Positions 1-64,000 of a stretch of 64,000 nt of DNA are shown here, one piece after another (the first letter of the stretch is position 1; each line of letters starts with the position of its first letter). Made by a program: the position numbers and the translations under genes. Origin of the DNA: an uncultured Gammaproteobacteria bacterium (GTDB lineage Bacteria; Patescibacteriota; Patescibacteriia; UBA10025; JAHIVO01); NCBI GenBank assembly GCA_964628855.1, contig CAZVMV010000004.1:5254-69253 (forward strand). Reading direction: 5' to 3'. The notes below the pieces were generated by a model that was not told the origin of the DNA, ran no database searches, and saw nothing but the letters and a program-made list of their open reading frames with translations.

Positions 1-135
1 TCGCCAGTAAATTCATCGGGGACACGATATCTAAATATTTCATATAGAGCCCGCCCTAGCACGGTAAGCAATTTGATAAAAACTGTGGTAATATTACCTC
101 AGCAGATATTTTGCTTTTTTTAACCAAATAATTCC

Positions 136-753
136 ATGACCTCATCCGTAATAAACAGCCTTTTATTCTTTGTATGGTGCATTCTGCTGGCCGTTTTTTG
201 CATCTTAATTTGTATCGGGATCATCCGCCATTTCAGGAAATCGAAAAATAATGAGATTTCAGCCACTTCAGTGGAAGCCGTCACTCTACCGGGAAAGATA
301 TCCGCGCTACGCAAGGCAATTATCGGGACCGGCATGCTTGTCGTGATCCCGTTAATAATAGTCATCATTGCCTCTTTACGGCTGTTCACTTTTGACTATA
401 AGGTATCCGAAACTACAGCCCGCGACATTGAGAAGTATATTATCAGCAACAACCATAGCAACTCAGAAGAGATTGTTTCTTGGAATACGATATTCGGCAG
501 GATATATGCTGATGACTGTATTTATTTGTCTGAATATAGCGACAACAGTCCCGCCCTCATCAAAAAAGCGTCAGCCGTTATAGTCGAAAATATAAACCTA
601 TCATCGCTCCGTTTGGGCTGCTCCCCATTTGAAGTGACCTATTTTAATGCTAATGGTAACTTCCTGGCCAACTGTCCAGGCGACCTTGCCTGTCTGCTGA
701 TCGGCCACTATGACATCAATAAAGCCGACTATATTTACCCGGGTATAAAATAA
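136..753 (+). CDS. hypothetical membrane protein (two hydrophobic helices plus a C-terminal soluble domain)
   Basis: 205-codon ORF. Hydrophobic segments LLFFVWCILLAVFCILICIGII and GTGMLVVIPLIIVIIASL. No motif I recognise. Confidence 0.5.
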   Translation: MTSSVINSLLFFVWCILLAVFCILICIGIIRHFRKSKNNEISATSVEAVTLPGKISALRKAIIGTGMLVVIPLIIVIIASLRLFTFDYKVSETTARDIEKYIISNNHSNSEEIVSWNTIFGRIYADDCIYLSEYSDNSPALIKKASAVIVENINLSSLRLGCSPFEVTYFNANGNFLANCPGDLACLLIGHYDINKADYIYPGIK

Positions 754-763
754 TCTTGCATTC

Positions 764-1936
764 ATGAAAAAAATATTTACCAGCTTATGGATTGGGGCTA
801 TCGCGTTTACCGTATTTACTGTTTTTTACCCTTCCATGACGGCTAAGGCGTCAACTCCGGATGTGACCATAAATTTTTTCTGGGGTGATGGGTGTCCACA
901 TTGTGCTAAGGAAAAAATATTCCTGGCGGAGTTGGTAAAAAATTACGGTGAAAAAATCCAGATAAATTACTACGAAGTTTATTACAATAAGGAAAACCAG
1001 AGCCTGCTCCAAGAATTTGCCAGAGAACGAGGGAAAACCGTTTCCGGCGTACCCGCCACCTTTATCGGCCAGGAAGTAATCGTGGGGTTCAGTTCCAATG
1101 AAACGACCGGGGCTGATATTGAGGCTTTGATTAAAAAAGAATTAGAGACTACTCCAGATTCATCGGTCAGCGGCGCCAACCAGTCTGGCAATAAAATAAG
1201 AATTCCGCTCATCGGGATGGTGGATCCTCACGCCATCTCGCTGCCCTTTGTCACCGTCGTCCTGGCCGCTATCGACGGTTTCAACCCCTGTGCTATGTGG
1301 GTACTGGTGATGCTGATCAGTATGCTTATCGGAATGCAGAACAGGCGTCGGATGTGGATTCTTGGGTCAATATTCATCGCGTCTTCTGCCCTGGTTTATT
1401 TCATGTTCCTGGCGGCTTGGTTCAATTTGTTCAAATTCATCGGTATCGTCCGCTGGGTCCAGGTGCTGATCGGCTTGGTCGCCTTAGGCATCGGCATATA
1501 TTACTTGAGGCGTTTCTGGAAATCTCGCCCTGGCGCATGCGAAGTCACTAATCCTGAACAGCGGCGCAAATTGACGGACCGCATAAAGGATGTAATAAAA
1601 AAAGAGTCACTACTCCTTGCCATCGTAGGAATTATAGTTTTAGCTGCTATAGTTAACCTGATCGAACTAGCCTGTTCGGCCGGCTTGCCGGCAATTTTCA
1701 CCCAAATAGTGGCACTGAATGAATTGACTGGATGGCAATATTACGGATTATTATTTCTCTACATCTTCATCTTCATGCTCGATGACATGGTGGTCTTCGC
1801 TGTCGCCATGATGACCATGAAAATAACTGGCAGCACAGGCAAATACAGCCGATATGCCACTTTAATCGGCGGTATCGTCATCCTTTTGCTTGGAGTAGTC
1901 CTGATCGTCAGGCCGCAGCTACTCACCCTGAACTAA
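764..1936 (+). CDS. thioredoxin-fold domain (CPHC active site) fused to a polytopic DsbD/CcdA-like thiol-disulfide membrane domain
   Basis: Signal/anchor sequence, then FFWGDGCPHCAKEK (CxxC of a Trx/Grx fold). At least 6 hydrophobic helices follow, carrying conserved Cys in GFNPCAMWVL and ELACSAGLPAIF. The ATG lies 10 nt after the upstream stop. Confidence 0.75.
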   Translation: MKKIFTSLWIGAIAFTVFTVFYPSMTAKASTPDVTINFFWGDGCPHCAKEKIFLAELVKNYGEKIQINYYEVYYNKENQSLLQEFARERGKTVSGVPATFIGQEVIVGFSSNETTGADIEALIKKELETTPDSSVSGANQSGNKIRIPLIGMVDPHAISLPFVTVVLAAIDGFNPCAMWVLVMLISMLIGMQNRRRMWILGSIFIASSALVYFMFLAAWFNLFKFIGIVRWVQVLIGLVALGIGIYYLRRFWKSRPGACEVTNPEQRRKLTDRIKDVIKKESLLLAIVGIIVLAAIVNLIELACSAGLPAIFTQIVALNELTGWQYYGLLFLYIFIFMLDDMVVFAVAMMTMKITGSTGKYSRYATLIGGIVILLLGVVLIVRPQLLTLN

Positions 1937-1949
1937 AAAATCCGACCGT

Positions 1950-2468
1950 ATGCAAAAAAAGACGTTCGTACCAATTATTTTATTTATGGGAGGCCTGACG
2001 TTGGCGGGAATCGGCATGCTGTTCCCTTCCGTCAAGGACCTGCTGATGACCATCGCCTCTGCTGGCTATGTCGGCGCTTTCCTGGCAGGCATTCTATACG
2101 GCACCGCTTTCACGTCCAGCACCGCCACGATCATCCTGTTCGAGCTTACTAAAGAAAATAATCCGCTATTGGCTGCGATCATCGCCGGACTGGGATGCGC
2201 CCTGTACGATTTCGGCGTATTCGCTATTTTCCGCCGGCAGGAATCGCGCGGCATGTTCACGGCGATCAGGGAAAAATTTGATCATCAAGTATCATTTCCC
2301 CCTTGGCTGGCCAATATCATAGGCCTAGTGATCATCGCCTCGCCGTTGCCTGACGAATTATCAGCCGGCTTCATGAGCCTGACCAAGCTTAAGCCATGGC
2401 AATTTGCCATAATTTCTTGGCTAGCCAATATCTCTGGAATACTAATAATAATTTCCCTGGGGAGATAA
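1950..2468 (+). CDS. hypothetical polytopic membrane protein
   Basis: 172-codon ORF, 4-5 hydrophobic helices, 13 nt after the upstream gene. No catalytic motif recognised. Confidence 0.55.
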   Translation: MQKKTFVPIILFMGGLTLAGIGMLFPSVKDLLMTIASAGYVGAFLAGILYGTAFTSSTATIILFELTKENNPLLAAIIAGLGCALYDFGVFAIFRRQESRGMFTAIREKFDHQVSFPPWLANIIGLVIIASPLPDELSAGFMSLTKLKPWQFAIISWLANISGILIIISLGR

Positions 2469-2475
2469 TTACGCC

Positions 2476-3195
2476 TCACGCCACAACCTCGCTTACTACC
2501 GGGTAATGGTCCGACATGATCGGATCGGTAATGAAGTATGTTTTGACGACTCGGACATCGGTATTGGTGAATATATAATCAGGCAGGCGATCGGACATCC
2601 CGACCCTGTTCAAAAAATACCGCGCATATTTATTGGCCATGCTGATGGAAGATTTTTTATCTTCAGAAATAAGCCTGAATTGCGGCGGCAAACCCAGGGT
2701 GTCATGAACACAGTTGAAATCGCCAAATAAAAATGTCGGCCGATTATCTAATAACCTGACCAGCTGCCCCAACTGGTGTTTTTGGAGTTTATCACCTGAA
2801 GCATGAGGGGCATACGCCAGGTGCGTGTTTATTATCTGGAAATTTTTTCCATCTATTGTGATTTTGCAGCGGTGGATGCCCTTATGTGACGGTATTTCGT
2901 GCGTAATTATCGGCATCTTAAAAGGAATGTTTTCAACATCACTGATCGGGTAGCGGGAAAACAAAAATAACCCACTTCTATTGAATAATTTGCTCCGAAA
3001 TGGGCTCATGTTATAACCAGGCAATTGCCGCACTAAAAATTCAATATCACGATTAATAAACAATTCCTGTAGAGCAATTACGTCAAATTGCTCTTGCTTG
3101 AGCATGCTCAACATTAACCTGAGCCTGGTTTTTTTGCGCACTGAAAACGGCCACGGCAGCCCCCAAAAATTAAATGTCGCCATTTTAAGTCTCAT
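2476..3195 (-). CDS. endonuclease/exonuclease/phosphatase (EEP) family protein, sphingomyelinase/phosphoesterase-like
   Basis: EEP signature order: TFNFWGLP near the N-terminus, ALQE, NTHL, FGDFN, and C-terminal SDHYPV. Confidence 0.85.
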   Translation of the reverse strand: MRLKMATFNFWGLPWPFSVRKKTRLRLMLSMLKQEQFDVIALQELFINRDIEFLVRQLPGYNMSPFRSKLFNRSGLFLFSRYPISDVENIPFKMPIITHEIPSHKGIHRCKITIDGKNFQIINTHLAYAPHASGDKLQKHQLGQLVRLLDNRPTFLFGDFNCVHDTLGLPPQFRLISEDKKSSISMANKYARYFLNRVGMSDRLPDYIFTNTDVRVVKTYFITDPIMSDHYPVVSEVVA

Positions 3196-3306
3196 TGGCT
3201 ATATTGTATCCCACTCAGGCCAATATTCACAAATATCGTATACCGAAAATAGTTTTTTATCATAAAATATTGTATACTGTATGTGGTTTTCGATAACCAT
3301 ATTGCG

Positions 3307-5850
3307 ATGTCTCGCCAAAAAATACAACCCACAAATAACACAGGCCATCCGACCATTGACAATGAAGTGGCCGGCTTAAGTTCGGCAGAAGCGGCAAAAC
3401 GTTTACAGCAATATGGGGAAAATACGATCGCTAAAAAGAAACGGCTCAGGCCGGTGGTCGCCTTCCTGAAAAAATTTCAAAGCCCCTTAATCCTACTGTT
3501 GATTGCGGCGTCGGTCGTCTCTATGTTCCTAGGCCAAAGTACCGACGCGATCATCATCTTGATCATGGTTTCCATGTCGGCAATTTTGGATTTTGTTAAC
3601 ACGCAGCGGTCCGAGAAGGCCACCCAATCATTGATTTCCAAAGTGGCTGTCACCGCCACCGTGATCAGGGACGGACGTGAGCAGGAATTAAAAATCCATG
3701 AAATCGTGCCTGACGACGTCATCCAATTAACAGCCGGCAGCATTGTCCCTGCTGACTGTATCGTCCTCCAGGCCAAAGATTTTTTCATCAACCAGTCGGC
3801 TCTGACCGGCGAATCTTTCCCGGTAGAAAAAGCGCCGGCAACCGGTACGACTGACAAAAAACTGACGGATACAGAACAGCGCCATCTGGTCTTCATGGGC
3901 TCGAGCGTAGTTACTGGCTATGCCACTGTCCGGGTTGACAAAACCGGGACGGCTACGAAATATGGCGCAATCGCCGAAAGGTTGGCGGCCTCACCGGAAG
4001 AAACTGATTTCGAGAAAGGCATCAAGAAATTCAGCTACCTGATCATGCAGGTAACTTTTGTGCTGGTCGTGCTCGTGTTCGGAATTAATGCTTTCGTACA
4101 TCGCGGAATATTCGAATCCTTCATTTTCTCTCTCGCAATCGCCATTGGCCTGACTCCGGAACTCTTGCCCATGATTATCGCGCTTGCCCTCAGCCACGGT
4201 TCGATGAAGATGTCGAAAAAAAACGTGATTGTGAAAAACCTGTCCTCCATCCAGAACCTCGGGAGTATGGACATCCTCTGTACTGACAAGACCGGCACAT
4301 TGACGGAAAATAAAATTACGCTGGTCAAGCACGTAGACTGGTCAGGCCATGATTCGGATGAGGTGCTCTACTACACCTATCTGAACAGTATTTTCCATAC
4401 CGGGGTAAAAAACCCGCTCGACGGGGCAATACGTGAATTCAAGCATCTTGACGTGACGGGTTATAAAAAATATGACGAACTGCCGTTCGATTTCCAGCGC
4501 CGCCGCGAATCCATAGTCGTGGAAAAAGACAACAAACGCACCATCATCACCAAAGGCGCTCCGGAATTCATTTTGCCTATCTGCAAGACTTACCGCTCTG
4601 GCGGACGCGACCTGCCTTTTGACGGGTTGAACCGTGAGGCAGCCCAGCATGAATATGACGCATTGAGCCGTGACGGGTTCCGGGTCCTGGGGGTTTCATA
4701 CAAACCAGCAAAAATCCAGGCCGGGCCGTACGCCAACACAGAAGAGAACACCATGACGTTCCTGGGATTTGTGGCGTTTTACGATCCTCCCAAACAAACA
4801 GTGACAGAAGCCATCAGCGAGTTGGCCGCGCTCGGCGTGGAGATAAAAATACTGACGGGCGACAGCGAACTCCTCACGGAGAAAGTTTGCCGCGACATCG
4901 GCCTCCCGATCCGGGGCGTCACTACCGGAAATGACCTCCTGCACATGAGCGACGACGAACTGATGCATTTGGCCAACCGGACGACCATCTTTGCGCGTAT
5001 CGCACCCGCACAAAAAGAGCGCATCATCCTCATCCTGAAAAAAGCCAAACATTCGGTCGGATATCTCGGCGACGGCATTAATGACGCGCCCGCTTTGCGT
5101 GCCGCGGACGTAGGCATCTCGGTCAACAACGCCGTTGACGTGGCAAAAGACACGGCAGACATCATCTTGCTCCGGAAAAGTATGCGCGTTCTGCGTGACG
5201 GCGTGATCGAAGGCCGCAAGACATTCCAGAACACCATGAAATACATCCTGATGGGCTTGAGCTCCAATTTTGGGAACATGTTCTCCATGGCCGGACTGTC
5301 CGCCATCCTGCCCTTTTTCCCGATGCTCCCGTCCCAAGTCCTTTTAAACAATCTCATGTACGACTCCTCGCAATTCACCATTTCAACCGATAAGGTCGAT
5401 CAGAATGACATCCAGAAACCTTTGAAATGGGACATAAAATTCATCCGTAAATATATGTTCGTTTTCGGGCCGATCAGTTCGATTTTTGATTTCGCCACTA
5501 TCGGCGCGATGTATTATCTTTTCCATCCTGCCGTCCACCAGTTCCAGGCCGCCTGGTTCATGGAATCACTGGCCACTCAGACATTTGTCATTTACGTAAT
5601 CCGCACACGCAAATTCCCGTTTATCCAGAGTTCGCCGAGCAGGCTCTTGCTCACCACCACCCTTGGTTCGGTGATTATTGCCTGGCTATTGCCATTCGTT
5701 TTCCTGAACAAATACTTGAAGTTTGAACCGTTATCATGGAGCATGCTTGGGGCCATCACAGGCCTGGTTATCTTATATCTTTTCTGTGTTCAGGGAGTGA
5801 AGGTTTGGTTCTATCGTCGCATTGAACAAAAAACGTCTTTGGCAAGATAG
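3307..5850 (+). CDS. mgtA: magnesium-translocating P-type ATPase (MgtA family)
   Basis: P-type motifs TGES, CTDKTGTLT (phospho-Asp), TGD and GDGINDAPAL. TM4 motif TPELLPMI is typical of MgtA. About 850 aa. The ORF is also open from GTG at 3283, so ATG 3307 is my preferred start only. Confidence 0.9.
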   Translation: MSRQKIQPTNNTGHPTIDNEVAGLSSAEAAKRLQQYGENTIAKKKRLRPVVAFLKKFQSPLILLLIAASVVSMFLGQSTDAIIILIMVSMSAILDFVNTQRSEKATQSLISKVAVTATVIRDGREQELKIHEIVPDDVIQLTAGSIVPADCIVLQAKDFFINQSALTGESFPVEKAPATGTTDKKLTDTEQRHLVFMGSSVVTGYATVRVDKTGTATKYGAIAERLAASPEETDFEKGIKKFSYLIMQVTFVLVVLVFGINAFVHRGIFESFIFSLAIAIGLTPELLPMIIALALSHGSMKMSKKNVIVKNLSSIQNLGSMDILCTDKTGTLTENKITLVKHVDWSGHDSDEVLYYTYLNSIFHTGVKNPLDGAIREFKHLDVTGYKKYDELPFDFQRRRESIVVEKDNKRTIITKGAPEFILPICKTYRSGGRDLPFDGLNREAAQHEYDALSRDGFRVLGVSYKPAKIQAGPYANTEENTMTFLGFVAFYDPPKQTVTEAISELAALGVEIKILTGDSELLTEKVCRDIGLPIRGVTTGNDLLHMSDDELMHLANRTTIFARIAPAQKERIILILKKAKHSVGYLGDGINDAPALRAADVGISVNNAVDVAKDTADIILLRKSMRVLRDGVIEGRKTFQNTMKYILMGLSSNFGNMFSMAGLSAILPFFPMLPSQVLLNNLMYDSSQFTISTDKVDQNDIQKPLKWDIKFIRKYMFVFGPISSIFDFATIGAMYYLFHPAVHQFQAAWFMESLATQTFVIYVIRTRKFPFIQSSPSRLLLTTTLGSVIIAWLLPFVFLNKYLKFEPLSWSMLGAITGLVILYLFCVQGVKVWFYRRIEQKTSLAR

Positions 5851-5987
5851 GCCTCACGCAGAAAAGCAAATTACCAAAAACCTCTTAACTGAGCTGTTTT
5901 TTGTCCCGAAATTGACAACATCCGAAGAATCCGGTATCTTAACTTGAAAACCAAATCCACCGCACACCATTCAACATAGGAGGAATC

Positions 5988-6296
5988 ATGACGGGAGTAC
6001 CTTTCGTATTAGTCCGCAGCAATGGCAAAAGATTTCTAAGTCGCGACTTCATGACCACGACGACAGCGGAGCATTCCATTCTGAACGAATACACTAACCC
6101 CAAGTCGCGTGAAAACCTGATGGTCGGCGACCATATCTACGCCATCCCGACATTCAAATTCGCAACCGGCCTGCCATGGCAGGTTCTCCAATCCAGGGCT
6201 ACGCACGTCTTCCGGATCACCCCAAGCGAGGTGATCTGCGAAAATCACGGAGAACGGGCTTCGCTCCGCAAGCCACACTCCGCTAGTGGACTATAG
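5988..6296 (+). CDS. hypothetical protein
   Basis: 102-codon ORF with a GGAGG Shine-Dalgarno 6 nt upstream of the ATG, followed by a hairpin plus T-run terminator. Confidence 0.55.
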   Translation: MTGVPFVLVRSNGKRFLSRDFMTTTTAEHSILNEYTNPKSRENLMVGDHIYAIPTFKFATGLPWQVLQSRATHVFRITPSEVICENHGERASLRKPHSASGL

Positions 6297-6315
6297 GCTA
6301 ACGCCAAACAAATAT

Positions 6316-6342
6316 GAGCGGCCACCCGGCTGCTCTTTTTTT
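6316..6342 (+). terminator. rho-independent terminator
   Basis: GAGCGGCC-ACCC-GGCTGCTC hairpin (8 bp, one G-U pair) followed by TTTTTTT. Confidence 0.6.
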
Positions 6343-6413
6343 ATCCCCAAACACATGGCTAATCCCAGAACAATTTGCTATAATAAAAAACTAAATTATT
6401 TACATTCGATACA

Positions 6414-6734
6414 ATGTTCAAAAAACCTCTCCTCGCCAGCCTGATCCATTCCCTAGCAGTCGTCGCGTATGTCAGCCTAGTTGGCCTATTAATGAACAAT
6501 GGCGAAGCGCTGTTTGGGGATATTGACTCAGCCTTCCTCGGTCCGGTTGCCATGCTCCTGCTGTTTTGCGTATCCGCTGCCGTAGTCGGACTGTTGGTAT
6601 TCGGCCGGCCGATCTACCTGTTCCTGACCGGATTGCGACGTGAAGGGATCGTTTTTATGTTCTATACCATCGGCTGGCTGGCTATCGAGCTGATTACCCT
6701 TTTATCTTCCCTAATAATCAGTAATAATCTCTAA
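6414..6734 (+). CDS. hypothetical small membrane protein (3 TM helices)
   Basis: 106-codon ORF that is almost entirely hydrophobic helices. It abuts the PspC gene with a 3-nt gap. Confidence 0.5.
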   Translation: MFKKPLLASLIHSLAVVAYVSLVGLLMNNGEALFGDIDSAFLGPVAMLLLFCVSAAVVGLLVFGRPIYLFLTGLRREGIVFMFYTIGWLAIELITLLSSLIISNNL

Positions 6735-6737
6735 TCC

Positions 6738-7127
6738 ATGGAAACAACCGGAAAAAAACTTTATCGTGCCCGCACCAATAAAATGGTTGCTGGCGTCTGC
6801 GCCGGACTGGCCAGTTACTTAAACGTAGACGTAACTATCATCCGGATCATATTCGTGGCCGTCGCTCTGGCTGATGGGATAGGCATCCTCATTTACCTGA
6901 TCCTGGCCATCGTCCTGCCACAGGAATCAGAGGGAGAGCCTTCCGTTGTCCTGCCTCCGACCAATGCTTGGCTATCAAATAAACGTAATCTCATTGCAAT
7001 ACTCCTGATTATTATCGGCCTGGTGGCATTACTCAACCAGTTTGCCCCATGGAAATGGCTGCACTTACATCTGTTCTGGCCTGCCATCCTGGTCATTTTT
7101 GGCATTTACTTAATAATTAAAAAATAA
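6738..7127 (+). CDS. PspC domain-containing membrane protein
   Basis: N-terminal KLYRARTNKMVAGVCAGLASYLNVDVTIIRIIFV matches the PspC domain pattern. Two further TM helices follow. Confidence 0.8.
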   Translation: METTGKKLYRARTNKMVAGVCAGLASYLNVDVTIIRIIFVAVALADGIGILIYLILAIVLPQESEGEPSVVLPPTNAWLSNKRNLIAILLIIIGLVALLNQFAPWKWLHLHLFWPAILVIFGIYLIIKK

Positions 7128-7128
7128 T

Positions 7129-8130
7129 ATGGAAGAACAAGCGCATTCAAACCCGGGGGCGCCGGCTACCCCGCCCGAACCGCAGACGCCGCCGAAGGAA
7201 ACGATCAAGGAAATCCACCATCACCACTATCCGGAAAAAGGCCGGTTCCAATTCGGACGGATCGTGGTCGGACTGATCATTATTTTCATCGGCGTAGTCT
7301 ATCTAGCACAGGCCAATGGCTGGGCTGGCATTGACGTAAATCTCAATTGGGACAGATTATGGCCGCTGATAATCGTTTTTATCGGCCTGTCTATGCTGGG
7401 TGGCAAGGGCTGGATGTCCGGTACGATCGGCATCATCATCACCATCGCCATCCTGGCTATCGCTGCTTTACTCATCTTCACGCCGGCTGACAATACGAAT
7501 AAGTCGGTTACCACAGACACGATCGCCATCAGTAAGGAAGCCAACGCAACCAGCGCCGTGGTGGATATCAAAGCCGGAGCCGGCAACCTGACCATCAAAG
7601 AAGGGGCGTCCGACCTGGTGAATGGGACCCTAGAATCAAATGTCACGAAGATCTCCACCTCTTCCACCTTAAACGACAACATTCAGTCAGTAACATTAAA
7701 AGAAGACGCATATTCCTGGAGCGGCATAGGCCACAAAACAAATGACTTGGATCTGACTCTGAACGAATCCGTTCCGGTGAAATTAAGCCTGGATACCGGG
7801 GCTATGAGCATGAACCTGGATCTGAAAAAAATCAACGCCGAAGAAATAAACATCAATACCGGCGCCTCCAGCATGGATTTGGCTCTCGGCGACATACCAG
7901 CGTTGGCCAAATTAAATATCGATGCTGGGGCGAGCTCATTTAACATGAGCCTGCCTACCGGCGTCGGCGTGAAGATAAAAATTGACGCCGGCCTTTCCTC
8001 CAAAGATTTCCCGAACTTCAACAAGATTGATGACAACAATTACGAGACAGCCGACTACGCCTCAGCCCAAAAAAAGATTGAAATGGACCTGGATATGGGC
8101 GTATCCAGCATCAATATCGACTGGCGCTAA
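7129..8130 (+). CDS. LiaF/YvqF-like toastrack-domain membrane protein (His-rich N-terminus, 4 TM, repetitive beta C-terminal domain)
   Basis: Starts 1 nt after the PspC stop. HHHHY tract, four hydrophobic helices, then repeated 'GA(S/M)S(M/F)(D/N)L' beta-strand units as in DUF2154/DUF4097 toastrack domains. Confidence 0.6.
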   Translation: MEEQAHSNPGAPATPPEPQTPPKETIKEIHHHHYPEKGRFQFGRIVVGLIIIFIGVVYLAQANGWAGIDVNLNWDRLWPLIIVFIGLSMLGGKGWMSGTIGIIITIAILAIAALLIFTPADNTNKSVTTDTIAISKEANATSAVVDIKAGAGNLTIKEGASDLVNGTLESNVTKISTSSTLNDNIQSVTLKEDAYSWSGIGHKTNDLDLTLNESVPVKLSLDTGAMSMNLDLKKINAEEININTGASSMDLALGDIPALAKLNIDAGASSFNMSLPTGVGVKIKIDAGLSSKDFPNFNKIDDNNYETADYASAQKKIEMDLDMGVSSINIDWR

Positions 8131-8149
8131 TCACCCCAAATTACAAACC

Positions 8150-8181
8150 AAAAAAGCTCCCAAAAACTGGGAGCCTTTTTG
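8150..8181. terminator. bidirectional rho-independent terminator between convergent genes
   Basis: A-run, GCTCCCA-AAAAC-TGGGAGC hairpin, then CTTTTTG. It can function on both strands. Confidence 0.65.
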
Positions 8182-8199
8182 TATATACTTACGGAAGAA

Positions 8200-8535
8200 T
8201 TACCATGAGCTGGAGCCACCATGCCCGCCGCCGAACCCACCTCGGCCACGGCCGCCGCCAAATCCACCTGTGCGTTTTGGGCGATCGGTCATCGGGCGCG
8301 CCTCGTTTACCACGAGGGCCCGACCGGCCATTTCCTGGCCGTTGAGCATTTCAATGGCTTTCTGTGCCTCTTCGTCAGTAGCCATCTCCACGAAGCCGAA
8401 GCCCTTGGAGCGGCCTGACATACGATCCATGATCACCTGCGCCGATCCCACGTTGCCCGCTTGGGCGAAATGGTCGCGGAGCTGGTCGTCCGTAACACTG
8501 TAGGAAAGGTTTCCTACGTACAACTTCTTTGCCAT
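8200..8535 (-). CDS. RRM-type RNA-binding protein with a Gly/Arg-rich tail
   Basis: RNP2 KLYVGNL and RNP1 KGFGFVEM motifs. C-terminal tail GGFGGGRGRGGFGGGHGG. Confidence 0.9.
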   Translation of the reverse strand: MAKKLYVGNLSYSVTDDQLRDHFAQAGNVGSAQVIMDRMSGRSKGFGFVEMATDEEAQKAIEMLNGQEMAGRALVVNEARPMTDRPKRTGGFGGGRGRGGFGGGHGGSSSW

Positions 8536-8819
8536 GTCATTTTAAAATGACTTTGTTAAATTGTGCACTCTATTTAGGCAGACCTTTTCCTCTAATGTTA
8601 CGAACACATTAGATATCCCTAAAAAGATTCACGCGTATATACTAACAGTTAACGTCCCGGGTGTCAATGGCTATAGGCATGGCGTAATATCCGGGATTTG
8701 ATAGAATGATAATAGTTACTTTAAATCCAAACCAAACATATTAATATTAGTTATAAAGGTTGGATCAGTGAAAAAAAATAAAAATCAATGTTTAAATCTA
8801 ATTATTAACGACCAATAAT

Positions 8820-9053
8820 ATGTCCATGCTGATAGATTGGGAGCGCAATGTCGTCGATGAGGACGACATGCTCAACTACTTTTCATATAAGGAAAAAATG
8901 GAAAAATTCTACCCCCTGATGCAGAAAGCCCATGAGACTCACCAGAAACAACGGATGGAAGTGAAGATTAAGGGCCGGACTTATGAGTTCGTCGTAGACA
9001 AGGACGGGACGGGCAGCTTACGCAAGAAGCCCATCACTTCAAGCTGGTTCTAG
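8820..9053 (+). CDS. hypothetical small protein
   Basis: 77-codon ORF from ATG, hydrophilic, no recognisable motif. Confidence 0.4.
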   Translation: MSMLIDWERNVVDEDDMLNYFSYKEKMEKFYPLMQKAHETHQKQRMEVKIKGRTYEFVVDKDGTGSLRKKPITSSWF

Positions 9054-9106
9054 AGGGCTTGACATTCGGCTTAAAATGAGATAGGGTATCTGATTAACTT
9101 TCACGT

Positions 9107-10714
9107 ATGAATAAATCGGCAATATCACCAACAATCAGCGAACTAGCCAAAGTTTTCCAGGATCAAAGTGGTTTTGATAGATTTAAAACCGCCAAAGAGG
9201 ATCCTAGGGTAAAAACCCATGAAACTGTGGCAAAGGCGGCTTTTATGTATGAAAAAGTCCGTAATGCCATCGATTACCAGGAAGAACATTTGATCCGCAA
9301 GAACTCTATCGCCCGCATGCTCAAAAGGCGAATCCTTATGCGCGAGCGTGGCACTAATATTGCCGAACCGCTCATCCGCGAATTGATCCGGGCTGGCTAC
9401 CTGAAAAACGACTATTTCCCCGAAGCGCGCATCCCGGACTTCGAACGGATCATAAATAAATACGTCACTCTCATCAAACTTTCGAGCGAGCAACAATTGG
9501 ACTACAAATCAAAAAAAAGGCTTTTCAAATGGATTATTTCCGTGGCCGCCTTTGAACTGGAAGAATACCTGAATCCGTCCATCAAGGACGATGCGTTGGT
9601 AGAGAGCATGTACAAAATCATCCGCCCGCAGATAGATATCTCGGAGGAAATCCCAAATCAGCAGGACCAGGACATCCAGATTTACATCGCCATCCATCGC
9701 GCCTTGATAAAATCAGACGCGAGCATGCTCCGGTACCATCTGATACATTATTACGCCCCCGGTTGGCGTTATGCCACGGCGGCAGAGATCCCGACATATG
9801 CCACGTATTTGCCCGGCCTAGTCAACCACATAGAACAACAAATTAATAATTTGACGTCTGATCGGCTGTTCCGATACGTCAGGCGGTTCGCCCCATTATT
9901 CATTACCCTGAAAGACGTCCTGAATGCGAATATTGATAATGTCGAACCAATCCTTGCTGACCCGCAAAAACTGGAGGACGCCATACGCCAGGCAATCGAC
10001 AAAAGGTATAGCGACGCCAGCACCAAGCTATCCCGTGGCGTAACCCGCAGTATCATATATATCTTCCTGACCAAAACCATAATGGCCTTCCTCCTGGAAC
10101 TGCCCTACGAAGCCATCTTCCTCCACACGGTGAAAATCACCCCTCTGGCAATTAATGTGATTTTCCACCCCGTACTCATGTTTTTGATCGCGACTTCTAT
10201 ACGCGTGCCGGCCGCAGAAAACACAGCCCGCATTATCAAGGGTATCAATGAAGTGGTGTACAATCCACCGGAAAAGGAAATCCTCGGAACGCGGGAGGAG
10301 CGCATCCGGACCAGCGGCTTTTTGAATGCCATTTTTACCGGTTTTTATGGCCTGGCTTTTATCATTACTTTTGGCGGCATTATCTGGCTCCTGAAAACGC
10401 TGGAATTCAGCATTGTCAGCGCATTCCTGTTTTTATTCTTCCTGTCAGTCATTAGTTTCTTCGGGCTCCGCCTGAGGCATAATGCCAAGGAAATGGTCAT
10501 GGTCACCAAACGCCAAGGGGCGGGTGAAATACTTTTTGATTTCTTCGCCATGCCGGTCCTGAGGGCAGGACGCTGGATTTCCGGCAAGACCAGCCAGATC
10601 AATGTTTTCCTATTTATTATGGACTTCATAATAGAGGCGCCGTTTAAGGTATTAATTGAGACGGTTGAGGACTGGGTCAGCTTCCAAAGGGAGAAAAAGG
10701 ACGAAATCATATAA
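9107..10714 (+). CDS. hypothetical membrane protein (about 300-aa soluble N-terminal region plus about 5 C-terminal TM helices)
   Basis: 535-codon ORF. Hydrophobic helices run from about aa 310 onward (IIYIFLTKTIMAFLL, AINVIFHPVLMFLIA, FYGLAFIITFGGIIWLL, FLFLFFLSVISFFGL). Confidence 0.6.
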   Translation: MNKSAISPTISELAKVFQDQSGFDRFKTAKEDPRVKTHETVAKAAFMYEKVRNAIDYQEEHLIRKNSIARMLKRRILMRERGTNIAEPLIRELIRAGYLKNDYFPEARIPDFERIINKYVTLIKLSSEQQLDYKSKKRLFKWIISVAAFELEEYLNPSIKDDALVESMYKIIRPQIDISEEIPNQQDQDIQIYIAIHRALIKSDASMLRYHLIHYYAPGWRYATAAEIPTYATYLPGLVNHIEQQINNLTSDRLFRYVRRFAPLFITLKDVLNANIDNVEPILADPQKLEDAIRQAIDKRYSDASTKLSRGVTRSIIYIFLTKTIMAFLLELPYEAIFLHTVKITPLAINVIFHPVLMFLIATSIRVPAAENTARIIKGINEVVYNPPEKEILGTREERIRTSGFLNAIFTGFYGLAFIITFGGIIWLLKTLEFSIVSAFLFLFFLSVISFFGLRLRHNAKEMVMVTKRQGAGEILFDFFAMPVLRAGRWISGKTSQINVFLFIMDFIIEAPFKVLIETVEDWVSFQREKKDEII

Positions 10715-10797
10715 AACATTAGGGCAAAACGCCTTAACTTACCAAATAGCCTAATTGTTAACTTGGCTGTTGTTTAATTTCCAAATCTGCAATATGA

Positions 10798-10827
10798 TTG
10801 GACAGATGTTACGTTTTCTGCTATAAT
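10798..10827 (+). promoter_or_regulatory. sigma70-like extended -10 promoter upstream of the giant ORF
   Basis: TTGGAC, 18-nt spacer, then TGCTATAAT (TGn extended -10), about 85 nt upstream of the GTG at 10912. Confidence 0.45.
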
Positions 10828-10911
10828 GAAAATCGTTAATTTTGTTAGGTTGGAGCGCTTAGTAAGTTACCTGCAAAATTACCCTTTGGTTAGAGCAATT
10901 TCCTCAAAATA

Positions 10912-13900
10912 GTGATTTTTTTCTCCAAGGGAAGCGAAAAACAAAAACCAACTTGGTTTGGGGGTAAGACAACCAAAAAAATTGATTGGCTCGCCCTGCC
11001 AAAACTTCTCACTATCAAGCAGGTTTGTGAGATTCTTGAAGTCCACCCGAATACGCTGCGCAACTGGGATGATTCCGGACGCCTGAAGGCGGTCCGTGTT
11101 GGTGTACGCAAAGACAGGCGCTACGAAAAGGAGGAGATCCAAAAACTATACCAGCAACAGCACCCCGCAGCGCCGGAGAAACCGAATGTGAAGCTCCCTG
11201 AACCCAGCGATGGAGGAAAGTATGTGCTCAAGCCGGGACTTTCGGCAACTAAAGTAAAACTTCTGCTCATCAGCAAGAAGTTTTCAGTTTTTGTATATTC
11301 GACCGTCCTGGTGGCATTCACCTTCTTTGTCGTCCAGGCAATATTTTTTGCCCGCATCTATATTGTCCAGGCAGAAAACCAACCCTTGGGGACTTTTGCA
11401 TACTCGATCCAGCCCTCGGCCGTAAGCGGGTGGAACAATGCTGATGCGGCAAAGACGATTGACCTGTCAGGGTCAGCGACAGCTGATTCTTTTTCGGAAA
11501 AAAATTCCGCCGTCTTCCAAAACAAGCCCCTGGTCGCCAAACCTGGCGAAGTATCCACTGGGAAAGAAATAGATATTGAAAATAACGTTTTGGAGGCAAG
11601 CGGTTTCACGGTACCGGAGGATGCCCCGCAATTCGGCACCATCAAGCAGGCCGACATCCTGCTATCTCTTGCCGCCGATTCATTCAAAAGCAATGAGGAT
11701 GTCCTGTCCATTTCCTACTCCCTGGATAACGGCGTAACCTGGAATGACGTAGAGTCATTCGCTCTCGACGGCAGCAGCAGCAACTCCACGCATGGCGGTC
11801 TCTGGAAATTTACGCTTGCCGGACAGGACGGATTTTCTATAAATACTGTAGATAAATTAAGGGTAAAGGTAGCTTATCATCCGACAGTCGGTGCCGAAAC
11901 ATCGACGGCTTATGTGGATGGAGTTTCCTTGGCGATGGATATAGAGGAGGCCTCCAATGTGGTGGACCAGATCGAGGAAAGTGTCGCCCTCGCCAAAACC
12001 GATTTCCAGCCTGACGAGCAGCCAAAAATAGACGTCCAGGTCAAAGACTCCAAAATGCTCGGGCTTTCCAAAAAGAACCGCACCATAAAATCTGTAAAAA
12101 TTACCGACACCTACGGCCGCGAAATCGACCAGGCTTATTACAGCAAAAAAGAAATCAAGGACGGCGGGGATGTTACCGCGCAATACGTCGTCGATACCAA
12201 ACATTTCAGCAAGCCGGGCGTATATCATGCCACATTCGAAATCGAACAGGATGGGCAAATCGAAACCGTAACCAGGGACTTTACCTGGGGGGTAGTGGTA
12301 CTGGATACGATGAAAACAGTCTACCGGCCCGGCGAAACGGTCAAAACCGCCATCGGCGTGGTTGATTCTGGCGGCCACACCGTATGCGATGCGCAACTCA
12401 CGCTCGAGGTGGTAGCGCCTGATAAATCAAAAACGGTCTTCTCCACAAAAAAAGGAACAATCACAAAATCGCAGGAATGCGGGCCTTTTACCGTTACTAA
12501 TGTCCCTGACTATGCCTCGGAATTTACGGCTAGTCAGCTCGGCGACTACACCATGAACCTCACGGCCACGACCAAAGAAGGCACAAATTCCATCACCGAA
12601 ACGGTCCGTGTCCAGGAATCAATTGAATTCGACATTACCAGACTAGGCCCATCCCGCGTCTACCCACGGGAAAACTACACCATGTACCTGGAGGTAGTGC
12701 CGACCCACGACTACACCGGTACTTTCAGGGAGCTGGTGCCAAGTACATTTGCCATACCAAAAATAAATAACGACGGAGCTGTCACAACGCTGGATGAATT
12801 CAACAAAGCCATCACTTGGAATGTAGATTGGCAGGCCGGCCAGGTATATACACTGTCCTACGAAATGGACCCGCCGAATGTCAGTCCGGAATTATTCCAG
12901 CTCGGGCCGGCCAAGGTCGGTACATTTTCAGAGTTGCGCCAATGGAACATCGCCTCTGACGCGACCTGCACCTCCAACGTGGCGACAGGCAACTGGAACG
13001 TGGGCGGATCCTGGACCGGCTGCGGCGTCAATGGCCCAGTGGCTGGCGACAGCGTCATCATCGCCTCCGGACACATGATCACCATCCCGACCGCTACCTC
13101 GGCCGCAGCGGCCAGTATCGTCATCAATGCAAACGGTTCCGGCGCCGCACTCAACGGCCTTACTTTCGCCACCAATACCAGCACGTTGGCCTTGACTTCA
13201 TCCATCACCATGAACGCCAGCAGCAGCGCTAACGACTCAATAATTGCCTTGGACGCCGGCACCATTTCAGGCGCGACAACTTTATCAATCGCCGGTAGCG
13301 CCACCTCGGGCAACCTAAGCACCTTCCGCGTCAGTACTGGCACTGCCACATTCTCAGGTGCAATAACTTTTTCGGGCACTGCGGCGCAAGCTAACTTAAC
13401 TTTCACCGGTGCCGGAACAGTATCGACTACCTCACTAGGGACGGGTGGCACCTTCACTAGAAGTACCGGCACAATGAAATTCACAAATTCTGTGGCTTAT
13501 AATCTAACTGCCTACTCCTACTACAATCTAGAAATTGCGGGTTCCAATACAGTGACTACCCAGGCCAACACTTCACTGGGTGGCAACCTGACCATTACCA
13601 GCGGCACGTTTGTCGGTGGCGCAAACTTTTCACTGACGGTTGCAGCGATGACTTCTGTAACAGGCACCTTCAGCAATGTAGCGGGTGCGACGGGCACTTA
13701 TACGTTTACTGGAAATGTTACAGTGAACTCAGGTGGCACCTTCAACCCGACCACAGCGGCCCATGCAATGACATTTAATTGCTCCAGTATCACTATCAAC
13801 TCTGGGGCTACAACATTTAATACAGGCACAGGCACCCTGACCTTTGGAGTGAATTCAAAAACAATCACCAATAATGCCTCGATCACCGCTACGTTCGGCG

Positions 13901-16900
13901 GTGCGGCCACAGCAAACGTAGCGACAGGCTTTGCTGGTTCTGGTGCCATCACTTTCAGTAGTACATTTGCCATTGCTAGTGGCATTACCGTCACCAATAA
14001 CAACACCAACGCCAACGGTGTCTACATTACCGGCAACCTAACTGGTGGCCTTGCCACATCAACATGGTCAAATGGCTCAACCACGGCCAATACAGTAGCT
14101 CGCTTCGGTGGGGCAGTCCTGGCAACCGGTACTTTAACACCATCAACAGTTAACGCCAACACTATCGCCTATGTCGGCGCCACCCAATCAGTCAAATCCC
14201 CATCTGCCAACTACTATCACCTGACACTTTCCGGCAGCGGCACCGTCACCCTACCCGGCGCCATCACCACGACCGGCGACCTCACCATCAGCACTATCAC
14301 GACTACGACGGCGGGCAACACCAGCGTCGGAGGAAATCTGGCCGTGTCCAGCGGCACCCTGACCGGTGGCGCAAATTTCTCATTAAGTGTCACTGGTACT
14401 ACGACGATCGGTGGCACCCTGAATAATGCGGCAGGCGCGACTGGCACCTATGCCTTCACTGGTGCTGTAACAGTTAATTCTGGTGGCAGCTTCAATCCGA
14501 CGACAGCTGCTCATGCCACCACCTTTGCTAACAACATCACTATTAATTCGGGCGCAACAACCTTCAACACCGGTACTGGCGCGCTGACCTTCCAGACAAA
14601 TACTATTGCCATTGCCAATAACGCCAACATCACCGCCACCTTCGGCGGTGCGGCTACAGCCAATAGCGGTGTTACCTTCTCAGGCGCATACCCCATTACC
14701 TTCAGCAGTACATTCGCCATCGCTGCCGCGGTAACCGTTACTAATAATAACACCGACTCCACCAGTGGCGTCACCATCACCAGCGACCTGACCGGCGGCA
14801 ATGCCACTACCTCCATTTGGACCACAGGCGCAAGTTCATACACGACATTCAACGGCGCTGTTCTGGCCACCGGCGCACTAACACCGTCGGCCAGCTCTAA
14901 CACCATCACTTATGGCGGTGCTGCCCAGACCATCAAAACCACAACCACTAACAATTACTACCACCTTGCCCTGGCAGGTAGTGCGGCCAAAGCCTGGCCA
15001 GGCGCCATTACTATCGGCGGCAACCTGACATTGAGTGGCACCGCGACGACAAATATCAATGCCGGAACAACAACAATCACCGGCGATATCACCGTCGGCA
15101 CGGGCACTACTTTAACATTAAGCGCGGCTACCACGGTAAATGGTGGCGACATCACAGTCACCAGCACTGGTGCAATTGCCTATTCCGGCACGCCGACATT
15201 GACGATGGGTGCTACCGGCGCAATTGGCGGTACTGGGAATATAAGTATTTACACCCTAACTACTTCCGGCACAGGCACTACGACATGGAATGGTTCCGGC
15301 ACAAACACCATCGCAAGCGGAATTACCGTTGGAGCCAGTACAACCTTATCAATAGGCAGCTCGACAACCGTTTCTGCGGGCGCTATTTCCGTCACCGGGA
15401 CTTTAAATATCACAGCCGGCACCATCACTGCATCGAGCAGTACCGTAACTTTCAATTCCGGATCGGCCGCCACCTGGAATGGCGGGTCAATCGCACTGAG
15501 TGCCATTACCAGCAATGCAGGGACCGGGAACATCAATATCAGCAACACAGTGACCACAACCGGTACTATCACGCAGAATGCGGGAACATATACATACAGC
15601 GGCAGCGCGAACGTGACCTTCAGTGGTCAGATGCTGATCTATGGCGGTACGGCCAATTTTACTGGCGGCACGGTACGGGGGGGGACGGCAAGCAACACGT
15701 CACACATCCGCGTCCGCGGGACAACGGAATTCAACCTGGCCGGGGGCGAATTATACTGCGGTTATAACTCGGTTTTTGAACTTCTCAACGGAGCGGGGAC
15801 TGTTACATTCAAAATGAGCTCGGGCAACATTTATTGTAGAGGATACCTGGTATACGGGACCGGCGACCTAGTCACAAATGATGCCGATATCACAGGCGGC
15901 ACCCTCCATATGGGTTACCAAAATTTAGGCGGCACTGGTAGCTATTATGACGTGGAAACAACAAATGCGCACTTCTTCTACAACATGCAGATCGATGAAA
16001 ATTCCTCTATCCAAAACATCACCACCCAACCACTCAAACTCAAAGGTTCATTCACCATTCAGAGCGGCATTACTTTCACCGCCGCGCCCTCACACACTTC
16101 AGGCACTTTGGCTTTCAGCATGGAGGTCAAGGGAAACTGGACAAATAACGCGGGAACTTTCACAAGTTATTGGACGGACGGTACAAATATTTCTACGTCA
16201 ACAGTGACATTGAACGGCACAGGCACCGCCCAGCAAACTATGTCCGGCACGATGACCGGCACCTCCTCGTTTTACAACCTGACCGTCACTAATGCCGGCT
16301 CCTCAAACCCCGATGTCATTTTCGGGGCAGCGGCCACAACGACTAATACATTCACGGCGGTTACTGCCAGCTCCCAGATCCAGTTCCTGGCTGGCGCCAC
16401 GTATACATTCCAAAATATCGTATTCAACGGCCAGGGCACCGGCACTCGAGTCACCCTATCATCCTCAACCACGTCCAACTGGACTATCGCCGTAGCCGGC
16501 ACCCAAAGCGTACTCAACACAACCGCCTCATACTCTACGGCCTCTGGCACGGCTATCAATGCCACTGATGCGTCAAACTTGGACGGTGGCAACACCACAA
16601 ATTGGAACTGGCCTCCTGTCGGTATTTCCATCTCCGGCACGGCGACTGGAAATGACAATAATTATGTGAAGGTGGCAATCAATAGTACCCGCCAGGCCGG
16701 TAAATATGCCCAGATCAGTACCGGCACCTGGACAATTAGCGGGGTCACCGCTCCAACATCAGGAGATACTATTACGGTTTGGGTAGAACCGACATCTGCA
16801 GACGGGGATCTGGCCATCGCAAATGAAACAACGGCCATTACCAAATATGATGGGGCTGGGAACGTAACGGGAATGGTCCTCACCCTACATACCGTTACCA

Positions 16901-19900
16901 TCGGCAGCGGCGACAATCAGACCCTGACGTTGACTGAGGCCGGCAAATACACAAACACGAATGACGAGGACGTGATGTCAGATTTTACTTCTTCAACGTT
17001 TTATACTGACAAATGGAGCGCATATTCTGATGATGTATTAAAAATTCTCGGGTCAAACGGCCTGACCGTCGGAACCAGCGAAAGCCTCCAAACCCATGAC
17101 CTTGATAATGCCGGCACCCTGACCGGTTCAGGCAATGCTACATTTAGTGTAAACGGCAACTGGCTCAATAGCAGCACATTCACGCCAAATTCCAGCACTG
17201 TCACCTTTTCTTCGGGCACGTCAGGACAAACAATTAATAACGGGGCCTCAACCTTTTACAACGTCACGATCGACGCGAGTGGCGGTTCGTATTCGCCGCT
17301 GACAAACACATTACAAATTACCGGAAGCCTGCTCGTCAGTGCCGGGACACTCAATAACAGCGCCGGGACTGCCAGCATTACTGTAAATGGCGATGTCCAA
17401 TGCGGCGCGACATGTGGGACGATTTCGCTGACCTCGGGTACCTTCACCGTCTCCACCTCCGGCGCAGTGACAAAAATGTTCGGCACTAACATAGCGGTAG
17501 CCACCGACTGGACATTTAATAATCTCACCCTGACCAGCACCTCCGGCGCTAATACTGTCCGTACCAACGCAAATGGAACCGGAAAAATTATTGTTAATGG
17601 ATCAATGTCATTAACGAACTCTGGTACGACGTTAACCTTTGACAATGAAACAAACGACCGGATTCTAGACGTGGTTACTTTGGGTTGGAACACTAATACC
17701 GTCTTCCAGGCCTCTTCGACTGCCGCCTTTACCGTGTCTGGCTACATGAATGGCCAGCTCGGCACATTCACGGCCGGCACAGGCACGGTCACCCTCGACT
17801 CCAACACCAGCCGCTGGATTAACAATGGTACGGGTTTTTATAACCTGATCCTGGACGGCGTTGGCGGGGAATGGTACAGCGACCAGGCTGCTATTACAGT
17901 CAATAACGACCTAACCGTAACCAACGGCACACTGTCGTACGGCGGTTATGCCACGACCGTCAAAGGCAACGTCCAGTGCGGGGCTACCTGCGGCACCATC
18001 AATATGTCCGGCGGCACCTTCACCGTATCGACTTCCGGTGCTGTGACAAAAATGTTCGGTACTAACGTGCTTGTGGCTACTGATTGGACATTCTACGATT
18101 TGACGCTCACGTCAACATCAGGAGCAAACATCGTTAGAACCAATGGGACCGGGACAGGACAGATAATAGTCACCCATAACATGTCGCTGACAAATTCTGG
18201 CACTTCACTGACTTTTGACAGCAATACAAATGACCGAATAATTGATATCGGCGGCAGCTTATCAATTGCCGCGAATACCGTATTCCAAGCATCCAGCTCA
18301 GCCAGCCTGACCATCGCAGCAGGCTTTGCCAACAGTGGTACCTTCACCCATAACAGCGGCACGGTCACGCTTGATGGCACTGGCAGTATTACGGGCAATG
18401 GAGCCACGTTCAATAACTTAACAATTGGCGGTAGTAGCGCCACTACCACAGACTCTGCCAATATCACGGTCGCGGGACTATTGACCGTCAACAACACCGA
18501 CATTTTAACCGTTGGTAACGGCATAACCCTGACTTATACCGGCGCCAGCGATATGTCACTCACCGGCACTCTAGGCTCATCTGGTACAGGAATGGTCACC
18601 TTTCCCGATGGGTCAGGCGGTCCTGGTACTGGCGGCACATTGTCTGCCGCAGTCCGTTTTGACCATTCTATAGCTAATGTTGCCGCCACGACTTTTGACG
18701 CCCGGACGTACGGCGGCTCAGTTGAAATTTATGACGGCTCCTGTATGGGTTATTCAACCATAGCCAACACGGGCACTTATATTTTTAATTCGACGCTGAC
18801 CTTCAACGCCGGTCCCATCAGCGACGGATGTCCAACTATAGACTTCAACACCAACGACCCGACCACTACATTCAATGGTGATATCACTATTTCCGCTTCG
18901 GCCAGTTTCTATGCCAGCAGTAGCGGAACAACGAACATTAAAGCCAATTATACTAATAGCGGCCAATTCTATGCGAATAGCGGGACCATCTCAGTAAATG
19001 GCACGGGCACCCAAACATTCGGCGGTTCGATGATCGGTGCCTGGGGCGCATTCAGCACCCTTACCATCACCAATACAAACGGCACCTATACCAACGACAG
19101 TTGTGGCACACCTTCAGCGTACGGGGTTGTCTTCAGTGCGGCCATGACCACTGGCACGTTTAACATCCAAAACTCCGGGGGACAATCGCCGAAAGTACGG
19201 TTCCTCTCTGGAGCTACCTACACTGCCTCGTCGGCAATAAATTTTTCAGGTGTCACGGGCCAACGCGTTGTTTTGCGACCGTCAACCACTGCGGCTTGGA
19301 CGCTGGCCGCACCGGCCACGCAGACCGTCACCTACGTTGACGTTTCCTATTCCACTGCCACAGGAAATGCCGTCAATGCCAGTGACGGCACCAACAAAGA
19401 CTGCAACAACAACACTAATTGGACATTTGTTTCCGGCATCTCCATCTCCGGTTCTGCCAATGGGAACAATGCAGCAACAGTAAAAGTGGCAGTAAATGGT
19501 ACTGAACAGGCGGGTAAAACCGGCACTATCGGCTCTAGCACATGGACTATCACTGGCGTAACTACCCCGACCTCAGGCGATGTCATCACCGTTTGGGTGG
19601 ACAATGTCACTGATGAGACCAATGAATCCACGGCCGTAACCAAATACTCATCCGGCAACATCACCGGCATGGTGCTGAACAACAACATTCTCACCATCGG
19701 CTCGGCTAATAACCAAAGTCTGACAATAACCAATCTGTCCCAATGGACCTGCGCTAATGATGAGGATGTCATGCACAGCGTAGCCAGCGGGGTACTGGAG
19801 GTGCAGGGCACAGATGCCGGCTGCGGCGCCAACCCGGCAAATAGTTACACGGCCGAGGGACTTTCCATCCTCGGGTCAAATACCCTAACCGTGGCAGGCG

Positions 19901-22900
19901 CATCTTCAGAAACGATCAACACACATGACCTAACTATAACCGGCAATTTAACCAGCACAACGACGGCTGCGTACGGTGTTTCTGGCAGCTGGACAAACAA
20001 CGGAACTTTCAATTACGCCTCCAGCACGGTAACCACGTCAGCCAGCGGTTCTTTTGCAGGCTCCAGTACAACCACGTTTTATAACCTGACCATCGGGGGG
20101 TCCAGTGCCACCATGACAGCATCGTCCAGTATCATGGTAAGCAACACGCTGGATGTGAACAGCACGGACATTCTCTCAATAGATAACACTAAATATGTTA
20201 CGCATACTGGCGCGACGTTGACCTTAAACGGCACAATCTCCGGCGCTGGTACGTACAGCTATCTTAGCGCCACCGCCTTCCCCACCACCGGCACTATCAC
20301 TGCTGCCCTCAGTATAAGATCTTCGACCCAAAACCAAATACTTTCCGCGCGAACATATGGCGGCAGCGTAGACATCTACCTCGACTCCTCGACATTCGCC
20401 AAAACGGTCACTATGGGCACTAACGTTGGCCAGACTATTACCATCACAGGATTCCTCAGTGTTACGGACTTTAATTCCCAAAACGTAACGCTCGATGGTG
20501 GCACTTACAATCCCACCGTGAATGTTGGCAGTTCTCTGTCTTTCCAGCAGGTGGCGGCTGGCGTACCTGCCATCACTACAGGTACCGGCACGTGGACTGT
20601 CAGTGGCGGTGTTGTCCTGTCCGGAGGTACATTCACGGCCACAGCAGGAAACACGCTGGTCATGAACGGTGCCGGCAGCAACCTGATTACCGCCAGTCAG
20701 ACACTTCAAAATCTGACACTATCCAGCTCAATTAACCTTGCCAGCGCGACCCATACCATCGCCGGAGACTTGAACCTGACAGGCAGCACCATTACAGCTA
20801 ATACCTCGACAATTGTCATGACAGGCAACAAAACCATCACTGGCGGCAGTCAAACACTATATAATCTCCAAATCAGCGGCCTGGTGACATTACAAACCTC
20901 CAACCTTACGGTCAGCGGGACGCTTACTGTTGATTCTTCTAAACAGCTCACAATTGACACGGGCATCGGACTGACAAATAGCGGGTCCTCTGATGTGGCT
21001 GGGACAGGCTCGATTGTAGGAAACGGCGTATTGATATTTAATAATACATCCACCGGTGGTCCAGGCGGGACCCTCAGTTCAATTAATGTCGACGTGATGT
21101 TCGACGCTACAGCTGGAAATATCCCGGCCGCCGTCGTTGATGCACGAACATATGGCGGCAGCGTCACGGCATACAGTTCAACCGAACTTGCAAACCGCAC
21201 AGTCTTTGCGCCAAGTTCTGGCACTTTCACAATAAACAAGCATCTAATCGTCCAATGTGATGGATGTATGGGATTGACGCTCGATATGGATGATACGACA
21301 GACCCGACTTTAACAATGATCGGCACAAGTCCTTACCAATTACACATATTTACTGGCGGGACATTCCTGGCGCCCAGTAGTACTACCATTACTCTGGAGG
21401 GGGACTTCGTAAACGAAGGAACTTTCACAGCAAACGGCGGAACGGTAAAAATGACCGGCACCTCTTCAATAAACGGTTCCAGCGATACCTCTTTTTCAAG
21501 TCTCACCATCGGTGATAATACGGTCGGAACCATTACAGTAAACGGCACCGACGACCCAACAGTAACAGGCACGCTTACATTTACTGCTCCGGCAGTTACT
21601 GTGAATACTCTATCAATCGGATCAGGCCGCACAGTTACCAGCTCTGGTAGTGCAGACATAGCCGGGACGGTCGGCACCATCAGCGGTGCCGGGACATTGG
21701 AATTTACCAGCACGTCTACAGGCGGGCCGGGCACGGCTATCACCATCACTGCGCCCGTACGTTTCAACGCCAGTGGCGGCAATATTCCAGCTGCAGTCTT
21801 TGATGCCAGGACATACGACGGCGCCGTGGAATTTTATAATAATAACGCGGCCGCCCGCAGCGTTACCGCACCAACATCCGGAACGTATTATTTCAATTCG
21901 ACGGTCACCACCACTTGCTCGGCTTGCGGCGGATTGACGCTGGACCTGGACGATACGTCCGATCCGACTGTAAATATTGTTGGCGCATTTACCATCGGCG
22001 CATCTACCACCATCCAGGCTCCGTCCAGTGTCGCGCTATCCACCGGTTCGGACTTCACGAACAACGGGACATTCACGGCAAATAGTGGAACTGTCACCAT
22101 GTTGGGCCCCACCTCCCAACTCAATGGTTCGTCCGATACAACGTTCGCCAACCTAAATATCGGTGATGGCGGAGTTACTGATGAAATCACTGTCTCTGGA
22201 ACAAACGACCCAAGCATTACCGGTACCCTGAATATCACGGCAAACTGCGGATTCACCATCAGCAGCGGGCGAATCGCTACCCTCGGCAGTACCGGGAGTT
22301 TCACATTTACCGGAGCCCTACAGGGTGGCGGGGTATTCAGCTATATGCCTTCCACTGCGTTCCCGACATCTGGCGCTTTATCCGGCAGTACCACTCTCCG
22401 GATGGACACAACTAATAACGACCAGAGTTTAGGTGCTCGCTCTTATACCGGTCCAGTGGAAATTTACAACACCAGCAACTCAAATGCCCGGACTGTCACG
22501 GCCGGTACCGCTGGCAGCCAAACCATTACCTTTCAGAATGCCGTTACCCTGATACGTTACGGGTCACAGGGTGTGACGTTAAATTTTGACACCTGGGACC
22601 CGACTACTACATTTAATTCTGACGTTACTATTAATAGCGTCACAACCCTAATCGCCAACAGTACTGGGACTTTTCAGATAAAAGGGAACTACTCGAATAG
22701 CGGCACCTTCACTGACAGCGGCGGTACCGTTACCCTGTCAGGGACCACCCAACAGACCATGTCAGGGACCATGACCGGGTCGTCAGATTTCAACAACCTA
22801 ACCATCACCAACGCCTCAGCGGCAAATCCGGATGTCATTTTCTCGGCATCCGCCACCACGGCCGCCACCTTTACCGCGGCGACGGCCAATACGCAAATCC

Positions 22901-25900
22901 AATTCCTTGCCGGTGGAAATTTCACTTTCCAGAACATAATCTTCAACGGTCAGGACAGTGGCACTCGGGTCGTCCTGACCTCCTCCACTACCTCTGCCTG
23001 GAACATCATCGTAGCTGGTACGCGAAGCGTCCTAAATACCAGCGTCTCATATTCCACGGCTAGCGCCTCATATGCCAATATCGACGCTTCCGATGCAAGT
23101 AACTTTGATGCCGGGAACAACATCCGATGGGATTTCAGCGTCAATATTTCCGTCGGCGGCACCATTTACTCAGATGACGGCGGTACTGCCTATAACTGCT
23201 CCTCAAACAACCTCACGGTCAACGTAAAAGTAAACGGCGCAGGGTCCTACACCAGTACATGCACGGCAGCCAACGGCGCATATTCTGTCACTAATATCTC
23301 CGCCGGTGCCGGTACCGTAATTACTGTTTATCTGGATAATGAGACTCCCAACGCCACCCTGGTCACCCGCAGCAACAATGCCAGTATTGCCACGGCTCAT
23401 CTGTACCAGGACAGGATCATTCTCCGCGATGAGGATGGTACTTCAATCAGCAACACCAATCTGGACCAATACGACAGCGGCAACGAAGGAGACACGATTG
23501 ACGGGGATATTGGCTTCACAGTAGCGACTGGCGCGCTAACTGTTTCCAATACCCGCGAACTTCATATCTGGACGGGCAAAACATACACGCCAGGCGGTAC
23601 AGTAACCACAAATCCGAGCGGTACTTACGGCGACCTACATATCGGGTCAGGCTCTACACTGACTATGGCTGCAAACGCCCTGTCCATTGGCGGAAGCTAC
23701 AACAACGAAGGTACATTTTCATATAGCGGGACTCCCACTGTGACCTTTACTGCGACTGATGTTGGACGAGGTATTACGCCCGGTACGGGAAATTTTTATA
23801 ATCTCACATTCAATGGTTCTGGCGGCATCTGGGGCATTGACCAAGGGACAACGCTCACAGTCAACGGTTCAGTAACTGTTACAGCCGGAACATTGTCAGG
23901 TGCAAATGGAAACTTAATAATCAATGGCGGCGGGTTCTCCGGTAATGGATCAGTAAACCTTTCTGATGGGACGATCACCATGAATGCCACGGGAAACTTA
24001 GGCGGCACTACAGCCTGGACCTTGTATAACCTGACAGTAGCCACCGGGAAAACGGTCACCACCGCTGGGTCAGCTACAGTAACAAATACGCTGTCAGTCG
24101 CCGCGACAAACGCCATATCTATTGGAGCAGGCACGACATTGACCCTGACCGGCGGGACTCTAACCTTTGGCGGGACTTTTTCCGGTACAGGAACTTTTGT
24201 ACTGAACTCCACGGCGACAATCCCTGCGACCGGGACCATCTCCTGCCCAGTACGCATCGACATGACCGGCGTGCCAAACGGGTATGACTTCCTGGTAGGA
24301 AGAACGTATGGCAGTAATTTAGAATTATACAGCAACGATACCGTATTAAAACAGGTACACTTTGGTACAGCCGACAGCCAAACTTTCAATATCTCAGGTA
24401 GCCTGTATATCACCGCGGCTAACACCGGGAATATGCAGCTTACTGAATCGTATACTTTGACCATTAATGTTGCGGGTGATGTCGATTTCCTCGGGGCAGG
24501 ATCCGGTACAGAAACCATCACCGCCTGTACCAGCTCAACATGTACCGTCACGGGTAATATTGACTTTACAAACGGCTCTACTGGCGCGCAGGGCAACTAC
24601 ACGATGAATGGGGGATCCGTAAATCTGTATGGCAATAATCAGTCTGTTAGCACACTCACCACTTCTGGGACAGTGACAGCAACTATCGCTTCCGCCATCA
24701 CCACCTCATCATTAATCGTAGGCAGCGGGACAACCGTTAATGCCAACAGCAACGTCACGGTCACCTCAACGGTAAGCGGGGATGGCACACTCACCTACAA
24801 CTCCGGCACCCCAACATTCACCCTGTCCGGGACGGGCAACTTCGGCGGGAGCGGCGCACCAGCCTGGGTTTTCTACAACCTGACCCTATCCACGACCGGA
24901 TCTAATTTTACCACGACCGGCACTGGCACCAACGCCATCACCATTAATAATGTTCTCGAATCTCAATGTGTGGATATAAACTTTGATGAGGCGTGTGACA
25001 GGTACCATGTCTTAAATGCGGGCGGGAAGACCTGGGAATTGGCTGGTTCTGGCACGGCATTCAATAACATGGGCGGATTGACAGCAAGCACGTCGACATT
25101 CCGTTATACAAATGCCACTTCGGTCACTCCTACGGCAACAACCTACAATAACCTGTCGCTGAACCCGGGCAGTGGTACGCCGACTTATACTTTATCAGGC
25201 ACCTACATCATAGGAGGCAATTTGGTAGTTACCTCTAATGTAACGATTACTCCTGGCTCCTCCACAGTTAGGATGACTGGCGCCGGCACATCGGCCGATA
25301 TTCAGGGTAAAACACTTAATAATTTCGAAACGAACGGTACAGCCACGGTAACCCTGTCTTCTGGGATGATTGCCAATGCCAACGTTACTGTCGGCACCGG
25401 CACGACACTAACGGCAAACGGAAATATCACTTTCTTTGGCAACCTCACCGGGGACGGCCTGCTTACGTATAACTCTGGCACGCCCACCGTAACTGTCGGG
25501 CAGGTTCAAAATGCAAGTCATACTATCGGTGGCGCAACAGGGTGGACATTTTACAATCTCACTTTCCAGCATACAGGCAATACTACAGGTGACGTTACAA
25601 CTGCATCCGGTAGCGGTAGCATGACGATTAATAATGTCATGTCAATCAATGGATATGGCAGTTCCTGCGCTTCCAGAGACGGATATTATGACTGTCGGCA
25701 TACGCTTTCAGCAGGTACAAAAACATGGACCATGACCGGTTCGGGTACGCCATTTGCTACTGCAAACGGGGTCTTCACGCCCAACACTTCCACCGTACAA
25801 TACACAGGCACTAATGCTACCACTATAGCGAGCGCTACTGCTGGCGTAGGTTCAATTTCATTCTACAGACTCTATCTCCAACCATCCGGTGCCGGCAATC

Positions 25901-28900
25901 CAACATATACCCTGCCTGCCGCGATGCCGACAATCAGCAATAATTTTCTAATAGGTGACGGCGTTAATGCGGTAACCGTGAGTGGTACCGTGGGCAATCC
26001 CGCGTTCTCCACTGGCGGCAACCTGTCATGCACTGCTGGCGCCACCAATACCATAAATTCCGGCACCGGCATGTGGACGGTCGGTGGTAACTTTGACCTG
26101 CGCAATTGCACCTATACCGCCACCGCCGGCAATACCGTCAGGATGACTGGCAACGGCACCACCCTTTACCACAACAGCACAACGTTGCAAAATTTCCAGG
26201 TCGGTAGCGGCGTCACCGTTAATTCGACCAATGGAAATTTCACGATTGCCGGAAACTTCACCATCAATACTAATGGGGTATTCTCCTCCACGAGCGGCAT
26301 CCTGTCTGTCGGGGGCAATATCACAAATAACGGCTCGTTCAGCCCCAATGCCGGCACTTTAGCGCTCACCACCAGTACCGCTTCATTAATTTCCGGCACC
26401 GCCGGCACCCTGACCTTGGCCAGCCTCTCTGTTTCGGGTATCGGCGCCGCCAAGTCTATCACTGTTGCCAACGGATTTATAATCTCCATAACCAGCACAT
26501 TCACCCTCAATGGTGCCTCTGGCCAGGTCATCAGCCTACAGAGCCAATCCGGCGGCACGGCGTGGGAACTGCAATTGCAGGGCACGGTGACAGCGCAAAC
26601 AGTCCACTACGTATCGGTACAGGATTCCAACGCTTGTAATGGCACGTACCGTGTCCAAGCGTACGACGGCACCAACACAAACGTCAGCAATAATCCCTGC
26701 TGGGATTTCACCTCCATTACCGTAGGCGGCAATTCCAACCAGACCAGTGGCACAGTCAGGGTGGCGCTCGGTGTGGAGCCCCGGCTGGAAACCGGCACCA
26801 TCCAGGCTAATGGCACCTGGTCCGTAACCGTTGGCGCCCCGGCAACCGACACCATGGTCACCTCCTGGATCAGTAGCCGAAATCCCGCAGGCGCGACCGC
26901 TGTCACAAAATATGATGGCGTCGGTAACATCACTGGCATGGTGCTGAACAGCACCACCGTAACCATCGGTAGCGGAGACAACCCGAGTATCACGGCGAGC
27001 GAGCTGGCCGGCGCATACAATGGTCCGACCGACATACTCATCGTTGATAATATCGGACTCTGCACGGGCAACTGCATTGAAATTGACCCGAGCTCTTTTT
27101 ACGCCGATGATACATTTAACATATCGACTGGGACTACTGTCACCTTTACATCAAACGGCACCACGGACCAGCTGAACGCGCATAATGTCGTCATCGGCGG
27201 TACTCTGGCCGCCACAAATAGTCCAAATTTCGATATCTCCGGCTCCTATACTAATAATGGCGTGTTTACTCGCGGCAGCTCAACTGTTTACTTCACCTCC
27301 AGTACTACGGAAACATTGACCGGCACACTCTCTGGCGCGAGCTCATTCTACGCAGTCGTATTCAATAATGGCAGCGGTACATGGTCCAATGGAAGCGCTA
27401 TGGCGGTAGTGGAAAACATGACCATCACTGCCGGCACTTTCAATGCAAACAATAACCTGACGGTGTCCGGTGGCAGCATCGTCGGTAATGGCATACTGTC
27501 ATATGCATCCGGGACGCCAACAGTTACGATCCCCTCAGCCAGCGGCAACTTGGGTGGAGATACCGGCTGGACATTCTACAATCTCCACCTATCAGCCACA
27601 ACTAATTGTGCAGACCGGACAACGACAGCTACTGGTAATGGAGCAATGACTGTTAATAACACCCTAACTATCGACGGACGACTGGATCCCGGAGGACAAT
27701 GTAACTGTAGCGAAGGAGGAGGGGGCGGGCCAAATTGCTACGGACGGCAACTTGCGGCAGGCAATAAAATATGGACACTAGCAGGCACATCTCCTATAGT
27801 AGTGAACGGCGCATTTACTGCAAACACTTCCACCGTCGTATACACATCTGGCAGTGCACTGAATGTGCCCAGCCTGGGATACTACACCCTTCACCTAAAG
27901 CCGGCATCTTCAGCGACCTACACGCTACCCACAACAGGAACTTTCGCAGTCGGCGGGGATCTAGTCATCGGTGATGCAACCCATATTGCAACGGTTACTG
28001 GCGCTACCAACAACCCGACCTTCGCCATCGGCGGAAATATGTCCTGTACGGCCGGCGTCACCCATGTAGTGACTACAGGCACCGGTAACTGGACAGTTGG
28101 TGGCAATGTTGATCTGACTAATTGCGGGACATTCACCGCGACTTCAGGCCATACTTTCACCATGACAGGAACAAGTAAAAACTTCACCAGCGGCGGCAAA
28201 ACAATTCATAATTTTACTACATCTGGCACCGCCAGCGTTACACTCACGACGAACGCAGTAATCGCAAACGGCGACTTTACGGTCAACGCCAACACAACTC
28301 TTTCAGGCAGTCAGAACGTCACGGTCAATGGCGGGGATTTCACCGGAGCCGGGACGGTCAATTTCAGCGGCGGCACCACTACCATCCTAGGCACAGGCAC
28401 ACTAGGCGGCAGCAGTACACCCGACTGGACCATGAGTAATATCTCCCTGACCCAGCCAGCCAGCTGCGCAACAGTATGCGACGCTGGTTGCGCACAAACC
28501 ACCTCCACCGGAGCGGGCGCCGGGAAAATGAACATCACTGGCACTATAACCGGATCGTCATGTTCCTATTCATGCGGCATAGAAGAAACTTGTTACTCAA
28601 ATCACGGTCTCAATGCCGGCACGAAAACTTGGGACTTTACATATAACGGATTGCCGATGAACAACTTAAGTTTCGGCCGCGAGACTTCCACTGTCAGATA
28701 TGTCGGTACGCAAAACATGACTGTCGCGCCTCTAACCTATTACAAACTTTTACTCCAGCCGGCAAGCGGCACACCGGTTTACACCCTGGGCGGACAAATT
28801 TACGCCGGCAACGACCTGACCATAGCCTCTACTCTGAATCTGGCTGAGGGCACCAATTCTGTTTTTGTCGGAGGTATGGGTTCCACCTGCACAGTCGACG

Positions 28901-31900
28901 TTGGCGGACAAACGCTCTATGACCTGCAAACAGGCAGTGGCGGAGCTGATACTATCAACCTGACGTCAGACCTGACAGTCAGTCGATACCTGATAGTGGG
29001 CCAATATGACGCCGATACGCTCAATATCACCTCCGGAAAAACGGCCACGGTCGAAAGCAGTGGCGCAAACGGATCACGCGGATTAATGGGGGACGGCACA
29101 ATTAATGGCGGCACTATCGTATACCGCGACCCTGACATGCTTTTCCCCGACCTGACCATCAACTCTGACTTTATCTATGACTCAGTCAGCGCCAACCAGG
29201 AAATCGGCCCCCGGTCATTCGGCGGCAACCTGACTTTTGAAAATACCGGCGCTTTAGCCCGAGTTGATACTGTAGATGCGGGTACTCACACAGTGAGTGG
29301 AAATTTAGTTGTCCAGTCTACAGGTTCTGGCGGCATTTCTGTCACCGGTGCTTCAGGCAATCCTACGGTCAATGTCACTGGCAACCTCTCTTATGGCGCA
29401 TCCAACAGCAAAACAATTACTACAGGCTCTGGCACCTGGACAGTGTCCGGTGACGTAAATTTCACTAATGGGACATATACGGCCAGCACCAACAACACGT
29501 TGGCCATGAACGGTTCGAGTAAAACCCTGACACCGGCCGGCAACAGCCTTTACAATTTCAACCAGACCGGTGGCAGCGTCGCCCTGTCCGGTACGCCTGT
29601 CACGGTCAGCAATAACTTCACAATTACCAGCGGCGCGTTCACGTCCACATCTGGCACGCTGAATGTTGGCGCGAACTTTTCCAATGCCGGGACATTCAAT
29701 GCTAATACCGGGATTGTAGCCCTGACTTCATCCACTGCCGCGACCATTACAGGTAATACCACTTTCAGCACCCTGCAAGCCAAATCGATTGGCGCCGCGA
29801 AAACAATTTCCTTCACAGGAAATTCAACCACCACCGCTTCGACATTTGATATCGAGGGTTCAAGTGGGAATATTATCACATTACAATCGACTAACAGCAA
29901 TGATTGGCACATTAACTCTGCCTCATCTACTGTCGATTACACTACGGTATCCCATTCATATAATGATGCCACGGACGCTATCTGTGCCAACCATTCCACC
30001 GACGGATTGAATAATACCAACTGGTCATTCTCCTCCGGCGCCAGCTGCGGCCAGCGTCTTTACGGAACTATTTATACAAACGAAGGCACGTCAGCATATA
30101 ATTGCTCCGCCAATAACCTGACGGTGAAACTGGTCGTGAACGGCAATTCCACCCAGACTGCGACATGTACCGGCAGCGGCGGGACATTCAATTCCTATGT
30201 GAGCGGCACTACTGGCCAACCCATTACCGTATACATAGATGGCGAAACCCCAAAAGCCGTGACCGTCTCCAGGTATGGCGCTGATACTACCATCAATGGG
30301 TTTAATTTATACCAAAATGAACTTATCGTCCGGCATGAAGATGCATCGGCCATAACAAATGCCGACCTTGGGACGTATGACTACGACAATGACACGGATA
30401 TTCCCTATACCTCCAACTCAAACAATTTAGTTGTAAATGCTAATACTAAGCTTTATGTTTGGGGCTCTAAAACATTTACGCCTGGCGGAACTGTCACCAC
30501 AGCGGCTTCAGCATCATCGGCAGGCTTGGAAGGTGACATATACATCGCTGGCAGCGCCAATCTCTCCATGGGCTCAAACGCCCTGTCAGTCGGAGGGGAT
30601 TATTACAATGCCGGCTCATTAAGCCACTCTGGGACCCAAACCACCACCTTCACCGCGACCGGAGCGGACTTCTCCATACACTCCAACAGCAGCCCGTTCC
30701 ACAACCTTACTTTCAATGGCTCGGGTGGCGATTGGACTCCCACAGACAGTTTGGCCATCGACAATGACCTGGCCATGACCAATGGCGCACTGCTCGGATC
30801 GCAAAACATCACCCTCGGTGGCTCCGCAACCGGCAGCAGCTCAATAAACCTGTCCGGAGGCACCTTTACGCATACGCCTACCGCCGCCGCAAATTTTGGT
30901 ACAACCTCCGGCAGCACCAACTGGACATTCAGTACGCTGACTTTTAGCAATGCGGTATCTTCTACTCCTACCACGACACTTTCTGCGGGCGGCACCGGCC
31001 AAATAATTGCCACAAGCAATCTAAACCTGACCAATGGGGGCACCTCACTGATCGTCGACGCAACTGCAAATGACCGTATACTTAATGTGGATGGCACAGT
31101 TACCATTGGCGCGGGGACTACCTTACAGTCATCAAACAGCGCCGCTTTCTATGTAGGAAATAATTGGTCAAATAGCGGAACTTTTACGGCCAATGGCGGC
31201 ACTGTTACATTTGACGCCAACACAACCGGCCACACACTGACTGACGGAGGATCAGACTGGGGCAATGTGACATTTAATAATGCCAGCGGAGGCTGGAGTT
31301 TTGCCGATGCCACCACGCTGGCCGGAGACATCACCATGACCGCAGGTACGCTCTCCGGGACAAATAATATCACTGTCAATGGCGGGGATTTCAATGGTGG
31401 AGGCACAGTCACATTAACCGGAGGCGACCTGACGTTGAACGGCGACGGCACATTCTCCGGCAGCAGTAACCAGTGGGAATTCTATGATCTATCATTGGGC
31501 CTGACTGGAGTATGTACCAATGGCAATAACAAAACAACTAATACTACAGGTACCGGAAACATAAAAATTACTAACACCCTTGAGACTGAGGCGTGCAGTT
31601 GCGGCGAATCATGTACTAGTACCCACTACCTAAACGCGGCCAATGGCGGCATTTCGAAAACCTGGGAACTGGCCGGCATCGGCACTCCTATCACCGGATC
31701 CATCTACATGTCCAATGTGAGTACGGAGGATTCCACATTCAAATACACTGGCCAGGGCACAACGAACGTAAGCGGCGTCTTCCATAATCTAGAATTGGCT
31801 ACAACCTCGGGCTCTTCCCAAAATTATAATTTAAACGGGGCGAACATTTATGGAAACTTATTGGTAAACGCAAATACCAATATTGTAGCGGGGACCAGCG

Positions 31901-34900
31901 CCCTGCATATGTACGGCACCGGTACAATCGACGCCAACGACGAAACATTTTATGACTTCTACGTAGATGGCACCGACAATACCGTCACAGTCCAAAATAC
32001 CGGATTTAGTGTTTCCAGGGGTTTCTCAGTTACGGACGGGGAAACGCTATCAATTAATAGTGGTCAGACCGTCACTCATACCGGAAATATTTATCTGCTC
32101 AATACCAGCGGTACGGTATCCGGAGCGGGGACAATGCGGTTCACCGACACTTCCAGCGGCCCGGGTACCGGAGGAACGCTATCTTCAATCGTACGTTATG
32201 ATGCCAGCGCAGGAAATGTCGGCACTTCGACATTTGATGCACGTACCTACGGGAGCGATGTTGAAGCATATTCCAATAGCGCTAACATCCGATCTATTGC
32301 GCTGGCCTCGGGCTCCCAAAATATTACCGGCGACCTAAAAATTATTACCGGCGCCAGCCAAAGTGAGGTCCTGACAGTAAGTGCCGCTGCTAATCCAACC
32401 TTATCAGTCAGGAATATTACCTTTACTACAGGAGGTTCGGCCACACCGGCAATAACCTCTGGCTCGGGCACGTGGACGGCTACCGGGGATGTCAATTTCA
32501 CTAATGGAACATTCACCGCTACGACAGGCAACACCCTGCAAATGAACGGATCAGGAAAATCAATCACCTCTGCTTCACAAAGTTTACAGAACTTTGCCGT
32601 GACTGGCGGCAGTATATCTTCCGCTGATGCCATGGTCGTAGCCGGCACTTTCAGTCTAACTAGCGGTGCCTTTACGCAACATGCCACCAGTAACCTCAGT
32701 GTAGCCCATGACTTCACCTTGCAAAGCGGCACGACATTCACTAAATCGGCGACTAGCGGGAAACTGAAATTCAATGGAGACCTGGTCTATACTGACAATA
32801 ATGCGGTCAAAAAAGACGTCGGGGTAGTGGAAATCGGCGGCTCGCCTGACACGGTCGATCTGGCCAGTGATATGGCCGCCACCTCGGTCACTGTCCTGTC
32901 CGGAGCCAACTCACTGGTTACCAACGGGTATGACGCTGATCTCGGCACGGGCGGTTTGACGGTCAACGGCACGTTGGATGCGACAGATGATGTTGAAACT
33001 GACGGCACGGCCATAAATACGCAAGGAGACGTAACCATTGATGCCGCGGCCACCTTCACTCATGACAATAACGCCACAATAATTTTCGACGCCGCTTCTG
33101 GCACCAATAACCTCATCACAAACGGCAAGCCCCTGTACAACCTCACCATCGATGATGGCGGAGGGAGCCTGGTAGTCGAGGCGGAAGATCCGTTAACAAC
33201 TAATAACAATGTCACTATTACCAATGGCACGCTCGATACAGTGTCCGGGGAAAATAATGCCATCAGTGTGGGCGGCAACTGGACCAACAACGACACCTTC
33301 ACAGTCCGCAGTAGCGTAGTCACATTTAACGGTACTGGCGCGCAAGCTCTGAGCGGCACGATGACCGGCAGCTCCACTTTCAATGAAGTCAATGTCACCA
33401 ATACTGGCGGTACCGTTTCATTAAGCAACGCTTTTGCTGCAACGGGCAACTTCACCATTGGAGCTGGAGCGACTTTCTCCCAGGGGACCAACAACACCAT
33501 GACTTTGACGGGGGACACGGTATTAATTAGCAACACTGGCGCGTTTACAAAAGATGCCGGAAGTGGAATCCTCATTTTGGACGGCGTCTCTGACAACCAG
33601 ACTTTCGAAGATGCAAACGGCACAAAACAAAACCTGGGCAATGTCCAAATCGGCCAGTCACCAGGTAAAACTAAATTAAAGAGTGATTTTGCGGCAACCA
33701 GTTTAACTATTGCCTCTGGAGATACTTTTGAGACTAAGGGCTGGGAAGTCGACCTGTCGGGCGCTCTCGACTGCCAAGGGACTTGCATCCTGGATCTCAC
33801 TGACATTGGCCCTAACAATGAGGGTGACGGCACCATCATTACTCTCGGCGGAAACTGGACCATGTCCGGGACAGGCACTTTCACGCCATCAACCGATTCA
33901 AGGGTTGAACCGGACGGTACTGCAGACCAAACCATCACTACAGGAGGCAAAGCGTTCTGGAACTTCTATGGCAATAATGCGGGAGCGTCGGATGCTGTAG
34001 ACGACATGATTGTTTCGGGCAACCTGACTGTAAATGGCGCCTTGACCGTCAATGACGGCGAGCTTGATCTGGAAACCAACGATCCCACTACAGATATCGC
34101 CGGGGATGTAACCATAAATTCCAACGGCGAACTGAACTCGACAAGCACGGGTACATTTACTGCGGCTGGCGGATGGACAAATGCCGGTACTCTTACCGCC
34201 AATTCAGGAACGATTAAATTTGACGCGCCATCAGGCACGAAGAGTATCAACTCAACCGGGGCTACGACCGCTTCATTCAACAACCTGACCCTGGATGACA
34301 ACGCCGGATCGGCCGTTTTCCAGCAGGGCTCAGCACTGGACGTAAACGGAAACCTGCTGATCACCGGGGGCACGCTGGATACGAACAGCGGATCGAGCTG
34401 GGCTATCACCGTCGGCGGCAACTGGACAAACAACGATACCTTCACGGCCAACTCCGGGACAGTCACGGCAGATGGCGCCTCACAACAAACGTTCAGCGGC
34501 ACCCTTACCGGCTCAACGGGTAAATTTAATAACCTGACAATCACAAATGCATCTGGTTCTGATCCGGACACATCGCCATCAGTAATCTTATCAGGCAATC
34601 TGGAAACGGCCGGCACGTTTACCGCTACGACCGCAAACACAAAATTAAGATTCAATGCCGCCAGTACTTATACCCTGCAAAATATTGACTTCAACGGCCA
34701 GGCTCAGCATACCCGCGTATACCTGCGGAGCTCCTCAGGTGGAAATGCCTGGAACCTGAATTCGGCGGGCACGCGGACCGTCAAGAATACGGACGTGAAA
34801 GATTCGTATGCCTGCGGCCAGCCACCGGATATCGACGGTTCACATGTTTCCAATAAAAATAACGGCGGTAATACATGTTGGAACTTCCAGTCGTTAACAT

Positions 34901-35325
34901 TCACTGTCAGTACAAACAATCTGAACCTAGGCACACTTTCTACCGGCTCTGTCGCTACGGCCTCACATACTATCCAAACTGTTTCCAGTGCTGATTATGG
35001 ATACGTCACCCTAGTGTATGTAGATGGTGAATTGCGCAGCGGAAGCAACACAATTAACGCCTCCACTGGGACACTTGCAGCCGGTACTGAAGGATATGGC
35101 ATAGCCACCTCTGATGCCAGCCAAACTATTGTTCAGGATAGTAGTTGTGGCAGCGCGCCATACAATGCGACCGCACTTAGTACGTCCCAACAAGCAGTGG
35201 CCGGAGCTACGTCAGGGCCGGTGAATGAAACTTCAACCGTCTGTTACCAAGCTGCCATAGCCAGCGATACGGTAGCTGGCTATTACGGTCAGGTCGTTAC
35301 ATATGTTACGGTTGGATTGTATTAA
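10912..35325 (+). CDS. giant (8137-aa) HTH-TM-anchored repetitive surface protein, predicted beta-helical fibre/adhesin
   Basis: Single open frame of 24,414 nt. The only in-frame start candidate after the stop at 10891 and before the HTH is GTG 10912. Order of parts: HTH_17/MerR-like LLTIKQVCEILEVHPNTLRNWDDSGRLKAVRVG; TM helix FSVFVYSTVLVAFTFFVVQAIFF; non-repeat Ig-like region; then T/G/S/N/A-rich repeats (FYNLTI, GNLTI, SGTFT, NW(T/S)NNGTF); then a C-terminal 143-aa domain shared with the next gene. Confidence 0.9.
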   Translation: MIFFSKGSEKQKPTWFGGKTTKKIDWLALPKLLTIKQVCEILEVHPNTLRNWDDSGRLKAVRVGVRKDRRYEKEEIQKLYQQQHPAAPEKPNVKLPEPSDGGKYVLKPGLSATKVKLLLISKKFSVFVYSTVLVAFTFFVVQAIFFARIYIVQAENQPLGTFAYSIQPSAVSGWNNADAAKTIDLSGSATADSFSEKNSAVFQNKPLVAKPGEVSTGKEIDIENNVLEASGFTVPEDAPQFGTIKQADILLSLAADSFKSNEDVLSISYSLDNGVTWNDVESFALDGSSSNSTHGGLWKFTLAGQDGFSINTVDKLRVKVAYHPTVGAETSTAYVDGVSLAMDIEEASNVVDQIEESVALAKTDFQPDEQPKIDVQVKDSKMLGLSKKNRTIKSVKITDTYGREIDQAYYSKKEIKDGGDVTAQYVVDTKHFSKPGVYHATFEIEQDGQIETVTRDFTWGVVVLDTMKTVYRPGETVKTAIGVVDSGGHTVCDAQLTLEVVAPDKSKTVFSTKKGTITKSQECGPFTVTNVPDYASEFTASQLGDYTMNLTATTKEGTNSITETVRVQESIEFDITRLGPSRVYPRENYTMYLEVVPTHDYTGTFRELVPSTFAIPKINNDGAVTTLDEFNKAITWNVDWQAGQVYTLSYEMDPPNVSPELFQLGPAKVGTFSELRQWNIASDATCTSNVATGNWNVGGSWTGCGVNGPVAGDSVIIASGHMITIPTATSAAAASIVINANGSGAALNGLTFATNTSTLALTSSITMNASSSANDSIIALDAGTISGATTLSIAGSATSGNLSTFRVSTGTATFSGAITFSGTAAQANLTFTGAGTVSTTSLGTGGTFTRSTGTMKFTNSVAYNLTAYSYYNLEIAGSNTVTTQANTSLGGNLTITSGTFVGGANFSLTVAAMTSVTGTFSNVAGATGTYTFTGNVTVNSGGTFNPTTAAHAMTFNCSSITINSGATTFNTGTGTLTFGVNSKTITNNASITATFGGAATANVATGFAGSGAITFSSTFAIASGITVTNNNTNANGVYITGNLTGGLATSTWSNGSTTANTVARFGGAVLATGTLTPSTVNANTIAYVGATQSVKSPSANYYHLTLSGSGTVTLPGAITTTGDLTISTITTTTAGNTSVGGNLAVSSGTLTGGANFSLSVTGTTTIGGTLNNAAGATGTYAFTGAVTVNSGGSFNPTTAAHATTFANNITINSGATTFNTGTGALTFQTNTIAIANNANITATFGGAATANSGVTFSGAYPITFSSTFAIAAAVTVTNNNTDSTSGVTITSDLTGGNATTSIWTTGASSYTTFNGAVLATGALTPSASSNTITYGGAAQTIKTTTTNNYYHLALAGSAAKAWPGAITIGGNLTLSGTATTNINAGTTTITGDITVGTGTTLTLSAATTVNGGDITVTSTGAIAYSGTPTLTMGATGAIGGTGNISIYTLTTSGTGTTTWNGSGTNTIASGITVGASTTLSIGSSTTVSAGAISVTGTLNITAGTITASSSTVTFNSGSAATWNGGSIALSAITSNAGTGNINISNTVTTTGTITQNAGTYTYSGSANVTFSGQMLIYGGTANFTGGTVRGGTASNTSHIRVRGTTEFNLAGGELYCGYNSVFELLNGAGTVTFKMSSGNIYCRGYLVYGTGDLVTNDADITGGTLHMGYQNLGGTGSYYDVETTNAHFFYNMQIDENSSIQNITTQPLKLKGSFTIQSGITFTAAPSHTSGTLAFSMEVKGNWTNNAGTFTSYWTDGTNISTSTVTLNGTGTAQQTMSGTMTGTSSFYNLTVTNAGSSNPDVIFGAAATTTNTFTAVTASSQIQFLAGATYTFQNIVFNGQGTGTRVTLSSSTTSNWTIAVAGTQSVLNTTASYSTASGTAINATDASNLDGGNTTNWNWPPVGISISGTATGNDNNYVKVAINSTRQAGKYAQISTGTWTISGVTAPTSGDTITVWVEPTSADGDLAIANETTAITKYDGAGNVTGMVLTLHTVTIGSGDNQTLTLTEAGKYTNTNDEDVMSDFTSSTFYTDKWSAYSDDVLKILGSNGLTVGTSESLQTHDLDNAGTLTGSGNATFSVNGNWLNSSTFTPNSSTVTFSSGTSGQTINNGASTFYNVTIDASGGSYSPLTNTLQITGSLLVSAGTLNNSAGTASITVNGDVQCGATCGTISLTSGTFTVSTSGAVTKMFGTNIAVATDWTFNNLTLTSTSGANTVRTNANGTGKIIVNGSMSLTNSGTTLTFDNETNDRILDVVTLGWNTNTVFQASSTAAFTVSGYMNGQLGTFTAGTGTVTLDSNTSRWINNGTGFYNLILDGVGGEWYSDQAAITVNNDLTVTNGTLSYGGYATTVKGNVQCGATCGTINMSGGTFTVSTSGAVTKMFGTNVLVATDWTFYDLTLTSTSGANIVRTNGTGTGQIIVTHNMSLTNSGTSLTFDSNTNDRIIDIGGSLSIAANTVFQASSSASLTIAAGFANSGTFTHNSGTVTLDGTGSITGNGATFNNLTIGGSSATTTDSANITVAGLLTVNNTDILTVGNGITLTYTGASDMSLTGTLGSSGTGMVTFPDGSGGPGTGGTLSAAVRFDHSIANVAATTFDARTYGGSVEIYDGSCMGYSTIANTGTYIFNSTLTFNAGPISDGCPTIDFNTNDPTTTFNGDITISASASFYASSSGTTNIKANYTNSGQFYANSGTISVNGTGTQTFGGSMIGAWGAFSTLTITNTNGTYTNDSCGTPSAYGVVFSAAMTTGTFNIQNSGGQSPKVRFLSGATYTASSAINFSGVTGQRVVLRPSTTAAWTLAAPATQTVTYVDVSYSTATGNAVNASDGTNKDCNNNTNWTFVSGISISGSANGNNAATVKVAVNGTEQAGKTGTIGSSTWTITGVTTPTSGDVITVWVDNVTDETNESTAVTKYSSGNITGMVLNNNILTIGSANNQSLTITNLSQWTCANDEDVMHSVASGVLEVQGTDAGCGANPANSYTAEGLSILGSNTLTVAGASSETINTHDLTITGNLTSTTTAAYGVSGSWTNNGTFNYASSTVTTSASGSFAGSSTTTFYNLTIGGSSATMTASSSIMVSNTLDVNSTDILSIDNTKYVTHTGATLTLNGTISGAGTYSYLSATAFPTTGTITAALSIRSSTQNQILSARTYGGSVDIYLDSSTFAKTVTMGTNVGQTITITGFLSVTDFNSQNVTLDGGTYNPTVNVGSSLSFQQVAAGVPAITTGTGTWTVSGGVVLSGGTFTATAGNTLVMNGAGSNLITASQTLQNLTLSSSINLASATHTIAGDLNLTGSTITANTSTIVMTGNKTITGGSQTLYNLQISGLVTLQTSNLTVSGTLTVDSSKQLTIDTGIGLTNSGSSDVAGTGSIVGNGVLIFNNTSTGGPGGTLSSINVDVMFDATAGNIPAAVVDARTYGGSVTAYSSTELANRTVFAPSSGTFTINKHLIVQCDGCMGLTLDMDDTTDPTLTMIGTSPYQLHIFTGGTFLAPSSTTITLEGDFVNEGTFTANGGTVKMTGTSSINGSSDTSFSSLTIGDNTVGTITVNGTDDPTVTGTLTFTAPAVTVNTLSIGSGRTVTSSGSADIAGTVGTISGAGTLEFTSTSTGGPGTAITITAPVRFNASGGNIPAAVFDARTYDGAVEFYNNNAAARSVTAPTSGTYYFNSTVTTTCSACGGLTLDLDDTSDPTVNIVGAFTIGASTTIQAPSSVALSTGSDFTNNGTFTANSGTVTMLGPTSQLNGSSDTTFANLNIGDGGVTDEITVSGTNDPSITGTLNITANCGFTISSGRIATLGSTGSFTFTGALQGGGVFSYMPSTAFPTSGALSGSTTLRMDTTNNDQSLGARSYTGPVEIYNTSNSNARTVTAGTAGSQTITFQNAVTLIRYGSQGVTLNFDTWDPTTTFNSDVTINSVTTLIANSTGTFQIKGNYSNSGTFTDSGGTVTLSGTTQQTMSGTMTGSSDFNNLTITNASAANPDVIFSASATTAATFTAATANTQIQFLAGGNFTFQNIIFNGQDSGTRVVLTSSTTSAWNIIVAGTRSVLNTSVSYSTASASYANIDASDASNFDAGNNIRWDFSVNISVGGTIYSDDGGTAYNCSSNNLTVNVKVNGAGSYTSTCTAANGAYSVTNISAGAGTVITVYLDNETPNATLVTRSNNASIATAHLYQDRIILRDEDGTSISNTNLDQYDSGNEGDTIDGDIGFTVATGALTVSNTRELHIWTGKTYTPGGTVTTNPSGTYGDLHIGSGSTLTMAANALSIGGSYNNEGTFSYSGTPTVTFTATDVGRGITPGTGNFYNLTFNGSGGIWGIDQGTTLTVNGSVTVTAGTLSGANGNLIINGGGFSGNGSVNLSDGTITMNATGNLGGTTAWTLYNLTVATGKTVTTAGSATVTNTLSVAATNAISIGAGTTLTLTGGTLTFGGTFSGTGTFVLNSTATIPATGTISCPVRIDMTGVPNGYDFLVGRTYGSNLELYSNDTVLKQVHFGTADSQTFNISGSLYITAANTGNMQLTESYTLTINVAGDVDFLGAGSGTETITACTSSTCTVTGNIDFTNGSTGAQGNYTMNGGSVNLYGNNQSVSTLTTSGTVTATIASAITTSSLIVGSGTTVNANSNVTVTSTVSGDGTLTYNSGTPTFTLSGTGNFGGSGAPAWVFYNLTLSTTGSNFTTTGTGTNAITINNVLESQCVDINFDEACDRYHVLNAGGKTWELAGSGTAFNNMGGLTASTSTFRYTNATSVTPTATTYNNLSLNPGSGTPTYTLSGTYIIGGNLVVTSNVTITPGSSTVRMTGAGTSADIQGKTLNNFETNGTATVTLSSGMIANANVTVGTGTTLTANGNITFFGNLTGDGLLTYNSGTPTVTVGQVQNASHTIGGATGWTFYNLTFQHTGNTTGDVTTASGSGSMTINNVMSINGYGSSCASRDGYYDCRHTLSAGTKTWTMTGSGTPFATANGVFTPNTSTVQYTGTNATTIASATAGVGSISFYRLYLQPSGAGNPTYTLPAAMPTISNNFLIGDGVNAVTVSGTVGNPAFSTGGNLSCTAGATNTINSGTGMWTVGGNFDLRNCTYTATAGNTVRMTGNGTTLYHNSTTLQNFQVGSGVTVNSTNGNFTIAGNFTINTNGVFSSTSGILSVGGNITNNGSFSPNAGTLALTTSTASLISGTAGTLTLASLSVSGIGAAKSITVANGFIISITSTFTLNGASGQVISLQSQSGGTAWELQLQGTVTAQTVHYVSVQDSNACNGTYRVQAYDGTNTNVSNNPCWDFTSITVGGNSNQTSGTVRVALGVEPRLETGTIQANGTWSVTVGAPATDTMVTSWISSRNPAGATAVTKYDGVGNITGMVLNSTTVTIGSGDNPSITASELAGAYNGPTDILIVDNIGLCTGNCIEIDPSSFYADDTFNISTGTTVTFTSNGTTDQLNAHNVVIGGTLAATNSPNFDISGSYTNNGVFTRGSSTVYFTSSTTETLTGTLSGASSFYAVVFNNGSGTWSNGSAMAVVENMTITAGTFNANNNLTVSGGSIVGNGILSYASGTPTVTIPSASGNLGGDTGWTFYNLHLSATTNCADRTTTATGNGAMTVNNTLTIDGRLDPGGQCNCSEGGGGGPNCYGRQLAAGNKIWTLAGTSPIVVNGAFTANTSTVVYTSGSALNVPSLGYYTLHLKPASSATYTLPTTGTFAVGGDLVIGDATHIATVTGATNNPTFAIGGNMSCTAGVTHVVTTGTGNWTVGGNVDLTNCGTFTATSGHTFTMTGTSKNFTSGGKTIHNFTTSGTASVTLTTNAVIANGDFTVNANTTLSGSQNVTVNGGDFTGAGTVNFSGGTTTILGTGTLGGSSTPDWTMSNISLTQPASCATVCDAGCAQTTSTGAGAGKMNITGTITGSSCSYSCGIEETCYSNHGLNAGTKTWDFTYNGLPMNNLSFGRETSTVRYVGTQNMTVAPLTYYKLLLQPASGTPVYTLGGQIYAGNDLTIASTLNLAEGTNSVFVGGMGSTCTVDVGGQTLYDLQTGSGGADTINLTSDLTVSRYLIVGQYDADTLNITSGKTATVESSGANGSRGLMGDGTINGGTIVYRDPDMLFPDLTINSDFIYDSVSANQEIGPRSFGGNLTFENTGALARVDTVDAGTHTVSGNLVVQSTGSGGISVTGASGNPTVNVTGNLSYGASNSKTITTGSGTWTVSGDVNFTNGTYTASTNNTLAMNGSSKTLTPAGNSLYNFNQTGGSVALSGTPVTVSNNFTITSGAFTSTSGTLNVGANFSNAGTFNANTGIVALTSSTAATITGNTTFSTLQAKSIGAAKTISFTGNSTTTASTFDIEGSSGNIITLQSTNSNDWHINSASSTVDYTTVSHSYNDATDAICANHSTDGLNNTNWSFSSGASCGQRLYGTIYTNEGTSAYNCSANNLTVKLVVNGNSTQTATCTGSGGTFNSYVSGTTGQPITVYIDGETPKAVTVSRYGADTTINGFNLYQNELIVRHEDASAITNADLGTYDYDNDTDIPYTSNSNNLVVNANTKLYVWGSKTFTPGGTVTTAASASSAGLEGDIYIAGSANLSMGSNALSVGGDYYNAGSLSHSGTQTTTFTATGADFSIHSNSSPFHNLTFNGSGGDWTPTDSLAIDNDLAMTNGALLGSQNITLGGSATGSSSINLSGGTFTHTPTAAANFGTTSGSTNWTFSTLTFSNAVSSTPTTTLSAGGTGQIIATSNLNLTNGGTSLIVDATANDRILNVDGTVTIGAGTTLQSSNSAAFYVGNNWSNSGTFTANGGTVTFDANTTGHTLTDGGSDWGNVTFNNASGGWSFADATTLAGDITMTAGTLSGTNNITVNGGDFNGGGTVTLTGGDLTLNGDGTFSGSSNQWEFYDLSLGLTGVCTNGNNKTTNTTGTGNIKITNTLETEACSCGESCTSTHYLNAANGGISKTWELAGIGTPITGSIYMSNVSTEDSTFKYTGQGTTNVSGVFHNLELATTSGSSQNYNLNGANIYGNLLVNANTNIVAGTSALHMYGTGTIDANDETFYDFYVDGTDNTVTVQNTGFSVSRGFSVTDGETLSINSGQTVTHTGNIYLLNTSGTVSGAGTMRFTDTSSGPGTGGTLSSIVRYDASAGNVGTSTFDARTYGSDVEAYSNSANIRSIALASGSQNITGDLKIITGASQSEVLTVSAAANPTLSVRNITFTTGGSATPAITSGSGTWTATGDVNFTNGTFTATTGNTLQMNGSGKSITSASQSLQNFAVTGGSISSADAMVVAGTFSLTSGAFTQHATSNLSVAHDFTLQSGTTFTKSATSGKLKFNGDLVYTDNNAVKKDVGVVEIGGSPDTVDLASDMAATSVTVLSGANSLVTNGYDADLGTGGLTVNGTLDATDDVETDGTAINTQGDVTIDAAATFTHDNNATIIFDAASGTNNLITNGKPLYNLTIDDGGGSLVVEAEDPLTTNNNVTITNGTLDTVSGENNAISVGGNWTNNDTFTVRSSVVTFNGTGAQALSGTMTGSSTFNEVNVTNTGGTVSLSNAFAATGNFTIGAGATFSQGTNNTMTLTGDTVLISNTGAFTKDAGSGILILDGVSDNQTFEDANGTKQNLGNVQIGQSPGKTKLKSDFAATSLTIASGDTFETKGWEVDLSGALDCQGTCILDLTDIGPNNEGDGTIITLGGNWTMSGTGTFTPSTDSRVEPDGTADQTITTGGKAFWNFYGNNAGASDAVDDMIVSGNLTVNGALTVNDGELDLETNDPTTDIAGDVTINSNGELNSTSTGTFTAAGGWTNAGTLTANSGTIKFDAPSGTKSINSTGATTASFNNLTLDDNAGSAVFQQGSALDVNGNLLITGGTLDTNSGSSWAITVGGNWTNNDTFTANSGTVTADGASQQTFSGTLTGSTGKFNNLTITNASGSDPDTSPSVILSGNLETAGTFTATTANTKLRFNAASTYTLQNIDFNGQAQHTRVYLRSSSGGNAWNLNSAGTRTVKNTDVKDSYACGQPPDIDGSHVSNKNNGGNTCWNFQSLTFTVSTNNLNLGTLSTGSVATASHTIQTVSSADYGYVTLVYVDGELRSGSNTINASTGTLAAGTEGYGIATSDASQTIVQDSSCGSAPYNATALSTSQQAVAGATSGPVNETSTVCYQAAIASDTVAGYYGQVVTYVTVGLY
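13519..14955 (+). repeat. tandem intragenic repeat (2 units of about 231-248 aa; a third unit starts at 14956)
   Basis: Units begin YYNLEIAGS (13519), YYHLTLSGS (14212) and YYHLALAGS (14956). They share FTG(N/A)VTVNSGG(T/S)FNPTTAAHA.TF...ITINSGATTFNTGTG.LTF...ITATFGGAATAN...ITFSSTFAIA..(I/V)TVTNNNT. Confidence 0.85.
17254..18408 (+). repeat. tandem intragenic repeat (2 units of about 194 aa) with a Cys-containing core
   Basis: Units start at FYN (17254 and 17836). The core VQCGATCGTI...GAVTKMFGTN..VATDWTF..LTLTSTSGAN.VRTN matches at 73 of 93 aa by hand count, while third codon positions differ heavily. Confidence 0.85.
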
Positions 35326-35395
35326 AGTCGTCTTAAGCTATATAATATATTCATGGCCGAATAGGGCTGGAATTGGGGAAAAAGGCTTATAATTC

Positions 35396-35424
35396 TTGCC
35401 AAGCGTCAAAAAGTGTGTTATAAT
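35396..35424 (+). promoter_or_regulatory. sigma70-like extended -10 promoter for the downstream surface-protein operon
   Basis: TTGCCA, 17-nt spacer, then TGTTATAAT. A 9-bp 5'-UTR hairpin AGCGTTTTT/AAAAACGCT lies at 35448-35470. Confidence 0.5.
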
Positions 35425-35521
35425 GAAATAGAATTTAATATAAGGTTAGCGTTTTTCGTCAAAAAACGCTGAAAAAACAAAGAATAATTAAAATATAATT
35501 AATAAGCTAAAGCAAACGTAT

Positions 35522-36556
35522 ATGAAGCTTGCCAAAAAGATCAGTGTGGCCATCTATGCGGCGCTTTTTGTATTTACCATGGTATTGCCATGGACCGTCG
35601 CCCAAGCCGCCACCCTAACCACGCCTCGAGATTATCTAAGTCGTGTTGCGGAAAACTTAACCACCGGCGAAGTACACCAAGTGTTCTTTACCACCGCCAC
35701 AGCCGTTTCCGGTGGTGTTGGGGCTAATTCAGTTATCATAGTTTTCCCTGATGGCGATGATGGTAAATGGTGTGCCACTGCAGGTTCTGACCTTACGGTT
35801 TCTGGCATTGCCAACCCAACAGGTGGCAGCGAAAGCGCAACAACCTTGCCGGGATCTTTAGCTGCGGCCTGTACCCAGGGCGCCGGCGCCTCAAGCTTTG
35901 ACACTATCACCGTTTCCAGTGTCAATAATCTTTCAGCTGCGACCAAATATGGCGTCCAAATATCAGACGGCTCAACCGGCAAACTCGGCACTCCAGCCAA
36001 CACCACCACAGGTCTATTAACCATTAAAACAAATAATGGTTCAACTGACGTTGATTCAGCCCAGGCGGCCGTAGACATCATTGCCAATGACCAGGTGTCT
36101 GTTTCTGCTACTGTCCCGCCGAGCATTACCTTTACCTTGAGTGCGAACAGCATCAACCTTGGCACACTTTCTACAGGCGCAGTTGCTAACTCGACGCACA
36201 CCGCCCGGACAGTCACCAATGCCGCAAATGGCTATGTTACCTATGTCTACTCAGACGGTAACTTACGTAATGGAAGCAATACTATCGCCGCTACCACCGG
36301 CACGCTGGCCGCTGGAACCGCCGGATATGGTATTGCCACTTCCGACGCCAGCCAGACAGTAACCCAGGATGCCGCTTGTGGCAGCGCCCCATATAATGTC
36401 ACTGCACTGACCACCTCACAGCAATCGGTTGCTGGCGCGACATCCGGACCCGTAGACGAAACTTCCACGATATGTTATGCCGCGGCCATCGCCTCGGATA
36501 CAGTCGCCGGTGCATACACCCAGACAGTAACCTTCGTAACCGTCGGTCTGTTCTAA
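35522..36556 (+). CDS. secreted protein carrying the same C-terminal domain as the giant protein (WxL-like/CscB-like candidate subunit)
   Basis: Signal peptide ending AQA-A. The last 143 aa align without gaps to the last 143 aa of the giant ORF, with 106 identities by hand count. Ends VTFVTVGLF versus VTYVTVGLY. Confidence 0.85.
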   Translation: MKLAKKISVAIYAALFVFTMVLPWTVAQAATLTTPRDYLSRVAENLTTGEVHQVFFTTATAVSGGVGANSVIIVFPDGDDGKWCATAGSDLTVSGIANPTGGSESATTLPGSLAAACTQGAGASSFDTITVSSVNNLSAATKYGVQISDGSTGKLGTPANTTTGLLTIKTNNGSTDVDSAQAAVDIIANDQVSVSATVPPSITFTLSANSINLGTLSTGAVANSTHTARTVTNAANGYVTYVYSDGNLRNGSNTIAATTGTLAAGTAGYGIATSDASQTVTQDAACGSAPYNVTALTTSQQSVAGATSGPVDETSTICYAAAIASDTVAGAYTQTVTFVTVGLF

Positions 36557-36632
36557 TAAAAACATTTCATTCCTCCGCCAAACGACATTTGGAGGGGAGG
36601 GTAGAATTATTTATTAAATAATCAGTCGTCAT

Positions 36633-37556
36633 ATGGCGAAAAAAATCTCACTCATAGCCATCGCTACCCTGTTCGTGGCTGCCCTGGCTCTGCCACACCA
36701 TGCGGGCGCGTTGACACTAAAGCCAACGTCACGCGAAGTGTTGTTAACGCCGGGTGAAAAAACGGTCACATCAGTTGACCTGGAAAATGAAACACAAAAA
36801 GAAATCCAACTTACGACCCAAGTGGTGAACTTCACCGCAAAAAACGAGACAGGAGAGCCGGCTTTTGATTTTAATGCCACGCCGACTGACATCGCGACCT
36901 GGACCGCACCGGAGATTGGACCATTTACCCTGACGCCGGGCCAGAAACAGACGGTACTGGTGACCTTCAACACCCCTGCCACCGCGACACCGGGTGGGCA
37001 TTACGTCGCCGTCTTCTTTAACGAGGTGCCCAGCAATGACACTACCAAAGTAAATATCGAGTCCAAATTAGGCGCCCTATTCCTGGCCACAGTGAAAGGG
37101 ACATACGCCCAGTCCGGGGAAATCGCCACCTTCACTACTGCAGGGAACAAAGCCTATTTCGACAAGGCTCCGATATCATTCGTCTTCCGTTATTCCAACA
37201 CTGGCGACGTCCACCTGAAACCCACTGGCACATTAACGATCAAGAACATGTGGGGCAAAGTCGTGAAAACCATCACCGTCAACGAAGAGCTGGGCGCGAC
37301 GCTGCCAAACACCTCCCGTGAATATTCCATTGCTGATTGGAAAAACATCGGCAGCGGTTATGGGCAATACACGGCGACCCTGACCCTGAAATCAGGCACA
37401 GTTGAGAACACCAAAACCATACATTTCTGGTTTTTCTCGGGGGTTTCAATGATTGTTATCATTGTCGTTGCAATAATCCTCATCTTGCTCGCAGTCATGC
37501 TTTTGAAAAAGTCCCAAGGGTCCTCAGCCGTTACTCCAAGCAATCCAAAGAAATAA
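36633..37556 (+). CDS. cell-surface protein, signal peptide plus two beta-sandwich domains plus C-terminal TM anchor (DUF916/DUF3324-like, CscA-like)
   Basis: Signal peptide (ALPHHAGA). The L.PGE/Q...V..N pattern and GGHYVAVFF are shared with its paralog. C-terminal helix VSMIVIIVVAIILILLAVML is followed by KKSQG. Confidence 0.8.
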   Translation: MAKKISLIAIATLFVAALALPHHAGALTLKPTSREVLLTPGEKTVTSVDLENETQKEIQLTTQVVNFTAKNETGEPAFDFNATPTDIATWTAPEIGPFTLTPGQKQTVLVTFNTPATATPGGHYVAVFFNEVPSNDTTKVNIESKLGALFLATVKGTYAQSGEIATFTTAGNKAYFDKAPISFVFRYSNTGDVHLKPTGTLTIKNMWGKVVKTITVNEELGATLPNTSREYSIADWKNIGSGYGQYTATLTLKSGTVENTKTIHFWFFSGVSMIVIIVVAIILILLAVMLLKKSQGSSAVTPSNPKK

Positions 37557-37584
37557 ATTTCAGAAATCGATAAACTCTGCAGTT

Positions 37585-38586
37585 ATGAGCCACAAAACGG
37601 TTCTAAAAATGATAGTGTTCAGTTTGGCCTTTGGCCTGGCTGTTGCCGCTATTCCCGGAACGGCCAAAGCAATCACCTTGATCCCACCGATGCTTGAATT
37701 TGGATTGACCAAGGGTGAGCCGACAAAAACAACTATCAAAATATTTAATGAAACCGCCTCGCCGGTTGAACTGTATACGGAGGTGAAAAACTTCACAGCC
37801 AGCGGTGATTCTGGGCAGCCTGCGTTTGATTTCAATGATACAGAACCGATTGGCTTCAGTACCTGGGTAACCGTGCCAAAAGGTCCGATCACCGTGAATC
37901 CAGGAGCGCGGTATGAAGTTCCGGTCACCATCAATACACCCTCCGATGCTGACCCGGGCGGGCATTATGCTGCAGTTTTTTTCACGACTTCTCCGCCAGC
38001 TGATGGGCAGGTGCGCATCGCCTCCAAAATCGGTACCTTGCTTCTTGCTCAGGTCAGTGGCGACATCCAGGAAAGCGGTAGCATCACCGAATTCAATACG
38101 GTTAGCAATAAAAAAGGCTTCACCAGGCTACCGGTGAAATATTATACAATATTCAGAAACACCGGGAACATCCACCTACGGCCGACTGGCGCCATCACTA
38201 TCACCAATATGTTCGGCAAGGAGCAGGTGAAGCTAACCTTCAACTCCGCTAATGGCGCCACCCTGCCGAATTCCAGCCGTCGGTACGAGACGGTCTGGGA
38301 AAAACAGTCGGTAAACGAAACAACTGGCAACTTTTGGACTAATTTTTGGAATGAATACTCGAACGAAAAATCAAATTTTGCCATTGGCCGATTCACCGCC
38401 AAGCTAGCGATCACTGCCGGCACTTCAAATGCGATTACGACTGACTCGTCCACGACATTCTGGGTTATCCCGTGGCACATCCTGCTTGTCTGGTTGATTG
38501 TTTTGGTGCTGGCCATCATTATCCTGATCGTCGGGATCAAAAAATACAACCAATGGATTGTAAAAAAATCCCAGGGTACTAAATGA
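37585..38586 (+). CDS. paralogous cell-surface protein with the same architecture (DUF916/DUF3324-like, CscA-like)
   Basis: Signal peptide (GTAKA), shared motifs (FDFND..., GGHYAAVFF, N(T)G(N/D)(I/V)HL(R/K)PTG.(I/L)TI.NMFGK), and a C-terminal TM helix followed by KKYNQWIVKKSQG. Confidence 0.8.
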   Translation: MSHKTVLKMIVFSLAFGLAVAAIPGTAKAITLIPPMLEFGLTKGEPTKTTIKIFNETASPVELYTEVKNFTASGDSGQPAFDFNDTEPIGFSTWVTVPKGPITVNPGARYEVPVTINTPSDADPGGHYAAVFFTTSPPADGQVRIASKIGTLLLAQVSGDIQESGSITEFNTVSNKKGFTRLPVKYYTIFRNTGNIHLRPTGAITITNMFGKEQVKLTFNSANGATLPNSSRRYETVWEKQSVNETTGNFWTNFWNEYSNEKSNFAIGRFTAKLAITAGTSNAITTDSSTTFWVIPWHILLVWLIVLVLAIIILIVGIKKYNQWIVKKSQGTK

Positions 38587-39497
38587 ATGTAAAAAAATCA
38601 GCCCGTTTTTTCGGGCACATATCATTATTGCTGATCATTGTCCCGTTGATCGTCATGATCACGGGATATTCTGTTGTATTAGCCCAGGTATCACAGCAAG
38701 TCGTCATCACGGCCACCGTCCCAGAAAAACCCCCTCTAGAAACACCCGACACAATTGTAATTTTTAAAGGTATTGCCTACCCGTCATCAAACTTGACCAT
38801 CAGTGAAGGCGGAACTGTCCTGTCGTCATTCACCCTAGCTGCCCAAGCCCGTTTTGAAGTAACCTATAAAGTTACGCCAGGGAACCACACATACACGATA
38901 GTCGGCACTGACTCTGACGGCATCCAGGGCCGCACCTCAAACTTCACCCTGACCATGTCGCAGGGGACCACCACTACGATTAGCGGCATTTTTTTAGGGC
39001 CGACCATAACTATAGACAAATCAACAATTACAGCCGGCGAGACGGCCACCTTGTCCGGCACGACGGCTCCGAACAGCTCGGTTAATGTCACGATCAGCAC
39101 TGCGACAAGCGGCACGTCGGCCGCGGCCGGACCGCAGCAAGCCGTACATACAGCCAGTGCCGACAACAACGGGCGCTGGCTTCAGCTGGTCAGGGCCAAT
39201 GACCTGAGTACCGGCCCGTATACAGCCAAAGCCCAAGCAATCGAACCGTCAGCCAATTCAGTTTCGGAATTCAGTAAAACATTGGCCTTTGAAGTGAAGG
39301 GCGGGGCCTCAGACACATGTTCCAACTCTTTGGCTGCCGACATCAACTGTGATACAAAGGTCAACTTGATCGACTTCAGTATTCTTCTTTTTTTCTGGAA
39401 TGCCACAAACCCCACTAATGCACGCGCTGACATCAATCGTGATACGCACGTCAATATCACGGATTTTAGCATCTTACTATTCTATTGGACCGGTTAA
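38583..39497 (+). CDS. dockerin-containing secreted protein (two Ig-like domains plus a C-terminal type-I-like dockerin)
   Basis: The start overlaps the upstream stop (ATGA). The C-terminus carries a duplicated Ca-loop/helix: DINCDTKVNLIDFSILLFFW and DINRDTHVNITDFSILLFYW (DxNxDxxVNxxD pattern). Confidence 0.85.
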   Translation: MNVKKSARFFGHISLLLIIVPLIVMITGYSVVLAQVSQQVVITATVPEKPPLETPDTIVIFKGIAYPSSNLTISEGGTVLSSFTLAAQARFEVTYKVTPGNHTYTIVGTDSDGIQGRTSNFTLTMSQGTTTTISGIFLGPTITIDKSTITAGETATLSGTTAPNSSVNVTISTATSGTSAAAGPQQAVHTASADNNGRWLQLVRANDLSTGPYTAKAQAIEPSANSVSEFSKTLAFEVKGGASDTCSNSLAADINCDTKVNLIDFSILLFFWNATNPTNARADINRDTHVNITDFSILLFYWTG

Positions 39498-39501
39498 TCC
39501 T

Positions 39502-40629
39502 ATGAAAATATTCCGTTATACAATCATATTCATCCTAATCGCTCTTGGCGCTGGAATTGGGACAGCCCATGTGGCGCGGGCAGCCGTGCTATCCGCCTAC
39601 CCGGACCATCGGACAATTTCCCTGGGCGAAACGTTTACTGTTGATATCCGTCTCAATGGCGAACAGCAGGTGATAAACGCAGTTACCACGACCATAGTTT
39701 ACCCCAAGGATCTCCTAGAGGTCGTCAGCATCTCACGAGGCGGGTCATTCCTGACCTTATGGCCGATCGAGCCGACCGTCGATATAAATACCGGCACAAT
39801 TACATTGACCGGCGGCATCCCAAACGGCAGTTATGTGGTTGATGGGAAGATTATTTCGATTACTTTTATGCCGAAAGACAGCGGTGGCGTTGAGATTAAG
39901 TTTGACAATAAGCTGTCCCAAGTTCTACTGAACGACGGCGCAGGCACCCCGGCCCCCTTAACTTTCAATACCGGCATCTATAAAATTGAGGAAAATAATT
40001 TCATTACCGTTAATTCGCCGTCGCATCCTGATGAAAATAAGTGGTATCGCAGCCGGAAAACAGTCTTTACATGGCCGACTAAGAAAAATGCCGAATACAG
40101 CTACACCCTGAGCATCAATCCAGATGATGTTCCGGACGATACGGCCGAACGTACGGCTGGCCAAGTAACATTCGACAATATTGCCGATGGCTTCCATTAT
40201 TTCATTCTTAAAGAAAGGCAGCAAAATAAAACTTGGGAAATAGTGGGTCGGCGACGTGTCCAAATCGACGCCACTGCCCCAGAGCCAATTACGGCCATCA
40301 TCAATCAGGACAACACCGTATTGGTAGGCCAATATTATGTCACTTACAACGCAACTGACGGCACTTCTGGGGTCGATCATGTTGATATTAAGGAAAACTC
40401 AACAACTTACCAAAACATCACCTCCCCCTTCATCTTAAAAAATCAGGATCCGCACAGTTATCTGGTTATTACCGCCTACGACAAGGCCGGCAACTCAACC
40501 AAATGGACTCGCGGGACCCCTCCGACAACCGAAAGTCAACAGACAAAGTACTATTCCGTAATTATTATTGCGGTGATCATGGCCATTTTTACCGCCATAC
40601 TGATTAAATTGCGTCTGCGTCACAGGTAA
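39502..40629 (+). CDS. cohesin domain protein with Ig-like modules and a C-terminal TM anchor
   Basis: ATG at 39502, 4 nt after the dockerin gene stop; the longer ORF from 39400 overlaps that gene. Signal peptide, then the cohesin-like pattern LGETFTVDIRLNGEQQVINAVTTTIVYPKDLLEVVSISRGGSF...GTITLTGGIPNG. SPSHPDENKWY module. C-terminal helix YYSVIIIAVIMAIFTAILI. Confidence 0.8.
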   Translation: MKIFRYTIIFILIALGAGIGTAHVARAAVLSAYPDHRTISLGETFTVDIRLNGEQQVINAVTTTIVYPKDLLEVVSISRGGSFLTLWPIEPTVDINTGTITLTGGIPNGSYVVDGKIISITFMPKDSGGVEIKFDNKLSQVLLNDGAGTPAPLTFNTGIYKIEENNFITVNSPSHPDENKWYRSRKTVFTWPTKKNAEYSYTLSINPDDVPDDTAERTAGQVTFDNIADGFHYFILKERQQNKTWEIVGRRRVQIDATAPEPITAIINQDNTVLVGQYYVTYNATDGTSGVDHVDIKENSTTYQNITSPFILKNQDPHSYLVITAYDKAGNSTKWTRGTPPTTESQQTKYYSVIIIAVIMAIFTAILIKLRLRHR

Positions 40630-40639
40630 ATAATCTTCC

Positions 40640-43075
40640 ATGAAAAGAATAATAGGCATAATTATCTGCACAGCGATAATCATCCTGGCTGCGCCACATC
40701 TGGCTGAAGCGGCCTCATTGGGGATCAGCCCATCCACTAAAACAGTGGAGGTTGGCGACAGTTTCAGTGTCAGCATCAGAGTCAATACCGCAGGCGTTGC
40801 GATCAACTCCGCGCAAGCTACGGTCTCGTATCCCGCCAACCTTTTAGAAGCAACCGGCATTTCATCCCAAGGAATTTTTACATTATGGGCTATTAGCCCT
40901 TCTTATTCGAATGCCACGGGCAAGGCTACGTTTGCAGGAGGCCTGCCAAGCCCCGGATACACCGGCTCTTCCGGAACGGTGATCGGTATCGTCTTCAGGG
41001 CAAAAGCCGCCGGCAAGGCCACAGTCACAATCGGCAGCGCCAGCGTCCTCGCTAATGATGGAATCGGCACCGATGTATTCACTGGTGCAGGATCGGGCAC
41101 ATATACCATAAACACGCCCGCACCTGACACGCCGACCACACCGACTACGCCTACTACCCCTGATAAAAAACTTCCGGCGGCTCCGACTATTTCTTCCACT
41201 ACACACAAGGATCAGACTGCCTGGTACAGTAATAATGCCCCGGGTTTCAGTTGGACGAAGGAGTCAGGCGTTACCGGTTTCAGTACGGCTTTGGATGATA
41301 AGCCAACAGCTTCTCCTGACACAAACCAGGATACAACTGACAACAAACAAACATTCACAGGCACCAAAGATGGGACGTGGTATTTTCACGTACGCGCACA
41401 GAACGGGGACGGCTGGGGACCGTCGTCCCATTTCAAAATTAACATCGACACTACGCCACCGAACCCTTTCACCGTGGAACTCCCCGATGGCGTGCGCACC
41501 ACCAGCCAATCGCCTCGCCTTAATTTTACCGCTACTGACGCGCTCTCTGGCATAAAAAATTATTCATTATCTGTAAATGGCGGGCCAGTCACCACCATTA
41601 ATACTGACGCCACACAACCTTATACTCTTGCCGGATTGGGGAACGGTGAATATTCCATCACTGTAACGGCCAATGATAACGCCGGGAATTCTACCACCAC
41701 ACTTACAACATTTACTATTTATACCGAATCTACCGCCGAACCTAGCACTCCGACCGGCCCAGAAATACCCCTGCCTGGCATAGCCAAATCCATAAATTCA
41801 GTCCTCAAATCAATTGATAAGATCTTGCCACCATCTGTCCAAAAAGTGACTAAAAAGGTCAGCGATACGGTTGAAAATCTCCGCCAGAACCAAGGCGTGA
41901 CCAACACGTTCGACGACGTGATTAAGCCAACGGTGACCACGACGGCCATCGTCACTGCCGTCGGCGTAGCTACCACCAGTTCCGCGCTTCAGCTAACAAA
42001 CCTCCTTTACCTATTCCTTCGCTTCAGCTACCTCTGGATGGCACCGATCCACTTTGGGAAACGCAGGCGGCCATGGGGGATCGTTTTTGACAGCACGACC
42101 GGCCGGCCTGTCCCGCGCACCCTGGTGAGAATCTTTTCCAAAGAATTCAGCAAACTCAAAGAGAGCCAGCTGACCGATGCCGAGGGGAGATTTGGCTTTT
42201 TGATCAATCCCGGGGAATACTTCATTACTGCGGGAAAGGCTGGGTTCACATTCCCTTCGCGTTTTTTACGCACTGCCATTGTCAGCCAATACGATGAAAT
42301 ATACAGGGGCGGGCTTTTCACAGTAGGCCCGAAAGATGATGGGGTAATTTCCATAAATATTCCGCTTGACCCGAAATTGTCTGAAGTGTCAAAAGCACGC
42401 ATGAAATGGCTGCGGATCTTAAACGCCATCGGCCTTATTCTGGAAAAAATAAATACCCCCCTGCTTATTGCCGGCCTCCTTCTGAGCATGCTCACTACAA
42501 TTATTGAACCATGGACTGCCAATTTCATCATTTTGGGGGTTTACGTACTGCTCATTTTCATTAAATCAATTATGGGATTCCTGATCGGGCGGTCATGGGG
42601 TCTGGTTGTGGATGAGGACACGGGCAAGCCGATTGAACTGGCCGTGGTCAGGATTTATGAGGCAAATACCGGAAATATCATGGGAACACGGGTCACCAAC
42701 CAATTGGGCCAGTTCACGTCCTTCATCATGCCTGGTGAATATTACGTGGTCATCCTAAAGGAGGGTTATGAGCCCTTCCGCAGTAAACCGATTACAGTCA
42801 CTAAACGTCGCGGCCTGATCCGTATGAAAGCTGAGCTACTGTCCAAGGATAAGTTGAGAGCGCTGCCAGAGGGGGAGGAAATCATCTATCTGGAGTCTGT
42901 TGACTATCCAAAGAGGACTAAGTCGGCCGTGACGCCGAACGCATCCAAGCAAAAAAACAATCAAACTGCTACCGAAACTAGCCAGGCATCAACGAACGGC
43001 AAGCCAATTAGTAATAAGTCCGTATTCAAGCCGCCGCCTTTGATTGCGGTCCAGAAAAAGAAACGAATGAAATAA
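40640..43075 (+). CDS. cohesin domain protein with a PT linker, Ig-like modules, and a polytopic membrane region containing two carboxypeptidase-regulatory-like beta-sandwich domains
   Basis: Cohesin-like VGDSFSVSIRVNTAGVAINSAQATVSYPANLLEATGISSQG...GKATFAGGLP...IGIVFRAKAAGKATV. Linker PAPDTPTTPTTPTTP. STTHKDQTAWY module. CarboxypepD_reg-like WGIVFDSTTGRPV...AEGRFGF and WGLVVDEDTGKPI...QLGQFTS flanked by TM helices. Confidence 0.85.
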   Translation: MKRIIGIIICTAIIILAAPHLAEAASLGISPSTKTVEVGDSFSVSIRVNTAGVAINSAQATVSYPANLLEATGISSQGIFTLWAISPSYSNATGKATFAGGLPSPGYTGSSGTVIGIVFRAKAAGKATVTIGSASVLANDGIGTDVFTGAGSGTYTINTPAPDTPTTPTTPTTPDKKLPAAPTISSTTHKDQTAWYSNNAPGFSWTKESGVTGFSTALDDKPTASPDTNQDTTDNKQTFTGTKDGTWYFHVRAQNGDGWGPSSHFKINIDTTPPNPFTVELPDGVRTTSQSPRLNFTATDALSGIKNYSLSVNGGPVTTINTDATQPYTLAGLGNGEYSITVTANDNAGNSTTTLTTFTIYTESTAEPSTPTGPEIPLPGIAKSINSVLKSIDKILPPSVQKVTKKVSDTVENLRQNQGVTNTFDDVIKPTVTTTAIVTAVGVATTSSALQLTNLLYLFLRFSYLWMAPIHFGKRRRPWGIVFDSTTGRPVPRTLVRIFSKEFSKLKESQLTDAEGRFGFLINPGEYFITAGKAGFTFPSRFLRTAIVSQYDEIYRGGLFTVGPKDDGVISINIPLDPKLSEVSKARMKWLRILNAIGLILEKINTPLLIAGLLLSMLTTIIEPWTANFIILGVYVLLIFIKSIMGFLIGRSWGLVVDEDTGKPIELAVVRIYEANTGNIMGTRVTNQLGQFTSFIMPGEYYVVILKEGYEPFRSKPITVTKRRGLIRMKAELLSKDKLRALPEGEEIIYLESVDYPKRTKSAVTPNASKQKNNQTATETSQASTNGKPISNKSVFKPPPLIAVQKKKRMK

Positions 43076-43077
43076 AA

Positions 43078-43105
43078 AATATCCCCCCAGCGATGGGGGG
43101 ATATT
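43078..43105. terminator. bidirectional terminator between the convergent surface-protein operon and the T4P operon
   Basis: AATATCCCCCC-AGCGAT-GGGGGGATATT hairpin (11 bp) with an A-run upstream and a T-rich stretch downstream. Confidence 0.65.
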
Positions 43106-43120
43106 TGTAATTGTGTCAGG

Positions 43121-43594
43121 CTATCTGGTCACGCTTATTGACGTAACTCCTTGTTCGCCATCCGGTGCATTCACGGTTACCCGACCGGTTGTGGGATCTT
43201 TCATGACCGTATACCGGGTATTATATGTACTGCAGTTAGACGATGCTGTCCCGGTCTTTGGGTCAACTGGCATAGCAGTCAGATAAATACCCGTGGAACC
43301 CACTAAATAGGGGCATAAATTGACCGTATTAGGTGCACCAGAGTCTGTAATGGTATAAAGGCTTGTCGTTATGACTGACGGCACTAACCCCTGATTGTCC
43401 ACTGCATACTGGTGGATAGCGTTTAATAATGCGTTTACGTCATTCCAGCGCTGGGCATTACGCGCCTGGGCAAACTGGCGCCCTGGATTGATCGCGACGA
43501 TAACGATCGCGGCCAAAATGCCGATAATGCCGATCACTACCAGGAGTTCGAGGAGAGTGAAGCCCCGACCCTTTGTATGTGCATGTCCTGCCAT
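43121..43594 (-). CDS. type IV pilin (major pilin candidate, PilA-like)
   Basis: Class III signal: MAGHAHTKGRG/FTLLELLVVIGIIGILAAIV (G-1, F+1, E+5). A C-terminal Cys pair is present. It has its own upstream promoter-like element and an AAGGA RBS. Confidence 0.9.
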   Translation of the reverse strand: MAGHAHTKGRGFTLLELLVVIGIIGILAAIVIVAINPGRQFAQARNAQRWNDVNALLNAIHQYAVDNQGLVPSVITTSLYTITDSGAPNTVNLCPYLVGSTGIYLTAMPVDPKTGTASSNCSTYNTRYTVMKDPTTGRVTVNAPDGEQGVTSISVTR

Positions 43595-43649
43595 ATGTTA
43601 TTTCCTTGTGATTAAGGGGGTAACCCTTTTTTTAATTATTTATATATAA

Positions 43650-43678
43650 ATTATATCACAACTTAGCCGCCTTAATAA
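43650..43678 (-). promoter_or_regulatory. candidate extended -10 promoter for the pilin gene
   Basis: On the minus strand: TTATTA, 17-nt spacer, TGATATAAT. It lies between the pilM stop and the pilin start. Confidence 0.35.
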
Positions 43679-43689
43679 ACCTTGCTTTC

Positions 43690-44934
43690 TCAAGGTTTCA
43701 TTCTAATAAAATAAACCGCGATAAACACTAACACCAGAAAACCAAAGACTCCGAGCAATGCTAACCCGCGTTTATTGCGTGCTACCCAGCTACCATGAAT
43801 TAACTGACCAGTTGGTTTGGCTGCGGGCTTTTTTTCTGGCATGCGTTTAACTGGGTTTTCTTTTGTCTCGGCATGTCGTAGCAGATTTATACCGACGCCC
43901 AACCTTTTTTCGTTTAGGCCGCGCTTGGCCAGTCCCATCACTGTCGCATAAAGTATCGGTGCCTGGGTATTAAATAGCTTGTCGTTTTTTTGAACGGATT
44001 CAAGCGGATTGCCGAGAACTGCATGCACGCGAACTTGTTTTGATAAATATTGGACTAGGCCCGGCAAGAGACTTGTGCCGCCACACAAAATCAACTGCTT
44101 AACGGCGCGGCCTGTATTTTTTTGGTACAAATTTATGATCTTATTTATTGCCTCAATTACCTTTGCCAAGATGGGCTCAATAGCCTGCGCTGTTGGGGCT
44201 GATAACAGGCCGGTTTTTTTCTTCATAGACTCGGCCTCTATTTTTGACAATGACAATTTGCCAGCCAGGGACTCGGTTATTTGTTCGCCCGCAATCGGAA
44301 TGTTCTCAGAAAAATGTATAGCCTGCTGGTCATAAACCGTAATTATTGTCGTCCGGGCGCCGCAATCTATTATTAATACCGGATCAGTTGCCTGCGGGCT
44401 GACCAGCGCACGCGCCAGGGACGCTGCCTCGGACTCAAGTGCCTCGAGCGTAAAACCGGCGCGGCTGATCACTTCCTGATAAGACCTGACAATATCCTTT
44501 TGGCAGGCGACATACAGCACATCCTGCACATTTTCATCTTTTCTGACTGCCTGATAATCATGAATGACCTGATCCCAAAACAAAGGTAACATTTCCTCTG
44601 CTTCATATTGAATAGCTTCTCCGAGCTGTTGGTCAGAAACGACGGAAGGAAGCCGGAACAAATGTGTATATGATTGTGATTCGGGCAATGATGCGACTAC
44701 CGATTTAGTCGTAAAATGCCCATATCCAGGCAATGTTCCAGTCTCGATTATTTTTGATATTAGTAACTGTTGTTCAATTATTCGTCCATTAGTAACAATG
44801 CCCTGGGGCAACTCTAAACGGCGGTAAGCCACTACCCGCAACTCTCCGCCTTTCTCCTTGAGTTCAAGCATTTCGATGGAGAAGTCGGAAATATCTATAC
44901 CGAGGGCATGTTTGGAAAAAAATGACATAAACAT
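43690..44934 (-). CDS. pilM: type IV pilus assembly protein PilM with a C-terminal TM extension (PilM-PilN-like fusion)
   Basis: Actin-like ATPase pattern GIDISDFSIE...IIDCGARTT...LCGGTSLLPGL. The C-terminal helix LALLGVFGFLVLVFIAVYFI follows a basic linker. Confidence 0.85.
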   Translation of the reverse strand: MFMSFFSKHALGIDISDFSIEMLELKEKGGELRVVAYRRLELPQGIVTNGRIIEQQLLISKIIETGTLPGYGHFTTKSVVASLPESQSYTHLFRLPSVVSDQQLGEAIQYEAEEMLPLFWDQVIHDYQAVRKDENVQDVLYVACQKDIVRSYQEVISRAGFTLEALESEAASLARALVSPQATDPVLIIDCGARTTIITVYDQQAIHFSENIPIAGEQITESLAGKLSLSKIEAESMKKKTGLLSAPTAQAIEPILAKVIEAINKIINLYQKNTGRAVKQLILCGGTSLLPGLVQYLSKQVRVHAVLGNPLESVQKNDKLFNTQAPILYATVMGLAKRGLNEKRLGVGINLLRHAETKENPVKRMPEKKPAAKPTGQLIHGSWVARNKRGLALLGVFGFLVLVFIAVYFIRMKP

Positions 44935-44978
44935 ATCAATTCAACTTTTATTGTACCACCAATCAATAGCAGGCAACA

Positions 44979-45380
44979 CTAATTATTTTCCTGCCACGAA
45001 ACCAGGGTCAATCCGGCTGGAGCAATAGTCACTCGGCCTGTAAATTGACGCTGCACATCACCAATATTGGCAGATACGGTTACTATACGGTCGGCGGGAA
45101 TCGGCGTCGTGACAGAGACGACAGTACATGTGCCCGGGGCTACATTCAGGATTGTCCCCCCAGAATAAGCACCATCCCTCATCAGACGTAAATACGCCTC
45201 CTGAAGGCAACTATACGCCGCCTGTTCTGCTTGGGCTGATTGTTGACGAACCAGGCTAGTATCCGTTTCCGTGATGCTCAATCCGTTCATGGACAAGGCA
45301 ATGGCCAGTGTCACGGCCGAAATAATTATTAAGGCAATGAGGGCAATATATCCTTTTTGGTTTATTTGATAAAATTTCAT
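44979..45380 (-). CDS. pilin-like/PilX-like protein with a non-canonical N-terminal hydrophobic helix
   Basis: N-terminus MKFYQINQKGYIALIALIIISAVTLAIALS has a G followed by a hydrophobic helix but no E+5. Located within the pilin gene block. Confidence 0.5.
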   Translation of the reverse strand: MKFYQINQKGYIALIALIIISAVTLAIALSMNGLSITETDTSLVRQQSAQAEQAAYSCLQEAYLRLMRDGAYSGGTILNVAPGTCTVVSVTTPIPADRIVTVSANIGDVQRQFTGRVTIAPAGLTLVSWQENN

Positions 45381-45382
45381 GG

Positions 45383-45907
45383 CTAACGATCTAGTAATTC
45401 TATGGATGTATCGAAATCATTCTTGAACTCCCACTCGCTTCGGCCGCTCGGATTGACAGTTTCCAGAGTAAACTGTAATCGGACTTGTTTTGACTTTCCG
45501 TTAGATGATGAAATATTACTGAAACTAATGCCAGTAACTTTCACGGAGTCTGAATTCAGGGCTACCGCTGTACCAAGACCTTCTTTATAAGTAAGCTGGT
45601 TGCCACTAAGACTAAATACCGTGGGGTTCAATGGCGCGCTTTTCATCACCAGCGTCAAGGTTGTCCCAGTTGTGCTGACGAGCGGTGCGGTAATGTCGTT
45701 TGCCTGGCGCGCCGCTTGGCTGAACTTTTCTATTATATAACGGCCGTTCTGCTCAACATCTTGGACGGCAAAAGCTTTGGTCCGGCTATTTATGATGTTC
45801 CAGGCAAAACTGGTGGCCATGACCAGCACGGCGGCTACCAGGGTAATGTAAATGGACAGCTCAATGAGCGTCATTCCATCCTGCCTTTTTATAAAACCAT
45901 TATTCAT
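45383..45907 (-). CDS. minor (pseudo)pilin with a prepilin-type N-terminal cleavage/methylation motif
   Basis: MNNGFIKRQDG/MTLIELSIYITLVAAVLV (G-1, E+5). ATG 45907 lies 2 nt downstream of the upstream gene stop. The longer ORF from 46003 would overlap that gene by 104 nt. Confidence 0.75.
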   Translation of the reverse strand: MNNGFIKRQDGMTLIELSIYITLVAAVLVMATSFAWNIINSRTKAFAVQDVEQNGRYIIEKFSQAARQANDITAPLVSTTGTTLTLVMKSAPLNPTVFSLSGNQLTYKEGLGTAVALNSDSVKVTGISFSNISSSNGKSKQVRLQFTLETVNPSGRSEWEFKNDFDTSIELLDR

Positions 45908-47801
45908 AATTGACCGTGATATCTGATAAGGTCGGCGTTGACGCTCCAGTCGAGGTAAAATAGGCCCGATACTGGATCCAGCGCGTGTTGGGATTATCGG
46001 CAATTATGTCTCCCGGAGTCGTAAAATATGTAGCAGCTGTGCCATCAGGGCCGACCCATGTTGCACTCGACAGCCCGATTTGCGTCGCAGCTGTACGCGC
46101 CTGGTATTGCAATGTTGTCCCGACGGGAACAGTCGCGGTCCATGTGAGGTAATTGTCCACGGTTGCAGCACTACCTGTATCAAAAGCTGAGGAGATAAAA
46201 TCGCCGCTCAGACTGTATCCAGACGAAAGCGTAAAATAATATCCGCCCACATCCGATTCGACAAATGGCGTCCAGGTCCCACCGCTATCAGTCGACCTTG
46301 TTAAAAATGACGTCGTCCCATTATATGTTAAATTATTATAAACCGCCGAGTTTGTTGTATCTATGCGGCGGACGCGAAAAAAATTAGAGGCGTTATTCTG
46401 GGCTGACGAAAATACATAGATACGATAGGTAGTGCCCGCAGTCAATGTGCGCGGCGTGACAAATGAGAAGCTGAATGGTCCGTAGTTAACTCCAATAGCG
46501 GCTGAACTTGCCAGCACACCCTGTTCAACCAAAGATGCGGCGGAGACATCATACAGGGCCACCATTAAATCACCGACTGGTATGCCGATTTTTTTCGCCT
46601 CGAAAGTTACTTGGGTGGCTGTCACGGTACTGCTAGGGGTAAATTGTTCACCTACGTATCCGCCGCTGAATATCCGCTCAGGATTATTCTCGGTCAGACT
46701 GATATAAGGGTTACCCTCAAACGATCCGTCATTAAAACCAAGCATATATACTGGCTGATTGTTATCCACCGACCATGTCCCGCCACTATTTAAAGATCTG
46801 AGGACATTTGATTGAGTATCTGGATTGTTATTCAGCGGGATGAGGGAGTTGAGCGGAGTGGTAACGCGCAAGGCGATAAAACGATTGACGGCAATCGTGC
46901 CCGACTCGTATTGTACGACCAGATGATATGTGGTTCCGGCAGTAATGGCCACGGCAGGCGATAGAGAAATTGTCTGCCAACCGGTAGATGTCGCCTGTAA
47001 GGTTGTTGAGCCCAACCATACACCTGAGGGATTTCCTGCCGTATTGCCCTGGAGCCCATATCGATAAGTTGGACTTGTCCCATTTTCGGTGTGCAGATAC
47101 ACCCTAATTGTATTAACCGACTTGCTACTTTGCGCAGTAAAACGGAATGAAGTACGATACGCGGCATTAGTCAGGTTTTGCGAAGCAATTGACGTATCTA
47201 CTTTAAACTGATTACCAAGCATGCCGCCACCAGATGATGCCAAAACTAACTCCCCGCCTGAAGCATTTGCGGAAACTACCTGATTCTTAGTGCCAGCGTC
47301 AAATTCAGCCTGGAGTGTCTGTGTCCAGCGACGGCTCTTCCAATTGGCCATATAGCTGTTCACAATGACGCTGGAAGGCCGGTTCGGGCGTGGCGCCCAA
47401 GTGACTTGGGACGTGACCAATTTTGTGTCAAGATCTGGCGTCCCGCCGACAGTAACAATGTTTCCGCTAACGTCGCGATTGACGCTGGCTACAGTCACTG
47501 ACCGTGAAAAAACGCCCAGCGAATCGGCCGAACCATTATATTGCCAAATATTTGTGGATGCCGACAATCCATGTGTGCCAATTGTTAGATATTTCCAACC
47601 ACGGGACGCCAAGCTCTTGCTGGCCTCGATGCCTTCTTGGGCCAGTGCGGCCGCCCGTGTCCGTTGGCCGCCTTCCTGATTCGCCAAATGAGAATCCAAA
47701 GTCAGAAACATTGTACTGGCCACCACCAACACAAAAATTCCCATTGCTACCAATAGTTCAAGCAAACTCTGTCCGGATTGGTTGGGTGATTTATTGGACA
47801 T
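45900..47801 (-). CDS. large (about 630-aa) minor pilin, candidate tip adhesin
   Basis: MSNKSPNQSG/QSLLELLVAMGIFVLVVAS (G-1, E+5), followed by about 600 aa of beta-rich sequence. The ORF is also open from ATG 47876, but that would give a 35-aa leader and an 86-nt overlap. Confidence 0.75.
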   Translation of the reverse strand: MSNKSPNQSGQSLLELLVAMGIFVLVVASTMFLTLDSHLANQEGGQRTRAAALAQEGIEASKSLASRGWKYLTIGTHGLSASTNIWQYNGSADSLGVFSRSVTVASVNRDVSGNIVTVGGTPDLDTKLVTSQVTWAPRPNRPSSVIVNSYMANWKSRRWTQTLQAEFDAGTKNQVVSANASGGELVLASSGGGMLGNQFKVDTSIASQNLTNAAYRTSFRFTAQSSKSVNTIRVYLHTENGTSPTYRYGLQGNTAGNPSGVWLGSTTLQATSTGWQTISLSPAVAITAGTTYHLVVQYESGTIAVNRFIALRVTTPLNSLIPLNNNPDTQSNVLRSLNSGGTWSVDNNQPVYMLGFNDGSFEGNPYISLTENNPERIFSGGYVGEQFTPSSTVTATQVTFEAKKIGIPVGDLMVALYDVSAASLVEQGVLASSAAIGVNYGPFSFSFVTPRTLTAGTTYRIYVFSSAQNNASNFFRVRRIDTTNSAVYNNLTYNGTTSFLTRSTDSGGTWTPFVESDVGGYYFTLSSGYSLSGDFISSAFDTGSAATVDNYLTWTATVPVGTTLQYQARTAATQIGLSSATWVGPDGTAATYFTTPGDIIADNPNTRWIQYRAYFTSTGASTPTLSDITVNYE

Positions 47802-48252
47802 TGATAATGCCCCGCGCATTAATGGTAATGGCAGTTGACTCGTTATTTGCCGACTGGAGGGTGACAGTGCCGACATTTGAAGTCTCTCCCTTCACCCTAG
47901 TAAAAACAATATCCGACCCCGCAGTCGTACTGACTGTTATGTTTTGGGGAGTAGTAAATGTTTCATTGGTCGGATCGCCAGCATTATATGCCGCGCCTGC
48001 AAATACAATATATTTATGGGCCTCCAAGTGTACACCCCAAGCTGACCATTGTTTTGACCCCATGGCCATTCCCTGGGCACGACGTAGAGTAGATGCCATT
48101 TCCTGCGTCGTATTGTCCAGGTTTGAACTGACCTGGAAAGATTGGTAAAACGGGATTGCTAGGCCGGCCAGAAGCACTAAAACGGCGATGGCCATCATCA
48201 ATTCGATAAACGAAAATCCCCCTACCTGGTTTGAATATCTTATCCAATGCAT
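47791..48252 (-). CDS. minor pilin (GspH/FimT-like)
   Basis: MHWIRYSNQVGG/FSFIELMMAIAVLVLLAGLAIP (G-1, F+1, E+5). 153 aa. Confidence 0.75.
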   Translation of the reverse strand: MHWIRYSNQVGGFSFIELMMAIAVLVLLAGLAIPFYQSFQVSSNLDNTTQEMASTLRRAQGMAMGSKQWSAWGVHLEAHKYIVFAGAAYNAGDPTNETFTTPQNITVSTTAGSDIVFTRVKGETSNVGTVTLQSANNESTAITINARGIINVQ

Positions 48253-48254
48253 AG

Positions 48255-49478
48255 TTACCTTTGGATTGAACCTGTAAATCGGTAGATCGGGGAAATAATG
48301 GCTATCGCCAAGAATCCGAGGATGACCCCGATCACAATAAGTAAAATCGGCTCAATAACCGAGGTTAAATTTTTAGTTGCATTATCTACCTCCGCTTCAT
48401 AGTACCCGCTGAGATACGACAGGGTTTCCTCTAATTTGCCAGTTCGCTCGCCGACATCAATCATGCGATTGGCCATTTTAGGGAAATATTTCTCGTCTGT
48501 GAGTACAGAAGTCAGTGACCGGCCGCGCTGTATTGAATCTATGGCATTAAGCAATAAGCGTTTGTAAACCACGTTGCTGATGGCTCCTGAAGTAATCTCC
48601 AGGCTTTCAATTATTGGCACTCCGCTTTTAAGCAAAATTGAGAGCATGCGCAAAGTCCTTGCGGTATTTACGTGTGCCACGATTTTTTTGAAGATCGGCA
48701 CGGACAGGTAAAACCGATGGAAAAAAGGCTGGGTGGTCGGCCAGCGAGTCATTAGCCGCCAAATGATGATCACCGCGACCAGGACGACTACCATGGCAAT
48801 ACCATAAGAAACCAGGAAATTCGCAATAGCCAGGAAAATTTTTGTCACTATGGGAAGGGCAACGTTGAAAGAGTCGAACATCTTAACCAATTTCGGCAAA
48901 ATAAAAATCGACAAGCCAATCCCCATGACTATGGTTGCAGACAGGACGATCACCGGATACAGCATGGCCGCCTGCACCTTCCTGCGGAGCTCAAAATCCT
49001 TTTCCAATTCACTTGCGGCGTAGTCCAGGTTTTTTTCCAGTGTCCCGCTGGCCTCACCAATTTTTACCATACCTAAAACAAGCCCTGAAAAAACCCGCGG
49101 ATAATCACCGAGACTATCAACCAGGCTTTTCCCGTTCGTGACGCTCTTTATCACTCCATTCAAAACTCTTTTGAATTTCTTGTTACTCGTCTGCTCGACA
49201 ATTACGTTGAGGGCTTCAACGATCGACAGGCCGGCCTTCAGCATTATTGATAAATGTCGGCAAAAAGTAACGCGTTCGATATAGGTAACTCCGCCCTTGC
49301 CAAATTGCCAGGTCATCCCTCCGGTCACCAAATGGCGGGTCGTACCGGTTGCATTTATTGTCACGGGCATCAAACGCCTTTTTTCTAATGCATCAGCCAC
49401 TGCATTGCGTGACGGTGCATCCAATGTTCCCCGCTGGAGCTGGCCCGTGGCCGTTGTGGCGACATAATCAAATTTCAT
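48255..49478 (-). CDS. pilC: type IV pilus platform protein PilC (GspF family)
   Basis: 407 aa with a duplicated GspF-type domain and 3 TM segments. Located directly downstream of pilB. Confidence 0.9.
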   Translation of the reverse strand: MKFDYVATTATGQLQRGTLDAPSRNAVADALEKRRLMPVTINATGTTRHLVTGGMTWQFGKGGVTYIERVTFCRHLSIMLKAGLSIVEALNVIVEQTSNKKFKRVLNGVIKSVTNGKSLVDSLGDYPRVFSGLVLGMVKIGEASGTLEKNLDYAASELEKDFELRRKVQAAMLYPVIVLSATIVMGIGLSIFILPKLVKMFDSFNVALPIVTKIFLAIANFLVSYGIAMVVVLVAVIIIWRLMTRWPTTQPFFHRFYLSVPIFKKIVAHVNTARTLRMLSILLKSGVPIIESLEITSGAISNVVYKRLLLNAIDSIQRGRSLTSVLTDEKYFPKMANRMIDVGERTGKLEETLSYLSGYYEAEVDNATKNLTSVIEPILLIVIGVILGFLAIAIISPIYRFTGSIQR

Positions 49479-49484
49479 AATTTT

Positions 49485-51176
49485 CTATTCTTGGGTGGCG
49501 CGCAGGACCTCCTCAACACTGGTGATGCCTGACATAACTTTCACCATGCCATCATCCAGCATTGTCGTCATCCCCTGAATGACTGCCTGACGTCTTATTT
49601 CGTCACTATTTGCCCGCCGCATGATTAATGCCCTGATTTCTTCCGTTATTTCCATAACCTCAAAAATTCCAATGCGCCCTTCATAACCGGTCTGGCTGCA
49701 AATATCACAACCTTTGCCGCGATACAGGCGGAAACCCTCACGACTCACGCCCAGTTTGGCGGCGCGCTCTTGGCCGAGTATTCTGACCAGGGTCTTGATC
49801 TCGTCTGGAGTGGGGGTATAACTTTCACGGCAAGCCTGATGTATCTTTCTAACGAGCCTTTGCGCCAAGGCAATATTGATTGTTGAGGCGATTAAAAACG
49901 GCTCGATCTTCATATCAAAAAGCCTGGGCAGGGTGGTGGGTGCATCATTGGTATGTAATGTCGAGAGGACCAAATGACCGGTCATGGCTGCATTTATGGC
50001 AATGGCCGCCGTTTCCTCGTCGCGGATTTCACCGACCATAATAATATCGGGATCCTGACGCAGGATGGATCGGAGCCCTTTGGCAAATGTCAAATTGGTC
50101 AGGGGATTAACCTGGATTTGATTGACGCCTTCGATATCATACTCCACAGGATCTTCTATCGTGGAAATGTTTACCTCTCGCGTATTAAGAAGTTTTAAAA
50201 TTGAATATAAAGTCGTCGTCTTTCCTGAGCCAGTCGGCCCAGTTGCCAGGATCATGCCATACGGGCGGTCATGCGCATGTTGAACTTTCTCCAAATCAGG
50301 TTGGCTGAGACCCAACTCAGACAGGTTGAATTGCCGCGTTTTTTCTGAAAGTATCCGCAGCACTACCTTCTCCCCCTCAGCGATCGGCAGGATCGATACG
50401 CGCACATCCACTTTATTGCCGTCAGCCAGAAAGTCAAAACGGCCGTCCTGGGCTGCCCGATGCTCGTCTGTCCGTAAACGTGAAATAATTTTCACGCGGG
50501 TGATGATAAACGGATGCACGTCTTTTGGTAATTTGAGGACGTCATGTAAAATTCCATCAACCCTGAAACGGATAACCACGCGATTTTCATGCGGTTCAAT
50601 ATGAATATCTGAGGCTTTGTTGTGGTATGCATATTCCAAAATCGTGTCGACAATACGCGTGGCCGGTAACTCTCGGCCGGTCTCATCAGCATGCTGGGTC
50701 GCCTCGACATTTTGGCGGATGATGTCGGCAAACTCCTCCTTAAGGCCGCGTCGATAATGCACCAGTGCCTCGTTGATATCAGTGGCAGTTGAATAATAGG
50801 GAATTACTTTTTCTCCAGTTTTTTTAACAACATACTGGATCATCTCCTCATTCTCCGGGTCGGTCATAGCCAGCCTGATCCCTTCTGGACCGCGGTCAAA
50901 AGGGATGACCCGTTGGTGCTTTGCCACGATTTCGGGTATCAGGTGCAACACATCGTCATTTATCTGTTTTTGGCGCAAATTCATATAGGGAACGCCGAAA
51001 ATATCGGCGATAACTTGGCCTAAATTTTCGTCACTGATATATTCCGCCTCGACTAAATACTGTTCAAAAGGCACGTCAGTTTGCGAGGCCTTTTCTTGGG
51101 CATCCTGAATTTGGTCAACGGTGAGTAGCTCTGAATCTTTTAGTACCTTTTTTAGTTCTTGGTAGTCTATTGGCAT
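49485..51176 (-). CDS. pilB: type IV pilus assembly ATPase PilB (GspE family)
   Basis: Walker A GPTGSGKTT, Asp box, Walker B IIMVGEIRD, His box TGHLVLSTLHTN. Cys cluster C...GKGCDIC. N-terminal GSPII-type domain. Confidence 0.92.
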   Translation of the reverse strand: MPIDYQELKKVLKDSELLTVDQIQDAQEKASQTDVPFEQYLVEAEYISDENLGQVIADIFGVPYMNLRQKQINDDVLHLIPEIVAKHQRVIPFDRGPEGIRLAMTDPENEEMIQYVVKKTGEKVIPYYSTATDINEALVHYRRGLKEEFADIIRQNVEATQHADETGRELPATRIVDTILEYAYHNKASDIHIEPHENRVVIRFRVDGILHDVLKLPKDVHPFIITRVKIISRLRTDEHRAAQDGRFDFLADGNKVDVRVSILPIAEGEKVVLRILSEKTRQFNLSELGLSQPDLEKVQHAHDRPYGMILATGPTGSGKTTTLYSILKLLNTREVNISTIEDPVEYDIEGVNQIQVNPLTNLTFAKGLRSILRQDPDIIMVGEIRDEETAAIAINAAMTGHLVLSTLHTNDAPTTLPRLFDMKIEPFLIASTINIALAQRLVRKIHQACRESYTPTPDEIKTLVRILGQERAAKLGVSREGFRLYRGKGCDICSQTGYEGRIGIFEVMEITEEIRALIMRRANSDEIRRQAVIQGMTTMLDDGMVKVMSGITSVEEVLRATQE

Positions 51177-51179
51177 ATC

Positions 51180-51554
51180 TTATTCAACAGTTATATGGGC
51201 TTTTACTTTGGCAATCATGTCCATCAAGCTGATGTCCGCCTTGACTAGATACTCAACTGCGCCAAGTTCAGATGCGCGCTGCTTGTCGGATGGCTGAGCC
51301 AGGTTTGACATGATCATCACCGGGATGGCGTGCGTATCCGGACTGTTTTTAAGGAGTTGTAAGACTTGGAATCCGTCCTGACCAGGCAGTATCAGATCCA
51401 ACAAAATGATGTTTGGCTTGTCAGTCTTGGCTTTACGGAAACCCTCGTCCCCAGTTGTGGCCATCGAAACTTCAAAACCGTTCAATTTCAATTTATTGGT
51501 ATAAATCTTTAATAACGAAAGGTCGTCTTCGATGATGAGCACTTTCTGGGACAT
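51180..51554 (-). CDS. stand-alone response regulator receiver (CheY-like)
   Basis: KVLIIEDD...ILLDLILPG (phospho-accepting Asp)...PVMIMSN...K. 124 aa with no output domain. 3 nt upstream of pilB. Confidence 0.85.
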   Translation of the reverse strand: MSQKVLIIEDDLSLLKIYTNKLKLNGFEVSMATTGDEGFRKAKTDKPNIILLDLILPGQDGFQVLQLLKNSPDTHAIPVMIMSNLAQPSDKQRASELGAVEYLVKADISLMDMIAKVKAHITVE

Positions 51555-51558
51555 TATT

Positions 51559-52362
51559 TTAGTTGGTTACTGGTAAAGTAAACTGAACGGTTGTCCCTTG
51601 GTTCTCCTGCGAAGCTACCATGATATGGCCGCCATGCGCCTCCACGATAATTTTGGTGAGGTATAGGCCCAGGCCCGAACCTTTTGTATTCCTATGGACA
51701 ATATTCTTGGCCCGAAAAAATTTCGTGAAAAGCTCTGCCTGCTGGTCTTTTGGTATGCCCAAACCAGTGTCATGGCAGGAGAAAATGACCTGGCCGCCCT
51801 TTTTCTCGAGGGAAATGGTGGCGTGACCACGCCCTTGGGAATATTTAATGGCGTTAGTCAAGATATTTTCGATGACCTGCTTAATTTTTATTACATCTAC
51901 CGATACGCCGAGAGTCTCCCCCGCGCGTGGGTTGAATTCAATTTCGCAATTCGATGCCAGAGCCAACGGACGCAGCTTATCCAATTCAGACCTCACCAGC
52001 TGCACCAAATCAACGCTTTCTTTTTTCAAGGTCATTTGTTCTATGTCCATTTTCACCGCTTCCAAATAATCATTTACCAGGTTTACAGAATCCTGACTGA
52101 TAGCTAGGGCGTCATTCAGATACTCCCTCTGCCCTTCGTTTAACTGTCCCTGATCGCCGGTTGCTAGTGCCTCAATATACCCCTTAATGATGGATAGGGG
52201 GGTGCGTAATTGATGGCTGATGATGGAAACGAATCCGGAGCGGCGCTCTTCCATCTTTTTTATTTCTTCTTGGGCTTGTTGACGGGATTTGCGTCTCAAG
52301 TGCAAAACATAATACCCAAGGACAATCACGAGGACTATCAGAACTATGTCGAGGATTGTCAT
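51559..52362 (-). CDS. membrane-anchored sensor histidine kinase
   Basis: One N-terminal TM helix. H-box SHQLRTPL, N-box LTNAIKYS, G1 DTGLGI, G2 GSGLGL. Confidence 0.85.
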   Translation of the reverse strand: MTILDIVLIVLVIVLGYYVLHLRRKSRQQAQEEIKKMEERRSGFVSIISHQLRTPLSIIKGYIEALATGDQGQLNEGQREYLNDALAISQDSVNLVNDYLEAVKMDIEQMTLKKESVDLVQLVRSELDKLRPLALASNCEIEFNPRAGETLGVSVDVIKIKQVIENILTNAIKYSQGRGHATISLEKKGGQVIFSCHDTGLGIPKDQQAELFTKFFRAKNIVHRNTKGSGLGLYLTKIIVEAHGGHIMVASQENQGTTVQFTLPVTN

Positions 52363-52453
52363 ATATTTCTTTCGGAAAATTATTCTATTTCATTTGTAAA
52401 ATAACACGAAAAATCATTTTTGTCAAACTAATTCAACGCCTTTCCTTCACGCA

Positions 52454-52482
52454 TTGACATTTCTCAAATAATATGCTACAAT
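52454..52482 (+). promoter_or_regulatory. sigma70-like extended -10 promoter upstream of pilT
   Basis: TTGACA, 17-nt spacer, then TGCTACAAT. It implies a leader of about 160 nt before ATG 52647. Confidence 0.45.
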
Positions 52483-52646
52483 TACTTTAGAAACAAAAAC
52501 TAAAAATAAAACAATGGTTAAACATTCAGCAATAACGCTGAATAAGGCAGCGCTCTCATCTTTAGGGCAGACCATGTATTACCGAAAAAAGAAAAACAGT
52601 CACGTCTTACTCAATATCATCGAGCGTTTTTTCTCCTTGCGTACCT

Positions 52647-53696
52647 ATGCCAAAAATCGATGAAATCCTAAAAACCGCCGTCAAACGCAATGCATCAGAC
52701 ATCCACCTGACTGTCGGTCATGCTCCGATATTCCGAATTGATGGCGAACTGATGGAAATAGACGGGCATAAAAAGCTGGCGGACAAAGAGCTTGAGGAGC
52801 TCGTTTCTGAAATACTGACGGAAAAACAGCGACAACTCCTTCTACACGAACGCGAGCTTGATTTGTCATATGAGATAAACGGCGTCTCCAGATTCCGCGT
52901 AAACTGCTTCTGGGAAAAAGACAATATCTGCATGGCCGCTCGTATCATCGCCAAATCCGTCCCTACAATGGAGGAGCTCATGCTGCCCAAGATCGTACAC
53001 GATCTGATGCGGCTCAAACAGGGGCTGGTGCTCGTCACTGGACCGACAGGCTGCGGCAAATCAACATCCTTGGCCGCGATGATCAACCTCATCAACCACG
53101 AACGTGCCGCCCATATCATCACTTTGGAAGATCCCATCGAATTTATTTATGACGGCGGTGACGGCAAAAGCTTGATTGTCCAGCGGCAATTGGGTACGGA
53201 CATGGTTTCTTTCCCCCAAGCGCTGAAACATCTCCTGCGCCAGGACCCGAACGTCATCCTAGTCGGCGAAATGCGCGATCTGGAAACCATCGCCACAACC
53301 ATCACTCTGGCGGAAACCGGACACCTCGTACTGGCCACGCTGCACACCCACAATGCTGCCCAGACCGTTGATCGTATCATTGACGTTTTCCCGCCTTATC
53401 AGCAATCACAAATTCGCCTGCAACTTTCGTTATTTTTAAAAGGCATCATTTCCCAACAGCTACTGCCGCGCATCAATGGCGGCCGGATCGCTTCACGTGA
53501 AATTCTCATCAATACACCCGCCATTTCCAACTTGATCCGTGAGAATAAAATTCCGCAAATCAAAACCGTTATCCAGACCAGCGCCGATGAAGGGATGTTT
53601 ACCATGGATCAGGACCTCAAAAGACTCTACGAAGAGGGATACATCACAAAAGATGTGGCCAAGAGTTATATGGTCACGCCGTCACTACTACAGTAG
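52647..53696 (+). CDS. pilT: twitching-motility retraction ATPase PilT
   Basis: 349 aa. Walker A GPTGCGKST, Walker B VILVGEMRD, His box TGHLVLATLHT. It lacks the N-terminal domain of PilB. Confidence 0.92.
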   Translation: MPKIDEILKTAVKRNASDIHLTVGHAPIFRIDGELMEIDGHKKLADKELEELVSEILTEKQRQLLLHERELDLSYEINGVSRFRVNCFWEKDNICMAARIIAKSVPTMEELMLPKIVHDLMRLKQGLVLVTGPTGCGKSTSLAAMINLINHERAAHIITLEDPIEFIYDGGDGKSLIVQRQLGTDMVSFPQALKHLLRQDPNVILVGEMRDLETIATTITLAETGHLVLATLHTHNAAQTVDRIIDVFPPYQQSQIRLQLSLFLKGIISQQLLPRINGGRIASREILINTPAISNLIRENKIPQIKTVIQTSADEGMFTMDQDLKRLYEEGYITKDVAKSYMVTPSLLQ

Positions 53697-53724
53697 CCGG
53701 GAACTGCCCCATAAACGCTCAAGG

Positions 53725-53746
53725 CCGCCATACTTTCGGCGGTTTT
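53725..53746 (+). terminator. weak candidate terminator after pilT
   Basis: CCGCC-8 nt loop-GGCGG hairpin followed by TTTT. Confidence 0.35.
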
Positions 53747-53811
53747 ATAATAATAACCAGCACGCTTTACATCATATTTCCCTTATGGTACGTTTCACAG
53801 CGCTACTATAG

Positions 53812-53883
53812 GCGCCTGTAGCTCAATGGATAGAGTGCTGGTCTTCGGAACCAGTGATGGAGGTTCGATTCCTCCCGGGCGCA
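53812..53883 (+). tRNA. tRNA-Arg (anticodon TCG)
   Basis: Hand-folded cloverleaf. Acceptor GCGCCTG/CGGGCGC, anticodon arm CTGGT-CTTCGGA-ACCAG, T-arm GGAGG-TTCGATT-CCTCC. No encoded CCA. Confidence 0.85.
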
Positions 53884-53895
53884 TTTCAAAGCTAT

Positions 53896-53972
53896 GGGCG
53901 ATTAGCTCAGTTGGTCAGAGCGTGCGGTTTACATCCGCAAGGTCGTAGGTTCGACCCCTACATCGCCCACCA
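53896..53972 (+). tRNA. tRNA-Val (anticodon TAC)
   Basis: Acceptor GGGCGAT/ATCGCCC, anticodon arm TGCGG-TTTACAT-CCGCA, T-loop GGTTCGA. CCA is encoded. Confidence 0.85.
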
Positions 53973-53987
53973 TTATATATAAAAATT

Positions 53988-54239
53988 ATGAAATATTTCT
54001 TAGGCATAATTATTATTGGTATCGGCTTCCTCATCACCTGGAAAGCAGACTGGATGATGAATAATTTTGGCAGGATTGCCTGGGCCGAAGAGCATCTAGG
54101 CACTGAAGGCGGCACTCGTCTACTTTATAAACTCATCGGAATAACGGCCATCATCCTATCTTTTTTGTACATGAGCGGCGCGCTACAGGCTATTCTCCGG
54201 GGGATATTCAGCAACTCAATCAACACAGTAAACGAATAA
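53988..54239 (+). CDS. hypothetical small membrane protein
   Basis: 83-codon ORF with two hydrophobic helices (FLGIIIIGIGFLITW, LIGITAIILSFLYM), sitting between tRNA genes. Confidence 0.45.
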   Translation: MKYFLGIIIIGIGFLITWKADWMMNNFGRIAWAEEHLGTEGGTRLLYKLIGITAIILSFLYMSGALQAILRGIFSNSINTVNE

Positions 54240-54397
54240 ATATTGGAGGCCGTTAGCATAATGGGCCGAAACCACGAGTGAAGCAAACAGCTTTGCTTCA
54301 CGAGGAGGCGAGGCGGACGTGAAGTTATCACCGCAGGTGATCTGAACGGCCGGGAAGTGCACCCCTCAAACAAGGCGAGTATAATGATTTGGGCCAT

Positions 54398-54471
54398 GGG
54401 CCGTTAGCATAGTGGTAGTGCACCCGGTTTGCATCCGGGAGGCGCGAGTCCGATTCTCGCACGGTCCACCA
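54398..54471 (+). tRNA. tRNA-Ala (anticodon TGC)
   Basis: Acceptor GGGCCGT/ACGGTCC with the G3:U70 Ala identity pair. Anticodon arm CCCGG-TTTGCAT-CCGGG, T-loop AGTCCGATT. CCA is encoded. Confidence 0.85.
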
Positions 54472-54494
54472 ACAACCATACTTTTTTCAACACT

Positions 54495-54857
54495 ATGAAA
54501 AAAATACTTATCGTCGAGGACGAGCCAGGGATGGTCAAGCTACTTTCCCACAGGCTGTCTCTCGAGGGGTATGATGTAAACAGCGCCTCTGACGGAGAGG
54601 CGGGCTTAGGATTGGCGCTAGAAAAACATCCTGACCTTATCCTCCTGGACATACTCATGCCGAAGCTGCACGGCCTGGCATTTCTGCGAAAATTACGTAT
54701 GGATGCGTGGGGTAAAAACGCCAAAATCATCGTCATGACCAATATGCACGATCCGCAAAAGGAGGCCGAGGTACGAAACGAATGGCACTGCGATTATATC
54801 GAAAAATCAGACTGGAAACTTGAGGACTACGTTAAAAAAATTAAGGCTACAATATAA
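54495..54857 (+). CDS. stand-alone response regulator receiver
   Basis: MKKILIVEDE...LILLDILMPK...K, with C-terminal SDWKLEDY. I chose ATG 54495 because the longer ORF (54429) overlaps tRNA-Ala. Confidence 0.85.
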   Translation: MKKILIVEDEPGMVKLLSHRLSLEGYDVNSASDGEAGLGLALEKHPDLILLDILMPKLHGLAFLRKLRMDAWGKNAKIIVMTNMHDPQKEAEVRNEWHCDYIEKSDWKLEDYVKKIKATI

Positions 54858-54862
54858 AAAAT

Positions 54863-55234
54863 ATGGCCAAATATAAAATTCTCGTGGTTGAGGATGAAAA
54901 TTCACTACGACGAGCACTGGTAGAGAAACTAAATCACACCGGCTACGCGCCCATCGAGGCGAAGGACGGCCAAGTCGGCCTGGCAACGGCCTTGAAAGAA
55001 AAACCTGATTTGATTTTATTGGATATTGTGATGCCGGTCATGGACGGCCTGACAATGCTCGCTAAGCTCCGTCAAAACGCTTGGGGGCACGATGTCCCGG
55101 TAATCCTGCTTACCAATCTAAATGAGTCAAAGGATATTGCTGAGGCGATAAAAAGCGGCGCTTATGATTATTTGGTGAAATCAGACTGGAAACTTGAGGA
55201 TGTTATTGCGGTCATCCGCCAGCATCTCAAATAA
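54863..55234 (+). CDS. stand-alone response regulator receiver
   Basis: KILVVEDE...LILLDIVMPV...ILLTN...VKSDWKLEDV. 123 aa, no output domain. Confidence 0.85.
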   Translation: MAKYKILVVEDENSLRRALVEKLNHTGYAPIEAKDGQVGLATALKEKPDLILLDIVMPVMDGLTMLAKLRQNAWGHDVPVILLTNLNESKDIAEAIKSGAYDYLVKSDWKLEDVIAVIRQHLK

Positions 55235-55249
55235 TTACCTCTCCTAATT

Positions 55250-55642
55250 ATGCGCACACCGAAAAGAGCGATCGAAAAAACAATCCTGATCATAGAGGAT
55301 GATACGGTGTTACTATGGGCGCTCGCCAAAACGCTCAGCAAAGAAGGTTTTGTGGTGCATAAAGCGACTGATGGGGAGGCTGGTTTGGAATTGGCCATTC
55401 GCGAACATCCGGACCTGATACTGCTCGACATTATCATGCCGAAAATGGACGGGCTGACTGTCCTGAAAAAACTTCGCGCCGACACCTGGGGCAGGAATGC
55501 GCCGGTTATCATACTGACCAACCTGTCCGCAGCCGACACGGCCAAGGATGTGGGGGACAAGGCACAGGACTATCTCGTGAAAGCGGACTGGAAACTGACT
55601 GACCTGGTCATAAAAATAAAAAAACGCCTTAACCTCAAATAG
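55250..55642 (+). CDS. stand-alone response regulator receiver
   Basis: ILIIEDD...LILLDIIMPK...IILTN...VKADWKLTDL. 130 aa, no output domain. Confidence 0.85.
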   Translation: MRTPKRAIEKTILIIEDDTVLLWALAKTLSKEGFVVHKATDGEAGLELAIREHPDLILLDIIMPKMDGLTVLKKLRADTWGRNAPVIILTNLSAADTAKDVGDKAQDYLVKADWKLTDLVIKIKKRLNLK

Positions 55643-55653
55643 AAGACAAATTT

Positions 55654-55678
55654 AAAAAACGCAGCGATGCGCTTTTTT
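55654..55678. terminator. candidate bidirectional terminator
   Basis: AAAAAA-CGCA-GCGA-TGCG-C-TTTTTT: a short GNRA-capped stem with complementary A/T runs, between convergent genes. Confidence 0.45.
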
Positions 55679-55689
55679 AATACTTTTTG

Positions 55690-57927
55690 TCACCTCTTAT
55701 CCACACGGGTGACGCGGGTATACTCGCTGCCATTGACCGGCTCACCCTGCCTGGTCAGTACATAGCGGTGGTAAAACAGGCCGGGCGTAGCAGGAGACTT
55801 GAGGTAAAAAGTGAAAGTTGCTGTACCGCCCGGACCGACCCTTGTCTCAGACATTGCGCCTATTGTAGTCGGATTTTGCCAGCGTGAATCATAGAAACGG
55901 CTTGTAGCGCCACCTAGGTCATATGAACGTAACAGCACTGTGCGGTCCCAAGTTGCTAAGCCGGTATTCTTGAATTTCATGGTTATTTTTACCCGGCCGG
56001 ATGCAAATGTAGCGGGAGTAAAATTCTGGCTCATGACCGCCGCCTGGTAGGTAGAATCAACACGTGTAATTGAATACGACGGTGACATCACTACTTCCTG
56101 ACCGCCAACCAACCGGTAATTATTCAGGTAGGTGCCCGGATTGGCGGGACTTAAAAAACGGACGGAATAATTTGCCACCTCCCCCGGCTTAACTTCGGCT
56201 TCATTAAAATTTACGTTTCCCAAACGGCCCGGCCAGGAAGCGTCCTGGAATCGGCTAACCGCGCCGCCGAGGTCCTCAATAACCAATTTCACGTCCCCAC
56301 GTTTCCATGTCACTGTCCCCATATTCTTGAACTGTAAAGTGGTCGTAAATCGCTGTTTAGCGAAAACGGCCGGTGCGATTTTCTGCTGCACCAAATCTGC
56401 AGCATATGGCAAGTCTGTGACCAATGCCGTCAAAATAAAATTCCCTCCTTCAACCGGCTGATCGCCAATTTGCAGCAGAAAATTTTCAGCCACCTCCAGC
56501 CGGTCCGGCGGAGCTTTGATGGTAAAAGTGAAACGCCCAACTTCACCGGGAGCGACGTTGGCAGTCGTTAAATTGGCAACAACCTTATCAGACTGCCAAT
56601 TTGCCGCCCGAAAGGTTGAGCCGGTATTTAACGTGGCGACCTGTATCGGCATGGAAACGTAATTCCGCCAGGTAGTATTGCCGTCGTTGCGGAAATCTAC
56701 CCAAACCTGTTTATCTATTCCGGATTTCACGCTAACCGGGTTTTCGCTCTGTCCGATGTAACTAGCCTTATAGACGGGGGTAACGGCTCCCGCAGCCAGG
56801 ACGTCATATTTTGCCTGGGCTTCTGTACGGATCACTGAGATTTGTCCGTATAAGTTTCCACCTGGACAGGTAGTGCAGTCAAGATCCTTATGGCCGACGA
56901 CATTCGGATAATCTGCATCAATCAGAAAACCAGAGCCGGACGGGCTAATTTCCTGTGACAGACCTTTTTGGGAAATCAAATCGGTCAGGGCATTCCGCAC
57001 CTTATCATTGAGCGTCGTCGAACTTTCATAATCGCCTAGAACCGCGATACCAATGGTTCCCCGGTTAAAATTTGCCTCATATTGGGCACCACCGAAACGC
57101 AGCCTGGCACATGAGGCGTCGCGGTACACATGGGCCCCGACCACGCCGTCGCCGCCATTCCGGCCTTCATAAATATTCCCGTTCTGGTCAATCAGGTAAT
57201 TGTACCCGATATCCCCCCATCCAAGGACGATGGCATGCCAATAATAAATTCCACGTACAGTCGCGGCCGGGTCTGCCCCGCCGTCACTGCCGGCCGTATG
57301 GTGGATGACAAATTTTTTCGGCCATACATATTCAGCCGGCCAAGTCTCTTCGCCATTGGCATTTTTCCGCCAATTCTCGTCAGCCTGCCATTGCGAACGA
57401 CTAATGATAGGGGATATCGACTGGGCTGATGCCGACAAAATTAATTTCTTCAAAAAACCAAATACTGAATATGACATATCCGGCGAAGTGTTGACGTAGA
57501 TAAGTTTTACACAAGATGTCTCGCCATGATTTATGAATTTATATTGGAGAGAATCAGCCTGCGCCGCCAATACTGGTTCTATTAAATAGTGCCAATTACC
57601 CTGCGTAACTGCGTCCATAGACTCCGGCGCGAACCATTTTGACCACTCCCCGTTAACTCGATAACGCAAAGAAAAACTTTCTGGCGCCTCTCCTTGCCAG
57701 GCTGCTCCAACCAACCCAAATACGAAATCAGTAGAATAAACAGGTGAAATATACTCTCCATCTGATCGGATAATCCTATCGGCCAATTCGCCCTGCCGCA
57801 CGCCCAGTTCTCCGGAAGCATTAGCGCCACCAGATAAAAAAACAATTGCCACAACAGCAATTGCCATTACTATAAAAAATTTTTTGAGGCCTCGGCCTCT
57901 TGTTTTATTATTTGTTTTTATTTTCAT
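55690..57927 (-). CDS. N-acetylmuramoyl-L-alanine amidase (Amidase_2/PGRP type) with four C-terminal Ig-like (NBR1-type) repeats
   Basis: Signal anchor. Catalytic region FVIHHTAG...GWGDIGYNYLIDQNGNIYEGR...GAHV...GHKDLDCTTCPG. Four repeats of about 110 aa follow, carrying (F/W)(R/K)N.G..TW and F.F..(K/L).P motifs. Confidence 0.85.
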   Translation of the reverse strand: MKIKTNNKTRGRGLKKFFIVMAIAVVAIVFLSGGANASGELGVRQGELADRIIRSDGEYISPVYSTDFVFGLVGAAWQGEAPESFSLRYRVNGEWSKWFAPESMDAVTQGNWHYLIEPVLAAQADSLQYKFINHGETSCVKLIYVNTSPDMSYSVFGFLKKLILSASAQSISPIISRSQWQADENWRKNANGEETWPAEYVWPKKFVIHHTAGSDGGADPAATVRGIYYWHAIVLGWGDIGYNYLIDQNGNIYEGRNGGDGVVGAHVYRDASCARLRFGGAQYEANFNRGTIGIAVLGDYESSTTLNDKVRNALTDLISQKGLSQEISPSGSGFLIDADYPNVVGHKDLDCTTCPGGNLYGQISVIRTEAQAKYDVLAAGAVTPVYKASYIGQSENPVSVKSGIDKQVWVDFRNDGNTTWRNYVSMPIQVATLNTGSTFRAANWQSDKVVANLTTANVAPGEVGRFTFTIKAPPDRLEVAENFLLQIGDQPVEGGNFILTALVTDLPYAADLVQQKIAPAVFAKQRFTTTLQFKNMGTVTWKRGDVKLVIEDLGGAVSRFQDASWPGRLGNVNFNEAEVKPGEVANYSVRFLSPANPGTYLNNYRLVGGQEVVMSPSYSITRVDSTYQAAVMSQNFTPATFASGRVKITMKFKNTGLATWDRTVLLRSYDLGGATSRFYDSRWQNPTTIGAMSETRVGPGGTATFTFYLKSPATPGLFYHRYVLTRQGEPVNGSEYTRVTRVDKR

Positions 57928-57939
57928 TTTGCCCTTATA

Positions 57940-59256
57940 TTATAGCGCATTTTGGGCATTTTGTCCAGCTGTGGATTGGTTTTTTGCGGAATGAATTAAT
58001 CCCGCCATTGTCCAAAAAATTATAGCCAAGTCATTCTTGAAATATGGGGTATCAAGTAAGCCATGGACAAGCAACGCCACCATGCCGGCCATCAGGCCAA
58101 TGGCTAAAGCATTCATCGAATAATCTGGCATTTTGCTCTGTATGACACGCCGGGCCTCACGGAAATATTTTGCCACCAGCCAAATAAATGCAATCAATCC
58201 AGCGAGCCCCATCTCGATCCACAAGGTTAAGTATAATTCATCAGGATTTGGGAAATACTCTACATGGGATGCTTCCTTGTATTTGTCATAAACAACTGGA
58301 AAACTAGCCAGCCCAGTACCTAAAATCGGATTAGCCTGAATGATCCGAACGGCACCTTTCCACATGACCACATGGACATCCGCGGACGTATCTTTAATAT
58401 CTATAATTGAGACGATCTGGTTTCTGGTGAACGGGACTAACATGCAGACGATCAACACGAACAGCGTCGCCACCCAGATCCATTTGCGCCATATGGAAAA
58501 AAAACTGGAAAAAATGATCGCCGCCGCCAAACCAATAACCGCTCCGCGTGAAAAAGAAAACAACAATCCGAGGCATCCGAAAATTATTACGCCAACAGCG
58601 AATAAATGGCGCTTGACTCCATCCCATATGGTGCTTACTCTGGGCTGGATCCGAGCTAGCCACAAACCCACGAACATCGCTAAAATTGGGCCGATGAATT
58701 TCCCGACTGCAGTTGGAAAAGGAAAAATGGACGTGGCGCGTTTCGGATGCTCCAAACCATACGGGGAGGGAATATGCAGGAGGCCAACGTACTGAATCAG
58801 GGTGATATAACCGACCACGACCACCGCCGCACCCAGAGACCATATCACGCCCCTGATCTGTTCTTTTGTTTTTACCGTATTAACAAATACAAGGAAAAAT
58901 AGTACCGGTTCGATCACATAAGCTTTACATAAACCTAGCGCCTGGCGCTTATCGGGGGAAATAATTACTGCCAGCGTACCGGCCAAAACAAACAGCAGGA
59001 TCGCCCAGCGCCAGGGGAGCTGGGCAGGACATGCTTTTGTGCGGATTCTCACGTCAATTATTTTCATGATCCAAATGCCAACAATAACCAGCAACATAAC
59101 CTCTAAAATAGTCATCGGTAAAAATCCCACCGAAAATCTGATGAGATACGCGGGGGAAAACAGAATTGCTAAACAGATCGCCCAATCCAATTTCCACCAG
59201 GCGATATATGCGAATATCAGGGTAAAGACTATTATCAAAACTGTTTCCATGCCCAT
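57940..59256 (-). CDS. O-antigen ligase-like (Wzy_C family) polytopic membrane protein
   Basis: About 11 TM helices. FSFSRGAVIGLAAA motif and a periplasmic-type loop followed by LYLTLWIEMGLAGLIAF, as in Wzy_C/WaaL/PglL-type proteins. Confidence 0.7.
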   Translation of the reverse strand: MGMETVLIIVFTLIFAYIAWWKLDWAICLAILFSPAYLIRFSVGFLPMTILEVMLLVIVGIWIMKIIDVRIRTKACPAQLPWRWAILLFVLAGTLAVIISPDKRQALGLCKAYVIEPVLFFLVFVNTVKTKEQIRGVIWSLGAAVVVVGYITLIQYVGLLHIPSPYGLEHPKRATSIFPFPTAVGKFIGPILAMFVGLWLARIQPRVSTIWDGVKRHLFAVGVIIFGCLGLLFSFSRGAVIGLAAAIIFSSFFSIWRKWIWVATLFVLIVCMLVPFTRNQIVSIIDIKDTSADVHVVMWKGAVRIIQANPILGTGLASFPVVYDKYKEASHVEYFPNPDELYLTLWIEMGLAGLIAFIWLVAKYFREARRVIQSKMPDYSMNALAIGLMAGMVALLVHGLLDTPYFKNDLAIIFWTMAGLIHSAKNQSTAGQNAQNAL

Positions 59257-59275
59257 ATTGTACCGCAGTCAGTAA

Positions 59276-59304
59276 CAAAAAAACAACCCGAATGTCCTCG
59301 GGTT
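59276..59304 (-). terminator. rho-independent terminator (minus strand) after the upstream Wzy_C-like gene
   Basis: On the minus strand: AACCCGA-GGACAT-TCGGGTT hairpin followed by GTTTTTTTG. Confidence 0.6.
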
Positions 59305-59314
59305 TCCAAAATGG

Positions 59315-60778
59315 CTATCCCTGACTTTGTTCTGGTTTTAAAGCCATATTTTGAGCGGCGATCAGCAATCCAATCAGCATCCAGACATGCATCACATACA
59401 ATGTCGAAAAAGTCAGGTACTGTACCAGAATTCCGACAAATGCCGCCAGTAATCCGACAATAATTGATTTAAGATACGGATCTTCCGTTCGGCGAGCCGC
59501 TCCCCATGACCGGATAATCAGCATCAGCGCCAAGGCCATAAAACTGGCCAACCCAAGGATTCCGCTTTCCGCCAATACTTCAACATACTCATTATTTACT
59601 ATCCGCCACCCATTCTTTGGCTCGTAATATGGGTGCGGCGCCGCATAGGGCCCAAATCCTCCAATGCCTACGCCAATGAGCGGATGCTCGTGCCAGGCCT
59701 GGACAGCAGTGGCGATTGTATCGACCCGTTCCTCGTACGAAGCGCCGTAAAAAGCGTTGCCGACATGTTCTTTAAACTTATCAAGGGTCAAGGCTTCACC
59801 GCTTGGCGACAAAGTCCTCACAACTATATAACCGACCAGTGCCACGCAAACTAAAATAACAATAATAGTCGTGGGCCGTAAAAGTTTTTTCCAATACCAG
59901 ATGCCGGCCACCATTAAGGCGGCCGCTATCGCCAAATACCCGCCCCGGGAAACTGTCAAAACTAAATTCACCATCCCCAGTCCAAGCAACAACAGTAAAG
60001 CGCCGTATCGCATGGTCGTTGACCCAATCCCGGTCTGCCACCGGCTACCGGCATTGCTGCCAGCCAGCCATAACGCAAAAATAACAGATATGGGTAATAA
60101 TAAATAATTGGCAAAATATAGAGGTTCGTAAGCTGTCGATTGCACGCGCGTGAAACCAAGCACGTCTTTTGTATATAAATCTCGCAAACCGGTAATTGTT
60201 TGCGGCAGACCGGCCATGTCGCCAAGGAACTGAAACAGTCCAAAGCCAGACACCAAAACAAAACTAACAATAAGCGCAATCACCACTTTACTCAGCTGTT
60301 GTTTTGTCACCACAATATTCGGCATAACCAAGGCAGCCATAACAGTAAAGATGGTATACGTCAAAACGCTTAATGACCGACCAGTATTAATGGAATTCGC
60401 CAAAGAAATAAATTGGAACGCCATAAATACCATAATAGGTATCAGCACGGGATTGCGGGCAAAACGATATCGCTTGAAAAAATACAGATGGAAAAACCAG
60501 GCTAGAGCTGTGGTAAGCAATAGAATCTGGCTGAGACGAATGGTCGTTCCGCCGGCCTCATATGCCCCCAGACGTTCAAAAGGCAGGCAAAAAACAATCA
60601 AAATCGCGCCCCAATAAGGCTTTTGGTATATTAAATAAAAAACCACCGCACCGATCATCATGGCCAGGGCAATATACCAACCGATATTTACGCCAATAAA
60701 GTTTATAGCCAAAATGCCCCCCAAGGCGATCATGCCCAGGGTGATAGACACTACTTTCTGGCTAAGTAAAAAAGGCAT
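59315..60778 (-). CDS. second O-antigen ligase/polymerase-like (Wzy_C family) membrane protein
   Basis: At least 11 TM helices. LTVSRGGYLAIAAAL and NNEYVEVLAESGILGLASF motifs. Confidence 0.65.
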   Translation of the reverse strand: MPFLLSQKVVSITLGMIALGGILAINFIGVNIGWYIALAMMIGAVVFYLIYQKPYWGAILIVFCLPFERLGAYEAGGTTIRLSQILLLTTALAWFFHLYFFKRYRFARNPVLIPIMVFMAFQFISLANSINTGRSLSVLTYTIFTVMAALVMPNIVVTKQQLSKVVIALIVSFVLVSGFGLFQFLGDMAGLPQTITGLRDLYTKDVLGFTRVQSTAYEPLYFANYLLLPISVIFALWLAGSNAGSRWQTGIGSTTMRYGALLLLLGLGMVNLVLTVSRGGYLAIAAALMVAGIWYWKKLLRPTTIIVILVCVALVGYIVVRTLSPSGEALTLDKFKEHVGNAFYGASYEERVDTIATAVQAWHEHPLIGVGIGGFGPYAAPHPYYEPKNGWRIVNNEYVEVLAESGILGLASFMALALMLIIRSWGAARRTEDPYLKSIIVGLLAAFVGILVQYLTFSTLYVMHVWMLIGLLIAAQNMALKPEQSQG

Positions 60779-60780
60779 AT

Positions 60781-61905
60781 TTATTTGCGTAACAAAAGAT
60801 AATAATCCCTGACCATCCGTTCCAGGCTGAACATCGTCTCTACTTTTTGTCGCGCACGTTTCACCATTTCGCCCGATTCGGAACGGTGGTTAAAAAGGTA
60901 GATGAGCTGATCAGCCATGTCCTGACTGTCGCCCGGCTTTGCCAAAAGTCCGGTCCATTGATGATCAATAATTTCGGGGATGCCCCCGAGTCGCGTACCA
61001 ATAACCGGAATCCCGCTTGCCATCGCCTCTACCAATGTTATCCCAAATGATTCGCGGCGCACCGAAGGTAAGACAAGCGTATCAAAATATGAATACCATT
61101 TATCAACCTCCCGCTGGTACCCGACCCATTGGATAGCCTCCTTCAGGCCGAGACGCTCGGACAGCCATACTAATTTTTTCCGCTCACTGCCCTCGCCGAC
61201 AATAATCAGTCTGACGAAAGGTATGAACTCCTGGATAATCTTCACGGATTGGATAAGGAATTCCACCCCTTTTTCAGGTTCCAGGCGAGCCACGCACCCG
61301 ATATTGAACCGCGCAGACTGCTCCCACCGCCGCTCCTTAATATTGAACCTTTTTAGGTCAACCCCATTATAAATAACGTTAATTACCGATTCATGCACCC
61401 CGATATCCTCAATCAACTGCTCCTTTATTGCTTTGGAGACGGCCACAATAGATACGCCACGTGAATTCCAACGATAAAAAAGCCTCAAAGGATTTTGTGA
61501 AAGCCAGCGCTCAACAGTGACATGCTCAACCCAGATTACCTTCATACCCAATAACCTGGCCGGTATCGTGGCTAATATTTTTTCCGTCAGCGAAAGGCAA
61601 TACAGAATTGTCGTCCGCTTCATTAAACGATAGTAAAGTAAAATTCCAGAGAGCGAAAAAAAGGCAAAAGGCGCGACAATTGGCCACATCAAAATCCGAG
61701 TTACTGATACTGGCTCGACGCCACCCCACCACCTCTTCGATGGCCAGCGACGTTTCTTAAATTCAGATAAAAGCACCCGGCAACTTGATGCTAAGAAAAA
61801 ATTAAAGTCCTTTTGCCTCAATTCTTCCGCAAGCGACAAAGTGTGACGCTCGCCGCCACCCATCATTGAAGAAAGTGGAAATTTCATGATTAAAACATTT
61901 TTCAT
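60781..61905 (-). CDS. glycosyltransferase family 4 (GT-B, retaining)
   Basis: C-terminal domain with PS..ESFGITLVEAMASGIPVIGTRLGGIPEII (EX7E-type motif). 4-nt overlap with the upstream flippase gene. Confidence 0.85.
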   Translation of the reverse strand: MKNVLIMKFPLSSMMGGGERHTLSLAEELRQKDFNFFLASSCRVLLSEFKKRRWPSKRWWGGVEPVSVTRILMWPIVAPFAFFSLSGILLYYRLMKRTTILYCLSLTEKILATIPARLLGMKVIWVEHVTVERWLSQNPLRLFYRWNSRGVSIVAVSKAIKEQLIEDIGVHESVINVIYNGVDLKRFNIKERRWEQSARFNIGCVARLEPEKGVEFLIQSVKIIQEFIPFVRLIIVGEGSERKKLVWLSERLGLKEAIQWVGYQREVDKWYSYFDTLVLPSVRRESFGITLVEAMASGIPVIGTRLGGIPEIIDHQWTGLLAKPGDSQDMADQLIYLFNHRSESGEMVKRARQKVETMFSLERMVRDYYLLLRK

Positions 61906-63323
61906 ACTGGCCTTCGGCTAATAATTTCTCTAATCGTATCCCTTGTTATCGCTTTCAACATAAAAAGGCCGGCCACATATACCAGCCCGCCGGACAACAA
62001 CCCCAACCACCAGCCCTGCCCGTCCAACAACCACAGCACTACGGCCATGAGGCCGCTGGCGACAAGCGCCTTGCCGAATACAATTAATGATGGCCAGGCC
62101 TTGGAAGTAATCGACACGATCAGCGCCGCCGAAATGGTAACCATAAATTCTGAGGCAATGGTCATCCAGGCGGCGCCAAAATAAGAATACCGTGGGATAA
62201 ATACCATGTAACCGGTTAATGATACCGCCGCAACGGCCAGATATAGCCACATCATGGTCCTCTGCTTGTTGATGGCTACAACGGTATTTCCGAAAAGATT
62301 TCCGATGAAAATTGTGCCGGTGGCGACGATCAACAATTTCAAAAGCGCGGCCGAATCACGAAATTCCGGAGCGATCAGGTCCATTATCGGCTTGGCCAAA
62401 AACATCGTACCGACGACGAGGGGGATGGCCACCATCGACATCGTATCGAATCCTTTGCGCAGCACCCGTTTAAAACGTTCGGTGTCGTGGCTGGCCCAAT
62501 TCGCGGCTAACATCGGCAGCACCAATCCGGCAAACATCGCCGGGAAAGTCGTCAGGACTTCCAAAACCTTATATGAGGCGCCATATATCCCGACGGCCAC
62601 ATCACCTTTATATATTGATAGTAAAATGGTGTCCGCCTTGAAATAAACCAAATTGAATGCGATCGAGAGGGCGATCGGCCACGACTCCTTGATTATCGAT
62701 TTCCAAACCAACCAATCGAAAGCGAGCCTGATTCGCACAAAAGCCCGACTGTATTGGAAAAGAAGGGTAAAGTTTATAGCGCTACCAATAACGACTGACC
62801 CCAAAATCCAGAGCAAGCTCATATGCTCCCTGATGACAAAAAAAGTGGCGACGATCAGGGCCACGCGCCCGGCTAATTCCGCGATCATGACCCTGTCCAT
62901 ACGCAAGTTTTTCTGGAACACGCCAGTCAATGCCTGGTTTAGGGTGATGCCTAAATATGACAATGAGGTGATCAGGATGCCCCATTTAACTATTGCGGCA
63001 TATGGAAAAAATAATGATACGGCCGGGGCTAACCCCAGAAATATTATGGCTGACGTCAAACGCAGCGTAAATATATTACTGGCCACCACGTCCTGATCGA
63101 CGTTTGGTTCCGACAATTTCTTCACCAGAATGATGTAAAGCCCCATATCCACCAGCACGCCGAAAAACTGCAAAAAGGCCATCACGGTCGTGTACTGTCC
63201 AAAACCGCCTTCGCCCAAATACCGGGTCAGCATGCCGATTACAATGACTCCGATTACTGTACTGGCAGCCTTGCCAATAATTTGGATAATTGTGTTGTGG
63301 GCAATTTTCCTAGTGTATGACAT
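61902..63323 (-). CDS. oligosaccharide flippase (MOP/Wzx family, polysaccharide biosynthesis protein)
   Basis: About 14 TM helices. The N-terminus MSYTRKIAHNTIIQIIGKAASTVIGVIVIGMLTRYLG is typical of Wzx-type flippases. I prefer ATG 63323 to the TTG at 63404. Confidence 0.8.
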   Translation of the reverse strand: MSYTRKIAHNTIIQIIGKAASTVIGVIVIGMLTRYLGEGGFGQYTTVMAFLQFFGVLVDMGLYIILVKKLSEPNVDQDVVASNIFTLRLTSAIIFLGLAPAVSLFFPYAAIVKWGILITSLSYLGITLNQALTGVFQKNLRMDRVMIAELAGRVALIVATFFVIREHMSLLWILGSVVIGSAINFTLLFQYSRAFVRIRLAFDWLVWKSIIKESWPIALSIAFNLVYFKADTILLSIYKGDVAVGIYGASYKVLEVLTTFPAMFAGLVLPMLAANWASHDTERFKRVLRKGFDTMSMVAIPLVVGTMFLAKPIMDLIAPEFRDSAALLKLLIVATGTIFIGNLFGNTVVAINKQRTMMWLYLAVAAVSLTGYMVFIPRYSYFGAAWMTIASEFMVTISAALIVSITSKAWPSLIVFGKALVASGLMAVVLWLLDGQGWWLGLLSGGLVYVAGLFMLKAITRDTIREIISRRPV

Positions 63324-63633
63324 TATCGGTAAATAAAAATACAGTAAACAATAATTTACGGTAGTATGCAAATCAATCCTACCATTTACCGGGGTGATTG
63401 ACAAACCCCTTTTTTTGTGCTATCATTAAGGCAGAAAAGGTGAGTCAATAGCAAAATAAAAAATAAAAACCACTCCCAAGATTATAAGCGGAGTAGTCCA
63501 AAAATAAAACCACCTTTTCCAAAAAACAAAACAAAAGGCCAATTAAACCCACGAAAACTCCTCTCAGATGTCCGGCCTTATGTCGCTGAGGAATTTTTTT
63601 ATCGGTGAATTAAAAATAAAAACAAAATTAATT

Positions 63634-64000
63634 ATGGACCGGAAAAACTACACATCCGTATTCGCGGTGGTCATGATCCTGCTTCTCCTGCCCTTCCTGC
63701 CGCAATACCTGGCTGAGGTGCGGGACAAATCAACCGCCGAGGCCAACACTCTAACTGAACCTGGCAACTATAATATTCATGCGGTCACTAACGTCACCAG
63801 TGCAGGTTACGTCGGTGATTATGTGATCAGGGACCCTGCGCCTGACTTCAGCGTCAGGCCGGAAGTACTCGGTATTTCCACTACGCGTGCGGCGCCCGTT
63901 TATGCCGCCAAGGAAGTCGCCAGAAGCAACAGCGTCGTTAATATGAACCCAGGCCGGTCTGTCACCGTCTGGGTCGATTTTTTGAATACCGGGAATACTA
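63634..64000 (+). CDS. partial CDS (5' end) of a secreted protein with an NBR1-type Ig-like domain; it runs off the window
   Basis: ATG 63634, signal anchor VFAVVMILLLLPFL, open to the window edge. It contains GRSVTVWVDFLNTGNT, the same motif as the amidase repeats. Confidence 0.5.
   Translation, partial: MDRKNYTSVFAVVMILLLLPFLPQYLAEVRDKSTAEANTLTEPGNYNIHAVTNVTSAGYVGDYVIRDPAPDFSVRPEVLGISTTRAAPVYAAKEVARSNSVVNMNPGRSVTVWVDFLNTGNT

Follow-up and report, generated by a model that had tools for sequence, protein, structure and literature searches.

A dockerin protein and a pair of membrane-bound cohesin proteins encoded at the end of a patescibacterial pilus operon may act as plug and socket of a Pam-type pilus

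The locus lies in a stretch of 64,000 nucleotides, here called the window, from an ultra-small bacterium of the Patescibacteria (CPR). On its forward (+) strand, a giant gene for a surface protein of 8137 aa (10912–35325) is followed by genes for a pilin (35522–36556; 344 aa), two membrane-anchored chaperone-like proteins (36633–37556; 307 aa, and 37585–38586; 333 aa), a dockerin protein (38583–39497; 304 aa) and two membrane-bound cohesin proteins (39502–40629; 375 aa, and 40640–43075; 811 aa), the latter three being the last genes of the pilus operon. The longest open reading frame of the 375-aa cohesin gene begins at 39400, i.e., inside the preceding gene, so that the ATG at 39502 is its likely start. 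The translational junctions are as a first-pass annotation of this DNA had described them: the TGA of the second chaperone-like gene and the ATG of the dockerin gene share the ATGA at 38583–38586, the dockerin gene is separated by 4 nt from the first cohesin gene and this by 10 nt from the second. Upstream of the pilin gene a promoter-like site, recognized solely by its match to the consensus (11 of 12 positions), consists of TTGCCA, a 17-nt spacer and TATAAT with an extended TG (35396–35424, + strand). A sequence scan placed a strong hairpin with a T-run, resembling a bidirectional intrinsic terminator, at 43077–43106, where it closes the operon and is common to the operon and a convergent type IV pilin gene. 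The region from 35.4 to 43.1 kb together with the upstream giant gene is read here as a Pam-type pilus operon, as part of an explanation to which, taken as a whole, we give somewhat better than even chances.

The dockerin protein comprises a predicted signal peptide (aa 1–34) with an A-x-A-type site between VLA and Q, a conserved N-terminal strand, QVSQQVVITATVPEK (aa 35–49; nt 38685–38729, +), two Ig/FnIII domains (aa 57–137 and 154–238) and a type I dockerin domain (aa 252–304; nt 39336–39494, +). That the protein ends in a duplicated dockerin had been proposed before and is borne out by the match to Pfam Dockerin_1 (PF00404; aa 252–298, E = 4.4e-7, 30.4 bits at a cut-off of 22.9) and by the calcium loops, in which positions 1, 3, 5, 9 and 12 (D, N, D, N/D, D) vary little or not at all in either repeat among 30 orthologues. 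Counted by eye, the repeats of 20 residues each are identical at 16 of 20 positions, and the best sequence matches in the PDB are nearly all cellulosomal dockerins, which are individually weak (E about 0.05–1). In the AlphaFold model the dockerin helices span aa 262–270 and 292–303, and the orthologue alignment shows that they bear an unusually hydrophobic invariant face, DFSI(L/M)LF(Y)W. Moreover, Cys246 and Cys256 are almost invariant. RbmA is among the fold matches of the protein (E~1e-5), as one generic tandem-FnIII match of hundreds.

Both cohesin proteins start with a signal peptide. In the 375-aa protein it is followed by the cohesin (aa ~25–165; nt 39574–39996, +), two Ig-like modules (aa 172–337; nt 40015–40512, +), a single C-terminal transmembrane (TM) segment (aa 348–374; nt 40543–40623, +) and a basic tail. 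In the 811-aa protein the cohesin (aa ~24–160; nt 40709–41119, +) is connected by a Pro/Thr linker to two Ig-like modules (aa ~185–365), which precede a polytopic region and a Lys-rich tail. The clear hydrophobic segments of this protein are internal (aa 597–652; nt 42428–42595, +), a weaker one was read by eye near aa 435–465, and the ~160 residues beyond them include CarboxypepD_reg-like sequence, of which the protein has two domains (best: aa 654–723; nt 42599–42808, +). The earlier statement that both proteins end in TM anchors thus holds for the 375-aa protein but only in part for the 811-aa protein. Profile searches, which the first-pass annotation had suggested, recovered the dockerin, whereas no Pfam cohesin match at E ≤ 1 was obtained for the two cohesin proteins of the window. 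Nevertheless, PF00963 matches 22 of 29 of their orthologues (best E = 9e-8), several of which are annotated by NCBI as “cohesin domain-containing protein”, and the AlphaFold model of the 375-aa protein (pLDDT 89.3) superposes on dozens of solved cohesins with target-normalised TM-scores of 0.70–0.78 and an rmsd of about 3 Å over about 145 residues, the top match being the cohesin+FN3 of C. perfringens GH84C (E = 1.7e-11). The orthologue matches and the modelled fold therefore uphold the cohesin identity, as originally claimed for both genes, despite the missing match in the window's own copies. The two proteins share 30% identity over 337 aa (E = 1e-37) spanning the cohesin and both Ig-like modules and are, judged by this alignment, paralogues; the motifs S.(S/T)H.D....WY and IxIDxTxP, by which a shared Ig-like module had been recognized, lie within it.

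The giant protein carries an N-terminal HTH_17/MerR domain (aa 32–83; nt 11005–11160, +; HTH_17 38 bits, cut-off 27), one hydrophobic segment (aa 123–154; nt 11278–11373, +), a very long repetitive Thr/Ser/Gly-rich region and, in its last ~140 aa (nt ~34894–35322, +), a Pam-pilin C-terminal acceptor domain (NF058581; E = 1.1e-7, profile positions 2–148 of 148). A donor strand ahead of this domain is absent, and the giants generally lack the strand motif. An acceptor domain lacking a donor strand suggests a distal position, making the protein a putative tip subunit and adhesin; the N-terminal HTH domain and TM segment are an awkward fit with a free tip subunit, unless they are cleaved. The pilin is built from a signal peptide, an N-terminal beta-sandwich, the linker/donor strand QVSVSATVPPS (about aa 190–200) and the C-terminal acceptor domain (aa 201–344). 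The NCBIfam profile CPR_Pam_pilin_C matches 35 of 36 members of this pilin family (best E = 1e-28) and the window's pilin with E = 3.1e-10 and 40.3 bits, under the cut-off of 55; on the basis of these profile matches the cassette pilins are assigned to the Pam pilus family, which was described in 2026. They bear the strand D-D-x-V-x-V-(S/T)-A-x-V-x-P immediately N-terminal to the acceptor domain, and in short pilins of 210 aa the donor strand stands immediately past the signal peptide. The first chaperone-like protein has a signal peptide, DUF916/WxLIP-like Ig domains and a C-terminal TM segment within aa 261–297, the second a C-terminal TM segment within aa 289–326. Pfam WxLIP_PGBD matches 24 of 38 of these chaperone-like proteins (best E = 1e-6) and their profile retrieves EfmWxLIP1 from the PDB (E~0.01), while all WxLIP matches in the window stay under the Pfam threshold.

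The three genes are the 3′-terminal part of a conserved cassette of giant, pilin(s), chaperone-like protein(s) (two here), dockerin and one to five cohesins, encoded on one strand with unrelated flanks. A connection of the triad to the upstream DUF916/WxLIP-like and giant genes had been deduced from the tight junctions; it is supported more strongly by the gene order, which is kept in about 80 differently flanked loci of other Patescibacteria. Relatives of the dockerin protein are encoded in at least 568 species representatives of the Patescibacteria. In a set of 83 non-redundant loci, the ORF immediately preceding the dockerin gene is chaperone-like in 60 of 77, and a pilin-domain ORF is present on the upstream side in 45 of 60; for some 15 distant loci the profiles found neither chaperone nor pilin upstream, so that either the pilus link is not universal or the profiles are too narrow. 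The window contains one dockerin and two cohesins in all. This is the “minimal triad” of the first-pass annotation, which is lineage-specific, as related loci have one to five cohesin genes, usually two or three. The cohesins might be general sockets for dockerins encoded elsewhere, or the dockerin might bind surfaces of host or sister cells: the dockerin census covers 64 kb of the genome, the dockerin-protein profile finds thousands of relatives, many of about 230–900 aa that match to its dockerin end, and the saccharibacterium Southlakia has an essential stand-alone dockerin-domain protein. We regard such other partners as quite unlikely: of the 78 loci that extend far enough, 75 have a cohesin ORF beginning no more than 400 nt 3′ of the dockerin gene, the junctions being tight or overlapping; a cassette normally has one dockerin gene; and dockerin repeats and cohesin core show strong joint conservation. 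A polysaccharide-degrading enzyme complex resembling a small cellulosome, for which the cohesin and dockerin modules themselves are the sole support, is effectively refuted: domain searches found no CAZyme domain in the operon proteins, in agreement with the earlier exclusion of a cellulosome, the cassette proteins of related loci are likewise devoid of glycoside hydrolases, carbohydrate-binding modules and other CAZyme domains, and the dockerin is borne by a pilin-derived Ig protein.

This derivation is seen in the N-terminal part of the dockerin protein. Its predicted mature N-terminus carries the pilin donor-strand motif, V-x-V-(S/T)-A-x-V-P, and the protein has no acceptor domain. In the orthologues, [VI]x[VI][TS]AxVP begins right after the A-x-A-type cleavage site; among 30 orthologues Ala44 and Val46 never vary and the remaining strand positions are conservatively fixed. 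In AlphaFold both Ig domains are confident and the strand is unstructured (pLDDT < 50), which fits a strand that takes up its fold only within a partner. Within a locus the strand of the dockerin protein is, moreover, slightly closer to the pilin strand (score 17.2) than in shuffled pairings (15.8 ± 0.56, p = 0.008). Furthermore, long dockerin proteins of 441–461 aa in five loci (L037, L041, L046, L048 and L054) open with a complete pilin N-terminal domain and linker strand, with profile E values between 3e-63 and 5e-74 throughout. BLASTP against the pilin of the same locus, covering L041, L046, L048 and L054 (L037 lies on a short contig), gave 37–50% identity (E 1e-21 to 1e-50); the alignment extends through the strand, beyond which Ig-Ig-dockerin stands in place of the acceptor domain. 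By these sequence comparisons the dockerin protein is a pilin-derived subunit. Alternatively, it might be an independent Ig surface protein held by the cohesins or by an uncleaved N-terminal helix, merely co-transcribed with the pilus genes, the motif being a juxtamembrane linker. Cleavage is predicted from the −3/−1 pattern alone, and the leader is hydrophobic over a long segment (aa 6–37 in a hydropathy scan; aa 7–35 form one helix in AlphaFold), so that it could be an uncleaved anchor; the strand motif is also short, consists of residues that are common in beta-strands and shows a modest excess over the shuffled pairings. However, the fusions place a whole pilin N-terminal domain and strand before Ig-Ig-dockerin, the cleavage site is conserved directly before the motif, two residues of which (Ala44 and Val46) are invariant, and the 210-aa pilins bear the same strand right behind their signal peptides, which makes an independent Ig protein very unlikely.

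The closest described system is the Pam pilus of Candidatus Mycosynbacter amalyticus (Troman et al., bioRxiv 10.64898/2026.03.03.709456; NCBIfam NF058581, NF058579). In both systems the pilins consist of an N-terminal beta-sandwich, a donor strand serving as linker and a C-terminal acceptor domain of truncated Ig-like type; two chaperone-like proteins carry a TM helix at the C-terminus, signal peptides occur on all components, and a tether of roughly 300 aa, fibre-ending there and putatively so here, combines a strand at its N-terminus with two FnIII-like domains. The Pam tether, PamR (32.8 kDa), consists of an N-terminal strand, two RbmA-like FnIII domains and a C-terminal TM helix (bioRxiv 10.64898/2026.03.03.709456). 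In the present cassettes a dockerin takes the place of this TM helix and one to five membrane cohesin proteins are added; cohesins or dockerins are not mentioned in the Pam paper and its supplement (bioRxiv 10.64898/2026.03.03.709456). The systems also differ in the tip protein (giants of 3,400–9,700 aa vs. the single-domain PamT), in the sub-threshold NCBIfam match of the window's pilin and in lineage (Kerfeldbacteria, Uhrbacteria, Parcubacteria/Paceibacterota and others, as named in record titles, vs. mainly Saccharimonadia and Microgenomatia in the Pam paper). In WxL/Csc clusters of Firmicutes, in which WxLIP is composed of DUF916, DUF3324 and a TM segment (PMC10599100), a small and a large protein likewise have a common C-terminal domain, into which a membrane-anchored two-Ig protein is predicted to insert a strand; these clusters lack cohesins and dockerins, and the domain search of the window proteins found no WxL domain.

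The best structural matches of the cohesin come from non-cellulosomal pairs (C. perfringens GH84C/toxin, PDB 2w1n, 2jh2, 2vo8; Archaeoglobus fulgidus cohesin 2xdh), in which a cohesin-then-FN3 arrangement also occurs; they provide a precedent for this module pair outside cellulose degradation, although they join secreted enzymes or toxins together and not, as proposed here, a membrane protein with a subunit of a pilus. In cellulosome anchoring the type II dockerin of CipA, for example, plugs into the cohesins of cell-bound SdbA/OlpB. The canonical duplicated loop-helix dockerin and the matching cohesin fold are found here as well, and a dockerin plugged into a cell-bound cohesin would similarly hold a large extracellular assembly; enzymes, CBM and multi-cohesin scaffoldin are missing, the anchor is a TM helix instead of SLH or sortase, and the cargo would be a donor-strand pilus. 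Pap/Fim chaperone-usher pili have tip adhesins such as PapG/FimH and the terminator PapH. Like these, the present system has a putative tip adhesin with an acceptor but no donor strand, shaft subunits that would both donate and accept and, as proposed, a last subunit that ends growth and sits cell-proximally; it differs by the lack of outer membrane and usher, by membrane-tethered chaperone-like proteins, by an internal linker as donor strand in the pilins and by a terminator presumably fixed by the dockerin-cohesin pair.

We therefore propose that the giant protein sits at the distal tip as an adhesin and that the linker strand of the 344-aa pilin would insert into the acceptor domain of the previous subunit, its own acceptor domain being left open to the next one, with the two membrane-anchored DUF916/WxLIP-like proteins acting as chaperones. 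Cleavage of the signal peptide would expose the strand at the N-terminus of the 304-aa dockerin protein, which, with a donor-type strand and no acceptor domain, would close the fibre at its proximal end. The calcium-binding dockerin at the C-terminus of this protein would in turn plug into the cohesin of the 375-aa membrane protein, the 811-aa one or both, fastening the fibre non-covalently to the cytoplasmic membrane. Alternatively, the cohesins might form an assembly platform, holding the dockerin subunit transiently in an usher- or nucleation-like role during the handover of chaperone-pilin complexes, the finished fibre being released or held otherwise. Pam pili are reported to be apparently easily untethered and no dedicated trans-envelope machinery was found for them (bioRxiv 10.64898/2026.03.03.709456). 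Several cohesin paralogues per locus, one of them with a large polytopic region that seems to exceed a passive anchor, also point in this direction. Donor-strand fibres, however, grow at the base by chaperone-usher logic, and a strand-only subunit lacking an acceptor domain would hence end growth and not start it. In addition, cohesin-dockerin pairs are in general very tight, and a platform appears unlikely.

It is thus moderately probable that the dockerin protein is a strand-donating terminator, the counterpart of PamR, whose dockerin plugs into the membrane cohesins. The surface structure for which the first-pass annotation had suspected a co-opted cohesin-dockerin pair would accordingly be a Pam-type donor-strand pilus, in which the counterpart of PamR, which tethers the Mycosynbacter Pam pilus to the membrane, would be split into an adaptor and a socket, and dockerin and cohesins most likely serve as the putative plug and socket that tie a giant-tipped pilus to the membrane of these bacteria.

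The genes from the giant surface protein to the second cohesin protein are tightly packed on the + strand in the order giant ORF (10912-35325, 8137 aa), pilin (35522-36556, 344 aa), two chaperone-like proteins (36633-37556, 307 aa, and 37585-38586, 333 aa), the dockerin protein P1 (38583-39497, 304 aa) and the cohesin proteins P2 (39502-40629, 375 aa) and P3 (40640-43075, 811 aa). The gene junctions are as described in the first-pass annotation, i.e., an ATGA stop/start overlap at 38583-38586 is followed by gaps of 4 nt and 10 nt, and the window contains exactly one dockerin and two cohesins. A near-consensus promoter-like site is located at 35396-35424, and a strong bidirectional hairpin at 43077-43106 ends the unit, facing the convergent type IV pilin gene. 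The 76-nt spacer 3' of the pilin gene (36557-36632) holds an imperfect GC-rich inverted repeat (CCTCCGCCAAACGACATTTGGAGGGGAGG), which is not listed by the terminator scan and might act as an attenuator keeping the pilin transcripts in excess over those of the accessory genes.

The cassette is adjoined by a type IV pilus gene set (43121-53696, - and + strands), of which the nearest gene is convergent, placing two different fibre systems side by side. As read from the sequence, this set encodes pilin-like, PilM-like, prepilin-like and PilC-like (407 aa) proteins, a PilB-like ATPase (563 aa), a response regulator and a histidine kinase as well as a PilT-like ATPase (349 aa, + strand). The region upstream of the giant gene contains, at 3283-5850 and 6738-8130, a P-type cation ATPase together with PspC/LiaF-like envelope-stress genes. 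The ATPase combines an E1-E2 ATPase domain with Cation_ATPase N- and C-terminal domains and is possibly a Ca2+ pump; the closeness of a putative calcium exporter to a calcium-dependent dockerin system may be a coincidence. Further downstream, the stretches 54429-55642 and 57940-60778 contain three consecutive ORFs read as stand-alone receiver domains (response-regulator-like, 123-142 aa) and two adjacent O-antigen-ligase-like (Wzy_C) membrane proteins.

The identity of the cohesin and dockerin modules is close to certain. A type I dockerin consists of two segments of ~22 residues, each formed by a 12-residue calcium loop with D/N at positions 1, 3, 5, 9 and 12 and a helix, and P1 shows this duplicated loop-helix arrangement in the tandem segments DINCDTKVNLID-FSILLFFW and DINRDTHVNITD-FSILLFYW. 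The two segments are identical at 16 of 20 positions as counted by hand (DINCDTKVNLIDFSILLFFW vs. DINRDTHVNITDFSILLFYW), and across 30 orthologues both repeats show little or no variation at the calcium-ligand positions 1, 3, 5, 9 and 12 (D, N, D, N/D, D). The dockerin proposed from the sequence was recovered by PF00404 (Dockerin_1) at aa 252-298 with 30.4 bits, above the curated cut-off of 22.9 (E=4.4e-7), and nearly all P1 orthologues carry a precomputed match to the same family. The best matches of P1 among PDB sequences are almost all cellulosomal dockerins, each of them weak, and aa 262-270 and aa 292-303 are helical in the AlphaFold model (pLDDT 83).

For the cohesins, single-sequence searches of P2 and P3 against PDB sequences returned only noise, making family profiles and structure prediction necessary. 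The search with PF00963 (cohesin) had a divided outcome: P2 and P3 themselves give no match at E<=1, whereas 22 of 29 aligned orthologues match at E<=0.01 (best 9e-8). The cohesin family profile finds the ScaB cohesin 4ums (E=0.012), and NCBI labels several of the 59 P2 homologues, which where named belong to Patescibacteria, the Parcubacteria group, Kerfeldbacteria or Uhrbacteria, as "cohesin domain-containing protein". The AlphaFold model of P2, built on the orthologue alignment, reaches a pLDDT of 89.3 and bears out the cohesin-like beta-sandwich, as Foldseek superposes its N-terminal domain on dozens of cohesin structures of types I, II and III (target-normalised TM-scores of 0.70-0.78, rmsd of about 3 A for some 145 residues); a C. 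perfringens GH84C construct combining a cohesin with FN3 is the best fold match (E=1.7e-11). Matching orthologues, NCBI names and the P2 fold together establish the cohesin fold although P2 and P3 miss PF00963. P3 is paralogous to P2, with which it shares 30% identity over 337 aa (E=1e-37), and its predicted cohesin fold is assigned from this paralogy. The P2-P3 match spans the cohesin and two Ig-like modules, and the shared Ig-like motifs described earlier fall inside it.

The triad of one dockerin and two cohesin proteins is thereby confirmed save for one correction, which concerns the position of the P3 anchor. Both proteins had been described as ending in transmembrane anchors; this holds for P2, which has a single TM helix at aa 348-374 followed by a basic tail, but in P3 the clear hydrophobic segments are internal (aa 597-652). 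A weaker hydrophobic segment of P3, read from the sequence near aa 435-465, is followed by KRRR, and two CarboxypepD_reg-like (transthyretin-like) beta-sandwich domains lie among the hydrophobic segments, with a Lys-rich tail behind them; the positive-inside rule suggests that these two domains may be cytoplasmic. The polytopic region behind the P3 ectodomain covers window positions 41930-43075 (aa ~430-811), and a tail of this type is present in 17 of 87 loci.

The cohesin-dockerin module is best known from cellulosomes. A cellulosome-like complex is excluded here, in agreement with the first-pass annotation, because no cassette protein of the window or of the related loci contains a CAZyme or CBM domain. 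Each cassette protein has at most a single cohesin, and a multi-cohesin scaffoldin with a CBM is not found.

The cassette recurs as a unit in other Patescibacteria. Four loci with P2 homologues show the same gene order, i.e., a giant gene (3,400-9,700 aa), a ~340-aa protein, one or two proteins of ~310-330 aa, a ~300-aa Dockerin_1 protein and cohesins, while the genes flanking this block vary from locus to locus. In a scan with one genome per species, relatives of P1 are encoded in at least 568 loci or species representatives, whose record titles name Patescibacteria, Kerfeldbacteria, Parcubacteria/Paceibacterota, Giovannonibacteria, Nealsonbacteria and Moraniibacteriota; the few implausible titles probably reflect automatic labelling or mis-binned contigs. 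For a census, iterated profiles made from the window proteins were run against all ORFs of 87 sequences (the window and 86 fetched loci), and the resulting counts rest on 83 non-redundant loci. In 75 of the 78 loci that extend far enough 3' of the dockerin gene, a cohesin ORF starts no more than 400 nt behind it. On the upstream side, 60 of 77 loci have a chaperone-like ORF whose end is at most 400 nt away, and 45 of 60 have an ORF containing the pilin C-terminal domain. Most loci have two (46 loci) or three (24 loci) cohesin genes, with four in five loci, five in two and one in a single locus. In about 15 distant loci the profiles detect no pilin or chaperone upstream of the dockerin gene. 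Uhrbacteria-type cassettes carry extra ORFs (L004 4527-4907 and 9675-10028; L005/L006 4403-5839, 5924-6349 and 10001-11539), namely small four-helix-bundle ORFs (Pfam 23S_rRNA_IVP / bAvd) and a PDDEXK_3 ORF, which are placed between the cassette genes or fused in frame at their 5' ends and could represent mobile or selfish elements inserted there, or relics of a diversity-generating retroelement.

This close linkage of dockerin and cohesin genes (75/78 loci) makes it probable that the P1 dockerin binds the cohesins of P2 and/or P3. The cohesins could instead serve other dockerin clients, or the P1 dockerin could bind something else; in favor of further clients, a search with the P1 profile at E<=1e-10 yields 3,529 cluster representatives, among them many short proteins in which the match extends to the dockerin end of the profile. 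An essential "dockerin-domain" protein, SEML1_0315, is known from Southlakia epibionticum (Cell 2023). It was rejected as experimental evidence for the cassette, as it is encoded by a stand-alone gene of 927 aa with unrelated neighbours and is not an orthologue in a comparable cassette. A preprint on giant genes of Omnitrophota, in which giant proteins of dockerin type are mentioned, is not relevant to the CPR cassette.

The remaining genes very probably identify the cassette as a Pam-type pilus operon. The Pam pilus is a donor-strand pilus described in 2026 by cryo-EM of filaments from one cultivated saccharibacterium, Ca. Mycosynbacter amalyticus (bioRxiv 10.64898/2026.03.03.709456). Its PapD/FimC-like chaperones PamC and PamD have C-terminal TM helices, PamT is the tip subunit, and the 32.8-kDa tether PamR combines two FnIII domains (RbmA-like) with an additional strand at the N-terminus and a TM helix at the C-terminus, while cohesin and dockerin are unmentioned in the paper and its supplement (bioRxiv 10.64898/2026.03.03.709456). 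NF058581, the Pam pilin C-terminal domain (a truncated-Ig acceptor), matches the 344-aa pilin (40.3 bits, E=3.1e-10) and the C-terminal 140 aa of the giant (32 bits, E=1.1e-7), in both cases over the full profile length and below the cut-off of 55. Moreover, it matches 35 of 36 pilin-like proteins from related loci (best E=1e-28), and 16 of the 36 match PamT. The pilin family profile found nothing among PDB sequences, where no Pam or WxL structure was retrievable by sequence. In agreement with the Pam pilus, a conserved strand D-D-x-V-x-V-(S/T)-A-x-V-x-P, a putative linker and donor strand, lies immediately N-terminal to the acceptor domain of the pilins (QVSVSATVPPS in the window), and short pilins of ~210 aa carry the same strand right behind the signal peptide.

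The 307-aa and 333-aa proteins each combine a signal peptide with a TM helix at the C-terminus. Their sequence matches are weak (WxLIP_PGBD with 18-21 bits, PapD_N with E=0.021), but 24 of 38 members of the family match WxLIP_PGBD, and a PDB search with the family profile retrieves EfmWxLIP1 (E~0.01). This weak DUF916/WxLIP kinship upholds the earlier description of these neighbours as WxL/DUF916-like and ties the cassette to the WxL clusters of Firmicutes, whose WxL domain is predicted to be completed by a strand from WxLIP (PMC10599100). In distinction from the Firmicute WxL/Csc cluster, the DUF916 matches in the window stay below threshold, and the window pilin and giant show no match to the WxL domain. 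The two kinds of clusters are analogous and possibly distantly related.

The donor-strand motif of the pilins is absent from the giant proteins, and a subunit with an acceptor domain that lacks a donor strand points to the distal tip of a fibre. As a side observation, the N-terminus of the giant (window 10912-11373) contains a HTH_17/MerR-type domain at aa 32-83 (38 bits vs. a cut-off of 27), followed by a single hydrophobic segment (aa 123-154) ending in an A-x-A-like site (IVQA|E), and faint HTH_17 Pfam matches are also recorded for the giants of two related loci (L001 and L004). A cytoplasmic-type HTH is odd on a giant extracellular fibre and might represent a regulator tethered to the membrane or a leader removed by cleavage. 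Furthermore, the tandem Ig unit of P1 (profile positions ~51-230) is repeated 10 to 46 times in giants of about 1,500-7,300 aa from a metagenome library (proteins P0186-P0200 and others), suggesting that the same module also makes long fibres.

P1 itself appears to be derived from a pilin. In P1 and its orthologues, a strand of the form [VI]-x-[VI]-[TS]-A-x-V-P directly follows a conserved A-x-A-type signal-peptidase site (QVVITATVP in the window), and Ala44 and Val46 are invariant across the orthologues. In the AlphaFold model precisely this conserved segment (aa 35-49) is unstructured (pLDDT<50), while both Ig/FnIII domains behind them are confident and match generic tandem FnIII/Ig proteins, RbmA included. 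The P1 strand is slightly more similar to the strand of the pilin from the same locus than in shuffled pairings (p=0.008, with a few registers mis-extracted). P1 could also be an unrelated surface protein kept at the membrane by an uncleaved leader; what bears on its origin most directly are five natural fusions of 441-461 aa, which are the strongest evidence for a pilin descent of P1. In these proteins (L037 293-1675, L041 9452-10786, L046 9446-10768, L048 2209-3534 and L054 9404-10759) a complete pilin N-terminal domain with its linker strand (pilin profile E 3e-63 to 5e-74) precedes Ig-Ig-dockerin, which occupies the position of the pilin acceptor domain. Compared by BLASTP with the pilin of the same locus for L041, L046, L048 and L054, the short contig L037 being left out, the fusions are 37-50% identical (E 1e-21 to 1e-50), and the alignment continues through the strand (..SNDHVVISATV vs. 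..SDDQVVVSATI). Strand homology and fusions together suggest that P1 is a pilin-derived subunit that would donate a strand and could not accept one, and a role of P1 as strand donor is a likely one. By donor-strand logic, such a subunit would terminate the chain at the end proximal to the cell.

These observations can be combined into a model in which the giant would be the distal tip adhesin, one or several pilins would build the shaft, and the membrane-tethered chaperone-like proteins would hold the subunits ahead of strand exchange. Following cleavage of its signal peptide, P1 would insert its N-terminal strand to cap the base of the fibre, and its dockerin would dock in the membrane cohesin of P2 and/or P3, the assembly order and the choice of cohesin being presumed as well. 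P1 resembles PamR (QHN43270.1, compared by description only) in having a strand and two FnIII/Ig domains and differs from it in its variant C-terminus, which is a dockerin instead of a TM helix, so that the arrangement would correspond to a PamR in two parts, adaptor and socket. Alternatively, the cohesins could form a transient assembly platform and not the final anchor, which would be in line with the observation that Pam pili appear easily untethered (bioRxiv 10.64898/2026.03.03.709456). On balance, we slightly favor the model as a whole, with giant tip, pilin shaft, P1 cap and dockerin held in the cohesin of P2 or P3.

Parts of this system are already known, as dockerin and cohesin are named in NCBI records of orthologues and the Pam pilus is available as a preprint. 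Within the literature library searched, no paper was found linking cohesin-dockerin to a pilus, to donor strands, to Pam or to surface fibres of CPR/Patescibacteria. A wider reading, in which a large part of the CPR bears giant-tipped donor-strand pili fastened by calcium-dependent cohesin-dockerin pairs and not by a covalent or transmembrane anchor, is rather unlikely in its entirety. If it were true, cohesin paralogues would be alternative sockets, P3 could relay pilus load or host contact inward or permit a regulated release or exchange of fibres, and the pair would be the first of its kind serving pilus biogenesis or mechanical anchoring. The Pam pilus, the Firmicute WxL clusters and the cassette would then be versions of one widespread monoderm donor-strand fibre system.

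CPR bacteria account for a large part of bacterial diversity and live attached to host cells, and to our knowledge it is barely known how their attachment fibres are built and held. The cassette is widespread, mechanistically distinctive and directly testable, its key physical interaction being the presumed contact of dockerin and cohesin. With at least 568 species representatives encoding a P1 relative, a Pam-related operon extends far beyond the one saccharibacterium, and in the cassette-bearing CPR lineages the membrane tether would be replaced by a cohesin-dockerin pair and the tip be formed by a giant adhesin. If this is true, the module pair gains a new role, the anchoring of a pilus to the membrane in cells without an outer membrane, and hundreds of database entries named "dockerin type I repeat-containing" or "cohesin domain-containing" would obtain a concrete function.
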